Part shown: piece by piece, positions 1 through 64,000 of the stretch
How positions within the stretch are numbered: position 1 is the stretch's first letter
Layout of the letters: each line of letters begins with the position of its first letter
Origin: Botryllus schlosseri
Lineage: Eukaryota
Direction of reading: 5' to 3'
Assembly (NCBI GenBank): GCA_051294905.1
Contig: CM119384.1
Coordinates: forward strand, 7,750,001 to 7,814,000
DNA length: 64,000 nt
Made by a program: the position numbers and the translations under genes
Notes under the pieces: generated by a model
What the model was told of the DNA's origin: nothing
The model's database searches: none
The model's input: the letters and a program-made list of their open reading frames with translations, nothing else

Positions 1-1835
1 CGGGGATGAACTAAGAGAGACTTTCTGTACGGTAGCCTACTTCTATAAGCCCTTTCTACTCGACCAGAATATAATGAAAACAGGCTCTCATTGTGCTAGT
101 AAAACCATGCGGAAAGTGCCAAACTTCAAATTACGGTGCCAGACAGCTTGAAAAAATGTCACAGTCTTACACCCAAATGTGCCAATTGGCAACACTGCTA
201 TCAACGTAACGACAGGCTTTCTTTTGTTCCGTGACGCGCCGCCCGTTTTTACAACCGTTCAAGTCCGCCGAATCACAATACAGGCAATATGTAAATGAAC
301 CAACGTACCGGCTGCGAAATGTCTTTGGTCACAAGTCACGGCCAACGAACTCTCGCAATGGAGGCGAATCGCTAGATAAATCAAGCGATAAATCAAAGGC
401 CGTGACCCCCGTTTCGCATCTGTTTTTCACATTTCAACCAAAACAAAGATCAATCCGAGTGACCGGACCGTTTGCTTGTTGTTGACCCGTCCTTGCGTCT
501 TCGCCGATACATCGTTCACAAGAACGCGAGCATAGCAAGGTCTTTGTTCGCTCTTGGGAAATCGCTAGACCGTGACAGTATTAAACCCGCTTATAATCGC
601 AGAAATGGGAACGCGAAGAGAATATAATAAGATAGGACTTTCGCTCTTGACCGCTGTGAATTGAGGTCGATTACTTGATTGCGATTCTCCTTTGTAGGAG
701 AAATGTCGGAGCATAGAGCTTGCTAACAAATTTCGTTCTTAATTCCCACATGTGGTCACCTGTCGATATCAGTAACGATGTACTTCAACTTTTCGGAGTA
801 CTCACGTATGTTTTGGCGACTTACACCACATACCCAAGTGGTGTATTTTTAGACTAATTCAACTTCTACTCGAGTAGCTTTTAATGCAGGACTTTTTACA
901 TTTTACGCGTTGGATTTTGAAAAAGAGAAAATAGTTTTGTGGAGAGTTTGCATCACATTTATTACAGCAATTGTCATAAGAACCGAAGAGTCCCAGTATC
1001 ACAGCAACTGAATATATATTCTCGAAGATCGTACCTCATTCCTATACTGTCATTAGTCATTTTGCTTTCGTCGCAAAGATACATCTTGCAATTGCGAAAG
1101 GTCACACACCTCCTCCGATTTACTGCCGAAATTAATGCGGAGCTTTCTTGATTATGCGTCGCGTTCTAAGCGGGCTTTCATTTCGCGGCTTCCCTTTCAC
1201 CAACACATAACAAATCTTGCGGATTCGCGCTTTGATGAATGACTCCGCACATCCGATTAGTATGACACGATAATAACAGGCTTTCTGTTTCCAGTATTAA
1301 CGCAGATCGTTACTATTCTGTGGAAGTTATGGATGTAAACACGGCGGTGAAATCCCGCAGAGTCAGGCGCAAGCCGCGAACCTTAATCGGGAACATCCTT
1401 GATTAGAATGTGGTTTGTGTAAGCCGTATCCGGTAGCTGACGCGTTGTTAAGCTGCTTACGTCGCGCGTGCGTCTGCGCTGCGGGTCGCGCGTTAGCGTC
1501 GCGATTTTTATCGGAAACTCCGTTTTTTGAATAGCCGCTCCACGTCGGATTTCTCCGATACAGTTGGTTTTGAAGAGACGGCATGCAAATGTGTTCGTTG
1601 CGATTAGATCGCAATGTTATTACGAAATTGTCGCGCTGTTTTTCGACATTCCGACCGCACGCCAACGCAACGTTACGTGATAATTCAGACTCCATCTTGA
1701 TCGCTGTTTACGTAAATTAGATGTTATCAACTTTGTATGTGATAATAATCAACGAACTTACGAGGGATCCTACATTTGAGCATCGGCACTTTAGCATGCG
1801 GCAACTAAGCATGTGCCTTTATAACCCCACAACTA

Positions 1836-1908
1836 TCCCTAACGCCGATCCTAACCCCAAAATTTAGCCTTACCCAAACCCTAACCCAACCCTAAACGTA
1901 ACCCTGAC
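1836..1908 (+). repeat. Degenerate CCCTAA (telomere-like) units
   Basis: ccctaacg..cctaacccc..ccttaccc aaaccctaacccaaccctaaacgtaaccctga. Confidence 0.5.
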
Positions 1909-3725
1909 TTTAACTCACGTGATCAAGTGACGTATGCATGCTGCTATTTCATATGCTCGTTGCTCATGTCCACAGACCGTATGTAGCACATAAAAATAAA
2001 TGCCATAATTTTCTGAATGCCTGATGCACAGAGCACAGTTCCTTTATTACTTCGACTTGAGCAGTGAGCACCGATGGAATACGTATTTGGAGTTTTGAGA
2101 ACATTTCTGCACGCCGATTTCGCTTCATCGTTATATTTCGCTTCAAAGACGCGGTCGGGGACCGGTGATTCCAAACTGGTCCCGGTGAGACTAAGCGTGT
2201 TATTTTGGAGCGATATAATCTCGTGTCCGTTAATTTTGCCGATCTGCCGTTGCGATATTCCTATATTTTCGAAGGCGGGTTCATCTAGTTTATATCAAGC
2301 TTTGTCTTCCGAACGATACACTGTCTAAGCGTGTTGACATCATCCCATCGCTCCGAACCGCAGTACCGGAGGCTACACAACAAGGAATTGTTTTTCTTGA
2401 CGTATGGCAAGGAAATTTTCATTCTTGAACTTCGCTAGGTCAAGCCCAAACAGCGCGTGGAAAGCCCGCCGATTTTTCACGCTCGCTCGTAAACCCGTAT
2501 TAAAAGTGACGGCTTGTAATTTTGGATCTGTAGTAGGCTACATGGTAGGCGTGTCATTCGAGGCTAAAAACACGATGGCGTTGGACTTGGCCGGTTCGCG
2601 TGAACTGAACCGGTGGGTCACGCCGCTCTTTGTGCATAAGCTACGCCGGTATCGATCGGTATTGGTCGCAGTCTCGAAGCTGCTGACCTACTGCAAGGCG
2701 GCCTAGCGTCTGGCGCGTTCAAAAACGATGATTGTAGCGAAATTAGGCACCAAATCCGTTTCGGAAGATGTCGGCACACCGGCTTCGTGTCGCAGCAGCG
2801 TCAATATTTACGAAGCCGTCTCGACCGAGAGCACCGGTCAAGATCGTTTGCGTTAACACCTAGTTTGCCTGCGTCAGCGTTCGTGGGATTATTGTTCGCC
2901 AGGCAGCGAGGAGTTCTTATGACTCAAAGCGGTGACGAATCGGAGTTATGGTTCCGGTGTGACGTCATAATAACGAGGCGTCGAGATGATTACGATGTCG
3001 TTCGCTGTAAGCCAAAGCCGGTGATCGGCACTTGATGGTACGAAATTAGGCTTATCCACGGCCATGGCCTTCGGTGAATGGGCCGAACAGATCCATATGC
3101 ATCAGAGAGAAACGAATTTTGCATTTTTAACTCGGAAATATCTTGTCCGGATTTGAGATTCACCTGCGACTCCATGTCAAAATCTTCATTTTTTTCGAAG
3201 CCAGATACCGGCTCCTCTCTGATATGTTTATCGCGCGGTGTTATGTTCCGGCTCCGTGCACCACCCACATAACCCTTGTTTTTCCGCGTAAATCAAGCTT
3301 ACTTTCGATTCACTTGTTTGCTTCCGGTGGCTTTTTGCAATAGTGTACCGAAAGCATTTCGACACGGCCTTCTAAACTCAAAGTTTAGTGTGCGATGTCA
3401 TCGCGTTTTGCCTTTGGTATCGAGATCTATCCAGCTAAAATCTTGTTTTTCCGCGCCGAAGCATTCCAGCGATTCCGAGTATGCGGTTCCGTAATCATGA
3501 TTGATTTTATCTGGCCGATGTTTTCGCCAGGCTCTCGATACGCGCATAGGCACGTCTCCGCCGATTGGACTTGTCGAACGCGGCTTGAAATGACAATGTT
3601 AGGAATTCCGCAAATGGTTTGTTCGAGTGACTCTGTTGAAGTTCCTATTCGCGTGTTAAGGCGTCGGGGCCTGTTTAGTGTGCTTAAGTGGCGCAGTTTG
3701 ATCACCGAAAAAGTGACCTATAAGC

Positions 3726-3745
3726 GGGGGGGGGGGGGGGGGGGG
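3726..3745 (+). repeat. Poly-G run (20 nt)
   Basis: Direct reading. Confidence 0.9.
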
Positions 3746-6324
3746 TGTTCACTGTTCAGTAACTAAGTGCTTAGCCGCCGTAAAATATTAATTTGGTTCA
3801 AAAATTTGCTTATGTTCATTGTTCATTCATAAGTGATCATTTTCAAATCGCGATGGTAATACGCTAACACCGCTGGTCCGCTGCTATGATTAGCTCACAC
3901 TCCCAATAAGGTTATCGATATAGAAAATGTAAGTATTTAGGACAAGGATGTGATTAACATCCTTATACTCAATTACCCCTTGCTTGATATATTGAAAGAA
4001 AAACTGCCATAAGGCTGCTTTTTATCTGACCCCTGATTCACGCTGCCGCGGTGGGAGAAGGTACAGCCCCCTCGTTGATGAAACATGCAAGTCTTGCGCC
4101 ATACGAGTTAGTCACCTGACCGCATTTCGAGATATCCTGACTTGAAGCTTTGGAAATTCCCGTCGCCCGCGTGATTCATTAATCCGCCGTCCCGTTATGA
4201 CGTCATATTGATCGGAGGCTACTCCCTCTTATGCGAAATTGCTTACCGCTGCGATGAATTGGGATGGAGTAACTCGATTGTTTTCTCGATTTAAACCGTT
4301 TTTTGCATGTTTTAACGTGGGGTAAACCGCATGGCAGCACTAAAGACATCGTGTAATGTTTGAACTTGTTTCTTGAAAGAATGATCTAGATGTACTATGC
4401 ATTTTTTTGATGGTTTCTAACTTTCCATTTCCAATATCTACATTGTCTGGCGATTTTGTTCAGTTCCGTCGCTTGCAATAGAGATGATCGCCGCGACAAA
4501 CTCGCTCCCAGACCTTCTGATTTTGTTGTTGTAAATCGCGTTCGGTCATTACAGTAATACACTGTCAGATCGGTTCCTTTGTACTGGAATTTGAATGAGT
4601 CACGGATTGCCTATTATCGTTTTGTTTGCTCGGGCGGTTGAAACGTTCACCAGTGCGGCAACGGGCTGGCGAAAATTTTAAATTCGATGTTAGCGAAAAT
4701 TTAATTGTGCCCGTGCCAGGCACCGGGCTCGTAGCTGGGGTACGCGCGCGAAAATCGCAATTTCGCAACTTGACAGTTCGACATTTGCGCAGTACCAGTC
4801 TTGGGATTGCAGGTTTCGATGCATTAGTGGCAGTCAAATGCCGGCCCGCTTCCAATTTCCTACCGGTCCGTTAAATATATTTTAATTGTATATCACAATT
4901 GCAAAATGCAATGAGTTGAAGGCTTGTCCGTCAATCAGATAAGATTCTAAACTTATTTATAGCGTACTTTGCGGCACTGTGATGTAATATAGACTTCTTT
5001 GTCCACGTAGAGGAGTTCTTACTGGTTGACAGTGGCTATTCGTCTGGATCCACATGGATTTGATAAAATCATTCGTTTACCGTTATTACGTAACACATTG
5101 CAAAAGCCTTTGGTGAAATGACCCAGGGGTTGAGGGCTTGGGGTATGTTAGTGCATCTATACTTCGATGTCACATGCATCCATGAAAATCTACTAGAATT
5201 AAATTTCTGATATACACAGACTGTGTAACAGTTACAAAATTTTGTTTTGAAATTTTACCTCCCAACAAACTAGAGAGAGCTAATGTTATATAGTGACGTC
5301 ACGTTTAATTTGATCTCGAGTCGTTTCGCAAAGTCTGATGCCGTTGGCGCGCGCCTTTTGGAGCGACTATCTGTTGTCGCCTATTAGTGAATCACTGTAA
5401 TGTCAGGATCGCAATGGCTTTGAAGGCTGTTTCGCGGAATTGTTATCTCTGATATGTATCGTTTTCATTCCGTGACTCACGACGTTTGACGTGGCGATGT
5501 CCCAAGGTACGCCTTGCGAACTAACAAAAGTTATAAATACGTACTATATTCGGCCTCCGAAAAGGACATATTATTACCGAACGAACTGAGAGATACTGTG
5601 AACTTATGCAGTTGCTATGTTGTCTATGATCGTCACCCAAAATTCGTTCGATTTAATATGCCATAATAAGATGTTGATCATAACTACGAAAAACCTACTA
5701 ATCATCATCACTTTCGTCAATCATCACTCATCAGTACGGACGATATCAGTGGAATATGTCGGTGAATTTTGTATAATCAGCATGCACGAGACACAACAAA
5801 AAGTATTGGGAATATGTTTTGGGGGCATTACGTAACAGAAACTGTTATTTGAAAAGTCTGTCATTCCTTAGCGCTGCTCTGATCAGCCTTGATGCGAACC
5901 AATTGCTTTTTTCACCCAGGGATATCTAAAACTATCCCGGTTTTACCATAGCGTTGTCTGTAAAGCGACGGCACAGCACTGGCAGTTATCGCCGACCAAT
6001 CGCGCTGCTCGCAGGCGGTGACGTAAGTTGTTTTGATCCCCGAGCGTATCGGAAGAAGCTGAAAGCGAATATTTACCCGTGCTGATAATGTATTGAGTCA
6101 TGTACAAGCGACGGATTCGACCGAGATCAATTATGTATTATTGTCTGCCATTTTGTAGCGGGAATCCGCGCGATTTTTCTTCCCACCCGGCAGGGAATTT
6201 CGGCAATTTGCGCTCAGCCCACGCGATTGTTATTTTCTGCATGAGTTTCGGCAGGCTTCCTGATATTTTCTCAGCGTTGTGCATCTTGAAATATCCGGAA
6301 ATTATTGATCCGAATCGAGTACGG

Positions 6325-6480
6325 AAGTAGCCGACAGTGTATGTTGTGAATCTGGTTTGGCATTTCAACATCAGGGATACGGGTTCAAACCGGGTTAGAC
6401 CACCAAGTACTTGTGGTATGCGGGGCTGTCCTGCTGATCGCTGACCAGTGCGCGGAGCAGGATGGTTGTCATATAACATG
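6325..6480 (+). mobile_element. Degenerate tRNA-derived SINE
   Basis: B-box GGTTCAAACC followed by GGGTTAGACC..TGGTAT, similar to the 33720 element. Confidence 0.35.
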
Positions 6481-6639
6481 CAAATATACGACGGATCTCA
6501 GTAGCGCAATAACAACGCCTGTAACACTTGAAGCGCCATTGTAACTACCAATGAGCAAACGAGGGCTACTTGAGCCAGGCGGTAAAGTGGCTGTCTTGCT
6601 CCTGTGGCGTTTCGGCCATCTTCGCTGCTCATCTTACAG

Positions 6640-6960
6640 CTTTGTGATAGGTGTCTGTTTATTCAGTCGGACATTTGATGCTATTTTGTCGAGTGAAGGA
6701 TTCGCAACATTTATGCGCGGGTCACACCCACTTTGTCGTGCAGCCGTTGGTTCCAAGTCGTTAACATCGAGTATCAATATCGCGTACCGGCGTATATTAT
6801 TTAGTTTAAACATTCCTATCAGGGTACAGAACTTGAGATTTACAGAAAAAATTGCTCATGTTGATAATAAATATAGGAAAAGCTACTCGACTGACTCTCA
6901 TCATTAGCGAACTTCACCATCACCAATACGGTGGATCAGATTCAAAATTTATGGAACACC
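6640..6960 (+). pseudogene. Decayed non-LTR (L2/CR1-like) reverse-transcriptase remnant
   Basis: Broken motifs in RT order: LFSRTFDAI (cf. LDLSAAFDTV), ILFSLNIP (cf. LLFSLY), HHQY plus frameshifted DD-like segment. Similar shorter remnant at about 5630-5760 (SFDLICHNKML, CAGTACGGACGATATC). Confidence 0.35.
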
Positions 6961-7010
6961 TTGCCATACTCTCTACTAGGTGTTGGTTTTGGTATTATGA
7001 AGTCAAAAAG

Positions 7011-7400
7011 TATATTCATATTGAAATGAACCCGAATATTTTCGGCTGACACTCGTCAGGGGTAATCGTCAGCAACTAGTAGAGAATTGGAAATAACATT
7101 GCACATCATCTGTGTGCATTGGAGTCGACCTTGATCAAAAGACATCAGCCTAAGCTTTGTCTACAAAAGGAGTTCGTGTACCATCGTAAAATAGTACATT
7201 GAACGCGCTCTTATTTGAGATTTCATTTCATGCTGGTGACGTCATATTTTGTGATACGATTGTTGATATACAATAATTTTCCAATTCTCTGTAAGTTGCA
7301 GACGATTACCCCTGGCGAGTGTCAGCCGAAAATATTCGGGTTCATTCCAATATGAATATAACATTCAATTGTATATTGAAGTTCTGTACCTCCAAGAAGC
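7011..7400. repeat. Palindromic dispersed repeat (MITE-like family A), inverted pair
   Basis: Arm CCCGAATATTTTCGGCTGACACTCGTCAGGGGTAATCGTCAGCAACTAGTAGAGAATTGG on + (7011-7100) and inverted (about 7280-7400). Other copies at about 8015-8175, 8726-8890, 14266-14340, 15533-15756, 26620-26770, 31600-31745, 45190-45260. Confidence 0.8.
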
Positions 7401-10400
7401 TTTTTGAAGTCAAAAAGGTAAAAATATTTCCTAGATTTTGTTTAATTTAGTTTATGAACTTATGGAGAAATGCGCGCTTTGCTTACATTTCCTAGTACCT
7501 TTCACAATTTTTCCAATTCTTATTCTAGGCTTGAGTAGTTTTGGCCTGACTTGAAAAGCCCCGACGCTCGTAACTTCAAAAACGTTGTTGATATTCAGCA
7601 ACGTGCCCTCATGACCTGACCGAATCCTGAATTGATCATACTTTCTAAAGGAGACTTACGCAGCGCAATCGATATTCGTCACGCGCGCCTCGTTTGCGAC
7701 GAATACGCGCCGTGTGAGATGTCATCAGCAACTGCAGTCTCAAACTCGGACGCACCGCGTATTGGGATGCGCAAAATCGATTGCTACTCTTCGAGTCGAG
7801 CGTTGGACTATAATTCGAATCTGGGGCTGGGCCCAATGAAGTTTCGATATTATCTTCCGTGGATTGCAATGATTTTTTTTCTTTTCCCAGCCCTAGCTCG
7901 GGCGTAAGAGCGTTCGATTTCGGTGAAAAAGCAATAAAACAGTGTCGGCACGATCTCGCCATTTCGGCCTTGTTCTATATCGCTGTCCGCTTTCCACGCG
8001 CCGGTTTTGTGTAAATTTTGTGATACGATTGTTGATATACAATGTTCTTTCCAATTCTCTACTAGTTGCTGACGATTACCCCTGACGAGTGTCAGCCGAA
8101 AATATTCGGGTTCATTTCAATATGAATATACTATTTAATTGTATATTGAAGTTCTGTACCTCCAAGAAGCTCTTCATTGGTATATAGGTGAAATTTTTCA
8201 GCGGTGACTCACGCGTGCTGGCTTATAGATTCTCACGAAATCGTCAAGATTTTGCCAGGCACCGCCCGCCCACCCACGCTCACGCCCCCGATCGAAAGGT
8301 GAACGAAATGAATGGCTCGGATGTTTTGATCCGTCACCGGGTGACGTAAGCGCGCGGTTTTTCCGGATCCGAATGTGCGACTGGAAGTCCGGACCACGCG
8401 ATACGCTGCGCTGTGACGCAAGATTGTGTTTATCAAAACAGTTGTTCTGTATTGCGCGCTTGCTGTGTTCCGGTTGCCTATTCCTTCTTCCTGTTCTATT
8501 CATGCAAACTTTCTGTTATTGCAACTTCTTAGCGGCCGTGGTATATGTTGTCAAAGAAAGCGTTTTTGGTTACATTAGAACGTCAATATTGCAACAAATG
8601 ACAGTTGTTCATCTTCATATAGTGCCAATTTATTGCCGACTCTCATCAGGAGCGAACGTCAGTGAATGCGGTCAACCAAATTCGAAATATCGAAAGAATG
8701 TTGTTGTGAAGTCATGAAAACAAGGGCTTCTCGGAGGTACAGAACGCCAATATAAAATTACATAGTATATTCACTCAGACTGTAATGAACACGAATATTT
8801 TCGGCTGACACTAATTGCTGACAATTACCCATGACGAGTGTCAGCCGAATATATTCGGGTACATTTCAATATGAATATACTATTCAATAATAAAAACAAG
8901 TACGCAGAGTTGCGAACGGCAGATAACAGCGCTCGGTTACGGTATAAAAGATGCAAATTCGTCTATATATACTTAACAACAAAACAATTGGTTTAACATT
9001 TCGAATTTGGTTGATCGAATTTACTGACGTTTGCTCCTAAAAAAGAATCGAGTGAAATAAATTGGGCAATATAGACATATAGTTTGGTGCAATATTGAAG
9101 TTCCGTCTTTCTAAAGGCCTCTTTGTAAGGAGAACCGGTCGTAAAACAATCAAATTTTGAATGATTCTTTGCGTTGATGTGAAACATGTTGTCGCTGCTC
9201 GAATATATGCAGTAAGTCATTGGAATTGGACTTTTCACGTCCGATTTGCGATACAGAACCTAATAGCCTTCGCAACAACTTCCGTCGAGAGTGGGTGAAC
9301 TTTCCGCGTTCCTCTTATCGAGAGTGGCCGTGAGATATGGTTTTCAGACGAAAAATAATCTAGTCAAAGTACGACTTAACAACGCGAGTTTTAAAAATAT
9401 AAAAATTCAAATCCTCGTAAGAGTAGAAAGATATTTGTCGCAATATCAGCGTATAAAGTTTGAGAGCGAGCAATCAGTAACCGCACTCGCGCCACCAATA
9501 AAGCCGAGTACGGCTTTCCGATACCCCTGCCAGACTTGTCCGAACTAGTTGATAGCCAACCAACTACGGAGTAGTTCTAGTTCTACTGGCGGATTTTGAA
9601 GAGTGAGTGCTATTAGTTCTATTTGCGCATTTAAAAAAACCATCTGTCGCAGAACAACTAGAAACACGTGTCGTCGTTTGGCGTGATTCGGGATACAGGT
9701 GTTCTGTCGTGTGATGTTCGCGCAACAATCGCTAGCTAGGAGTCCTCGCTACTAGCAGTGGCGTAGCCTCCGCTTGCGCGGGGTGTATTTTGGGCGTCGC
9801 ATTTGAAAGTCGTAACACCTTCGTTACGAAAATCCTTATTCTATCTCCAATATCTTTAGCCCAATAAAATGGATGAGTTGCTTCGGAACTGAATCTAATT
9901 AGTTGTGTTTTAGTTTTTTAGTTGCGGCTATACTGAAGGTCGTTGGTTCTAGGTCTTATTCACGTTGTGAGTTTCGAAAAATTTGTAGTTCCAGTTCTAG
10001 TATAAGATGCGGGTTTTGGAAAACCAGTAGTATCTGCAATGTACTGTACGACTCTACGCACAAGACTGTCCGGCGTTATCAACACCTACCCATTTGCTTT
10101 GTCTCTCCTATTATGTAATCCCCGCTCGATTCGGCCTCTGTCCAGTCCATTTGACGGATGAGACGATCGATAGCCCGCAGCGCAGGGGGTCACGCCGGCA
10201 GCGCGAGAAGCAGGCCCCGGTAGCAGCCCGCGTTCGCCGTGATTGATGGGATGAGCTCAATGTTGGGATTGCCCGCGTGTTCCCTTTGTGCGTAACGTGA
10301 ATTTGAACGGAAGTACGCGACTCGCTGACCCGCTAGCGACAAACGCATGTCACCGTGTTTGCTAGCGTACCATAAAGGGTTCTTTCTGGTGTCTCAGGCT

Positions 10401-13210
10401 GTTTACGCTGCTGGAGTTATTGTGCGGCTTCTATTTATAGCGGAAGGTTCGTTTACCTGCGTGCGGATGTTCGGGTGTGACTTGTTTTGCACTTCGGCGA
10501 CCTGGTAACATTCCGGGGCGCGTTTAAACTGCGAATGCGGTTCGTACGCGCGAATCTTTTCAATCGGTTATCTGGCGGAATTGTTGTGTTGCTGGCCGTG
10601 GAGTTATTTATAGCTGTCTGAGACGCTTTTATGTTGACAGAGATATTTCGAGTACACACGTAGCTAAGTATCGAAATCATGTGACCCCGACCAGAAAAGA
10701 TGAGTAGACTTCATTAGTGAAAAAGTTTTTATGCTTTGTTTTTTGAAGAAGACTGTTACATGAAAATCAAAGTAGTGTGATATTATAACCACTTTGGTGC
10801 AAGTAGTGAGAGCCTACTTGAATGCGCCGGAAAAGTAAGGAGTACTTTGTCACTGACCAGTGACCACCTCTGTTGGTTAGTGATGTGTTCTTCGACGTAG
10901 ATGGGTCTGCGGTGGACGCTGTTGCGCGTATCGTTTGTGCTCCTTTGAAACGGCGCGCTATGCCGTTCAAAGTGCGCTCTCTGCCACGCAAACATTGTAA
11001 CCGAGCCCAATAAGCAACCAAACACCGAGAAAAACAACTGCGCCCGCGAATCAGACCCAAGTGACCGGAGCCGTTGTTCGTAAACACTCGCTGTAGCGCG
11101 GATCACGATTTCCGCTGTAGCGATTCGGGAGTTTCCCGGCGACCATTACCTTAGTTGCACGAAGGACTTTGAGATTTTCAGCGTTTCGAAATTCCATTAT
11201 AATTGGGATTTTAGCTACGCAGTTTTTCCTGATTGAATTATAATTATGAGTTTGCAAAAACTTCGAATTTGGTTTAAATTCCGAATAGGAAATTTAGAAT
11301 AGGAATCGGACGTTTTTTGTCCTTGTTTTTTTTTTTTTGCCAAACACACCGGCTCATGAAGCCTAGCAACGCATGATATACCTACACAAGATATGAACAG
11401 ATGCAGCTGGGCAAGGAAGGTGCAGAAATAGCCTTGTAGAGAGACACAACAAAAATACAGTTCAGCTCATACCAAATTAGAGTTCATTATAGTAGGCATA
11501 AAAATGGCTAAGGTATATACGCCAAGCTTGGTTCGTTTTGCACTATACAGTTCCCGTGTAGCATTTTCACGTAAACCGGAAATGGGGTTAGATTAGAATT
11601 AGTCTTTAGTCATTAACATTTCACAAATTATGTTAGAATCAAATTGCCAGCATTTTGGTCTGATTAGTTCGAATTATCTAGTTGTGAAAGTATGACCATT
11701 GCAAGGATAGAGTTTCCTTTTTCACTGTACCGCAAAATGGCAGCATTCTGCGATTCGCTTGCATGCATCGCGGGTGCTCTGCGCGTCGTTGCAAGGCGGT
11801 TTTGATTTCTCCTGCGCACTGTTACGCTCTCTCTCCGGCCGTGTCACGGCCGGAGCGTAAATAGCGCGCCTTTAATGGCAGTGGAATGGCATATCTAGCT
11901 AGGTTGTTTATCTCGGACGAGATAGCTCGGGTATGACTCACGGCTCCGACACATCCGGCCGCTGGCTCGTTGCCTGGCGACGAGCGAAGGGGATGATACT
12001 TCAATGACACGAAAGCCGACGGGGCAGGCATCTGGAATTTCGAGCAGATACGGGAATTCCTTGCGCGATTCTGAGAATAGAAAGTTTTGCAAATAATGAC
12101 GACGGCTCCAATGTGACCCCTTGTGTTGTCATAATGTGCGGGATATGGTGGCTAGCGCGCCTTTTCCAATTAATCGGTGTTATTCTATTAGGAAAATGGC
12201 CGATATTCGTTGATCACAGCAGCTTGCAACGGCGATAATTACTCGACACTGCGATGCAGAGTGAAATTTACAAATCACACATCAAGCCTTTGTACGAACT
12301 GATAGTTATATGAATCTCCAGTCCATTGTCCAGTATGTCTGTCAATCTAATTGCAATATCCCAGCTGACATTTTTTCCTACGCCAAATGCATTGATTCGC
12401 ATATCGTGATAAATAAACTGGTGATTCTGCTGTCAATAGACGGGAGAACTTTTTTCCCAGCTATTTCTATCTGTTTTAATATTACTTACTATCGTTGACG
12501 AAGTCAGCCGTATACGCCACGTTATGACACATAACTGCAAGATAGTTTTCGTATAATTCGGTGATTTCTAGTATTTTGCGGTCAAGGGCCGCAAACCAAC
12601 GCACCGTCGTTATCAGTATTTGCGAGTATTGTGTCTGTGCAAAAGTTGTGTGGCGTACCAAACCGCTTTGGCGATACTTGACGTAGTTGTTGTGTTTGCC
12701 AGCTGCTCGATAGCGCAGTAATTTCTGTACATCACGAGATGACGTGTCGGTTATCTTTGCAATGCCAAATTGGCAGAGCAGCGATCTGTGATTGCGATGT
12801 TATTCGTTGGTAATCATAATAATGCGCTGACGATGAATTTGAATCGCGTTTGTTGCATAAATACTTACGAAACTTGAGGAGTTGTTGAGAGTAAACCGGT
12901 TAACAATTCAATTCCGGGAACAGCGCCGTCTCGACACTCCCGGTTTCAACGTAAATTGACAGGCAGGGTCCACGCGAGCCGGCCGTGCTCTATACGTGGT
13001 TGCGCCACACACGCTTATGGGATGAGACCGGTCTGATGTATTGTTGAATCCGTATTTGTAGGTGTAGTTATCCGCCAATAACTTTTTTTTAATTTACTTA
13101 AATTTCGTAGGAGTAGAAATGGCTTTGTAAATTTCTACTCGATCTCCAAGCGAGTAAAAAATCATAATTCTAAGCCTAGTTTTGCTTATAAAACTGATAA
13201 CTGTTTAGCA

Positions 13211-13497
13211 CAGCGGTCCACCACGTGGGTGATATCTATTTTAAGGTAAAAGGAGGCGAAAATGAACGTCTAGTATATAGCCGCGAAGACGGCTTATTCT
13301 GCGTATGACGCGATAGTTGACTAAAAAAAAGTCAACTCAACGGAAAGTAGACGCAGAAACCGTTTTCTTTTTCGGTCATTTCACCAGCGATCAGAGTTGG
13401 GTGAATCATTTTCCCGTTTATGTGACCTCTCTGTCGGATCCGTAAATATGGGGGGTCGAAAATTTATGTCGAGCTTGATAAGGGTTGGGAGACGCTG
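13211..13497. mobile_element. Charlie-like MITE
   Basis: Ends CAGCGGTCCACC / GGTTGGGAGACGCTG; TSD GTTTAGCA vs GTTTAGAG (6/8). Confidence 0.55.
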
Positions 13498-16400
13498 GTT
13501 TAGAGGAAGTAAAAGTTAACGCTCTAAAATCATAGCCACTCTAGTGAGTTTAAGTAGTGCAAGTGCGCAATATCTACTGCTTCTAAAAGGTAAAGACTTC
13601 GTTACTGACCAAATCTGGTTGCAAATAACCGGAATTTAAAACCAAAGTCACTGATTTTCCATTCAGCAAAAGGTACGCTCAGAACTGCACGTTTTGGCGC
13701 ATAATAACCGCTTCATATTCGACTCTTACTCATTCGAATATTCACGCGTAGGGCGCCCCTTACGAGAGCGCCCTATCGCGGCGGACGGACTCAACACCGC
13801 GGTCTCATTTGGCCGAAGCGTACTCCGCTGTTTTTGCACATTTCGATTTCCGCATTCCGGCACTTAGCCCGCCTTTTTCCGCGCGGTTTCGGTTATAAGT
13901 CCGCGATAACAGCGCGGCTCAATCAATCACCCTGCCGATATGTGCGCGCCCGCCGAGGGTTAAGATTCTCCGAAAGTGTCTCGCGTCGAAAATATTTGCT
14001 TTGTGGATTCGTCACACGGCCGGGCTTGTTTGCTTAACAATTGGCGTATGGTGTTTTTTAATAACGCGCCGCCCACAGGAGATGCCGATAGCATCCTGCG
14101 TGCCGTGTTTACACGCTTTAGCCGACGGCCGGAATAGCGTTTGTTGGGTTAGGGGCCGCGATTGTGCTGGGACGGAAAATTACCGCTTGTAAACTGGGGA
14201 TTTCCGGATTCGAGGCTCGGATCCGGATGCCGGTCGATGCAGCCTTCCGTTGTGACTCTAGACGTGGTACGGAACTTCAATATACAATTGTATAATATAT
14301 TCATATTGGAATATGCCTGAATAGTTTCGGCTGACACTCATTAGTAGTCACTTTTTAGTGGAACTTAAGGGAATCGTTTCAAATCATACTCTGATTTAAT
14401 ACAACGATTACGTATGCTCTTATAAAGTATGATTAGTTTAATACTACTACATGTTCCCGACGTCCCAACGGATATTGGAACGCCTATAATTTCATAACAG
14501 AAATGTTGATGGGGAATATTTTACATCACCGAATATCGGACAGGCAGGCTGGCAGACAATTTCTTAATAATTTGCAAAGAAGTAGAACCACGAAGTCAAG
14601 TGCGTACCAACCCCGTAGTATGAACTGGATCAACCCCTGTGGCCTGTGGTATCAAAAAAATATTTTGCGCTGAGCAAATTTACTAGGGCGCCGTTATGTA
14701 AGAAACAAGGCTCAGTTGTACGGCGGTGTGCGCATGCGCATTTGGTCGCGTGACACTTTCCATATCATGTGATGTGATAAATGATAGCAAATCCTCCTTT
14801 TTTTCCGCGCACCCCAAAAGGAGACCGTTTTTAAGCGTTACGTAAATATCGATATTATGCAGGTTAAAGCGCGCGTCACCCTCTATATTCCAAGATTACG
14901 TCACCGCTTGTAGGGTTTTTGCGCGATGTATTTTCGTAACGCCCGCGCTTGCATTATGCATGGAGCAGGCGGGATAAGTTAGCGCGATTAATAGGATGTA
15001 ATAAATACGGAGATATGTTATCGATTTTGGGAAGCCTTCCCCGCCCGGATTCCCTGGAGTGTTTCGGAATTACGGGCCGGATTTAACGTAGACGGCGCAC
15101 AGCGGTCGCGGGAATCACCGGCTAACGGGCAATTATTTGCGCTTATGCTTGTCACGGCATCAGGGTTGTGACTGCGTAGTTTTTTCGTGTAGCGACTGCG
15201 TGTACAATTTTACGTACGGTATTTTGCTCATTGATCAATTGTAAATGCAATACAGATACAGAAGTACTTTGTAAGTCACGATTACTCGGATATTCACTGT
15301 TCACAAACCAGTCAGTGACCCGATTATAGAGCGTTACAAAGCGGCCTCAATTCTCTATAAACCAATATTCACTGGACGACGAAACGCACATCCGCGCGGG
15401 CGATTAGTATTCAAAAATAAGACTTTGCAAAACAAAGACTCATTTGTGTCGCTTACGTCAATGTCTGGTCGAGGTTAAAGCGAGGACATTCAGTCCGTTA
15501 TGTGTTGCGCGCTTTGCAACGTGGGGAAATGTTAAGTTACAATTGAACAATATATTCATATTGAAATAAACCCTGCTATTTTCGGCGGACACTCGACAGG
15601 GCCAAAGTAAAAAGCACCGTGTATAAAGTTCTTCCAAATTTTCTGCTAGTTGCTTACGACTTGCGATCACCCCTGACGAGTGTCAGCCGTAAATATTCCT
15701 GTATATTTCGATATGAACAATGAATATATCATTCAATAGTATGTAAGTTCTGTACGTTAATTTCGATCGACTCGTTCGTGTCGCGTTGTTCAGCTTTCGG
15801 AAATATTGTATCGGGGCCTGAATGATTCGGATTTGTTGCAGGTACCACAATACGCGCAGTGCGTCAATACTCAGAGTTTACTTTTTCCGGTTCGGCTAGT
15901 CTGTTTTAACGCGGTAACGACATCCCTTTATAACTAACTCACGCCTGAGCTAGATTGTCAGCACCGCCGAAAATCAGCGCTTCAGCAGTCTGTTATGTGC
16001 TGTTCCACAGTTGTAAATTAATGATGCGTTCAGCAGACGATACTGTGTCATCATTGTCCACTAGCACGACACAGTAAGCATCACACCTCCACCTGCCTAA
16101 TGTAGGCGTGTTGACACGCCTCTATATGGTTTCCTTCGAGTCAGGAAGAAGCGGTGTCGTGTAGATGCCTCGGCGGCTGTTCTCAGAAGTGAATAATCCA
16201 TCTCCAGTCCGCGCGTGAACGAACAGCTTTCATATGGAATTCGACGTTATGGCGAGCGCGCGCAGTGTTTAATCAGCTGAGCGTGCACTCTCGCTCTCGG
16301 TAGTACTTGGGCGTTCAGGTCTGGTAAAACAGAAACTTGACCGCCAGACGATTCCGTCTGAGCTAAGCGCTTTTGTATCCTCTCTTCGATTCTCTTGTCT

Positions 16401-17009
16401 GCTTTTATTGTTATGATAGCATTTGGAAGGTTTACATGCGGCTAAATTAGTGTTTCATGATCGACAAACAGGTCTCAATTCGCCACTTTCACAATGGTAC
16501 TATTTAATATGCTCTTGAACTCCGCCAAGTCTGCTGTTCTATCTGTGCTGTCACACTTCCTGAGCTACCTGCTTTTTGTTGGTATATTTTCATTTTATTG
16601 AGGCATACAAGATCATAGAAAAAGCTTTATGCGCTTACATTTAAACGTTATGATACAGCGCTAGTTACCTGGCGGCGGGGTTTATCGCGAACTTATTAAC
16701 GCTGAATGCACAAAAAGTGCCTGGGTACTGCCGGAAGTAATTCTATGAGGGATTAATTTGAACAGCAGTGGAGTAGCAACAGATAATTCTACTCTTGCTG
16801 TGCTGTCTTGACAGTTTCTAGGAAATGAAATTTTATGCACTCTACCTACCTCATGATTGTTTGACAGTGGCTGCATCTTTTCCTATCTAATGAAAATTAG
16901 GCTGAAAATTTTTCTCGAATGATGGAATTGTTTTCAATATTGATCTCAAGCTTTGCAAGACTATTGACTATTTTATGTCATGTAATAACAACTTTCCTCT
17001 TGTTTACAG

Positions 17010-17182
17010 AACTGTGTCCTGCGAACTGTCCAGATGCATGTGATACAAACTACCAATGTACTTGTCACAAGCAGTGCATGGCCGGCTGCACGAGTCCCAA
17101 CAATGCCTCCGCCTGCTTAGCGTGTAAAGACAAGTATTACAACAATACCTGTCTCAGCGAATGTCCCAAAGGCAAATATCTG
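17010..17182 (+). CDS. INSR: INSR exon, furin-like Cys-rich domain
   Basis: tttacag|..[34 protein letters not shown]|gtaaga. Confidence 0.92.
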
Positions 17183-20100
17183 GTAAGATATGCCACTAGT
17201 GTCCGATTTAATCATAATTTTAACTTGACATTTATTGGAAAATTTATGAAGGTAATTCTCCATTTGCAAACGCTTTGGAGCCCTTGAAACACCTCAAAGT
17301 TTTCTCAAGTTTTTAAGTGGATAAAAAAGTGGGTTTCACGTGACATTAACTCAGAACTGAACAGTCAACACAATGACTTGGACTCGAGTCAAAACACTAT
17401 GACTTGGACTCGTTGGTGAATTGAAAATGACTCGCCTTGACTCGAGTCAAAACTATAAAAGTGTAATTGACTTGTGACTCAGAACCTTGTGACTTGGTTA
17501 CAACCCTGCATCCGTTCCATTGATTGCGTCGCCGATCTACATGGACTTTGACGAGCTGTTGAATGTTTACCAAACAGTTATTTGTGTGTCCCCTGCAGCT
17601 ACCTGCATTGCATGAACAGATGTTACGCGCTTGAAGTGGTGCGACCATGTTTTTTCACGGTCAATATTTGAAAACATTTAACGACAGTTGGACGACGAGT
17701 TTAACGCCGCAAACAAAAGTAAAACTTTCGACGTCGCCACTCTTTTCAACGGCGCTACTTGAAGCTCTAGGAGCGCACCATTGTTTTTTAACGGGCCCGC
17801 TCGTTTCGAGTGTGGTAACGTTTCTATTTACGCTGCTACTCAGGGCACTCGATCTCCTTTGATGGTATAACTAGGGGTGTAACGCTTCCTGATTGCGTTA
17901 TCAATGTTGTTTACCAATATACCGATGAACAAGTGTAATGTCGCGATGATGATCACGAATCGATTTGTCACAAATTAAGTACAAAGATTATTTGCTGTCT
18001 ATCAATACAGGCATAGTTATTGTTAACATTCGCGGATTTAGGTTAGCATCATAGTCGCGACGTATTTTAATTCAAGAATGCACTCTTTAATACTTTGTTG
18101 TGTGCGGTAGTACACCTTTCCGTGCTATTACTACAGACGCTGAGTGCTTCATTTTAGATTCTAAACAAGTTACGTGGGTTTTTGAACGGTGAACATGGCT
18201 GAAAGGTCCATTAGTCGGGATTAAAATCTGCCTTTCTGTGGTTTGACTGTTTGAAACGGGTGTTTTATCTCGGTGTTTTATCTCGGCCTTGTCTAAGCGA
18301 AACAGTGTACTGACAGATGGAGGGGGCGTGACTAATAGAGTGGGAGTCGCCAGGGATTGAATTTTCGTTTTTTGAGGTGTAGTTCCAAGCTTCTTATGTC
18401 ACGTTGTTGTTAATGTTGTTGTAATGACTCGTCTCGAGTCAAGATTTTCTGGTGACTCGACCTGACTCGAGTCGTTTTCTCAAAATACAGAAATGACTCG
18501 ACTCGAGTCAATCTGTGTATTGACTCGACTTGGACTAGAGTCATTACGCACGACTCGAACCAAGTCATATGACTCGAGAGACTCAGACGACCAAGACCGA
18601 CATTTCATTGCAATTTTGAATAATAATAAAGTAACCATCTATTAGGATTTTGTATTGGTACTGGTAATTGAGAATGCGACCAGAAACTGCTAAAAGTGAG
18701 GAAAATTAGTATATTAAAAATGCGAACCATTCGATATAACCAAACGGAGTTATAAAAAGTGGGTTTAACAAGACTTTAACTGAAAACTGAGCAGTCAACA
18801 CAATTAATTTGACCCAGACTCGAATAATAATACCATGACTCGGACTTGACCCTCTGCTCGCTGACTTAGACTCGGACTTGACTCGGTGTTGAAACTATAA
18901 AAGTGAGATTGACTAGTGACTCGGAGCCTTGTGGTGTGTATTTGAGATAGCTGAAGTCGGCAAGGGATCCTTACGCAAAGGTAGTCATCGTGTGTCGATA
19001 ACCTCATTCAGATCCACGGCTGGCTTTGCATCGAAAGCGAGGAATGTCAGAAACTGGACTGGAACTTCTACAACGGCACGTGCGTCGACATGTGCCCGAG
19101 CGGCTTTCAAGTCAACTTCACCGACTGTCGCCGAATATGCACCAAATGTCCCACGGAGGACTGCGGAGAAGGTGGGTTTCGAACATTCTAAAAGGAATCC
19201 TGAAAAATCCGGGATTAATATTTTCAAATGAACGATCTTGCAGACTGCTTCGGCGATTATACAATCGACAAGCTGGAGTCCCTGCATCAAGTGGACGGCT
19301 GTCGTTCCATAAGCGGGATGTTGACCATCTCCATCAATGGCGGATGTGAGTTGGTTTTATATCTGTGACTGGTTTGCGTTTTCAATGCACTCTGCCCCAC
19401 AAATATTAGTGAGGCGTCCGTGTACGTTGTAAAAGATCGAATTTTTCTCACAAAATCGATCTACATCTTATCCTTATGTAACGCTAGAAATAGAAGTTAT
19501 GCTTTCTCATACTTATTATCCTGTTATTCTGTTATATGCTGAGCTGAGGATTTTTGTGTTAATCCTAATACTATGGACTATACAGTTAAGTATCTGGTGT
19601 GTAATGTCGTAGTATGCCGTGTTTATAAGTTTACTCTGTGTTGCGTCAGTAAATTTTCGCTATGATCTCGGACTTAGAAATAAGGGTATTGCAGATGGCA
19701 CTATCCTGTACAAGACAGCCGTATTAATCGTGAATGGGTTATCTTTATGCTTGTGTAAACGTGTAAGCTTATGTTTCTACTGCTATCCGCCCAGGGAGAT
19801 TATATTTGCATACTACGGAATCGGTGTGAGACGGGTATTTGATTAGCGTTGCCAAACTTGAATTAGAATCTTTACAAGTGAATCCGAGCGTTACTTGAAG
19901 ATGATTTTCCGTCAGTCTCCGGTGCGTGAATGGGTCGATATACTGTGAATGGGTCTATTGTAGTTTCAGTTTCACTCTTTTGTGTCATGAAATCTCGTCA
20001 AACTACATGTTTGATGCAATTATTAGCAGTTTTGAAGAAGAATCATGTTCGAGAAAATGCTTCTTAGTTTAGAACTATTTGTGAACCAAACTGACCTATG

Positions 20101-23100
20101 TCCTAATGAGGCTCAAAAGTGGGTAGGTCTTGTTTTGAGGAACTAAAAATTGTGTTATCTACACCGTATGCACCACTTATTGTGTATTGATAGTGTGCCG
20201 GTTTGTGACATAGTGCAGTTTGGTTTCCTAACAATGCATAAAGTAGTAAGGATGTGTTGTCTCGCTATACCGTGTAATCCCTTGCAATAGTTTGTACGTT
20301 TCTTTCTAGCAAAACGTGATCTCTTTCTTTCAGCCGACGTGGTGGAAAGGTTGGATTCGGTGCTCAAGGATCTGGAGGTCGTGGGTTCCATTTCCGTTCG
20401 GCAGTCGTTTCCGTTGGTGACGATGTCGTTTCTGAAAAATTTGAAACGAATCACCGGCGACAACATGCAGGACGAGTGAGACACGTTTTCTTCAATTTCT
20501 AGTTATCTTTGGTAAATTAGGTCATCCCTTATTCAGTACTTGCTGGAGGTGATCTGTAGGGCAAGGGCTTTAATTTTCACAAATTGCACATTGCATCGAG
20601 AAAAAAAACTTGCAAAAAGTTGCATGAAAAGACGAAGAAAAGTTGCTATATAAGATTCCACCAAACGGCTTCAAACACCATACTACATAACTTCCGAGTA
20701 TTTAGGAAGCTGCCGGAAGTTGTAGAAAAAGTTGCAAAGACTTGCCCTAGTGATCAGTAATGAAGTACTTCAACTTTTTCAACGTGCTCAAGTAGAGAAA
20801 TTTACTAGTGACGAAAAGTCCGGGCCGCTTTGATGGTCTGAATTCAAAATCCGACCCCCCATGTCGCAGAGTGTTCAGCGTCTACTTCCTGGAGAATCAG
20901 AACCTGAAGGAGCTGTGGAACATGAGCGATCTGACGATAGAGCGCGGTAAAGCCTTCTTCCACTTCAACCCCAAGCTGTGCCGCAGCGTCATTTCGGGCT
21001 TGGAACGCCTGACCCCCGACAAGGAGGACGCGATGGACATCAGCAACGTCACAAACGGCGACAAGGGAACATGTGAGATTAAATTGTGTGGTCCTAGTTT
21101 TTTAATTTTTTTCGAATTTTTCCCCAAGTTTTTTCAGATTGCGTGCCGCTGATTTTTTCTTACTATACTGCGTCTTAACAGGCTTGTCCAACCGGGGTAT
21201 AAAATTACTTGCAGCTCATCGAAGATCATGTCCAGGCTCAAATGTACCCCCATGATTGCTACATCGAACCCTCGCGAACGTCACTCTTTTTCTTACATTG
21301 CGCATGTTGTTGCAGGCGACATTGTGCCCATCAAGCTCCTCGGAGTGGAGATCTACTCCACCAAGCCTTTTGCGATCGTGAGATGGGAAAATTATACTCC
21401 GAGAGACGACAGGACTTTGATCGGCTATCAAGTCTATTACCAAGAATCGTAAGCAATTTACAGTTAATTGATCAAAAACTGCATATTATGCTGGGGTGGT
21501 CAGTTATGAAGTAGGTCTACTTCTACTTTTTTGAGACACTCAAGTAGGTTTTGCAGACTTTCTCTACTTCTGAAGCGTTTTTTTGCACTCTTTAAATAGT
21601 AGAAATTAGTTTTGGAGCAAGTTTGCATTGCCTTTTAGAGTGAAATTATCGTGAACGCATGTTGCAACACTCCTGTGATTAAATTATGTTTGTCATTAGC
21701 GTGCACAGACGCATTTTGGGGGCGTGTAACTGAGGGTAAACACTGACCGCTTTGGCGTTATGCGTTAGAAATTTCAAATGGCGGTAATGTAAGTGTTGTC
21801 TTTTATGTCTCTTCCGTTAGCCTTATTCGAGTCCATAACTCCTTGTCTGTGCATAAATTAATTCGCTTTCCATCAATGCAAATCAGCGGGCGTGAACCCG
21901 GCGTGGTGCGGGCTTGCGGTAGGCGTGTCGGTGCACCTTTTCGCGGCCATATTGATTATTGTTGAGATGGAAGATATTCCGAGTAACACGGGAGTTGTGT
22001 CGATGGTAGGCTTTGTCGGGAATATTCTCACGGTTTGGGCGAAGATAGCGGCCTCGGAATTATGGGGAATTGAAACTTTTCGAGATTGCTGTGACGATAG
22101 CAAGTTTCGATCTTTTATTTGCAGGCCGGAGAAAGACGCGGAGATGTACGACGGAGTTGATGCTTGCCGATTGAACAGGTGAGGGGCGGCAGCCGTCTTG
22201 CGAATTGTGCTTTCATGTCTGCTACCAACCGCGTTGCACGCGGGAGCAATATGGTTTTCGGGATGCCTAATTTCCTTTTTTTTTGGCAACTGCATGTACC
22301 CCCAAGATTCAGGAAGTTAATGGCTAAAACGCTGCTTAACGACTAAAAATAGGTCATCATTTTACCCTAGTCTCTATTTAGGCTGTTTGATGCCTGAAAA
22401 GCTACGTGATGACGTTCACTGTCGAAGGACAGGCTAGCTGTGTAGTTTTTTGAGGCATTTCAACATTGCTGTTTCACAGACCCCCTAAAACTAGCTCGAT
22501 GATTCCAGTTTAAAAACCACCGGTCTACAAGATTTAGAATCGGAAATATGAAACCCCTTGTGGGTCTGCAGACTAGTTTTAAGGGATACAACAGCGAAGG
22601 CCAATGTTGAAATCTATAAAACTACCTATTTAATCTGCTTATGAGATCTGTCCTTACGCCAGAAACTCCCAGTAGCCTGACTGCAAAGCATTGTTAATTT
22701 GTAAACTAATAAAGAAAAAGGTTTTCACTTTCACTTTTACTAATCACAACCTCGTTCCCAAAAATAAAGATGAACTAAGGACTCGAGTCAAATGAAATCA
22801 CAAATCTCAGAAATAAAGGGCAATATAGTTTTATAAGACATCGCCTTACAAATAAGAACAGATCCTAGAAATAAGGTGTTTAAGGCAGCCATGCTTATGT
22901 CCCTTATTTTCCGCAGCTCACGATAGCCACACGGTCAATACGAACACTAATAATAATAGATAGTTTTTAGTCATCAGCTTCCCGAATTTCGTGGTTAGGA
23001 GGTCCGCACAACGATTTTTGGGTTAAGAAGCCCTGTGTTAAATATTCCTCGCTACTTGGTCTAGCTGGACAGTAATAGAGCTGCTCAAGACGTCTCGCAA

Positions 23101-26100
23101 GACGCCGCGTTACTTTTCTCTGGAGGATTTTGAGGCCGCAAACTTCACGGGCAACTTCACTCTGGACTTCGACGGCCCCGTCACCGATTCCAACTTGCTG
23201 CTGCCGGCGTTGAAGGCCTTCACGCAGTACGCTTACTACGTGCGGGCCTACACCACGTCTCGCGCGGGCGCCATATCGGCGATTGAATATTTCAAGACCA
23301 ATCCAGCGCGTAAGTTTCTCGAATGTTGGCGGAACTGTATTCTATATTCTGTCTGTATTCGGTATTTCGTAAGATTTCCTTCGTAATCCCGCCTGAGTGG
23401 AATTGTCGTGACAACGGGGCGATACATCCCCCGTATCTCAGAGACTGGATAGATTTTCGAAAATTGCACCTCGTAGTTATGTCATTTCAAATTTTCATTC
23501 ATATTCATTTTGGGAATTTTTAAACTTCGTTATGGGAATGAAAAAACTTGGTTTCGGAAATCTTCATTCTTCATTTTGGCATTTTGCTACTCCTAATTGT
23601 GATCGAGTAGAAATTTACATCGCGTTCCTTCGCAGGGCCGTCCAGTCCGATGTCTCTGAGAGTTACCGGCTCCAGCAATTCCACGATCGACTTGAAGTGG
23701 GATTTGCCAGCGACGCCCAACGGCAACATCACGCATTACATCATCGAGTGGCAGCGGCAGCACGAAGAGCTGGATAACGTACGGTCCTCGGACACCTGTC
23801 GGAGAGGTAATTTGCTGACAAGGACTGGTCACTAGTGAATCCTGCATTTTGAATTATCACTTTGGTGATTCAGCAGTCAACGGACCCAAATTTGTTATCC
23901 TAACACAACCCTGCCTCCTAACCTGAATTCATCAATACGTACATACCCAGTAGGGATGTCCTAAAATGATCTTTTTTCTCAAATTGTACTGGCTACTTGA
24001 TAAAATTGATAGGTTACTTAATTAAAGGCTGCACACTAAATTTGGTTCATTTCCAACCGATAGTTATTTATTTGGAGATAAATTTCAAAAATTTTTGTTC
24101 GCCCCATGAAATTGTTAGGTTGTCTATAGAAACAATGCTCAAATGCTCACCAAATTTGGCTCAATTCCAACCAGTGGAAGCGGAGTTATTGTAGTTGAAA
24201 AATTTGGATTTGAATAAAATGGTACGGTATTTACGGTGGCAAATTCTTCAGTTCGGCCCACCGTAAATACTATGATTTGAAATCTCAAATTTTGAACATC
24301 GACAACTCTGTTTCTACTGGTTCGAATCGAGTCAAACTCGTTGTGCATCGTTTGTTTCAGACAATGTAACAATTTCATGGGAAACCGGTAGAATTTGAAA
24401 AAAAAATTACATTCGTTTTTATTAAATAAATCCAAAACTTTTTGTCCTGTAGCAAGGCCACAATAGGTTGAACTTGAGCCAAAATTGCTGTGCAGCATTC
24501 TTTTAGGTAACCTAACCATTTTATCAAGTAGCCAGTACAGTTTGAAAGTAAAAGTCAACCCAAGATTGCTTGCATAATAATAGTTCTCGCTTATATTTAG
24601 TGCAACATTTATTTTTGAATTCATCACTTCTGTAATAATAATGTTTTATTTCACATTCATATTCAACGAGACAATCATTTTACAAATTGTTTAGACAATA
24701 TTGTTACTTCTTTTCCATATAATAATGGTGATTGTATTTCCAAGGCCAAATTCACTTGGTGCCGTATATCACAATTTCACGTTCCTAGCCTATTCGATGA
24801 AACATGAATTTGTGTGAAGTTATTAATACAATATCGGTGCATCTCTTACATAATAATAACAGTGTTACGTTTCTAATCCTGAATTGACCAAGTGTTGAAT
24901 TCACCTGTAACCCTAAGACTACACGATTGGGAATCTGTGTAACGTGGTACGTTAACTCTGCAGGTATCGCCCCCAGCGTAGAGATGGAGCATAACCCGGC
25001 CACCGTAAAGCCTACCGTCAGCACGCCGGCTTTGGACGACGAAAAACAGGTCGGTTGTTTAAAATCGCGTTGTGGTTTCTAGAATTTCGAAATAAGTACG
25101 GAAAAGATCGCGCAAATTTCCCTGTTAAATAATTGATTGGCGAACGAATGTTTTTGTCTAGTGTCCGAAGACTTGCGACTGCGAAGCCAAGGTGCCGCTC
25201 GAAAACAAGGTGGAGCACGCGAAGGAATCGACCATGTTTGAGAATTTTCTGCAGGACCACCTTTTCCGACCGTAAGTACAATCTAGTGGCTGGCCCACAT
25301 TGAAATTTACAACAACGTTATTTGTCCCTTTTTCTGACGATATTCTCAAAATCTGTTGTCGGCGTTGATATCCTGGTCCGTCTTTGATAATGAATCGTGT
25401 CATTTGATCCCTTCTGTATTCAGTGACCCGGAAACTATTGATTTTTATGACGACGGACCAATCATGGAAGGCAATATCGCTAGGTAAGTTATCCATCCAA
25501 GTTAACGTGCCTTTCAGGTATGCGAGATCTTCTTTCACTTAATCCGTGTTACACTGGACATTCAGAGGCTTGAAAACAAAAGAAATTTCAGACGCATAAT
25601 TCTAACGTTTCCGCCGAATGGAACGTTATGTATGTTGCTCAATAAAAAAGAAAAAACTCATGACTGAATAAAGACGAATTTTATAAAATAAAGAGAACGT
25701 AGTTTTAGAAGACATACATCACCATTCAGAATACGGACAAATCTTAAGAAATAAGGACGGTATGACATACCATGTGTATAAGACAAGTTCATTACATGAA
25801 ATGAATGAATTGTTTTTCAATTTCCTCATAAAACCGTCTCGTCATCGACACCGTGCTTTGTTACAGAAAAAAGAGGTCCTTGTACGAGCGACCTTCAAAT
25901 TATTCCATCGAGGCAAATTCCACAGGTGAGTCAAGTCTGGACTGCTAGAAAAATAGCTGGAATCGTATCATTATGATATCATGTTTTTAGATTCAGTTGC
26001 GACAGACGCACCTCCCGGTAATGAAAGTGACGCGTCGGTGCCCGTGGTGAAAGAGTACCCCAAATACCGCATGGTTGTATCGGGCCAGACCGCCACGTTG

Positions 26101-29100
26101 ACAGGGTAGGTTATATTCAAGTTATGTCTTGAAATTTTTCAAGCGGCGTGGCGAATTAAAACTTGAGACATTAGCCAGGGGTTATTGAATTCTCTATAGC
26201 GTGGACCACTAAATTGTTTTGGGTGGTTGCGTGGCAGTTATTGAACTTTGAGTAAAAATGTGTGGATTTATCTAAAAAATAAATAAGCCCTCATCACGAT
26301 TACATCAAGTCAAAACTGAGGACATATCTTATAAATAACAAGGTATGGTGTTATAATTTATAATTGTACTCTCAACATTGGCTTGGCACAGACCCCTTAA
26401 AACTAGTCTGTGAACCCCGGTTAAAGACCCCCCGCGGTATATGCTTCGGAAATTACCAGACCCATTGTGCCCATTAACTAATGAGACAATTCTTATGGAG
26501 GACTATTTTATGATTTCAGTTACTTTGGGGCATCAAACTGATTTTTTTTCGACGTAAATGTAGCCCTTGGGTTTTACATTAATTTTCAATTGAAGCGACT
26601 CTTGAATGTGCAGTTTCAATATTCAATTGAATAATATATTCATATTGAAATAAACATGACACTGACACTCGTCAGGGGTAATCGTCAACTAGTAGAGAAT
26701 CGGAAAGAACGTGGTATAATGTATATGGACGATTGTATCATCAAATATGATGTCACCGGTGTGAAATTTCAGGATTATGTTGATATGAATACATCGTTCA
26801 AATACGAAATTTTCATTGTCAAAAAGAGATAAATTTTGACCGAATGTCGCCATCGCATTTCAGGCTCCACCATTTCTCGGAGTACAGCATCCAGGTGTAC
26901 GCCTGCAATCACGCATCCGACCCCAAGTCTAGGACGGACCTGACATTTCCGATCAAGGAAATACCAAAAGGCCAAGAGAAAAATGGGAGCTACACGGCAT
27001 GCAGTATCGAAGCGATGGTGATGCGACGTACGGCGCCGGACAAAAGCAAAGATAAAATACCGGGTGACGTGAGAGTCTTGCGGAAGGAAAGGGGATACAA
27101 CGATGTGAGACGCCAAGCTTTTATACCCATTGAAATTTACGTCGTTGCTTCTACTTCTACTAGAGTAGCAACGCTGGCTACTTTAGGCACATCTGTATCT
27201 TGCTTTGTTGCGGAGAGTAAATGTGATAGGAAACCCTTTGGAAGAAGGGCTTTCTTAACTTGAGCTATCGCCCTATGTTTTTGTGATTATATTGCGTCAA
27301 TATGGCTCATGCCAGTATTTACGAGTGCCACTAGCGAGTCTGGCTGCAATGGACTTTTCCAAGACCCTGATATGGAATCGCTGAGTGTGACATCTTCCTC
27401 TGTTTCTAGGACAAAGTGGCGCTGGAGTGGGACATGCCTCCAGATCCGAACGCTTACATCAAAAACTTTCAAATCGAAATAAAAAGCAGCGACAAAGAGG
27501 TTTGTTCCTTGTTCGGCTTCGAGTCGAGTTTGATGACAGTATGGATGATTCAAGAAGTGTAAATATTTTCCTTTTTGCGCCTGCAAAGAAAATTTGCCGG
27601 TCACGCATAGCGTTAAAGATAAACAGGTAGATTTCCTACCGTACTTAATAAGTACTACTTATTTCATTGCACTTTTTGACAATGTTGCGGCTCGATCAGG
27701 ACTTCACGGAAATGTATTTTTCACTTTCGTGCCTAGCTTTGTGCTGTGTTTGAGATGCTGTGACACGACTGATCTTGTTGCTATATAACTATTAGTGGAA
27801 AGAGGTGTATACCCTCAGCACTCGAAAATATCTCTCTCGACTCGACTTGAATCATTACAACACATAACAAACACAACACATAACATAACACAACACATAG
27901 CACAACACAAAACGAAACACAACACATAACACCACACATAACACACAACACACACGCACGATTCGGATTTGGGTACTCAAGTCATTGTGCTCATTTGTCT
28001 CTATTTCAACGAAACGGTCGTTTTCAAAGTGTTGACTTTTCTATTTCCCTGGCATTATTGATACGCATCTCTCTGCACGGCATTGACTCCCAATTTTTTT
28101 CGTCGATACAGAGCAACGTTTTGGAGACGCTCTGCGTTCACGTCAACACGACGGCCGACAAGGACAAGAAAGTGTCGAAAGTGTTGGCGGCCCCCAAAGA
28201 CTTGCCGAGCGGCGAATACACAGGAACGATTACTCCCGTGTCGCTCGCAGGTCTGTAAATTTCTACCCAATTGCAAGTGGCTACTTAGACATTTGTCATT
28301 CTCGTGCTTTTGCGCCTGGTACTGCTACTGGTACTACATTGTTAACAATGTTTAAAATTGAAATCTCTTTTGCAGGAGACGGCCTCACATCGCATTCGTT
28401 CTATTTCGAAGTTACCGACCTCGAGTTGAGACGAAACAACTACCGTATCACCATCACTGTCGCGTCGATACTGGGAATAGTGATCATAGTGGCGGTGGTC
28501 TGCATATTGTTCTACGTCCGGTTCAGGTATGTACTTCAGTTGTTTTCTGCAGAAGTAGAGCTAACATAATATAGTAGCTGTCAAGGCTACTTAATTTGAG
28601 AATACTGTTTTCCTGAGGTCTCGAGAGGTCTGCAATCCAGATATTACTCAGACATGTGTAGTTTATTCGGAAATTAGCAAGGTAGCTTTGTAAAATGAAC
28701 GTTCTCTAGTAATGTGCGTGTGTGACTGGCGTACATACGCGGGCTATATGCGACATGGTATGGCATGATATACACACACGGTATTAACCTTCATTGGATC
28801 ACAATCGCGGATTGTTGCTGTTGCAGTACGCCATCACGAGCCGTGAAACAAATTATTACTTTGTGATTTCGCAGGCAAAAGAGAGAACACCCTGGCAACG
28901 ATTACCCCGGGGACAAAAACCCAGACTACTCCTTCTACAAGTACGAGCCAGACGAGTACGAGGTCCTGGTCGAAAACGTGAACGTCCTGGAGGAAATCGG
29001 ACACGGAGCTTTCGGCAAGGTAACCTGCGACGTTGTTTCGTCGTAGCCGGGTCTAGTGTGCTTCCTTGTCGACAGTGAGAGACGTTCCCCATGAGCATAG

Positions 29101-32100
29101 CCGACGGCTGCTCCCCATGGAACTTTAACCGGTGGCCTGTGTAAATGGTGAAAATCGCGAGGGTACTTTCTGTAGATTTTGACATGTTCACATGAAATGT
29201 TGGTTGGCGATGGTCATGCAGCACACTGCTCGACGTGAATAATGAAGACACTACGCCCATGTCTGGCGTAGTTACACGTCTAGAAAATTTTCACCTTTTA
29301 GAATTTGAATTCGCAAAAACTTTGAACTTGAACTGATTTCTGAATTAGAAAGAAACACGACCAAAATAGAGTTTAGTTTGTATCAAATCATATAATTATC
29401 GATTTGTCTAATTCTGCTCTCCAGTCTTGTGCAGTGGCTGAAAATAACATGAATTCCAGGTATTTGTCGGAATCGCTAAAGGTGTCGTGAAAGGAGAGAC
29501 AAAAACGAGGGTGGCCATCAAGCAGCTGCACGACGGCGCCAGCATGAATATGAGGTGGGTGTAGCGGCCCAGCGATATCACCGCTGTTTCGCGCCAGCTA
29601 ATTTCTCCCCTTTCTCCTGCCAGATGCGACTTTTTGAAAGAAGCCGACATGATGAAGGCTTTTGAGGTCAGTCACGTCGTCCGCTTGCTGGGTGTCGTGT
29701 CCCAGGTGCCCAACCCGATGGTGCTTATGGAGTTTATGGCTAACGGGGACTTGAAGACTTATCTTCGGTTGCAACGCGAGGACGTCGAGGTAATTTTGAG
29801 TCGCTTTTGCGATTTCTGTTGCGTGGGGGTGGGTTTTGGGGGTTGAGAACCACTAGTCTAGAACGGTGCTCTTCAACCGGGGTTGTCGTACACCCTAGGG
29901 TGTACCAGAATTTGCAAAGGGTGTACCACTCGGATGGGGTGTACAGGGGTGTACCAGATCGGAATTACAATGAGCCGATGGCTAGCTATCACAAAGGCAG
30001 GTTTATGGGTCAGTACAGGTTGACGCACAGGTTAATGAGCAATATGGTACGATGTTATCTCAAGTGTAATACTTTACACCGCTTGATTGTGATGTCATAA
30101 GCAAATATTTCTTCTATTCATTTAGCCGTCGGCAATAGACCAATGGTTCCGTTTGGTGTTGGATAGTATGCAGTTAACAAACATGTGTTCCGCTAGTCAT
30201 TTGTCTTTTAGTGATTTTTTGAGGAAACCGCCGCGGTACCTCGGACTTTTTGAATCTGTACTTCCTACCCGACGTTAATATATACCGCAATGCAGCGAAG
30301 TGACGTAGCCAGCCAGGGTCGAAACAGTTTCCATGTTGAAATCGAAACCCTTTTGTTTTAAAATGCCAATGGTATGTCCAATATTTCGCCATACATTTGC
30401 AATTCAGTATTTTGTTATTAGTGATGTAAATTAGCGATAATAGACTGTGTATTGCGGCATACGATCTAAGGTTACTGACATCTCTTGCAGCCCATGTGCT
30501 ATTATCGACTGTGTGTGGTGTGGGAGAGGCTTGATACGCAGTAGGCTGGTGCGCCCGCTATCAGCGCTGATCTCAATTACCGCTTCTGCAGCAGTAGCTT
30601 TACCTACTCTCTCCCCAATACTGTTACATTTAGGTTGATTATCGTTCGTAATGTCATGCTGTTTTTGCTCTGACATGAAATAAATTCCAATTTGCGTGGC
30701 GGGGGGCCTAACTGGCTGCGAATAGACTCTGTGACCAAATACTATTTTATTCAAATCCAAATTTTTTGACGGCAATAACTCTGCTTCTACTGGTCTGAAT
30801 TGAACCAAATTTGAGGAACATCGTTTTTATAGACAAATTAATACTTTCATGGGGTGAACAGAAAAATTTCAAATTTTTCGTTATTTATCTTTATATAATA
30901 AATAGAAACTTTCTTCTCCCGTAGCAAGGCGGCTACTGGTTGGAATTGAACCAAATTTGGTGTGTAGGCTTAAGTTAGTTAACCTAACAATTTTATCAAG
31001 TAGCCAGTATGATTTCAGAAAAAAAGTCATTTTTGAAGACCTCTAATGAGCAGGGGTGTACGAGTTTTGAGCAAACGTTAAAAGGGTGTACCATGTCGAA
31101 AAAGGTTGAAGAGCACTGGTCTAGAAATTGTTACGTGCCAAATATGATAAATTTAATTATAATCGAAAGAACATGAAGTTGCCATGGCTCGATATCGACT
31201 ACCAAATTAGTTCCGGCATTAAAAGACAGCCACACCCGTAACAATTTGAGAAGCGGGATGAAGCACCTTTATCTCTCCGAGCCCAAAACCGCGGTTTTCA
31301 AGTCAAATTTCCACCGTAAACCTTTTCGCCCGTCTGTAATCGCAGGGCAAGCCTGTCGTGGTGGACCCGCTGAGCTTACAAACGAAACTGCAAATGGCCA
31401 CGGAAGTGGCGGACGGCATGCTGTACCTGTCCGATCGTAAGTTCATCCACCGCGACTTGGCCGCGAGAAACTGTCTGGTCAACGACGCGGGGACGGTGAA
31501 AATCGGAGACTTTGGGCTGGCGCGCGAGGTCTACGAATGTGACTACTACAGGAAGGAAAGCAGAGGTGAGACCGGTTTGTTGCATGCTTCCAGAGTATTT
31601 GAAGAGCTTCTCGGAAGTACAGAACTTCAATAAACAGTTGAATAGTATATTTATAGTGAAATAAAGCCGAATTATCTACTAGTTGCTGACGATTACCCCT
31701 AACGAGTTCATCCGAAATTATTCTTACGAATATGTTATTCAATTTTCGAGTATTCATCATCAGTGCTTGAGGAGAAATAGAAAAGAGTCCACAACTTGAA
31801 TCGCTAACTCTAGTTCTGCCCCCAAAAATTGTAGACTGTCAGGTGAAAGTAGTCAAACACCATAACAATTCGGCAAAATCAGCTTTAATGCTCTGGAAAG
31901 GTAGGACTTGGTCAATGATCAACTCTGCGTGCTGCTTCCGATGTTTTTCGTTGAATTTTTTATTTATTTGAAATTGGCGCAAAGGGAATTATAGTTTTTG
32001 AATTCCGAACGTGGGGAACAACAGTTCTTGAAGAACCTGGGGCGTAATCGCTGTCGGCCGATTACCTAATTTTCGAAAAATCTTGCAGGTTTTCTTCCGA

Positions 32101-34773
32101 TTCGCTGGATGGCGCCGGAGTCGCTGAAAGACGGGGTGTTCAACTCGAGGTCCGACGTCTGGTCGTACGGCATTGTCGTCTGGGAGATTGCGACCTTGGC
32201 GCAACAGCCTTACCAAGGCAAGCAGCACGACGAGGTCACGAGATTCGTCATCGACGGAGGGTACATGGAGAAGCCAAAAGATTGCCCGTCTAAATTGTGA
32301 GTCGCGTCGATACTCATCGTTACAGATAGACCCCGTCCCATGATATTAATTTCGAACTTGAATCCACGCGTGTTGCGTTGGCCCAGGCGAAATCAAGCAC
32401 CTGAGTGTTTTGGTTATGCTCAGCCCTAATTTCGCGTCGATTTATTGATCCGCATTTAAATAACCTCTGCAGATACAACATGATCAATTTCCATGTGCAT
32501 GAATAAACACAGCCCAAAGCTCCTATTTGTTCGATACAAACAGACTTGTAAAAACTGGTGTATTCATAACTAGAACTCCTCACTTTTTTCAATCCGCAAC
32601 AACTACAACTTTAATTACTGACTTTTAAAAATCTGCATCTAGAACTAGAACTACTCGCTTTCCGCAACTTCAACTAAAACTTTAAATACTCACTTTTCAA
32701 AATCTGCAAATGCTTTTACAACTTTTAATACACATTTTTAAAAACTACAACTAGAACTTTGAATACTCACTTTCAAAATCCGCAACTACAACTAGAACCA
32801 GAACTACTCGCTTTTCAAAATTCGCAACTGGAACTAGAACTACTCGAAAAACCGTTAGTTAGTTTACTGTCAAGTCTGTATATAAAGTATAGCTTAGCCC
32901 TGACCCTATCGCCGTCCCATAGCTACGGGCCTATGAATAAATGATCGACGATAGCGATTCAGCGTCCCAAATTAGCAAGACTATAACATCATTAAGAAAA
33001 CTTTCATAAAAACGTGATACACAGTGTAACCTGTACACGTACAGATACAACATAATCAGTTCAGTTTGTGTGATTAAACGCAGTCTACAACCGAGAGCCC
33101 CCGTCAACAAAACATGCAGTCGCGATTTCAATTGTGCCGTTCTATCCGCAGGTACGACCTCATGAAGATATGCTGGGAGTACAATCCGAGAATGAGGCCG
33201 GAATTTCGGGAGCTGGTGAACTTGCTGCTGCGTGAAGGTGAAGTCAACAACCAATTCCTGGAAATCAGCTACTATGGAAACGAAGATCAATTGTACGTAG
33301 CACTGCGCTTTTCTTGTTCTGATTGAGTTAAGTTCTCTAGTAGATTTTGTCTCCTTGTACTGCTTACTTGAGCGGTTACGGTTATAAACTGTTTCCGCCT
33401 CGACTGTTCTTGAAGCTTGGTTTTTGTAGAGTAGAGAGTAGTATTTGCATATATTCAGAGCAGTGGCTCCAAAACTTATCAAGCCTGGGATATCCTATCC
33501 CCCCTTAAAAGCTAGAGGTCATCAGTAACAAAGCGCTTGTAAGTTTACATACTACTCAAGTAGATTTAGTCCACTTGTTTTGCTGACTGAAGTCGTTTTT
33601 GCTTCAACAGTCAACAGCTCGTGATGCTGAAATACTAATTTTGCATACTGAGCGATGATAGCAAAATGAAAGTCATTATATTATTCGCTCTAATTACTTT
33701 TCTCTGAGTTAAGTTGATGCAAGATAGCGTAGTGGAGCGTCCGGCTTCTTGATCGGTAGGTCATGTGTTTGAAATCCCTGACTGGGTCAGACCAAAGATA
33801 TGATTGGTTTCCGTGGGTACACCGCTTAGCGCTCTGCATTGTCAGGATAGCATGGAGGGGCGGTGCAAGAGTTATAAGCCTTACAAGGCTATATCTGCAC
33901 CTTCCTCGTCCAACGGCACATGGTATGCATATGTACAGATCGTGTGTGTGTAGTGTGTGTGTATCATGAGCCAGTGTATATGCCGCAAAAACATCAAGGA
34001 CAAAAATTTATAACGTCCTATTCCTGCGATATAGACAAAATTTCGATGACCTTGAACTAAAAACACCAAGATCGTCAATGGCTTTTTTTGGATCCCAGAA
34101 AACTAGTCCGCAGAATACTCAGTTAAAATCAATTTTCATTTGCAGTCCGATCCGCAGCCACCCGCCGATGCAGACGGGACATACCTACTCGGAACACATG
34201 GACGCATCATACGCGTGCGACGACCCAGGGACATCCCCAATACCGTCCCAGCCCAACGGCATCGGCATCAACGGCAACGACTATTACCGAAACCAAAACT
34301 CAAATCACCAGCCCGGCACGCCAGAGACCCGGCCCCTGATCCCGCTCGAACGGGAGAGCGCCGAGGCCCCGTGCAACGACGAGAGGTCCATGAACACAAT
34401 GTCGACCACTGCACCCCGGTCTCCACTACCGGGGCTGTCCCGGTCTTCGAGAGAGAATGAATACGGCAGCGATAGCTCCTATGAAAATGAGTCTGATGAG
34501 AGCTTGTCAAGAGGCGGGTATGTCAGCGCTAGAGACTCTGGGACTTTTGTGAGAAGCGAACGGGATGCTGCCCCGGTCAGGCACAAGAATCGTGCCGGGC
34601 GGCGGAAATCCAAGTCTTACGAGTACGATCTCGAGTCTGGGCTAGGGGAGAACATGTGCGACAACTCTACGTCGCACAGTAGCGCGTCCACGCCCACCGA
34701 GTCCCACGGATTGCTGCCATTCGACAGGCGGGACACGGGTCATGTGCTGCACACGGCGTCGACCACGTGCTGA
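17010..34773 (+). CDS. INSR: Insulin/IGF-1 receptor family tyrosine kinase (5'-partial; 25 exons, about 1345 aa in window)
   Basis: Exons 17010-17182, 19012-19171, 19244-19345, 20334-20475, 20870-21072, 21316-21448, 22125-22178, 23065-23309, 23636-23806, 24964-25049, 25162-25271, 25424-25483, 25867-25925, 25991-26105, 26864-27104, 27410-27499, 28112-28250, 28376-28526, 28875-29019, 29460-29554, 29624-29789, 31346-31565, 32089-32296, 33152-33292, 34146-34773. All GT-AG with consistent phases (4037 nt plus 1 split base). Domains: Cys-rich, L2, FnIII x3, alphaCT ([10 protein letters not shown]), RKKR/SL cleavage site, TM, NPDY, kinase ([27 protein letters not shown]). Confidence 0.96.
17330..17508. 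mobile_element. Partial copy (right end) of the GACTCG-array MITE
   Basis: Ends GGTTACAACCCTG; GACTTGGACTCG repeats as at 62320-62475. Confidence 0.7.
18420..18930. mobile_element. Degenerate near-full copy of the GACTCG-array MITE
   Basis: GACTCGACTCGAGTCA arrays at both ends with an AT-rich middle, similar to 61997-62475. Confidence 0.7.
19012..19171 (+). CDS. INSR: INSR exon, Cys-rich domain
   Basis: ttcag|[32 protein letters not shown]|gtgggt. Confidence 0.92.
19244..19345 (+). CDS. INSR: INSR exon, start of L2
   Basis: [33 protein letters not shown]; AG/GT flanks. Confidence 0.92.
20334..20475 (+). CDS. INSR: INSR exon, L2
   Basis: [30 protein letters not shown]; AG/GT flanks. Confidence 0.92.
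20870..21072 (+). CDS. INSR: INSR exon, L2 end
   Basis: [25 protein letters not shown]. Confidence 0.93.
21316..21448 (+). CDS. INSR: INSR exon, FnIII-1
   Basis: [24 protein letters not shown]. Confidence 0.93.
22125..22178 (+). CDS. INSR: INSR exon, FnIII-1 (alpha-alpha Cys)
   Basis: [12 protein letters not shown], compare DACGSNSW. Confidence 0.92.
23065..23309 (+). CDS. INSR: INSR exon, FnIII-1
   Basis: [27 protein letters not shown]. Confidence 0.92.
23636..23806 (+). CDS. INSR: INSR exon, FnIII-2a
   Basis: [33 protein letters not shown]. Confidence 0.93.
23950..24560. mobile_element. Foldback/MITE with long imperfect inverted arms
   Basis: GTACTGGCTACTTGATAAAAT (about 23986) inverts to ATTTTATCAAGTAGCCAGTAC (about 24518-24538). 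Related arms at about 30720-31040 and 55965-56170. Confidence 0.7.
24964..25049 (+). CDS. INSR: INSR exon, insert domain
   Basis: ctgcag|[29 protein letters not shown]|gtcggt; phases 1/0 fit neighbours. Confidence 0.8.
25162..25271 (+). CDS. INSR: INSR exon, Cys cluster and alphaCT
   Basis: [24 protein letters not shown]|gtaagt. Confidence 0.93.
25424..25483 (+). CDS. INSR: INSR 60-nt symmetric exon (candidate cassette, exon-11 position)
   Basis: cttctgtattcag|[21 protein letters not shown]|gtaagt; phase 2/2; completes R-K-K-R with the next exon. Confidence 0.8.
25867..25925 (+). CDS. INSR: INSR exon, alpha/beta cleavage site
   Basis: ttacag|[19 protein letters not shown]|gtgagt. Confidence 0.9.
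25991..26105 (+). CDS. INSR: INSR exon, beta N-terminus
   Basis: [30 protein letters not shown]|gtaggt; alternative in-frame acceptor ending 25996. Confidence 0.85.
26864..27104 (+). CDS. INSR: INSR exon, FnIII-2b
   Basis: [29 protein letters not shown]. Confidence 0.92.
27410..27499 (+). CDS. INSR: INSR exon, FnIII-3
   Basis: [24 protein letters not shown]. Confidence 0.9.
27858..27958 (+). repeat. Imperfect (AACAC/AACAT)n microsatellite
   Basis: aacacataacaaacacaacacataacataacacaacac... Confidence 0.85.
28112..28250 (+). CDS. INSR: INSR exon, FnIII-3
   Basis: [25 protein letters not shown]. Confidence 0.9.
28376..28526 (+). CDS. INSR: INSR exon, transmembrane helix
   Basis: [27 protein letters not shown]. 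Confidence 0.93.
28875..29019 (+). CDS. INSR: INSR exon, juxtamembrane NPxY and Gly loop
   Basis: [25 protein letters not shown]. Confidence 0.94.
29460..29554 (+). CDS. INSR: INSR exon, kinase N-lobe
   Basis: [21 protein letters not shown]. Confidence 0.94.
29624..29789 (+). CDS. INSR: INSR exon, kinase
   Basis: [33 protein letters not shown]. Confidence 0.95.
29864..31118. mobile_element. Non-autonomous hAT (Charlie-like) element in INSR intron
   Basis: TIRs CGGTGCTCTTCAACC / GGTTGAAGAGCACTG; perfect 8-bp TSD GTCTAGAA; reiterated subterminal GGGTGTAC. Confidence 0.85.
31346..31565 (+). CDS. INSR: INSR exon, catalytic and activation loops
   Basis: [37 protein letters not shown]. Confidence 0.96.
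32089..32296 (+). CDS. INSR: INSR exon, kinase C-lobe
   Basis: [39 protein letters not shown]. Confidence 0.96.
32541..32878. mobile_element. hAT-type MITE with internal tandem CTAGAACTACTC/CCGCAAC units
   Basis: TIRs CAGACTTG / CAAGTCTG; TSD GATACAAA vs TATATAAA (6/8). Related inverted, interrupted copy at about 9531-10068. Confidence 0.65.
33152..33292 (+). CDS. INSR: INSR exon, kinase end
   Basis: [25 protein letters not shown]. Confidence 0.94.
33720..34010 (+). mobile_element. tRNA-derived SINE (central domain resembles MetaSINE as recalled)
   Basis: A-box-like TAGCGTAGTGG, B-box-like GTTTGAAATCC, then GGGTCAGACCAAAGA..ATTGGT..CCGCTTAGCGC..GCATT; TG-repeat tail. Confidence 0.55.
34146..34773 (+). 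CDS. INSR: INSR terminal exon, long C-tail ending ASTTC*
   Basis: ttttcatttgcag acceptor, phase 2 (alternative in-phase acceptor ending 34157); open to TGA at 34771-34773. Confidence 0.85.
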
Positions 34774-36649
34774 CCCTGTTCAGGCTGGTGTTCCCGGTAA
34801 ATTATTTGTTTTTGAAGGCGATGGGAACACACTGTGCTATTCATATCTCTACCCGCGCCGGAAGGTGGTGATACACGGGTTGACTTTGTCATGTGACAAG
34901 TTACAGGAGCCCCGCCCTGGAACCGTGTGGTTTACCTCGCGAAAAAACGTATTGCATAAACAGTTATACACTTCCTCCCGGCGGGTTGACTACCATTACT
35001 TTACGGCCTGGCCGAATTGTATTCTGCGGGCCCTACCTCATCAAGGCTACAAGCCCCATGGGCCAGTCATCCCGGATCGCATGCACTTTTTCTTTTCATT
35101 ACGGAGTATCGACCACAAGACGAGAGCCTTTGGCACGCTATGGGCTTGTACGGTGTACACTGTACAGTTCCCGTGGAATAGTTTGAAAATGGCAATATCG
35201 GCTCGTTTTTTAGGCTGTTGCGTGTCTCTGGCGGCGATACACTGCTCTAAATGACTGATGCTGGGCAAAATCTAAGTACATAGGTGATTTGATTCGGTAT
35301 TGAGTATTTATCTTCGAGTCGAATGTCTGACTATCACTAATTATGTTCAGCCCCTTAAATAACGATGACGCATTTTTGGTGTGACTGTAAACTATGGATG
35401 CGCCTTTACCGGTGCGTATAATTCCACAAGCAAAATTCTACTTTATTTAAATTCCTCCGACTAAGACGACGGCCTACTGTTGATCGCATTCTGTGAAACG
35501 CCTGGTCGATGCATGCATGCAAATTTCGCCGACAGCATTCTCTCACACTTACTCTGCCACGCCTTACCGAAAAGGGCCTCCTTTTTAGCGTTTTCCGTTC
35601 CGATGGTTTCATACTGTTTCGAAAAGTTCCCTCGATTATTTTTCTTTAAGCTCGTTTTGGCGCCATTTTTTACGCTGCCTTGTGACGTGTGTGTGCACGG
35701 CTTTCTCTCACCCATGGCCTCCATTATAATCCCTTGGTTCATTTCTAATCGTACACGGTGCCGTGTTTATCGTTTGGAACGCCCCGATTATTATTATTCG
35801 CGTGACAGTATTTGTCTGCATACAACTCAAACGCGTTTTGATCATTGTAAATTTCAGTTTCATTCTGTTAATTGTATCGCGATTGAATTGTAAATCGGTG
35901 TTGAATTCAAACGTGATGCCATCATCTCAGATATGATCCCGCTTTTAAAAACTTGCCGAATCGCGTCGGCGATACAATTGCGCGTTACGCGGTAACGCAA
36001 ACCAGCCCCGTCTTCTGCGTCGCTAAGATACGTATTTTTATTTTCGTAGCGGAACGTTTGCTGACATTCGTCGGAATGTGTTTGAGACACTTTATTCGGT
36101 TTCGGTTGCTCATTTTCCTTATTGTTTTTATTATATTTATTTTAATTACCGCTTTCTATTTTGTAACTACAAAACTATCGATGGATTAGTGGGCTCGGCC
36201 ACGTTGTTGACACACTCATCCAATCTCACGCCAGCACTGAACAGCTGTTACCAACCGCGGTAACTAACCCTCGTGTGGGATTCCTTTCGAGGCTGCTATC
36301 GTCAAATTTCCACTTTTTTTTTTACATCGAATATGCTGCTCACTATTATTTTCATTTCTTCATCCGTGCTGTAGGAGGTGATCTCGATAATACGGTCCCG
36401 ACCCAATGGCCACACTTGGACGGCTAGATGCTTTTAATATCAATTACACTAATTAGGGGGAAATGCCCAGTAATTTAATTTTTTGCCGTTTGCCATTCTC
36501 ATTTATATAAGAATGAATTCTGATTTATTATGAACTGACCTTAATTTCTGTTGTATTTCTTCCAAGTTTTTTCGAATTCAGTAATTCTGATTCTAATCTA
36601 ATTCTGAAAAGCTGAAAATGTTCTAGTTGTCCAAGTATGGTCCAAACCC

Positions 36650-36657
36650 AATAAAGC
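36650..36657 (+). terminator. Candidate polyadenylation signal for INSR
   Basis: First AATAAA I noticed downstream of the stop, about 1.9 kb away; not verified. Confidence 0.25.
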
Positions 36658-37388
36658 AACCAAAATCTGCGTCTGTAGTTCATTCTGTCGCGTAACACCG
36701 AAAAAAATTCTATTATCTGATTTTGTTTGAAGTCTCACAAAACGGTGCTTCGTTTGGTGCTCAAAACTCCGTGAAACACAGAATGTGACGTAAGCAGCTG
36801 GTCCTGGGGACTTCCGTGACTCGGGGCCGCGTTTCGAGGCTCTGGTGATATCTTTTTTTCGGTCATGTCCGCTTCATGTTTTATCTATGTTATGTGTTTT
36901 AATCTGATGCTTTTCTTCCTTTCTCTCTTTAGTTGTATTGGTCGCTTACCTTCGTATTGTAAACTTTAATACACGACGAATGCGGCGTGATTGCGTTTGG
37001 TTTTGACTGTTGATTGACGGAGTAGCTACGATTTTCTGGGCCTGGTTAACTACGTGTTAACTACGTTAGGGGTAGTGTGGTTTACGAGCACATATTTCAG
37101 GTGGTCAGTGGTCACGTTACAGACATTAGTGATTTAAAAGTCATGTCAGCAAATCATATTAGCAGACTTGGATGGGCGAAATCGCGTGTTGATTCTGGGA
37201 TATCTATAACTAGTTTTATATTTGGGTCTGACGAAAGCGATTGCTGTCTTTGCTAGCTTCCAGGCTGAGCCTCGTTAGGTTACCAAGGCAGCGAAGAGGT
37301 CATCAAGTAGCGTTATGCTCGGTTCAAAACTGGAAACTCTGCGGCGGGTGAATGCAGTAGATGAGGTTGTGAGATTGGTGGTATTTTG

Positions 37389-39078
37389 CAGAGGTGGTCA
37401 AAGTAGTCAAGAAAGCTACTCAAGTAGAAGTAGAAGTAGCGACGAAAAAATCTACTCAAGTACGAGTAGAAGTACTTCTTCCGTAAGCAACCTAAACTAC
37501 TTGAAGTAGAAGTAGAATTTACTGACTTTAAAAGTACTCAAGTAAGTAAGTAGTTGTGAAGACGATCCTAATTCGTTCACATGGATTGTAAAAAGGTGCA
37601 AATTGAGCTATGCGAAAGGTGACGAGCTTGATTCATATTGATGCATACCAGCAGGTATCCAATTTTCGATAGCATAATCATTCGTCAACATCATGGGATG
37701 AAAATGATAGTATTGATATGGAAATGCGATACTAATCCTCTGTTTTCTCGAACAGCACGTTTTATAAAATAGCTTGGTACGGCACCATCCCCCATATTAT
37801 AAGGCCCATAGTTTAGTCGAAGAGCAATACGGAGAAGTGATATAGGATACGGTGGAAACACTTCGCGCGATTAGTAAATGTTAATAGAAAATATGGTGGA
37901 CCGTAAAAATGCCATATCGTGTAGCTTTATTTCCGAAAATTAAAGGCATTATAATACACTTGCTTTTATACTTCAACATGTATGTTATCCAGACAGAGCT
38001 GATATTAATTATAACTCAAAGTATATGATACTGGGAGATAGCAGGGGAGATAGTGTAGTGGTTACGATAAGCGCCCAGCACGCAGGCAAACCGCGCTCGA
38101 TTCCCGTCGGAGGTTTATCTGGGCTCCTCTTCCCCTGCCGTTGCCGTTCTTACGGCGACAAAAAAGCCCTGAAAAAAGACCCGACGAAAGAAAGCACTCA
38201 CAAAGAATGGAAAAAAACTAGTGGAAAGGGCCGCGGCTTCAAAATCGATCAACATCGAAAAAGAACTGTGACATCGGGCACCTAGGCCGAGGTGGATGTT
38301 AGAGTAAAGGATCGCTACTGATGCGTGTCGTTCTACACCCTCCTATCTGTTCATGACATCGCATTGTGTCTTATCGCATTGTACATTGTGTGTGACTTGT
38401 TCAGATAAAAATATAACCCAACCATGTTATGTTATGTTATGTTACTGGGAATTAAAAGTGAAATATAAATACTGCTTCTGAAAGCGGAACATGTATTTCA
38501 TACCTTTAGTCCAGAAATTTTTCAAAGGTGGTACGCTAAAACAGCTCTAAAACTAAAAAAAAAGTCGGAGACCACTATTCCAGATTAGGACACGCCATGG
38601 ACGGACATGCTAGATTACGATATGACAAGTAACATCAGTTTCGAACGTTATTATGAGCCATATATACTGTGATGAATTATTTCATATGGGCGAAGGGCGA
38701 CAATGTGGTGTGAACGGAACCACGCCAACTCGCCACCTAAATTATATTCACCGATACTTTCGTGGAATCATACCGGACAATCCGTATCCACTGCGCGCGA
38801 AGCGCGACGAAAATTCTTGGCTTTATAACAATTAAATGTTGATACTGATACGTGAAAACAGCCACGAAATTTCTCAGGTTATCTTCCTGATTGAAAGATT
38901 GAACTACTTCTACTTGACAAACTGAAAATAGCGAAAAGTAAGTAAGTAGATCACAAAATATTACGAAGTAGAAGTAGAAGTAGCGAAAATCAGATCTACT
39001 TGAGTAAGTACCAGAAGTAGAGGAAAACTACTTGAGTACTTCTAAAAAGTAGAAGTACTTCGTTACTGACCACCTCTG
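37389..39078. mobile_element. Non-autonomous hAT-type element (1690 bp)
   Basis: TIRs CAGAGGTGGTCA / TGACCACCTCTG; perfect 8-bp TSD GTATTTTG; AGTAGA-rich subtermini. Fragments of the family near 10835-10872, 20748-20790, 21495-21620, 33515-33570. Confidence 0.88.
38035..38330 (+). mobile_element. tRNA(Ala-like)-derived SINE inside the 37389-39078 element
   Basis: GGGGAGATAGTGTAGTGGTTA..CCCAGCACGC..GCTCGATTCCCG head with degenerate A/B boxes; not a canonical cloverleaf; 3' boundary approximate. Confidence 0.45.
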
Positions 39079-39634
39079 GTATTTTGCTATCCTCGTCCGA
39101 TACCGTCGCACGCGACGGAACATGGACCCATCACGTTGTAGTGAAAGGTGGACCACGTAGTTAGTTAGGGATACCAAATGCCCTTGTAAGAGGGTTTGTC
39201 TTATATTTTCAATAAAACAAAAATGTTCGCCCGAATTGGCGTGGGTGTCTGATTTCAAAGACTACTCCCAAGTCATCTCGATACCTTCCTATCTTTTCAA
39301 TATATCCCAAATTTTGTGGCGTATTGAACTGATAAAATTGCTAATAAACCGAACCGAACGGCCTCTTTTTCGCAATCGGCCGTCTTTTTGATTTGAGTGA
39401 TAGGCGAATATATGGAGACGACTTAAAAGGTCAATTCGCCACAAAGTACACGTTCAAACAGGCTTTTTCTAGAACTGACGCGGAAGTTGACAAAATTTTG
39501 TTAAAAAGGTTAACCCAACGGAAGCTGTTCGTGGAAAACCGGACCGGCGTACTCGATATGCGAGCCTAGTATGGCGTGATTTTGGAATGCAGGCCTGTAT
39601 TATGTACCTAATATTAGGTCGTTGAACTCTATAC

Positions 39635-40905
39635 TAGGGATGGTGTGAACCTCAGAAAGGTTCAGGTTCGTGTGAACGCGAACGTGAACCTCATGACGTC
39701 ACGTGACGTCATTTTTCTAATTCCAACCCTACATTTCAGTGAAGTGATATATATCTATTAATTAGAGAATTACTATACGTCCTCTTTTAAGAGGATTTGT
39801 CCTCTTTGTTGACTTTTTTTAAAGTGTCCTCTTTTTTGAGAATGTAGGTCATATTTATAGCAAAATGCGACTGAAATGCGTAAATCAGCACCGAAGTGAC
39901 GCTCCGGCGGGTATTTCGGGAGCTTGGCGGAAAGTTGGCCTTTTTTTTAGTCAACCGACCACAAAGTGAGAAAAATTTACCGTTTTTTTAGAATTCTTCT
40001 CCGGTTTTGCAATTCTGAAAAAGTGTCCTATTTTCAGTTTTCTAAAATATGGTAACCCTATCATTAATGTACAACAGGATACCTAGCGACGACTCGGGTC
40101 ACATTATGCCACAATGCTGAAGTGCATACTGACTTTTAAGCGTCGCTTATTATATATCAACTGCTGGAGCAATTAAATGATATAATAATCCCATAAAATC
40201 AATACCTTCCGTCGCTTTGCCAACAATTTCGACGAAGACTGGAAAGGGAATATAAGCTTACGCCTTAACGGTCGAGGTCAGACCAGAGTATTGCTACATT
40301 GTTATTGAGCAGAGTGTAAAAGGGTTTCTATACTTGCTACCGACATTATCGCATTAACAAGTTATACAGGTGTAGCTAACACCCCAATCACACAGATTTG
40401 TCTTTTATGATACAATAAACACATCAAATCAAGATGGTCCCCGTACGCCTGCTAGATTTTGACAGAACAACGATGTATTCTTTTATATGAATTTCACTGA
40501 TTGGTTGAATAAGCATCATTCGCTGACTATACTGTTGCGTATTCCGCTCTTGATATTATGTGATTGCTGGTCAAGCTCACAGCAGAGAGTCACTAGATAT
40601 TTACAAACGGAAAACTGGATATTTAGAGCAAACTTTTGTAACAAAGGAAGTAAAATCTTTGTGATGGTCAAGGTGCATGCTCGTTTAGTGTTGATTCTTT
40701 CATGCTGCCAGCATCATGCATAGAGTGGCCCGCAGTTGAAATGCTATGGATTTTAACCAACAATGTTATAATGACGTGGAAAATTGTAATATATGAAAAG
40801 TTTCACAGTGCAGAACCTACCAAGGTTCGTTTGTGAACGTGAACCTCTAAATTTCTGAGGTTCACACACAGAACGCGAACGTGAACCTCACGTTCACACC
40901 ATACT
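39635..40905. mobile_element. hAT-type non-autonomous element with TAGGGATG terminus
   Basis: Left TAGGGATGGTGTGAAC, right GTTCACACCATACT; GTGAAC/GTTCAC arrays at both ends; TSD degenerate (about 6/8). Confidence 0.65.
39763..40060. mobile_element. Nested hAT (Blackjack-like) MITE
   Basis: Right end ATATGGTAACCCTA, left TAGAGAATTACTATACGTCC; GTCCTC repeats; TSD CTATTAAT vs TCATTAAT (6/8). Confidence 0.6.
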
Positions 40906-41011
40906 CGCAATACCTGCCCTGTCAAGTTATTGGCAGTGCATCTCTTCTCGCGTCGCGATGGTGCGAATCTGAGTGTTACTGCGGTTATATTTTGGTAATT
41001 CGATATTGTAA

Positions 41012-42453
41012 TCATATGATCGAAAAAATGACGCCATAACAAAGAAGACACAAACAAAATATTCCATATTCTTGCGCATACTGTCGGGCACCTCTGCTCG
41101 TCTCTTTTATTGAAGATAATTGATATGGAAGCATGATCGTTGGGCACCTGCTTTCCAATGACGGGTCACGATATGCCATGCCTGTTTCCGACTTGCCGAG
41201 GTTGTCGATGGAATCAATTGCGATATCATAAGATATTTGCAGCGGTCCGTTGCTGGGACAATTCGTTAACACTATGTGCCACGTGTTTTCAACCCATGTG
41301 CTTTCTTCTGGGTTTCTGTCTGTTTTAGGATCTGCCTCCCCACCGTACCAAGATTCAGTCAGAGTCATGTTCGGAAGAGACACTTTTTCCATTAGTTTGA
41401 TATTGCCTTCGCACATTTTATAGGACTTGCCATTATTTCCAATCGTTATCGATCCTTTTTGACACAGCTTCACCACCTGAAAGGTACAGGTCATTTTTCC
41501 AACACTGTATTATGAGTTTCACGAAGCCTGTTGATATGCTCATTGCTCATGCTCATGTTCATGTTCACTCATTGTTCAGTCAGAATAAGCAAATTTGCGG
41601 TCGCAATCATGCAGTTGAGGAACTGCTTTCATCAAGTTACATGACCATCATTCCTACAAGAGGTAGAATATATCTGCCGCGTTTAGCTTGATTGGCGATT
41701 ATAGTTGCAGTAGAGCTGTATATAAATTGACTTCACTTCATAATCATTGTAGCGGCGATCCCATAATTGCAGGGATAAGCTATGTTGTCAAACCCGCATG
41801 AAGGCGCAAATTAATCCGATAGCAATGATATCAGGAAGTCTTTATGATTTGTTACCTTCTTATTAAGTGCCATGAATGATAGCCATCAGATGGACATTTG
41901 CTGGTCTTGTTACTATAGCAGCAGTTTCGTATCGTAACTGACAACGTACCCAGTTTCCTACATGAATAAAAGAGACCTACCTATTTACCTGAGACTCGTC
42001 GAGCACTTGCATACGACTCTTCTTAACTTGAGCACACGAGTATGTCCGCTCCAATTTAGTTTGCGCTCTGCTCATGAGATCATCTTCAGTATCGTGCAAC
42101 CTTTTAATGATGTCAATTGCAGAATAATTTTTCTTTCGTTCACCTGTCTTCGCGAATCCTATGCGCGATTTTGCATTGAACATGTCGATAGTTTCTTGGT
42201 AAACCAGCGTTTGATATTGTCGATCGCTATAAAGCAGTAGTTTTGGACAGCAGCCTCGGTCTGCGTTGTACACGATACGGTAGCTCAAAGTCAGATTTCT
42301 CTTCATGCATACTGTGCCTATTCGACTCCATAGTAGCCGGCTCACCGACGTCGATTCAAAATATGATATTTTTTCAGAAAAGGCCGCCGGAGTGATCACA
42401 TGAAGAAGAAACACGCCGGTCAACAGAAATGAATGCCACTTTATCGTTTCCAT
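41012..42453 (-). CDS. TMEM145-like GOLD-domain protein lacking the 7TM region; signal peptide plus C-terminal hydrophobic anchor (309 aa, 2 exons)
   Basis: Exons 42453-41989 and 41476-41012 (phase 0; CAG|gtaaat ... ctttcag|). Signal-like METIKWHSFLLTGVFLLHVITPAAFS. Matches to TMEM145 as recalled: LSYRIVYNADRGCCPKLLLYSD vs [27 protein letters not shown] vs NQVINL; WHIVLTNCPSNGPLQISYDI vs WYIALSKCGGDGLQLEYEM; QYAQEYGIF vs HFSADEFGIL. Ends IFCLCLLCYGVIFSII*. Confidence 0.72.
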
Positions 42454-44910
42454 ACCGTTTTCCAAGTTCGAAGGTGCGAGATCGGTTGATGTAACAATAT
42501 GTAGTTGGCTCCTCCAATCGTACAATCTCAATTCAAGGTATCAAAGGTAGTACAGCATGGATACTTCTTTGCGGATTACTCTACAGATTTCGCTCGCCGT
42601 GAAGTGCTAGCTATAGGTATTATAATGGCCACCTTCATATGTCTACTTTTTCAATCATCCTAGCTACAGTATCTAAAGAAAAATGCTTGTAGACTAAAAT
42701 ATGAACCGGCCGTTGAGTAAATCCAACAGCTGTCGCCTTTTTTGTTGTATTGATTACGGATACCCCGCCCCAAACAATCCTCTGTGCTATCAGTAACATT
42801 CGAGTCCTGAATTCTGCATCCTTTGTAGTTCCGAGCACTTCATCGTGCACCAATAAAAATAGACTCGCAAAGGTTGAACTGCAATTTAATTCGGTCGTTT
42901 GTAGCGATTATACTTTTTGCGCAAATGCGCAAGTATCATTTGTGGCCGTGGGCTATGCACAAAACGCCAATATGGTCAGAGCTGCAATTCGTCTTTCACC
43001 CGAGGAGCAAAACCAAGGAAAACCCATTGCAACAAATACGGTGCCAATTGAGGACATTGCAATGTACGTTGAGAGTACTGTGAATGGTCCACTCCACGAA
43101 ACACTTTTATTCTTTAGGCCAGTGATATTAGGCAGCACCCCATTGACCTGTGATCATCGTAATGATCGTATATAGAGACAATTTAGCGTAATACTACTGA
43201 TCGTTGGCCTGTGCACACTACACATAACAATATAGGACTAAACGTAAACAAATAGATACAGATTACAAAGGCAATCTCGCGAAGTATAAAATTTTGCTAC
43301 GAGACCTACATTCAGTTATATCAGATTTGTGCACTGTTCTGTAAGTGGAACATATTGATGCAAGGCACTTATGTACTGTACAGGGTACACACATGTCATA
43401 GAGAGATAATTATGAATATCAGGTATGAGAATCACCTCTGACCCTGAAATGAAATATTTTAGCGGATTGTTGATCACATGTTCGGTGTACCAATCTCAAG
43501 AACCTCCGAGCCTATTTTGAATTGACGCAGGCAAACCCTTCCTCCGCCTGCTTGCGTATATATTATATAAGTACACGTTCACCATTGAACTCATCGTGAA
43601 ATTTGCATGATATAAGTTGTTGTTTTATAATTCATGGCGTCTCGACATTGATGGTCACTGGTCAGTATTTTACACCTGGCCGATATTCTTTAGTTTGTTT
43701 CCTGATCTGTCGACTTGGAGCACGGCCCACCGTACTCTATAATCCACGATGCTAAATTGCTAATCAACACTCCTTGTCTGCACAATGTGCGGGTCACATG
43801 CTAGAATCACGGAATCTTTATTTCGCAATTGAAATTACGCCGTTCTACATGAAGCGCGAAACACTGAAACACGTCTAGACTCATAAATAGCAATGAGAAA
43901 CGGAAAATATTTCATGAAACTATATGTAAACATCACAGTATAGGCCTGAAGTCACAAAAGACAATATAATCTCAAAATGCAAGAAGCGGTCGACAACATT
44001 TTATGAGAAATATCTTCCGCCGACTGTTCGCACAGTGAATTTAAAGAAGTCGAGTTAGTATTACAAAAATATTGATGCTCTCGCTGATTTTGTTCGGTAA
44101 TGGTAACATTGCGGCATGCAAGGGAGATCGACAAAGCGAGGGGGTCTTTCGATGCGATCTCTTAAGTTCAATCACGCTGCGTCATAATAAAGTCGCAAAC
44201 ATTTAATATAAAGTGATAGCACAGCAGACTGGCCGAACAGGTGATGAAATATTCCGGGAAATGAATCACAAGCGATTTGGTTTCGAATTTGTAATCGGAT
44301 TCGCAGCAATTAGTTCGTCATGCTTCCGCTTTCCACGGCGATAGCGTAAATTGAATATTCAAATATGTTACTAAAAGCGATAAAAGGAAATCATTATCCA
44401 GCCTACGCACGATGACATCGTATATTTCAGATAAGATCTGATCCGATCTCAAAGTAGATCCGGGTGGCAATAATGCAATTCGTCCGCGTTGCTGTTTATA
44501 CCAAAAAAAAATAAGCCGAGAAGCAACTGATTTTGGCACTGAATGAGATAACTGCGAAGAATGTCGTCGCTGTACATGAAAGGCGTCTTTGAAAAAGATA
44601 TACGAGCTAACGGAAACCGGAGAATGCGATGGATCCTGTTTTGTCATAAACGTATGTCTGGAATCCTCATAAAGTCGCGCGGAAGATGATATCTCTCCGC
44701 GCCTACAACTTATTTGCACTAGAAGCGCGGGAATATCACTTCGCAACACATAGATAATGACGCCGGAAGATTATCCGGAGCACTAGCTTAAAATGTATCT
44801 ACTTCAGCAGTGCGTGGATGTGATCCCGACTCTTGTGACGCATTTATATAATCTCCATGAATCCACGGATCAGTCTGCGAGCATATGAGTTCTTCCGATA
44901 TCCCGTCAGC

Positions 44911-47552
44911 TCAAGACCGTAGCACGGTTCTCGCGTAACTCGATTTGCTGCAACATAAAGTACGCATATGATATGAAGCGTGTGTTCCATAGGGTGTGCA
45001 AATTTAGAATATTATCATACTGAATCAAGATTCAGATTCGGTTGATTAAATTCGCTCATTGTGAATAAAATAACATCATTTCGCGCATTAGTCTTGGGTG
45101 TTACGATAGTCTGGCGATTAGCCTAGCTACATGGCAAATGCAAGGACGCTTTTGAAAATTGTATCTATAGGGCTAGGCTATTACAGGAAGGGACTCTTGG
45201 AGGTACAGAACTTCAGTATTAAATCTATTAAATATATAAATTGATATGAATAGTGAATTGTACACTAAATTACAGGAAGAAACAAAATAAGTACAACAAA
45301 GATATACTCTGGTACGCTTTTATAATAGGATAATATCAACTGCGTACCTTGATTCTTAGCGTATTAGTAGCCCCGCGAATTCTTTCCGACTTCGTGGACC
45401 TGCAAATGAAGAGGGTTCAGGAAAGATATCCTGGGATTCCGCGACAAGCAAACTCACCTCAGCGACGGAATCGGGCTGTCAAGATTACTTCGACTGCCCG
45501 GCGGTATCACAGTGGCCTTTTCCAAAACACCTCCTAAGAATTCGGACCGATGAGCCACTGGTGCAGGCCCAGAGACCACAGACAAGTTGAGGTCGCTGTT
45601 GGCCACCTGAATCGACGTATACAAGAGAACATAAATAATTATGTCAAATGGGATTGACCAACATGGTTGGCTCGAAATATATATTTGATGCTGACACTAG
45701 ACAGAATATGAGGTTAATTTCAATGCGATTTGATCACGAGCAAGGATATGAGAGTCGGGATAATAAACCAACAGTACTGCGACACGTGACAAGATACATT
45801 TGTATACGCATTGTAACTTATCGGAGCGTCGGGATAGGTAGACATCAGAAATTTGTGGCGGTGGGCTCGTACATCGAAAACAAGTGCTGGAACAGATCAT
45901 TTTTTATAAATAGTCAAGCCACATACTCATTATGCTATTGGGTTTCTTATTGGATGGAGATATCGCGCGCAACATGAAGTGTGGGCCGAAAGCGGTCAAA
46001 ATTTGAAAACACCCAACTTATCCAATAACGTATCGTGTTTATTGTTCACAACAGGCTAACAATCTGTAATTGACGCACTTCAATATCTCATATGTCTACC
46101 TGAATGAGAGAATGTTTAACGTGGTGCTTATTTACCTTTATCACTCCGTTGGCAGTAGGATTATCACCGGTGGCGAAGGTCGCCTGTCGTTCCAAGCCCG
46201 AATTGGGATGCGTCGTATTGCCTCTTGTTGCTAGAAACGGAGTATCGATATCCAATAGTATAATTGGCGTTTCAATGGTATAGAATTACAATTCTATTTG
46301 TAGGTGCACCGCGCATGACTTTTTATCCAAAAAGTGACGTTTATACCTATCGGCAGTATCCAGGGGTGGTTAAAGTACTGGTTGATGATACTCGAGTACA
46401 AACAGTGGCATTACCGTATATCTCTACTCAATTATGCAACTAGAAGTGACATTTTTCAGAACATGTCAAACCTACTTCAAGCATTAAAGCAGAAAAAACA
46501 AGTTCTCAATCGTAAATACAGAAGTTTGAACAAGTATAGACCGGTACGAGAAGTTGCAAGATGCATCTTACTGACTAACGCGGAATGGCTATAACGTCGT
46601 CACATTTTTTTTTCTGCATTATTTTCGAAGTTTTATGTCACTACGATGTTGTTATGACAATTTCAGAGATAAAAGTGATGCATGACCTGACATGACAAAA
46701 TTCCAGGTATAAAAGTAATTATTTCGGCTTTAATCACACTGGGAGCAGAAGTGGCAGCAGTCTAAATACATTTCCAGTAAGTTCGTAGCGGAAGTGGGCC
46801 AAACCTATTAGCTATATTACTCCGGAATGGTAAACGTTCTTCGTTACTGACCGGCTGTCACACAATCCTATATTCATTTACCTTACTCACAGTATGATAA
46901 ACGCCAATCCTGCTATATGTACTGTAATTAGAAATACATAATATATGATACCTGAATTTTCCCGATTTCGAGCACCAGCACTGAATATCCTTCGCTTGTC
47001 TTGCACAGTGACTCCGGAATTGTCCAAGCGCCATTCGACCGTACCGTCGTGTTTTTGTCGGTATGCGAATTTAGTGGCCGGTAGGTTAGAGTGATTGTGA
47101 CCGTTCACGGGGTTGCCGACATTTCTCGACATAATATTATGGTTTGCCAGATTGATCTGTCCATCTGGTATCACGTATCCTTTACTGATACCAGCTTTTG
47201 ATTTGCCGAAGTAGCCATTTGAGTTTTGCCCGTACCCGCCAACAGTCAAATACCGTGTATTTCTGTTATTGCTGTTCGTAGCTAGGCTGGTTATGGAGTA
47301 TAAATGCCCATGGTTGTTAGCTGACGAGCTGGCGGGTACGTTATTCAGCTGTCCTAAAACTCTTTGACGGGTTGGGTTGAGATGTGAGTTGGCTTGATAT
47401 TGGGTCATGGTGATCATTCCGTATGATGAATTGCCGTTATGGCGAACGCCAGCGCTTGTCATGGCCGGAGGATGCGGTTGCACCCGCAACGCGGTGTTCA
47501 TGAGGAGTCCGGGTATAGCTATGCCGTTGAGACGCGGCACTCCATCAAAATC
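44911..47552 (-). CDS. Four in-phase exons: alternative TTLL C-terminal tail or a separate low-complexity protein gene
   Basis: Exons 47552-46952 (phase 0 to 1, N/S/G-rich), 46230-46136 (1 to 0), 45606-45458 (0 to 2, AG|gtgagt), 44947-44911 (2 to TGA). Phases chain without stops. The first acceptor is phase 0, matching the TTLL donor at 50724. Confidence 0.55.
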
Positions 47553-48530
47553 CTGAAACGGAGCAAATGGATTTTGTTGAGTTATCACATTACCTTAATA
47601 AATCTCGGAGAGATGATCGCAGCAAACGGCACATTACTAAAGAAACCTTTATTTTCACAAGTGGAAATTCAAGTATTTTATTGCTATTGCACGCCGAGGA
47701 TGATCTGAATTCACCCACCCTTTCTACATGTTCGCTATACTGTCGGAATCTTGCGATGTTCCGACACAACAGAATCCATAAACGAATCTATAGATAAGTC
47801 ATCACAGTGTACGAAATGAAGGTATTGAATCACCGAGTACACACCTATTACATAGTTGCAAGCCAATTATAGATCAGGCTGACAAAATTACCTTTTAATT
47901 GATTAATTGAATTCAAGAAAGAAGTGGATTATTCCGTTTAATAGCTAGATGTTACTGAAGAGTCGCTTGTGCCACTCGACTTATTCCCGTCTTGATGAAT
48001 AATATGAGCAACTACCATGACTGATCTTTATACTTGATGACTGATGATAACTGATAAGGTAACGCGGAAATGATATATTGCTGCCCTTCGACGAGCCTGA
48101 CTACTAGAGTATTCATTTTGATATGGATTTTCAACCAATTATCGCTTCGCTACATATCCAATTCTTCCGTTGCATGTGTCACGATAATCACCTAGATACA
48201 CACTTGCTCTTCGCTGAACTTGCAGAGGTCTCGGAACCTGCTAATAATTTATCAGCCAGCCCTGACTATAAACTGGGTTCTCAATCGTTTATGATATAGG
48301 CTACGCGTAATATTATTTCATATTTTACGCATTGAAATAAGGAACATCGCCAATGGAACATAAATGAAACAATAGAGATACCGGCGTAATTTTTAAAAGA
48401 TCAGTTGCCCAGTAAGAGAGGAAAATCCAAATCGCGCATATGTATTTCGACGGTACGAAATATCTACGGGCCGACGTCAAATTAGGGTACACGGGTGCAA
48501 AAGATGGAGGTAAAAGCAAAAGCTTCAAAA

Positions 48531-48661
48531 AGTGACGTAACACTCCGCAAAATGAGGATTCCCCAATCTCCCGCTGGGATTCCGTCAATGCTTCACTGCG
48601 TTGTAAAGTTCGCGAAGTGACATTTCCGACCTTTCGCACGGGACCAGTTCGCGCATGCGCA
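48531..48661. promoter_or_regulatory. Candidate promoter motifs (NRF1-type GCGCATGCGC, CRE-like TGACGTAA)
   Basis: GCGCATGCGC at 48651-48660 and TGACGTAA at 48533-48540 in a CpG-rich stretch just past the TTLL stop; motif match only. Confidence 0.25.
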
Positions 48662-48671
48662 TCGGTAGCCG

Positions 48672-50144
48672 TTACCCGCGATTGTGAATAGAGAAGTCAG
48701 CATTCGATCGTCCGCGCGTTTGAGTTCTGTTTTCCGGTTGAGGGTGCCTGTTTTGAGCAGGATCGGCACTTTCGTGTCTTCTAACTGCTCTGTTATATGT
48801 CCTAACCGGTCGCTTCCCGTTTACTTTCGGCGGACGCGGCATCGCTCGCCTGATACGCGACATGGCTACAGGCAGTTGTTGCGTGCCAACTGTCACTAAG
48901 CTTGGAGTTGTGAAACCGGCTACGCTGCCGTGTCTAAGGCGATGCCGACCAACGGTCACTGTGTCTCTAGTCTTCGGTTTATCCTGCGTTCTCGACGAGG
49001 AACTCGGATACAAAGCGCAATCCGGATCCGTCTTGTTCTGAGGACCTTCTGACTTGCACGAGTCTGCCTCAGAAGGCTCGTTACGCGATGGCGGGTGAGT
49101 CGCTAGGCTGTTTTGCACCAGCCTGTGGTTGTTTCTTATCAAGACCGTCGCGTCTATGATATCCTGGCTGGTGCAGCTGCCTGGAGGTGGTTTTCGCACC
49201 GTGGCTGGCTCAGAAGACGCGCCTGACTTCTTGCCGGACATGATCTGCGCTTGAATTTCGAGATTCGTGGCAGAGTGTGGTCTCGGGCAGAGATTTATGG
49301 AGCTAGTCGACGGGAGCGACGCGAACGACGGGTTGTTAGAAGCGTCGAGCCGCTGATGACACGGTATCGGCAGTACCTTACGGGTAACCCCTGGTCTTTT
49401 CAGCGGTTTTGCCGATTCGGATTTGTGATAAGGAGCGGTGAGAGGGTTTCTACTCTCTCGCACAGGCCAGATGGAGTTGTATTTTGATATCGATTTGCTT
49501 GGTTTACTGGTAGGCCTGTGCCATCGGTTGATGTTAACTTTGACAGAACTGGAAGCGGTTTGGGGATGGATATAATTGAGTGATGAAGAATTCGAGACAG
49601 CGTCACCGTCTGTGCTTCTCGGAGGCCCGTTGTTCCATTGAAAGCTGACTTGCGAGCGAGGTAGTTTGTGCGCGGACGGCGGTTTGGTTGGCGGCAAAGG
49701 CGCGTAACTCTGCCCTAAGAGCCTACCGAATCCGTTCTGCGACCTGGAAGCGCTCTGCCTGCTGCCTCCGTTGATATTCCTAGCGGCGCTAGGTATCATC
49801 ATACAAAATAACCCGTCGGACGCGCCGCTGCCTCTCAATAAGTAAGGGTTTTTACGGGTACGCTGATCGTTGCTCGCTTTCGAGCCTAGCCTCCACACTC
49901 TAAGCCCTGAATTGCAGTTCTGCGTTGTGCTGTGAGCTGATATCTCTAGCCTCAAATCGCCTGACGACACCCCCGGTCCTGATATGTACTGCTGCTTGGG
50001 CCTCTCTAAATTTCTCTGACCCTGGTAAAAGTCGAATATCGGCGAGCCCACGGGCCTCGACAGATAGCTTGTGAAGTTTCCGCGGTGTGACAGCCCGCCG
50101 TAGTTCAGCGAGTCACCGTGCAACGCGGCCTGGTACCAGCTGGC
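48672..50144 (-). CDS. TTLL6: TTLL6 large terminal exon (490 aa, S/P/R-rich, likely disordered)
   Basis: taattttcag| acceptor in phase 0; single open frame of 1473 nt to TAA. Confidence 0.75.
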   Translation of the reverse strand, partial: ASWYQAALHGDSLNYGGLSHRGNFTSYLSRPVGSPIFDFYQGQRNLERPKQQYISGPGVSSGDLRLEISAHSTTQNCNSGLRVWRLGSKASNDQRTRKNPYLLRGSGASDGLFCMMIPSAARNINGGSRQSASRSQNGFGRLLGQSYAPLPPTKPPSAHKLPRSQVSFQWNNGPPRSTDGDAVSNSSSLNYIHPQTASSSVKVNINRWHRPTSKPSKSISKYNSIWPVRESRNPLTAPYHKSESAKPLKRPGVTRKVLPIPCHQRLDASNNPSFASLPSTSSINLCPRPHSATNLEIQAQIMSGKKSGASSEPATVRKPPPGSCTSQDIIDATVLIRNNHRLVQNSLATHPPSRNEPSEADSCKSEGPQNKTDPDCALYPSSSSRTQDKPKTRDTVTVGRHRLRHGSVAGFTTPSLVTVGTQQLPVAMSRIRRAMPRPPKVNGKRPVRTYNRAVRRHESADPAQNRHPQPENRTQTRGRSNADFSIHNRG

Positions 50145-53100
50145 CTGAAAATTAGTAACGGGGTAATGTTTAATGCATACTGCGGTTGGAAATTCATCTC
50201 AAAATACAAACGAGGCCACGGGTATACTGAATATTCTTTCCTGTGCTAGCTCTAAATGAAGTTGCTCTGTCACCGGATCTGACTTGCTATACTGACATAT
50301 TTCCTTATATGAACACAGTACTTTCTACGTAACATTTTCAACTCTGGCTCAAACTACCAAGGTCAATCCACATCGTAATGCGGGTACCAGAAAATTGCCT
50401 TTCACAAGGTGCAAAATGTAAGAGAACACAACCCCATAACATGCATAGTAGGGTTATGGGGCCTAGTGTAGTTTCTTACCCTGACCGAATATATCTATTA
50501 TTATGCCACCTATCAAACTTGGCTCTCGTATTAGTAATGACACCATGTGACGAAACACATAATATGACGTCATATTCTTCATTATACCGCGATTTATCAC
50601 GATGCTAAGTGAAGTCGGCTAGCAATAGTCAACTAGCTGATGTATACCGGGCTCAAGTACATGGATATCTATATATATAGTCCAGATACCCCTGATCCAG
50701 TTATATTCACTACATTTCCTTACCCCGTGAGGCACCATGGTCTTGACCAGCCCGGTTGTTCCCGGCGTGCTGTGCAACAGGCGGTGGACCTGTTCCACGA
50801 TGCCCAGACTCCTCACGAGGCTGTCCCGCTGCAGTAGCGCGCTGATTCGCTCCAGCTCCTCGTCTTCCGAGATGTCGAGCGGCTTGCTCGTGTCGAGCGG
50901 AGGCAGATCGTCGTCCGGAGATAACATCCGGAGCTGGAAATTGAAGAAACGGGATATTATGAGATGTCGTGATACTGTGAGGCAATTAGCTTCACAGGAT
51001 GTAAAATTGTAAAGTGACGCATGCAAAATTAAAGCTAATATAGTTGTGAAGCAAACCGCTGTGCGTTCTCAGTGTTGATTAGAATGCAACAAAGGTGAGT
51101 TTTAGGGCAACACTGTGAAGGTCGGACTTGGACAACTGCAATAATTCTAATTGTCTCATTAGATTAAATTAGAGCGAAGTGCCGCTTATCTAATTTGTGA
51201 AGTAATCCATGCTATAATTTCTATCTAATATCTGGTTTTCCTGAAAATGCTACAGGTGAACAGTATAGTGCGAAACGAGCCAGGCTCTGAATTTAACTTG
51301 ATTTTAGTGATGTTTCTCCCAACTTGTCAATAAATTTTCAGGTTTTTGCGAATTCAGGAATTCTAATTCTAACCTGTATGGCTATAATTATAATTCCAAG
51401 ATAATTTGAAAAAGAAAATTTTATATTTGACCAACTCTGGCGAAGGTAATGCGATTCGTAGCGTTCCTAAGGCGACCACGAGATTGTAGACATAAACATA
51501 AGTTCGTGCTGTAAATGTCGATAGCAGAGTGTTGAAATCAAGGTGCCAGAAAAGAGTGCGTAATTCGCAAGCGTGTCGTGTGAGTTTTAAGAAAGAATTA
51601 TATGACAGATTCGGTGTCAAATGTATTGAGAGATCGGTTACGGTTTCGCGGTCGCCTGTGACGTCACAATCGTTTTCCGGCGACACATCCGGGTCTGGTG
51701 TTTTTGCCAAGTTGGAGTTGGACATCCTCTGTAGAAATCGGTAACCGGAATAACTTTCCGAGGCCTGTCACAAACGAATACTATCTGATAGCAAGCGATT
51801 AGCAGGGAACGCCTGTGTTTGTTACTTAAACACACAAATCGAGGTTAGTTCGTTCGCAACACGTCAGCCGTGAGCGGTTGGAAAATATCCCGAACCTCTT
51901 TTTGGCCAGTGGTCAGGCGCCGCGTAACCGGTCGGTGTCGAAACGGAACCATCCCCGGCATACCACGCCGTTTCTTATCACCCCCTGCTTCGCCTGCTTC
52001 TTTTTTAGTTTCGGGCCGGTAGGGCCGGCCTTTCAACATCGCTTCTCTTTTTTCTTGTTTGATTCGAATCTCTTCTCTCTGAGCCCTGGAGTATACAGAC
52101 GAGGGCGATGTCAACAATACTACATTCCCGAATCAGAGGCGGCGCATATACTCCATGCCATAATTTCGAAATGTTCTCGCTTGAAGTACAACTGATTTTG
52201 CTGCGAAATTCGACAGCATATAGTTTGTAGGCTTGAAATGTGAGGCATCAGTGAAAAGCTAAGTGTAAATATAACACAGCGACTTTGGTGGAAATCATAT
52301 TTGTAGCCTACCTGTTAGTGTTCTGCAAAACTGAACATCGTAAAACAAATGATTATACGGGCTGTTCAAAGGCCAAATAAATCTACAATGAGACTGGCTA
52401 TCGAATAGAATTCTTTATATGTCCTTCAAGCCACCCAGGGTGTTGAGTCAAATCTAAGAACTTATACTGCACGATTAGATGTGCGTCATATTTCATTTAC
52501 AAGCATCTTATAACCATTATCTGTTCACTGAATGGCTGTTCGAGTTCTCGTTTATGTCCATGACACGTACCGTAATTACCTTAATACAACCAAATGCTAC
52601 AATTATTTAGATATCATTAACAGTGTTTTTCGTTAACACGTCCAATTCGAACATCAGTAAAGTCAAACTAAGTGAACTAGAGATTTAGGGATAGCACCAT
52701 GTCTGCTGTGCAGACAGAACTGTACAGAACTTTATATGCCAGTACATAGATAAGTAGGCTACTGGTAGGAAAATTCACATACAGACGTAATCTCGTACAT
52801 ATTATTCCCGATACATAATACAAAACGTACATTGCCGTACATTCGTTCATATTCAACCAAAGTGTTTAAATCTTACAAAAAACAATCACGGGTGATTGTG
52901 GAATTTTACGTTTCAACGCCATTGTCTTACTTGGCTGCTTCTTCTCTGGCCTTTGAAGCCGCCGTCGTCTGGAACAACGAACAGCTGTTTTCGAAGTACT
53001 TGTCGTATTTTTCCGAGCCGTCGACAGGGTATATCCTCCTGAATCCGCCCATGTGTTCGTCTTCGTATTTTGTGATCATTTCGGAAAATTGAGCTTGACT

Positions 53101-56100
53101 CGTCTTTAGCTCTTCGAGTCTGGAAATACAAATACACGATCGATGTTGTGCGATGATTTTAACGGATGGGAGCTCTATCTGAGGTGACAGCGGAACAGGT
53201 ACATCGGTATCGATTTTGGTATCAGTAAGACGCCGGTGAGTCGCGCCTAGGATGACGCCAATTATACGCAAACGGATTTGGATTGCGCGGAAATTAGCTG
53301 CTGAAAATCTCGTTCAAATTCACTACCAAATTCTCAGTCAGGACGTGAGGCCCAATTTTAATCATAATACAGGGATTCATATGTCCATAACATGCTGATT
53401 AGGTGAGTAGGTCGAATTGACGACGTTGATCGTCCCGAATATTACAGAAAAATATGATCAAACTCAAATTTCTGCCTTCTCAAGAGACAAATTTTCTGTA
53501 ATCCATACTAGGCGGGCGTCTGTACGATTTGCCCATTTCAGTCTACACCAGTCGGTAACTTTACTCAAAGTTCACTCCGGCGCGGTACAATCCCAAATGA
53601 GACTTTAGGAATAGATCTTAAGCACGGATCGCATCTCAATGATTCGAAATTTAAAAGAAAATATGATATTCAGAAGAGCCAGAAATCCTAAGAATACTAT
53701 CCTAAATTCCAACAATCAGAGGGAAGAGTTACACTGTTCCGCCAAATGCTAATCTTACAAGCTGATAAATGATCGTGAGCCATACTTGGATTCTCTGGAT
53801 TTTGGTTTCGCAAGCAATCGCTCCTTCACTCTTTTCCGATCCTCCTCGAGGCACTTTCTCCGGTCGATCGATCTCAAATCAAGAAGGTTGAAGGTATCGT
53901 ACAGCAGACCTTCTTTGACTTCTTTGTCCAGTTTTGCGTCGGTATGGAAGGACGGCGAGTGATTAACCTGGAAGAAAGCGGAGAATATCATTATCGCTCT
54001 ATATCTGATATATGGTGCCATTGGCAAATTTGGATAATGGAGAAGTTTAAGGTTTATTCAAGTCACATGTGCTTAACCTTTGACTATAATAGTGACGTGT
54101 TATTCATACCTCCAAAATCCATGCCTTCAACTTCTTGTCCAGCATAACATCAAACCCGAGTATTTCGAAACAAGCACTCCCTTTGAGATGGTTTGGGAAG
54201 CATGTTCTGTAGTTGTGCTTCAGAATGGGATGAGCCGATATCAGAGTCTTTATAATTACATCCTGCAAAAACAAAGCATTCGAATTTGCTATGTCATCAA
54301 CTAGCTAGAGCAGCCCTTCCGAGTTGCTTCATAAAAAAGTTGACAGCATTGAAATATTTTCAAAGCTTTTCTACTACACAAGCAGTATATTAGTATCTGC
54401 GAATGTCTGCTTGTTATAAGCATTCGGTTCTAGTTTCACCAAATGCAGTATGCCTACACAAAATTAATGATATTCGTATGTTGAGGAGGGAATATACATC
54501 ATACACGTATGCATACAATGCTGCATAAAAGGGAGTGACTATGGTTGGTATTACTAGAAAGCGCATTCTTTCGTGGACTATGTGATGTATATTGAAGTGT
54601 CTCTTTCTTGACATACCGGTAATTATAATGAGATAGATTGACCCCACAACCCTCAACACATACATGAAAGCAGCTAGGGGCGGATCACTAGAGCAGCTTC
54701 AAAGCTGCAAAACACTATGTATGTAAGCATAAGATCTTTCTTGAAAGAATAACAGATCTGGTTTGTAAAGAGCTATTGTGTACTTTCAACGAGGACACGT
54801 TCAGAGTAATGTGTTCACTTGGATTTACGTCACGAACGCGAGATCAATGATATTCCCCCATATTGACTTTGGCGCCAAAAGTTAACTTGAAAGGTGTTGT
54901 TAAAATAACGTTGTGTTGGCGTTCACACACTATGGTAGAAAATCTACACGTTAATGTATCAACCCACATGCGCAAATAAAGTCCAATTGGATTATATCCG
55001 GATTGATGAGAAAGCAATTTCATAGATACACAGAGATCGCTTCAGATACACACATTTCAACTGGATATGACCTCGGGCTACTTTGAAGAAAAGATAAAGG
55101 CACTTTTCTTCTTGAATCTTGTAAAACGTACGACATCGGTATCACGTGTACCAAGGCAAACTTGACTCTAGTCAAGGGCGAGACCGAATCCAGAGGCACT
55201 TGACAGTGCGCTTGTGATTAGATAACCAATCCTATTCAAGCCAAGTATCTACCATAACGGCAGTAGGCCTGCGCCACAAAAAGATATTCCAATTACTCAT
55301 ACAATCAATTAAAGTTATTACGTCGTCGGAACTCACCACATATGATTACAATTTGACATGGGAGATGACTGACAATACAAACTTCATTAAGTTCCGCAGT
55401 GGGCGAAATCAACACGGAAGCGATTCAGATCCTGTGTTATACTATAACGGTTTAGCGTATTAGATTACCAAACAATAACATTTTATATGAATGGTTCCTA
55501 TTATCGTCCTCCTTTACATATCACCGATATTATATGTTACAGACCGGAGACCGGGCAAAGTCCTTGAATTGACAGTGAAACGGGAATGCAGAACTGCAAG
55601 GATGCCAATGGTTCCTAATTGTGAAATGGGAGGACTCAAACACTCGAAATTATACGAGACCAAAACAGCTGCAAATGCGACTTTGTCCAAACAAAATTTC
55701 ATGATTAGAACATTGACACGTCATTGTAATTCTAACAATACAATGAAGTCATGGTATATATTCATCACAGTGAATCAGTCCCCCTCTCCAATAAGTATGT
55801 ATAGGTGACTGTACCGCTGCTAGCACCCGTAATGCACTCTTCTTTCATTGGAAACTAATTCTAATGACTAGAAAGGGATACAATGAGAGTTTTAAGAATG
55901 CTGCAGTTGAAAAAGGTTGACTGAAAGAGAATTGGGCTGTTCCAAAATAAGTTTCCAAATTTGACTGACTACTTGATAAAATTGATAAAAAAACGCTGCA
56001 CACCAAATTTGGCTCAAAGTTTTGTATGTATTAAATTAAAATAAATATTTTTCAAATTTCACCGGCTACCCCATAAAATTGTTTGGTTGTCTAGAAAAGT

Positions 56101-59100
56101 GATGCATTACAAATTTGGCTAATTCTAACCCGTACAAGTGAAGTTCTTGGAATATAAAATTTTGGATTTGAAAATATTATATAATAAATACTGATAGAAT
56201 TTCCCATCATATCCTTCTTCGACTGTATCATTGTAGAGAGTAGGTATATTTTGATTGTTGCATCCAAACAAGAAGAAAATTAAATCATGAAATTAATAAC
56301 AAAAGGAACTTAAGGGGTCGGACAGGGGGTGATTGATATGACTATGGGTGGAGTCACTTAATCCAATTTTACCCAGGATTAAAATTTACTAGTGTGATGC
56401 TAAAAAGATGTTGTCGTGGAGAATACGTAAAATTTACATCAGATAATAAAACCATCGCAGAAATTTGATGGGCTATGACAGTCAGTACAAGGACGTGTCA
56501 GCAAGCCGCTGAAAATCCAAAATCTTACCCGCACTAACGCAACAAGCACATTAATGAAATCATATTTTCACAAAAAAACCGGGCTCCAGTATGAAACAAA
56601 AAATTCACCTCGATATTGGCCCACATTTTCACGGTGTCATATCCATGATCTTCTAACCACTGATTGATTGACGCTAGCTTGCGTTTGCTTCCCGTGTCGT
56701 CGTCTCGGATAAAGTCTTCGCTGTTTTTGTTGATGGCATAATTAGTGAGGTGCATGCATACTTCATCCTGCAGAAGAAAAAAAAGCTAGGATCAGTTGAT
56801 GGTAAATAACCCAGTGGTGTTTGTGTCCATAAAAATAGGCTTTTACAGCCAACTGAGTATATAAATCGCATAAAACAACAAAGCACCGAACTGAACAAAA
56901 CAGGGAATCATTGACCTTACTATTACCTGAACTTATGTGCTAATACTGTAGCCTACTTCTCTGTATACACCACAGTAGTCGAATGCTTAAATCACAGTTA
57001 AATATTTAAGCAGCTAGCATGTCATGTGCGATTCATTCCAAAGTTTGCCACCATATTGTTGCTAGTCTAGAAAAAATATGAGAGATTTTCAAGCTGTTCG
57101 TGACGGAAAACAAAATATACCTATTGTACAATTGCCTTTGTAATGGCCAATTCACAGCTGCATATTTGTGTTATGGCAGAAAATGTATATTTTAACAATG
57201 GTACTCTCACGTCATATATTTTAAATGCCCTGACATTCGTGCCATAGCTACTAGGATATGTAATAAGGGTTACAATCAGCATAACAGGGTGTTTCATTAA
57301 CAGTAAATCTTAAAATGTAAATCTTACTTGGAAATATAAATCTACATACAGATAGCGTCTTAGTCACTACAAGATTGATGACCCTTCTGCGTCAATATCT
57401 TCATTGTATTTAATCATACATTTTAAGAGAATATCAACCAATATTGATGACAATATACCTACTATTATACTGATATTGCCCAAAAAAACTTTATGTGTCG
57501 ATATCTAATATTGGCTCGTATCGTAAATCTATTGACAGCAGAATTGTAACATGTAAAGTCAATGTTGATCTTGCCACACATGAACCATGTCATCAACATC
57601 TAAATAGAAGCTTGATTTACGATTTAAAGGAGTATTTAAACATCTGCGAGTTATTAAATCTCCACTGTATATCGTTGCCTAGATATATATGGAAGTGAGA
57701 TTAATTTACAGTTGGATTGTGTGTATTGGAAATATGATTGCTCAGATAATTGGGTGGAAATATTTCTATAAATCACAAATGTAGGCGTAATGAAATGTTT
57801 TGTAAAAATACTGCTCAATGTAATAATATATGTCCAATGTCCATGTCCAATTTCATAAGAATACAGCATTAGCGATTAAACGAAATAGAGATAATGTTCA
57901 CACAAAGTTTAGTGCGCAAAATTAACAGACACAACCACACATTGGCCATTGTCATATTAAAAGTGAATCTAACTAACTAATTCATCCAAGCATTAGCCAT
58001 GAAGATTTAAGAGTAAGCCTATCAAACCTAAATCATGGATAGCACGACAAAAGTACCCAAGATACCTTGCGGCCTATCTCACACTTCTCTTTTATGCACT
58101 CAACCGATGTACCGTACACTGCAGAAACTAAAGAAGCCTGCATTTTGAACTGATTCTACCAAATGAAAGAACAAAAATGAGTTCAGCGCTACGATATATA
58201 ACTACATCTATATCAATATATAATATAGAAGAAAGGTATTCTTGAAGGACTCAGCACTAATGAAGCCAAAACGAAACAACTTTTGTCAAATAAAAGATAA
58301 GTCCTCCAAACATCAGAGCTATCAAATACACACTACTTGAAAAACAAGTGCCACAAAACATATTATACAAAAGCACATATTGAGAAGATGAAGTGAGTAT
58401 TGAGCGCAGTGGCGATTTGTGAAATATTCAAACTCAATTTCATACCATATTATGATTATTTGGCTCCTGGTATTTCTTCGTGGCGAACCGGGCGAGTCCT
58501 TCTTTGTATACGAATATCCGGAACGGATCGCACGACGTTACAAGGACGTATATTCGCAAATCAAACTTGTAATTATCAATCGTGAAACACTGAATGGAAA
58601 TGTATCACACATCAAATATATGAAACAGGTCACAATCCATTTACACATGGAGTCAAACGACGGTTCAATATCTCGTCTAGAGATTCCTTCGGAAGATGCG
58701 TTGATACAAATAGATTGGCATCGAAAGGACGATAAACGCTGTCACCATATCAAATTCAATGCAAAAACATCACTGAAAAATGGATTTGTGTAGATCAAGG
58801 ACGTCGTAGATTTTTTCAATCAGTGCCAAACATAAGAACTATGCAAGGCCCAGGCCTCACATTGCAGGTGACATATTGATCCATTACTACTGTATGTATC
58901 TTTATCTGGAATTATTATTGTTCAGTTCAGTTTATCATTGAAATTTCATCATTTCAAAACACCACAAGACTGTGACACTATGAAAAAGTGTGTTTTTTCC
59001 ACGTCAAAATTTCTATTGCTAGTAAATGTGATTTCAACCCAAAGTTGAAAGGGATTGTGACCTTGGAATCTTACTTCAGCATGTACCACATAGGCCTACT

Positions 59101-62100
59101 ACCGAATTGCTCAAAGCGCTTGAATCGATCAACATTAAATTTGACATTGGGATATCGCGAGTCCAATAAATAATACAGCATAAAATAATGATTGAACACA
59201 CCGCCAAAAGTCTGATAACATGCATTTTTGTCTCGTTATTTACATTATGCACAGTCGCAGTCCACAATTATTAGTAAATGAACCTTTGTAAGATACTGCT
59301 GACAAATCATATGCTCTCCAGGTTTGATATCCTTGGGATTTCGCGTAATAAAAATTCCTTTGCCTTGACATCCGCTTTCCGGTTTGCATATGTAGGTTTT
59401 GTTCTTCTTGCTTCGGCAATACGCTTGAAAATCGCTGTAGCTGTTTGAAGAATCGTGAGAGTTTCAGCAGATTACACAAATTTTTCGAAATGTTACGCTG
59501 CAATATCAAGTCTACGCATGCCAACATTTTATGAATCATGGAACTTTACTTTGTTGATGTTTTTAGTGGAGCGTAAAAAAGTTTGATAGTGGAACTGCCA
59601 ATAAACTGTACGGTACTAGTATAAGTTCATCTACCAGAGAGCTGAATGCCATTTAAAGGGAGTGTTAGAATATATTGCAGTGTTTCTTTTAATAGAAACC
59701 AGGTTCCAAAACAGGACCATCAAAGCTATCATTAAACAAGTTTAAACATCGTAAGACTGCATTTCCTGGGATGAGGTAAATTGTTATAGCAATAACAGTT
59801 TTTATAGGCTTTCAACTTTGAATTGTGGTCACATAGGTCTACCTGTGGAGATGATAGATAGATGGCTTTGAGCAGTGTTCAATTGCACTTGTGTGTAACG
59901 GAAACACATCAGTAAAATGTTGTATGATATTAACAGGGCTATGTGGAACATCCCTGATTACAGATTTATTATTATCTACGAGCAATTAAGCAAATACGTA
60001 CTCAGCTGGTAACGACCATGACTTTGGAAACAAACAATAGTCTTTCGGGAAGAGTTTGTAAAGTCGATTTAGATTCCTCGCCAAGAGATCTTTTCTGCAT
60101 ATTTCGTTCATTCCCGGAAAATGATTGATTTTCTGCAAACAAAACAAATATTCAATGGTATCACTCTGTTTTCATTATATTTATATGCAAATTCCTATGA
60201 ATAGTCATTTGTTAGGGTGTAAAATTGTCAGGTTGACTGGAAGGGGCATGGAAGGAAAAAAAGACATCTTTGTTATCCAGCAACTACAATGGGCAGTGAA
60301 AGTGTGATATCATATTCTATAAAATATCAGTAGTGTACCCTACTATGTCGTTTATGCAGAGTTATTCTAACCCACAAGCACACCAGTAGCATAAGTAAAC
60401 CATTATTCACTGAAAATCACCCCTAATTAAGCAAAGGGTAAGACATAATGAATTATGCATTACACGCATAGAGTATTGTAACGAAGAAACAGCTCATTTT
60501 ACTTGAAACCGTTTCATCTCCATGACTCTTTCGAGAGATACGGAATAATCGGTCCAGTAAACGGTCCAATCATCGCTATCCTCGGCTACTTCACGCATTC
60601 CAAACCGCCGGCTAACTCTTCTCACTGAAATAATATGTAAAACTCATAAACCAGTGCCAAAACGTACATTATCGTTGTTGATGAAATGCTGCAGTGATAA
60701 GAAATGGCATCACTCTTTAATTCGGGTAAACCAAAACATGTGCAAGTCAACTGGACTCAAGGAACCCCGAGGAAATATCATAAAAACATATTTTTGCGAA
60801 ATTCGAATGTGAACTGCCTTAACGGTCATTTCTTTGTATCAAGTTAACGTAAAGTACTTCTGTGGACAATATGATGAGACATCTCATATTCTCCTCAGCA
60901 GGACTTTTAAGAAATGATAATACCTTGAAGATTTCTGCAGTGACGTCAATCGGAATGTCAATTGTTATGAACTTATGACTCAAGTACCTTGCTTCAACTT
61001 TCTATCAATTCTCTCTTAATTAATGACTCACTTAATAAGTCTTCTTCTGTCATTATGTCACAGCACCCCTGCTGCTAATCGTGAGGGATTTACCCCAATT
61101 AGGTTGCTGTATTCCAAATTAAATGTGTATGCACTGGGAAACCAAGGAAAACACGTGAACTTTACTAATGATCCCTGAATATTAAATGGCTAAAGCATAT
61201 ACCCTGACCTACATCATATGCTAATTAAATTGAATAGCAAAAACATTTTCTTGCTGGAAGCATAACCATTAACAAACCATGTGATGGTGGTGGTTGGTGG
61301 TCCGTCACACGATTAAACACTGCAAGGTGTCATAATAATACAAGAACAATGATAAGCTGTAACCACACAATAATTGACAATACATTCCTAGCACCGAACG
61401 GGGGTAATGGTACTGATGAATTTCTACACGGCATATGGGTTGTCATGATAAGCTTTTGTTGCAGTTGGCACGGATAGAGTGGTATGAATCATTGCAGATT
61501 ATATCACAAAAAAGTACGATCAACTCACCGCTTTCATATTTGCAATTTGTCGTACAAATTCCAATCCACCTGTGATGGTAATCACAACAGTTGCATACAA
61601 ATTATGAGACAAAGATACAGTATCTCGTAGTGGGATTCACGGCCTCTTTTCACATGTATTAGCATGAAATTAGTTGACATTTTTCATCTGGCGTTAAGGA
61701 ATCTATCTGTAGTGTAGGCGACATAAGATTGTCGAGCATTTGAAGCCATTGATATACTAACTGGTGGCTTATTACTATAACACATCAACACCAATAAAGA
61801 GCAAGGAAACACTATTTAATACAATAAATGTTGTGAATCTGCTGTAAAGTGATAATACCAATGTGAAACCGCTGCACAGCTGAATTAAATTATTTAATCG
61901 TGCATTTACAGCTACTTGAAAGGACAGCAAATTGTAAACTAAATATAATTACAAAACGGACACTCTTCGTGTAGCACTTATAAAGCTCTCGCGTACCAGG
62001 GCTGTAATGACTCAGGCATGACTCGACTCGATTCCGACCCGAGTCACGATTTGTTGGTGACTCGAATTGACTCTTTAAAATATGGAAAATGACTGGACTC

Positions 62101-63824
62101 CACGTGTACTCGAGTCATTTCGCATGACTCGAGACTCGAACGACCAACACAGACATTTTGTTGTAACTTAGAAGAACAGCAAAGATATCCCATCATTGGT
62201 ATTTCCTGTTTGTAAAATAAGGCCAGAAACTGTGCAACGTGTGGAAAATTAGTATAATTATGAATGCGGGGTACCCTAATCAGTAGCCTATCATCCAGAG
62301 TTGTAAAAAACTGAGTTGAAGAAGATTGAACTCGAAAATGAACACAATGACTCGGACTCGGACTAAAGTCACAACACTGTGACTCGTACTCAACCTTTCA
62401 TCCATGACTTGGACTCGGACTTGACTCGGTGGTGAATTGAAAACGACTCGACTTTGTCAATTGGTTACAACCCTGTTGCGTACGCATACTACAGTTTAAC
62501 AACCATTGATGTAAATGTTACATGGAACGACGGCGTTGATTTTTAAAATTTTACCGCTCCTTCAATTTTGTTTTCCTAAACACTTCCAAGTTGCTCGTTT
62601 GAATAAAAAACATACCTTTTCTTTTTCTTTTTCTTCTTTTTTGACGGACTCGAGCAAGTTACCGACACGGCGTCGTCCGCCATCTGTCCATCGGCGCCCA
62701 AGGTCTCCTCGTCATTCTCGCCCAACGTTAATGAACTCATCGCGGGACACAGATTAGACGTGGTGGACACACCTCCGTCCGCGTCTCCTGGCTGCAAAGT
62801 CTTGTCGCTGCCGGCGTCTGCCTCACCGGGGTTAGCAACGTAGTCGTTTAATTTTAATTTTGACGGAAAAGATGTAGCGCTCGACATTGACGTCGAGTTT
62901 GACACCGGGTTATTGCGACTCGTGTCGAAGTTTGCTTCTTTAGCCGTTTTGAACGCGGAGCTTTGCGTTTTTATGTCGGAATTGAAAAGGTCTCCCATGA
63001 CACTGCTCGAGGAGTTGACTGCGGATATGAGGCAAATGTCTTCTTCTTCTATTGTGTTTCCGTCGTCGGAATCCTCCTCGTTTAAGTCTTCCTCGACGTC
63101 CGATTTCTCGCCATCGCTATCAGTATCGTCCTCGTTTTCATCTGAGTGTAAAAGAGAAAATTTAAAGCTCAAGGTGTACTCACTACGAAAAAGTAACAAA
63201 CTATGCAGCTGCATCGCTGGAGTCCATTCAATTTTTCTGACATGGTAAAGTATTAAAATCCACTGGATTCTCGCCTTTCTGTTGCACTTGAGAGCGTTTT
63301 ATAACACGTCAATATGGTGTCGACTCAACAAACACGGGCCAGATTAAATTTGGACAGAAAAAATTGAAAATACACGATAGGCTACCCCCCTGGCCCGGTT
63401 CTCACTAGGCACGACTTCGTACCATACCTATTTAATTTCTCTCAGGACTTCATTCATTGCAAATATAAATTAATGTGCTGCTTATCAAGAGTTGCGGTAG
63501 CATAAATGATTTGCTGTTCTGGATATGTTTACAGCAAGTTACTTGACTTAATGCATCCCTTGTAAAGTACCTGGAAAGTACTGTGAAGCGTAAAAAACGA
63601 GTGCAATGAACTGCAAGCTTTAAATAACCAGTTACGAACCTCGTTTTGACATTTACCCAACTCTCACTCACAAACTGCAAGTTCACAATCCTAACGAGTA
63701 GGCTACTGGACAGCTTTAATAAACATATCTCAGACTACAATGGGGATTTAAATTTCTTACCTTCATTCTCGCTATCTGAATTTCTCTCGTAGCAGTTGCT
63801 ACCATCCCACTGATACACAGGCAT
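48672..63824 (-). CDS. TTLL6: Tubulin polyglutamylase TTLL6/TTLL13 (14 exons, 1246 aa)
   Basis: Exons 63824-63761, 63141-62616, 61569-61529, 60624-60503, 60132-60002, 59440-59284, 58589-58446, 56767-56609, 54262-54110, 53967-53786, 53119-52931, 52085-51896, 50933-50724, 50144-48672; total 3741 nt, in frame. TTL motifs: [83 protein letters not shown]. Confidence 0.93.
50724..50933 (-). CDS. TTLL6: TTLL6 exon
   Basis: [30 protein letters not shown]|gtaagg. Confidence 0.9.
51896..52085 (-). CDS. TTLL6: TTLL6 exon
   Basis: [14 protein letters not shown]..; donor GAG|gttcgg inferred from phase. Confidence 0.75.
52931..53119 (-). CDS. TTLL6: TTLL6 exon
   Basis: [29 protein letters not shown]. 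Confidence 0.93.
53786..53967 (-). CDS. TTLL6: TTLL6 exon, catalytic E-VN and cationic MT-binding region
   Basis: [25 protein letters not shown]. Confidence 0.95.
54110..54262 (-). CDS. TTLL6: TTLL6 exon
   Basis: [35 protein letters not shown]. Confidence 0.95.
56609..56767 (-). CDS. TTLL6: TTLL6 exon
   Basis: [25 protein letters not shown]. Confidence 0.95.
58446..58589 (-). CDS. TTLL6: TTLL6 exon
   Basis: [30 protein letters not shown]. Confidence 0.95.
59284..59440 (-). CDS. TTLL6: TTLL6 exon
   Basis: [27 protein letters not shown]. Confidence 0.95.
60002..60132 (-). CDS. TTLL6: TTLL6 exon
   Basis: [30 protein letters not shown]. Confidence 0.95.
60503..60624 (-). CDS. TTLL6: TTLL6 exon
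   Basis: [31 protein letters not shown]. Confidence 0.93.
61529..61569 (-). CDS. TTLL6: TTLL6 exon
   Basis: [13 protein letters not shown]|gtgagt. Confidence 0.9.
61997..62475. mobile_element. hAT-type MITE with GACTCG/CGAGTC arrays
   Basis: TIRs CAGGGCTGTAA / TTACAACCCTG; TSD TCGCGTAC vs TTGCGTAC (7/8). Confidence 0.8.
62616..63141 (-). CDS. TTLL6: TTLL6 exon, acidic N-terminus and basic run
   Basis: [22 protein letters not shown]|gtatg. Confidence 0.85.
63761..63824 (-). CDS. TTLL6: TTLL6 first coding exon
   Basis: aca[25 protein letters not shown]|gtaaga; phase 1 fits the next exon. Confidence 0.7.
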
Positions 63825-64000
63825 TGTGATTGAATGTTCCGGTTCTTAGCCAAATATTTGTCAAGAATTCCCAAAGACACATAAATCTGTAACTCTAGGA
63901 GTACCGGTTGGTCATAGCAATAATTATTATTATCTATAAACAAAGAGTCGTAAATTCCACCACTTTGCAGGATGAGGTGGGAAACAGACCAGTCGTTGCA

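Follow-up and report, generated by a model that had tools for sequence, protein, structure and literature searches.

A short acidic exon ahead of the cleavage site of an ascidian insulin-receptor-family gene is probably constitutive

Is the 60-nt exon that separates the alphaCT exon from the cleavage-site exon in an insulin-receptor-family gene of Botryllus schlosseri a regulated cassette, in the manner of exon 11 of the mammalian INSR gene, or an ordinary part of the messenger RNA? The first-pass annotation of this locus had proposed a convergent cassette that supplies the P4 Arg of the furin site and could switch proreceptor processing. We approached the question through a window of 64,000 nucleotides (G000:C14:7750001-7814000 of the 495.5-Mb B. 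schlosseri genome), RNA data that map to it, and related genes in other ascidians, a hemichordate and fish.

The host is an insulin-receptor-family receptor tyrosine kinase gene. Its part from the Cys-rich region to the C-terminal tail lies on the plus strand at 16901..34770, as delimited by Pfam and tblastn, and the L1 exons are found upstream of the window, at a distance of about 20 kb (L1/CR match at G000:C14:7729690-7730061). The predicted protein has the head characteristic of the family, in which an L domain, a Cys-rich (furin-like) region and another L domain follow each other, the L1 part being encoded upstream of the window. This head is followed by FnIII domains and an insert domain that carries the alphaCT motif and then the basic cleavage site RKKR/SL, and further on by a transmembrane segment and a tyrosine kinase whose activation loop, YECDYYRK, has the Y-x-x-x-Y-Y pattern. 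Pfam matches to single window exons comprised Furin-like (E 4.5e-14), Recep_L_domain, fn3 (23611-23832) and PK_Tyr_Ser-Thr (E 6e-25). Queried by tblastn with the Styela clava protein XP_039251871 (P0160), the window shows 17 exon matches in colinear order, at 43-80% identity. All of the nearest named relatives come from tunicates, namely receptors of Styela clava and then of Ciona savignyi, Phallusia and Clavelina; by sequence comparison, the Styela clava 'insulin receptor-like' protein is the closest of them, which places the gene in a stolidobranch ascidian other than S. clava. When the exons from 23636 to 28527 were joined at the RNA-derived junctions, one open frame resulted, and nine of nine introns were bordered by GT..AG. 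An L2-exon query against a large representative protein library (1.84 billion) retrieved only fragments and distant receptors, and no B. schlosseri protein.

In the spliced frame, the segment from alphaCT to RKKR/SL, which starts with CPKT, can be aligned with its counterparts in the Styela, fish and hemichordate receptors. The exons involved are all on the plus strand. The alphaCT exon (25162..25271, RNA junctions 25049>25162 and 25271>25424) ends in phase 2 with the CC of a Pro codon, and its 3' border reads TTCCGACC|gtaagt at 25271/25272. It shares 51% identity with residues 813-847 of Styela P0160, a segment that ends EFENYLQDHIFF, and contains the F-E-[ND]-[FY]-L motif common to fish and hemichordate receptors. 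Sequence and RNA junctions define a following intron of 152 nt (25272..25423, GTAAGT...ATTCAG). The mini-exon then occupies 25424..25483 in phase 2/2, spliced into contigs of RNA runs X1, X2 and X8, with borders attcag|TGACCC at 25423/25424 and ATCGCTAG|gtaagt at 25483/25484. Its product is an acidic 19-residue linker with a net charge of -6 and no basic residue, to which is added the AG of the P4 Arg codon of R-K-K-R; these two bases (25482..25483) open a split AGA codon whose third base is 25867. Beyond an intron of 383 nt (25484..25866, GTAAGT...TTACAG), likewise defined by sequence and RNA junctions, the 59-nt cleavage exon (25867..25925, junctions 25483>25867 and 25925>25991) has the 5' border gttacag|AAAAAAGAGGTCC at 25866/25867 and contributes the A of Arg, KKR and the start of the beta chain. 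The next exon (25991..26105) encodes the beta-chain part of the insert domain and the start of the C-terminal half of FnIII-2.

With the mini-exon included, the mature junction reads IA-R-K-K-R/SL, its Arg codon split AG|A. Skipping in silico keeps the frame but turns the joined codon CC|A into Pro, which gives F-R-P-K-K-R/SL (HLFRPKKR/SLYE) with Pro at P4. The first-pass annotation had described a 60-nt phase 2/2 exon at this position and both of these reading frames; sequence and RNA contigs agree exactly with the former, and the joined exons confirm the latter. Between FnIII-2 and the membrane, the spliced frame contains no R-x-[KR]-R other than RKKR, and the skipped form has none. Placed directly before the N-terminus of the beta chain, RKKR has at the motif level the form of a furin/proprotein convertase substrate and would be expected to be cleaved by furin-type enzymes, yielding the disulfide-linked alpha and beta chains of the family. 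A human receptor that has lost its basic site remains an uncleaved, low-affinity proreceptor, and for this reason a skipped form of the ascidian transcript would matter.

Parts of the window are covered by 20 B. schlosseri RNA runs, four of which were mapped on 23500-28600: X1 (from a 2015 study), X2 (2022), X8 (2021) and X23, which consists of raw reads. Junction 25271>25424 is present in the main contigs of X1, X2 and X8, hence in three independent studies, and junction 25483>25867 in the main transcript contigs of X1 and X2. The mini-exon is real and forms part of the dominant mRNA in these three studies. Thus, both inclusion junctions named in the first-pass annotation were recovered, while its skipping junction, 25271>25867, appeared neither in the contigs of X1, X2 and X8 nor in X23. 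This negative result speaks mainly for abundant forms, as minor variants are lost from assembled contigs and X23 has nearly zero depth at the mini-exon (0-1 reads over it in a 6% sample); skipping at a low level or in particular tissues may have escaped it. A 5.8-billion transcript-derived fragment set, queried with the 81-residue spliced peptide across the mini-exon, returned no candidate.

One contig of X8 behaves differently from the main contigs of X1 and X2. Both of its upstream junctions, including 25271>25424, are spliced, after which it extends 28 nt into the next intron (25484-25511) and ends there; the transcript at this place is therefore not uniform in every sample. Reading through the donor of intron 25484..25866 produces AGG TAA (Arg, stop), so that intron retention or early termination after the mini-exon would give an mRNA ending in GNIAR-stop and encoding a secreted, alpha-only ectodomain that could act as a ligand trap. 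The in-frame stop immediately past the donor and the depth of the X8 contig (6.8, compared with 8.7 and 14.8 in neighbouring contigs) are consistent with such a product. However, X1 and X2 splice this intron normally, and neither use of a poly(A) signal nor a pile-up of read ends was seen there. The read-through is probably pre-mRNA: low-depth contigs occur in other introns as well (X1, at 25635-25790 and 26153-26529), as do unspliced reads (X23, entering an intron at 25068), a pattern typical of pre-mRNA. A dedicated alpha-only form is very improbable.

Two further features of the RNA coverage concern introns elsewhere in the mapped interval. In the 112-nt intron before the alphaCT exon (25049-25162), X23 contains four spliced reads and at least six that run into the intron, and the latter carry a SNP (G>T near 25083). 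At intronic 23842-24700 and 26578-26748, the depth of RNA contigs is in the thousands, compared with 10-50 in exons, and there are many loose ends; these stretches probably belong to repeats that are highly expressed or occur in many copies.

A similar exon is found in other ascidians. The Styela clava orthologue XP_039251871 (locus L001) has the same architecture, with a 60-nt phase 2/2 exon at L001:57054-57113 (APGLPEDFVTVQEFNSSST). Its alphaCT exon ends TTCTTCCC|gtaagt, its mini-exon ends ACAAG|gtatgt, and the next exon starts ATCCAAAAGA, which together produce R(AG|A)-S-K-R/SL. The two species agree in exon length, phases and the split Arg, whereas the peptides share only about 1-2 of 19 residues, and the Styela peptide is less acidic (-3 versus -6 in B. 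schlosseri) and has no Tyr. In the IGF1R-like gene of Clavelina lepadiformis (XP_076808813, locus L003), a 51-nt phase 2/2 exon (SYSDTAENEYYEESSLYG) directly follows alphaCT and encodes an acidic, Tyr-rich peptide. Here, in contrast, the whole of RKKR is encoded by the next exon, five codons past the junction, and the mini-exon gives nothing to the cleavage site. The Ciona savignyi model H2YE96 places an acidic, Tyr-rich ITDVDLPYDDFLDEEDL after alphaCT and before RSKR. Judging from these gene structures, present in Styela, Clavelina and one Ciona savignyi model, the mini-exon is not a novelty of one species and occurs across ascidian orders.

The Ciona savignyi Ensembl models (P0153, P0155, P0276 and P0277; UniRef H2YE92-H2YE99) disagree exactly between alphaCT and FnIII-2. 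Some include the mini-exon and others do not, the small RSKR exon is likewise present in some only, and one model translates intron sequence. This region is evidently hard for automatic annotation. We considered the models without the mini-exon as evidence of alternative splicing and rejected them as such, since they are automatic and several are visibly mis-spliced.

If the exon were a regulated cassette, its skipping in some tissues or stages would shorten the alpha tail, place Pro at P4, impair furin cleavage and alter signalling. Several of its properties suit such a role, and other observations speak against it. It is frame-preserving and lies between the alphaCT and cleavage-site exons, as an exon-11-type cassette does; with 60 nt in phase 2/2, its omission would keep the frame and leave no R-x-[KR]-R. 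However, origin at a phase-2 intron accounts for both the 2/2 symmetry and a length that is a multiple of three, so that symmetry alone is no sign of alternative splicing. In position it matches exon 11 of mammals, the skipping of which alters the receptor's ligand selectivity (PMC2577065, PMC12796670), and the split-Arg design is kept in Styela as well. The peptide evolves fast (about 1-2 of 19 residues shared with Styela), whereas regulated cassettes are typically conserved. While the X8 contigs break around the mini-exon, the skipping junction is absent from all four runs, contigs and near-zero-depth raw reads alike. The Ciona savignyi Ensembl model H2YE92 joins alphaCT straight to the RSKR exon, but it is an automatic model, and NCBI/RefSeq holds one isoform each for Styela XP_039251871 and the Clavelina gene, with the mini-exon included and no skip isoform.

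The splice sites point in the same direction. They follow the consensus: with a perfect AG|GTAAGT at the mini-exon and GTAAGT at the exon upstream, these two donors are the best among the nine introns. A good pyrimidine tract is present at the acceptor, and the flanking introns are short (152 and 383 nt). A short-word blastn comparison of the flanking introns between the window and Styela found only chance 9-10-mers and no shared intronic elements. The idea of an alternatively spliced cassette is thus not borne out by the four runs, the single orthologue isoforms, the strong donor or the flanking introns, and we regard regulated skipping as unlikely. Since the furin site of Clavelina is independent of the mini-exon, a processing switch cannot be its ancestral role. 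A narrower version, in which tissue- or life-cycle-specific skipping in styelids would remove the acidic tail together with the P4 Arg and thereby switch between cleaved and uncleaved receptor, independently of IR-A/IR-B, appears quite unlikely. Skipping, if shown, would make this the first member of the insulin-receptor family in which proreceptor processing is under the control of splicing.

A second insulin-receptor-family gene offers a comparison within the same genome. It is located at G000:C14:7618764-7668317 on the minus strand, head-to-head with the host gene and with about 60 kb between the 5' ends. The same head-to-head pair exists in Styela clava, about 30 kb apart (loci L001 and L002), and the adjacent Styela paralogue has RefSeq variants X1 and X2 that differ by 1 aa. 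In the B. schlosseri paralogue and its Styela counterpart XP_039251870, the phase-2 intron after alphaCT interrupts the same codon as in the host gene, and, as there, an acidic spacer precedes RKRR/RKKR; in the paralogues, however, spacer and furin site share one exon. The B. schlosseri paralogue accommodates spacer and RKRR in a single 69-nt phase 2/2 exon at about L012:5301-5233 (L012 = 7622000-7631999).

Outside the ascidians, no mini-exon exists in the hemichordate Ptychodera (locus L004) or in a fish insrb (locus L011), where alphaCT is followed at this place by a single phase-2 intron. A phase-2 intron in this same place is shared by the Ptychodera and fish genes, both Styela genes and the Clavelina gene, and, by position and phase, the intron at 25272..25423 corresponds to this ancestral intron after alphaCT. 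A variable spacer, 10-30 residues long, separates alphaCT from the basic site in invertebrate receptors generally.

How, then, does the ascidian exon relate to mammalian exon 11? The latter is likewise a small, frame-neutral exon between the alphaCT and cleavage exons that lengthens the alpha-chain tail, and we infer that it sits in the same ancestral intron, which is in phase 2 in the examined fish, hemichordate and ascidian genes. The two exons nevertheless differ in most other respects. Mammalian exon 11 is 36 nt long and encodes 12 residues without net charge, whereas the ascidian exon has 60 nt and encodes 19-20 strongly acidic residues, with no sequence similarity between them. Furthermore, exon 11 is demonstrably alternative and leaves R-K-R-R untouched, while only inclusion has been seen for the ascidian exon, which forms part of the P4 Arg codon. 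Homology of the two was considered and rejected, as fish insrb and Ptychodera have no mini-exon and the ascidian peptide is unrelated to the 12-residue insert. Because the examined hemichordate and fish genes lack a counterpart, the ascidian exon arose independently of the mammalian one, and on this point, the convergence of position, the first-pass annotation can be upheld.

Its statement that exon 11 is mammal-specific, by contrast, is dated. An insert homologous to exon 11 has recently been reported in turtles, and inserts unrelated to it in a few fishes and sharks (PMC12796670). In addition, exon 11 of INSRR (IRR), located at this position too, is constitutively included and described as an independent acquisition (PMC2577065). 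It resembles the ascidian exon in position and in the constitutive inclusion that is probable for the latter, although it belongs to a vertebrate paralogue and is unrelated in sequence. In behaviour, the ascidian mini-exon is closest to this IRR case, constitutive inclusion being its best-supported behaviour.

On present evidence, the mini-exon is probably an ordinary constitutive exon and not an exon-11-like switch, and we have considerable, though not full, confidence that it is constitutively included in this ascidian insulin-receptor-family gene. The exon borders, the inclusion in mRNA, the motif, the conservation and the intron phases were read directly from the data, whereas the constitutive status was deduced. 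The exon encodes the acidic tail of the alpha subunit, presumably flexible and disordered, which connects the ligand-binding alphaCT helix with the site for proprotein convertases. The terminal AG of the exon, together with the first base of the next exon, specifies the P4 Arg, such that the mature mRNA encodes a canonical furin site. Across ascidians, the alpha-chain tail is always acidic (net -3 to -8), has no basic residue and is often Tyr-rich.

The simplest account of how this arrangement came about, reconstructed from comparison of the genes, would comprise four steps. A phase-2 intron after alphaCT would have been present in ancestral deuterostome receptors, and the mini-exon would have appeared in it before the split of the ascidian orders. 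It could then have fused with the cleavage exon in the tandem paralogue (B), and in the styelid gene A the junction could have moved onto the P4 Arg codon.

Ascidians form the vertebrates' sister group. Within the insulin-receptor family, exons appear to have arisen repeatedly in the intron after alphaCT, with cases in mammalian and turtle INSR, in INSRR and in ascidians, where the mini-exon would be a further exon at this intron, independent and much older. The ascidian exon is old and is conserved in length and phase in styelids, where it is tied to the cleavage site through the split Arg. It therefore allows a natural comparison of the ways in which the alpha-chain tail beside the ligand-binding helix tolerates or uses inserts. 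Our literature search on insulin-receptor splicing in ascidians found nothing specific, and none of the papers retrieved discusses the mini-exon, although it is already contained in public gene models of related species.

A minor observation concerns the Tyr residues of the acidic tail. Tyr occurs in an acidic context as DFYDD in the B. schlosseri mini-exon (window 25424-25483), DYDDIY in the Styela paralogue (L002:35916-36002), EYYEE in Clavelina (L003:24364-24414) and PYDDF in Ciona savignyi. These residues fit the classical pattern of tyrosine sulfation and might be considered putative sulfation sites in the alpha-chain tail.

What the first reader, a model, noticed from the sequence alone, without database searches (positions are those of the whole stretch)
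41012..42453. TMEM145-like GOLD ectodomain as a stand-alone anchored protein, without the 7TM domain
Seen: an intact two-exon 309-aa ORF with a signal-like N-terminus, conserved CC-x-x-LLLY and W-x-I-x-L-x-x-C motifs, N-glycosylation sequons (NLT, NYS, NMT) and one terminal hydrophobic stretch with no cytosolic tail. Known: TMEM145 and GPR180 (GOST family) join this domain to a 7TM region. The segment QYAQEYGIF lines up with HFSADEFGIL, just before TM1, and the ORF stops about 15 residues later. I found no 7TM exons between here and the convergent INSR gene, and hAT elements begin about 100 bp after the stop. Inference: a GPI-anchored or single-pass GOLD-only derivative (possibly a decoy or co-receptor) with extra insertions. 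I do not know of such a form, but could not check.
Basis: partly seen in the sequence, partly recalled or inferred. Interest (0 to 1): 0.75.

Follow-up and report, generated by a model that had tools for sequence, protein, structure and literature searches.

The report
Stand-alone TMEM145-type GOLD domain gene
This is a real, spliced and transcribed two-exon gene for a 309-residue secreted-pathway protein that keeps only the ligand-binding GOLD domain of the TMEM145/GPR180 receptor family and replaces the seven-helix membrane part with a short, probably lipid-anchor (GPI) tail, an arrangement the literature I searched does not describe for this family.

Summary
On the minus strand, exon 1 (42453..41989) and exon 2 (41476..41012) join in phase 0 across a GT..AG intron to give 309 codons.

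- **Expression:** transcript contigs from two independent studies of the same organism carry exactly this junction, and the intron has no coverage.
- **Copy number and relatives:** the gene is single-copy in its genome. It belongs to a tiny family: 7 true hits among 1.84 billion representative proteins. The only named member is Styela clava "uncharacterized protein LOC120329361".
- **No 7TM part:** an ortholog cDNA, an ortholog genomic contig and the Styela model all stop right after the same C-terminal hydrophobic tail. No 7TM exon is found downstream. A canonical TMEM145/GPR180-type gene with its 7TM exons lies on another contig.
- **Anchor:** every tail has a GPI-signal-like layout; this is inferred, not tested.
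- **Selection:** long-term dN/dS is 0.20, but two alleles here differ by 12 non-synonymous and 2 synonymous changes.

Verdict: a new variant of a known kind, of moderate interest.

The parts
42454..42579 (-). 5' UTR (minimum extent)
   Evidence: The X3 transcript contig runs colinear with the genome to 42579 (table 8).
41989..42453 (-). Exon 1 coding part, aa 1-155: signal peptide, first GOLD strands with the CC..LLLY motif, and a helical insert
   Evidence: Translation. Donor is CAG|GTAAAT. Covered by X1/X3 contigs. Weak Pfam TMEM145_N hit at aa 42-89.
42376..42453 (-). Signal-peptide-like N-terminus (aa 1-26, ...PAAFS|EK)
   Evidence: Read from the sequence. A hydrophobic N-terminus is present in all full-length relatives. 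No predictor was run.
42229..42252 (-). CCPKLLLY motif (aa 68-75)
   Evidence: Identical or nearly so in all relatives that cover it (LLMY in one). It is the part that aligns to the canonical gene's KCCYNILLYTD exon and to Pfam TMEM145_N positions about 10-60.
42043..42213 (-). Variable, mostly helical insert (about aa 81-137)
   Evidence: Length varies among relatives and is about 130 aa longer in the Styela protein. Predicted as helices 74-132 in the ortholog model.
41477..41988 (-). Intron, 512 nt, GT..AG
   Evidence: Joint 41474>41987 (cut +2) in one contig each of X1 and X3, with 255 nt on the shorter side. Zero depth inside the intron.
41012..41476 (-). Exon 2 coding part, aa 156-309 plus stop TGA (41012-41014)
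   Evidence: Translation. Contigs cover 41083-41474. Orthologous exon 2 in L013 ends the same way.
41258..41281 (-). WHIVLTNC motif (aa 221-228)
   Evidence: Conserved in all relatives. Aligns to the canonical gene's WWYIAISNC exon. The P0007 fragment matches Pfam TMEM145_N positions 102-131 here.
41363..41371 (-). Conserved N-glycosylation sequon NMT (aa 191-193, in LPNxT)
   Evidence: LPN[HLMR]T is present in 5 of 6 relatives that cover it.
41087..41098 (-). Small-residue cluster S-R-G-A (aa 282-285), candidate GPI omega region
   Evidence: A G/S/A cluster followed by a polar spacer of 2-8 residues (6-8 in six of seven) recurs in all seven C-termini. Inference by eye; no predictor was available.
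41015..41065 (-). C-terminal hydrophobic tail GIFCLCLLCYGVIFSII (aa 293-309), ending at the stop
   Evidence: The same kind of tail ends the ortholog cDNA, the genomic ortholog and the Styela protein.
40743..40939 (.). Start of high-copy repeat DNA downstream of the gene (not part of the gene)
   Evidence: Summed contig depth jumps from 0-7 to more than 16,000 here, and X3 loose ends pile up at 40902. The hAT label was not verified.

Best explanation
The locus is a functional, single-copy, two-exon gene. Its product enters the secretory pathway through an N-terminal signal peptide. It folds into a divergent TMEM145/GPR180-type GOLD beta-sandwich stabilised by eight conserved cysteines, with a lineage-variable helical insert and one conserved N-glycan site. 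A conserved Cys-containing stalk of about 45 residues follows. The protein is held on the luminal or outer face of the membrane by its C-terminus, most likely through a GPI anchor added after the 17-residue hydrophobic tail is cleaved off. It has no seven-helix domain and no cytosolic part.

By analogy with TMEM145, whose GOLD domain alone binds stereocilin, it most likely acts as a membrane-tethered binding module for an extracellular or luminal partner. It would lack whatever the 7TM part contributes.

Shown: gene structure, splicing, transcription, single copy, orthologs with the same ends, absence of 7TM exons, and GOLD-type fold similarity. Inferred: the signal peptide, the GPI anchoring and the binding function.
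For: Gene and transcript:
- ORF and splice sites.
- The spliced junction appears in contigs of two studies, and the intron has zero depth.
- No second genomic copy exists that could be a retrocopy.

Stand-alone architecture:
- Ortholog contig L012 is cDNA-like: 5' UTR, 298 uninterrupted codons, about 400 nt of 3' UTR, and the same exon junction.
- Genomic ortholog L013 has GTAAGT..CCAG intron ends, and its exon 2 stops one residue after the tail.
- The RefSeq Styela clava model XP_039251902 (417 aa) also ends at the tail.
- PF10192 7TM exons occur only on C11, where the canonical gene lies.
- There is no 7TM similarity and no cluster of TM-like pieces downstream.

GOLD/TMEM145 type:
- Pfam TMEM145_N is the top hit for the window's exon 1 and four relatives (P0001-P0003, P0005), best E 9.9e-6 at 26.3 bits. 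It matches profile positions 10-60 at the N-terminal motif and 102-131 at the C-terminal motif, so the matches are colinear.
- All ten of the best family-bearing ESM-feature neighbours are GOST N-domains.
- The family HMM picks the canonical CC..LLY exon as the best of 662 pieces, E 0.033, against 0.54 or worse in controls.
- The AF2 model (pLDDT 55, no TMEM145 in the alignment) hits TMEM145 mouse and Xenopus N-domains first of 550,129 models, at E 4e-5 and 8e-5.
- The top three of 2.3 million AFDB clusters are GPR180-like/TMEM145 N-domains, E 7e-6 to 1e-5.

Constraint: dN/dS is 0.20 between L012 and L013.

Anchor: all seven C-termini show a G/S/A cluster, a short polar spacer, and 14-20 hydrophobic residues at or within 7 residues of the end.

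Function analogy: the TMEM145 delta-7TM construct still binds stereocilin (PMC12789471).
Against: - Pfam never reaches the 28.1-bit cut-off. The window's own exon 1 scores only 14.9 bits, and exon 2 alone gives no hit.
- The exhaustive profile search finds no canonical TMEM145 or GPR180, and neither does the PDB sequence search.
- The model is of the 298-aa ortholog (about 50% identical), not of the window protein itself.
- The last 71 nt of the ORF are not covered by transcripts of this species.
- Expression is low: two deep RNA runs show almost no reads.
- Two alleles differ at 12 non-synonymous and 2 synonymous sites, which looks neutral.
- One ortholog (P0002) has 7 polar residues after the hydrophobic stretch, which is less typical of a GPI signal.
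- No GPI or signal-peptide predictor was available.
Confidence: 0.72

Rival explanations
1. The domain and stand-alone architecture are the same, but the C-terminal hydrophobic stretch is an uncleaved single-pass transmembrane anchor. It might be a remnant of TM1 of an ancestral GOST gene. That would make this a type I membrane protein with no cytosolic tail rather than a GPI-anchored protein.
For: P0002 carries 7 polar residues after the hydrophobic stretch, and L013 and P0006 end in R and N. The tail occupies the position where TM1 follows the GOLD domain in canonical proteins. G-I-[LF] is shared with the canonical TM1 exon '...VTGILEMNIVFF...'.
Against: The hydrophobic runs are short (14-17 residues in most members) and reach the very C-terminus in the window, Styela and P0007 proteins. 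All are preceded by a small-residue cluster and a polar spacer (6-8 residues in six of seven, 2 in P0006), which is the classical GPI-signal layout. The similarity to TM1 is no better than generic hydrophobicity.
Confidence: 0.25
2. In this particular species the gene is a decaying relic. It is still transcribed at a low level and still open, but it is no longer under selection.
For: The reference allele and the X1/X3 transcript allele differ by 12 non-synonymous and 2 synonymous changes, where neutrality predicts 78% non-synonymous. Under dN/dS 0.2 I estimate by hand that so many non-synonymous changes have a probability of about 1e-3. Expression is low.
Against: - The ORF is intact in both alleles, with correct splicing.
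- All eight cysteines and both motifs are kept.
- None of the 12 changes touches a cysteine or either motif; most fall in the signal peptide, the insert and the stalk, though K51E and S57R lie just ahead of the CC motif.
- A relative 84% identical in exon 1 is also open there.
- Long-term dN/dS is 0.20.
Confidence: 0.08
3. The ORF is only the 5' part of a longer GOST gene whose 7TM exons lie elsewhere and are reached by splicing from a donor inside exon 2 (CA|GTATGC at 41081|41080).
For: The X3 contig happens to end at 41083, two bases from that candidate donor. No transcript of this species covers 41012-41082.
Against: - The contig ends two bases before the candidate junction rather than at or beyond it, as a branch at that junction would give. 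At depth 7, contig ends are expected to fall at arbitrary places (X1 ends at 41143).
- The ortholog cDNA runs through the homologous point into the tail, the stop and 400 nt of UTR.
- The genomic ortholog and the Styela model end the same way.
- There is no 7TM exon in the 6.2 kb before the convergent INSR-like gene, none in 4.7 kb downstream in L013, and none anywhere in the genome except the canonical C11 locus.
Confidence: 0.04
4. The domain is not a GOST-type GOLD domain but some other disulfide-rich beta-sandwich, for example Ig-V-like, and the TMEM145 similarity is convergent or due to chance.
For: The family profile's best PDB sequence matches are V-kappa light chains, through '..TC....Y...G..PKLLIYS' (E 0.4-0.9). 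Pfam is below its cut-off. Foldseek against the PDB gives generic jelly rolls first.
Confidence: 0.07

Closest known systems
TMEM145 and GPR180 (GOST family; Pfam PF21892 TMEM145_N plus PF10192 GPR180-TMEM145_TM)
   Same: - Signal peptide followed by a GOLD-type beta-sandwich.
- The shared motifs CC-x-x-[IL]LLY-x-D and W-x-I-x-[LI]-[ST]-N-C.
- Helices decorating the sandwich.
- These are the top hits of every fold search and of Pfam.
   Different: - No 7TM domain and no cytosolic part.
- A helical insert of 50 to about 180 residues after the CC motif.
- Extra cysteines, eight conserved in total.
- A conserved stalk of about 45 residues and a GPI-signal-like tail.
- Sequence similarity is below Pfam's cut-off.
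- The genome has a separate canonical gene at C11:12249733-12265678.
p24/TMED (emp24) cargo receptors
   Same: A luminal GOLD domain tethered to the membrane by a single C-terminal hydrophobic segment. They appear as weaker fold matches.
   Different: p24 proteins have a coiled-coil between the GOLD domain and the TM segment, and a cytosolic tail with COPI/COPII motifs. This protein has neither. There is no EMP24_GP25L Pfam hit, and the motifs are of the TMEM145 type.
Styela clava LOC120329361 (XP_039251902, 'uncharacterized protein', 417 aa)
   Same: A member of the same small family: same order of signal peptide, CC motif, insert, second half and hydrophobic C-terminus. It is 39-42% identical to the window exons.
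   Different: The central insert is about 130 residues longer. It is only a computer-predicted, unnamed protein, and I found no study of it.
Short 'GPR180-like N-terminal domain-containing protein' entries in AlphaFold DB clusters (A0A7J7J5Y7 at 232 aa, A0A2C9KZ72 at 261 aa, A0A267FGZ8 at 273 aa)
   Same: They are the best structural matches, and their lengths fit a domain-only protein.
   Different: I could not retrieve their sequences. They may be fragmentary gene models of ordinary GOST genes. They were not found by the sequence profile, so they are not close relatives of this family.

Membership tests
[quoted passage not shown] | N-terminal luminal/extracellular GOLD beta-sandwich | tested here: met
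   The AF2 model (pLDDT 55) has TMEM145/GPR180 N-domains as top hits in AFDB Swiss-Prot, AFDB clusters and the VIA PDB search. The model is moderate and is of the ortholog P0002.
[quoted passage not shown] | Seven-transmembrane domain (PF10192 or equivalent) directly after the GOLD domain | tested here: not met
   The ORF stops 14 residues into the only hydrophobic stretch. There is no PF10192 hit outside C11, and no 7TM exons downstream in the window or in L013. The ortholog cDNA ends after the tail.
Pfam PF21892 TMEM145_N | Whole-protein score at or above the gathering cut-off of 28.1 bits | tested here: not met
   Window exon 1 scores 14.9 bits (E 0.035). Orthologs score 14.4-17 bits, and the best member P0005 scores 26.3 bits (E 9.9e-6). 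It is always the top family, and the N- and C-terminal partial matches are colinear. The long insert splits the match.
Pfam PF21892 TMEM145_N | Conserved motifs CC..[IL]LLY.D and W.I.[LI].NC, in that order | tested here: met
   Both motifs are present in all family members. They align to the canonical gene's N-domain exons from the same genome.
p24/TMED (EMP24_GP25L) | GOLD domain, coiled-coil, TM segment and a short cytosolic tail with sorting motifs | tested here: not met
   No EMP24_GP25L Pfam hit. There is no residue after the hydrophobic tail in the window protein. These proteins give only weak fold matches.
GPI-anchored proteins | N-terminal signal peptide | tested here: inconclusive
   A hydrophobic N-terminus with an A-x-S-type site is seen in the sequence and in all full-length relatives. 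No SignalP-type predictor was available.
GPI-anchored proteins | C-terminal signal: small omega/omega+2 residues, polar spacer, and a hydrophobic tail ending at the C-terminus | tested here: inconclusive
   The pattern is present by eye in 7 of 7 C-termini. P0002 has 7 extra polar residues. No NetGPI or PredGPI was available.
GPI-anchored proteins | Release by PI-PLC, or a lipid anchor shown biochemically | not testable with these tools
   This needs an experiment.

The most novel reading that the evidence does not exclude
A small, fast-evolving family, known so far from a tunicate and a few unnamed relatives, has turned the ligand-binding GOLD domain of the TMEM145/GPR180 receptors into a GPI-anchored cell-surface protein. 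It would compete or cooperate with the canonical receptor for the same extracellular partner, acting as a decoy or co-receptor. The excess of amino-acid-changing differences between alleles (12 versus 2) would then reflect diversifying selection on a recognition surface rather than decay.
Probability: 0.12. Interest if true: 0.7.

Novelty: new variant of a known kind. Interest (0 to 1): 0.42.

Why it matters
GOST proteins are poorly understood. Their ligands are mostly unknown, and it is debated what the GOLD domain does and what the 7TM part does. [quoted passage not shown]

A natural, conserved, expressed protein that keeps only the TMEM145-type GOLD domain on a membrane tether is an evolutionary 'delta-7TM' experiment. 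It suggests that the domain can work as an autonomous binding module, as the TMEM145 deletion construct did for stereocilin (PMC12789471). It also offers a small, soluble-face bait for finding partners.

The interest is tempered in three ways: the family is tiny and lineage-restricted, expression is low, and domain-only paralogs of receptors are a common theme in evolution.

Tried and rejected
- **First AlphaFold run:** with a 5-row alignment it gave pLDDT 38 and was unusable.
- **Exhaustive profile search:** among 1.84 billion representatives it found only family members plus one chance hit, the Calx-beta protein P0009. It found no canonical TMEM145, so homology could not be shown by sequence profile alone.
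- **Profile against PDB sequences:** only non-significant V-kappa light-chain matches. I considered and rejected an Ig-V reading, because no fold search supports it.
- **Foldseek against the PDB:** nothing at E 0.001 or better. GPR180 9FOW is only rank 50 there.
- **phmmer of a canonical 7TM exon against the PDB:** nothing found.
- **Tail as a TM1 remnant:** the profile's weak match at L014:5962-6066 is not a TM segment. The real canonical TM1 exon (L014:7719-7847) shares only G-I-[LF] with the tail. The idea is left open.
- **Paralog or retrocopy search in the genome:** with both exons, P0002 and P0005 as queries, only the locus itself was found. The hits at C10:25641417 (E 0.25) and C9:11435857 (E 0.08) are noise-level.
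- **Ortholog DNA:** none could be fetched for P0001, P0003 or P0006 because the sample file is too large, so there is no dN/dS against the closest relative.
- **Other blanks:** Pfam on neighbouring ORFs and Rfam on 37000-43000 gave nothing. Searches of earlier scan notes and of papers for a GPI-anchored GOST derivative also gave nothing.
- **Joined protein:** I did not submit the joined 309-aa protein to any tool, because it has no reference. The exons were searched apart, and the full-length ortholog P0002 stood in for it.
Full report
**1. What is in the sequence.**
The gene lies on the minus strand. An ATG at 42453 opens a 155-codon exon that ends at 41989 with CAG|GTAAAT. After TTTCAG| a second exon starts at 41476 and runs 154 codons to TGA at 41014-41012. 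Both boundaries are phase 0, giving 309 residues.

- a hydrophobic N-terminus (METIKWHSFLLTGVFLLHVITPAAFS);
- CCPKLLLY at aa 68-75 and WHIVLTNC at aa 221-228;
- the sequons NLT, NYS and NMT;
- QYAQEYGIF followed by 14 more hydrophobic residues and the stop.

The window is contig C14:7750001-7814000 of a 495-Mb animal genome. INSR-like kinase exons on the plus strand end near 34773.

**2. It is a real, spliced transcript.**
I laid four public runs of the same organism on 37000-42900. One contig in X1 (640 nt) and one in X3 (991 nt), from different studies, join 41476 to 41989. They skip 512 nt with GT..AG ends on the minus strand and have 255 nt on the shorter side.

The intron bins have zero depth while the exons have depth about 5-7. 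The X3 contig reaches 42579, which is 126 nt upstream of the ATG. Neither exon has a second copy in the genome, so the joined form cannot be a retrocopy and must be RNA.

Expression is low: the two raw RNA-seq runs show only stray reads. No contig covers 41012-41082, so the 3' end in this species is not shown directly.

**3. Relatives, and where they end.**
Word-indexed searches found four relatives, P0001-P0004. The exhaustive profile search of 1.84 billion representatives found eight proteins, one of them an unrelated Calx-beta protein. So the family is tiny.
- **P0002 (298 aa)** comes from a 1357-nt contig that looks like cDNA. It has a 5' UTR, an uninterrupted ORF with the junction ...DPSQ|VVNLCP... 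at the predicted place, about 400 nt of 3' UTR and a sequencing adapter at its end.
- **L013** is a 6.1-kb genomic contig of a third species. Exon 1 is followed by an intron with GTAAGT..CCAG ends, and exon 2 stops one residue after the hydrophobic tail.
- **P0005** is RefSeq XP_039251902, 'uncharacterized protein LOC120329361 [Styela clava]'. It is 417 aa, has the same layout and ends in ...ISVFALFFTTLFFF.
- **P0006, P0007 and P0008** are fragments that end the same way.

In every species that can be read, then, the protein ends at the tail.

**4. No seven-helix part.**
- A genome-wide six-frame scan with PF10192 (GPR180-TMEM145_TM) hits only C11:12249733-12253371. PF21892 hits lie just upstream of it at C11:12257163-12265678. 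That locus is the canonical GOLD+7TM gene.
- tblastn with that gene's 7TM exons finds nothing above noise in the window or in L013.
- On the minus strand between 34774 and 41011, only one open piece has a TM-like window, and it sits in high-copy repeat DNA. The canonical locus, used as a control, shows seven.
- The candidate internal donor CA|GTATGC (41081|41080) is not used in the ortholog cDNA.

**5. What the domain is.**
*Sequence.*
- Pfam TMEM145_N is the top hit of the window's exon 1 (E 0.035) and of P0001, P0002, P0003 and P0005. The best is P0005 at E 9.9e-6 and 26.3 bits, against a cut-off of 28.1.
- The N-terminal motif region matches profile positions 10-60. The P0007 fragment matches positions 102-131. 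So the two matches are colinear, separated by a variable insert.
- A family HMM picks the canonical gene's '...EKCCYNILLYTD...' exon as the best of 662 six-frame pieces of that locus (E 0.033). The best in three control regions is E 0.54. The 'WWYIAISNC' exon also appears, in the right order.

*Language-model features.* All ten of the best family-bearing neighbours are GOST N-domain clusters, at a weak score of 0.81.

*Structure.*
- A second AlphaFold run used a 10-row alignment of family members only. It gave pLDDT 55 and pTM 0.52, with about nine strands, a helical insert at 74-132 and a C-terminal helix.
- Foldseek put mouse and Xenopus TMEM145 N-domains first of 550,129 reviewed-protein models (E 4e-5 and 8e-5). 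Human TMEM145, GPR107 and p24 proteins appear lower.
- Three GPR180-like/TMEM145 N-domain clusters are first of 2.3 million AFDB clusters (E 7e-6 to 1e-5).
- Collagenase collagen-binding domains, calpain and p24 GOLD are also listed. The GPR180 paper reports the same neighbours for its own crystal structure, and it notes that each GOST GOLD core carries its own variable helices (PMC11605061).

*Against.*
- The Pfam cut-off is never reached.
- No canonical protein is found by the profile search or by the PDB sequence search. The latter's best matches, V-kappa chains at E 0.4-0.9, are not significant.
- Foldseek against the PDB is not significant.
- The model is moderate and is of the ortholog, not of the window protein.

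I put the TMEM145/GPR180-type GOLD assignment at about 0.85.

**6. Other conserved features.**
The family alignment shows eight conserved cysteines, which fits an oxidising, extracytosolic location. It also shows an LPNxT sequon in five of the six members that cover it, and a conserved stretch of about 45 residues with '...CP.I.LP...' between the last strand and the tail.

All seven C-termini share a layout: a cluster of G/S/A, a polar spacer of 2-8 residues (6-8 in six of the seven), and then 14-20 hydrophobic residues. This run ends at the C-terminus in the window, Styela and P0007 proteins, one residue before it in L013, P0006 and P0008, and 7 residues before it in P0002. That is the classical layout of a GPI-attachment signal. 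I could not run a predictor, so GPI (about 0.6) versus an uncleaved anchor (about 0.25) stays open.

The canonical TM1 exon ('...VTGILEMNIVFFVAC...') shares little more than G-I-[LF] with it.

**7. Selection.**
Between the two orthologs for which I have DNA, pN is 0.17 against pS 0.54, giving dN/dS 0.20 with dS 0.94. This is clear long-term purifying selection.

The transcript contigs of X1 and X3 carry largely the same alternative allele. It differs from the window at 14 listed coding sites, 12 non-synonymous and 2 synonymous, where neutrality predicts 78% non-synonymous. None of the 12 changes touches a cysteine or either motif. Most fall in the signal peptide, the insert and the stalk, although K51E and S57R lie just ahead of the CC motif. 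Both alleles are open.

I read this as relaxed constraint on variable parts. Diversifying selection or incipient decay in this species cannot be excluded from one allele pair.

**8. How it most likely works.**
*Shown:* a transcribed two-exon gene for a GOLD-type domain without a 7TM part, conserved in a small clade.

*Inferred:*
- The protein is translocated, glycosylated and disulfide-bonded.
- It is tethered to the outer or luminal leaflet, probably through GPI.
- It acts as a binding module.

The best functional analogy is TMEM145 itself. Its GOLD domain alone (the delta-7TM construct) binds stereocilin, while the 7TM part binds tubby (PMC12789471). A decoy or co-receptor role is possible but untested.

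**9. Comparison and novelty.**
This is not a GOST protein in the strict sense, because the defining 7TM domain was tested and is absent. It is not a p24/TMED protein either: it has no coiled-coil, no cytosolic tail and no Pfam hit. It is best described as a domain-only derivative of the TMEM145/GPR180 branch.

The papers I could search describe GOST proteins as a GOLD domain directly followed by the 7TM domain, and mention no such derivative. One member is already in RefSeq as an unnamed predicted protein. Some short 'GPR180-like N-terminal domain' entries exist in AlphaFold DB, though they may be fragmentary gene models.

Hence: a new variant of a known kind, of moderate interest.

Noticed in passing
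G000:C11:12249733-12265678 (loci L014, L015), minus strand: This is the genome's canonical TMEM145/GPR180-type gene. N-domain exons carry '...EKCCYNILLYTD...', '...CADKESVLRPENHEVINLT...' and '...RERWWYIAISNC...'. Likely TM1 and TM2 exons are at L014:7719-7847 and 7392-7529, and further 7TM exons lie down to L014:1733. I used it as the comparison gene.
   Followed up: partly
window 41113-42442: The alternative allele seen in transcript contigs of two studies differs from the window at 12 non-synonymous and only 2 synonymous coding sites. That is unusual for a gene whose orthologs show dN/dS 0.2.
   Followed up: partly
window 37985-38575: This block has very high RNA-seq depth in both raw runs (450-600x, both orientations). 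Many reads carry a template-switch-oligo-like sequence (...GTGGTATCAACGCAGAGTACATGGGG) just before 38041/38044, which suggests abundant transcript 5' ends of a repeat family. There is no Rfam family here and no Pfam hit for the ORF 38025-38285.
   Followed up: partly
window 37394-40939: Most of the 3.5 kb downstream of the gene is high-copy repeat DNA: summed contig depth is in the thousands to tens of thousands, and there are many chimeric joints. 40860-40905 contains a short palindromic GTGAACGTGAGGTTCACGTTC... element.
   Followed up: no
window 48672-50123, minus strand: A 483-codon open frame in the most GC-rich part of the window (GC 0.50) has no Pfam family. I did not examine it further.
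   Followed up: no
P0001, P0003, P0006 (all from Logan sample SRR25569784): One sample holds both a close relative of the window gene (84% identical in exon 1) and a member of the more distant P0002-like branch (43%). Either that organism has two paralogs, or the sample is mixed. The window's own genome has only one copy.
   Followed up: no
window 42229-42310 (aa 48-75): The stretch ...TVCMKR..L.Y.I.Y....GCCPKLLLYSD resembles the FR1-CDR1-FR2 region of V-kappa light chains (...TITCRAS...Y..WYQQKPGKAPKLLIYS). The match is non-significant (E 0.4-0.9) and is treated as chance.
   Followed up: yes
window 31358-34773, plus strand: INSR-like tyrosine-kinase exons and a long Ser/Pro-rich C-terminal exon (34078-34773) lie convergent to the gene studied. 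They end about 6.2 kb from its stop.
   Followed up: no
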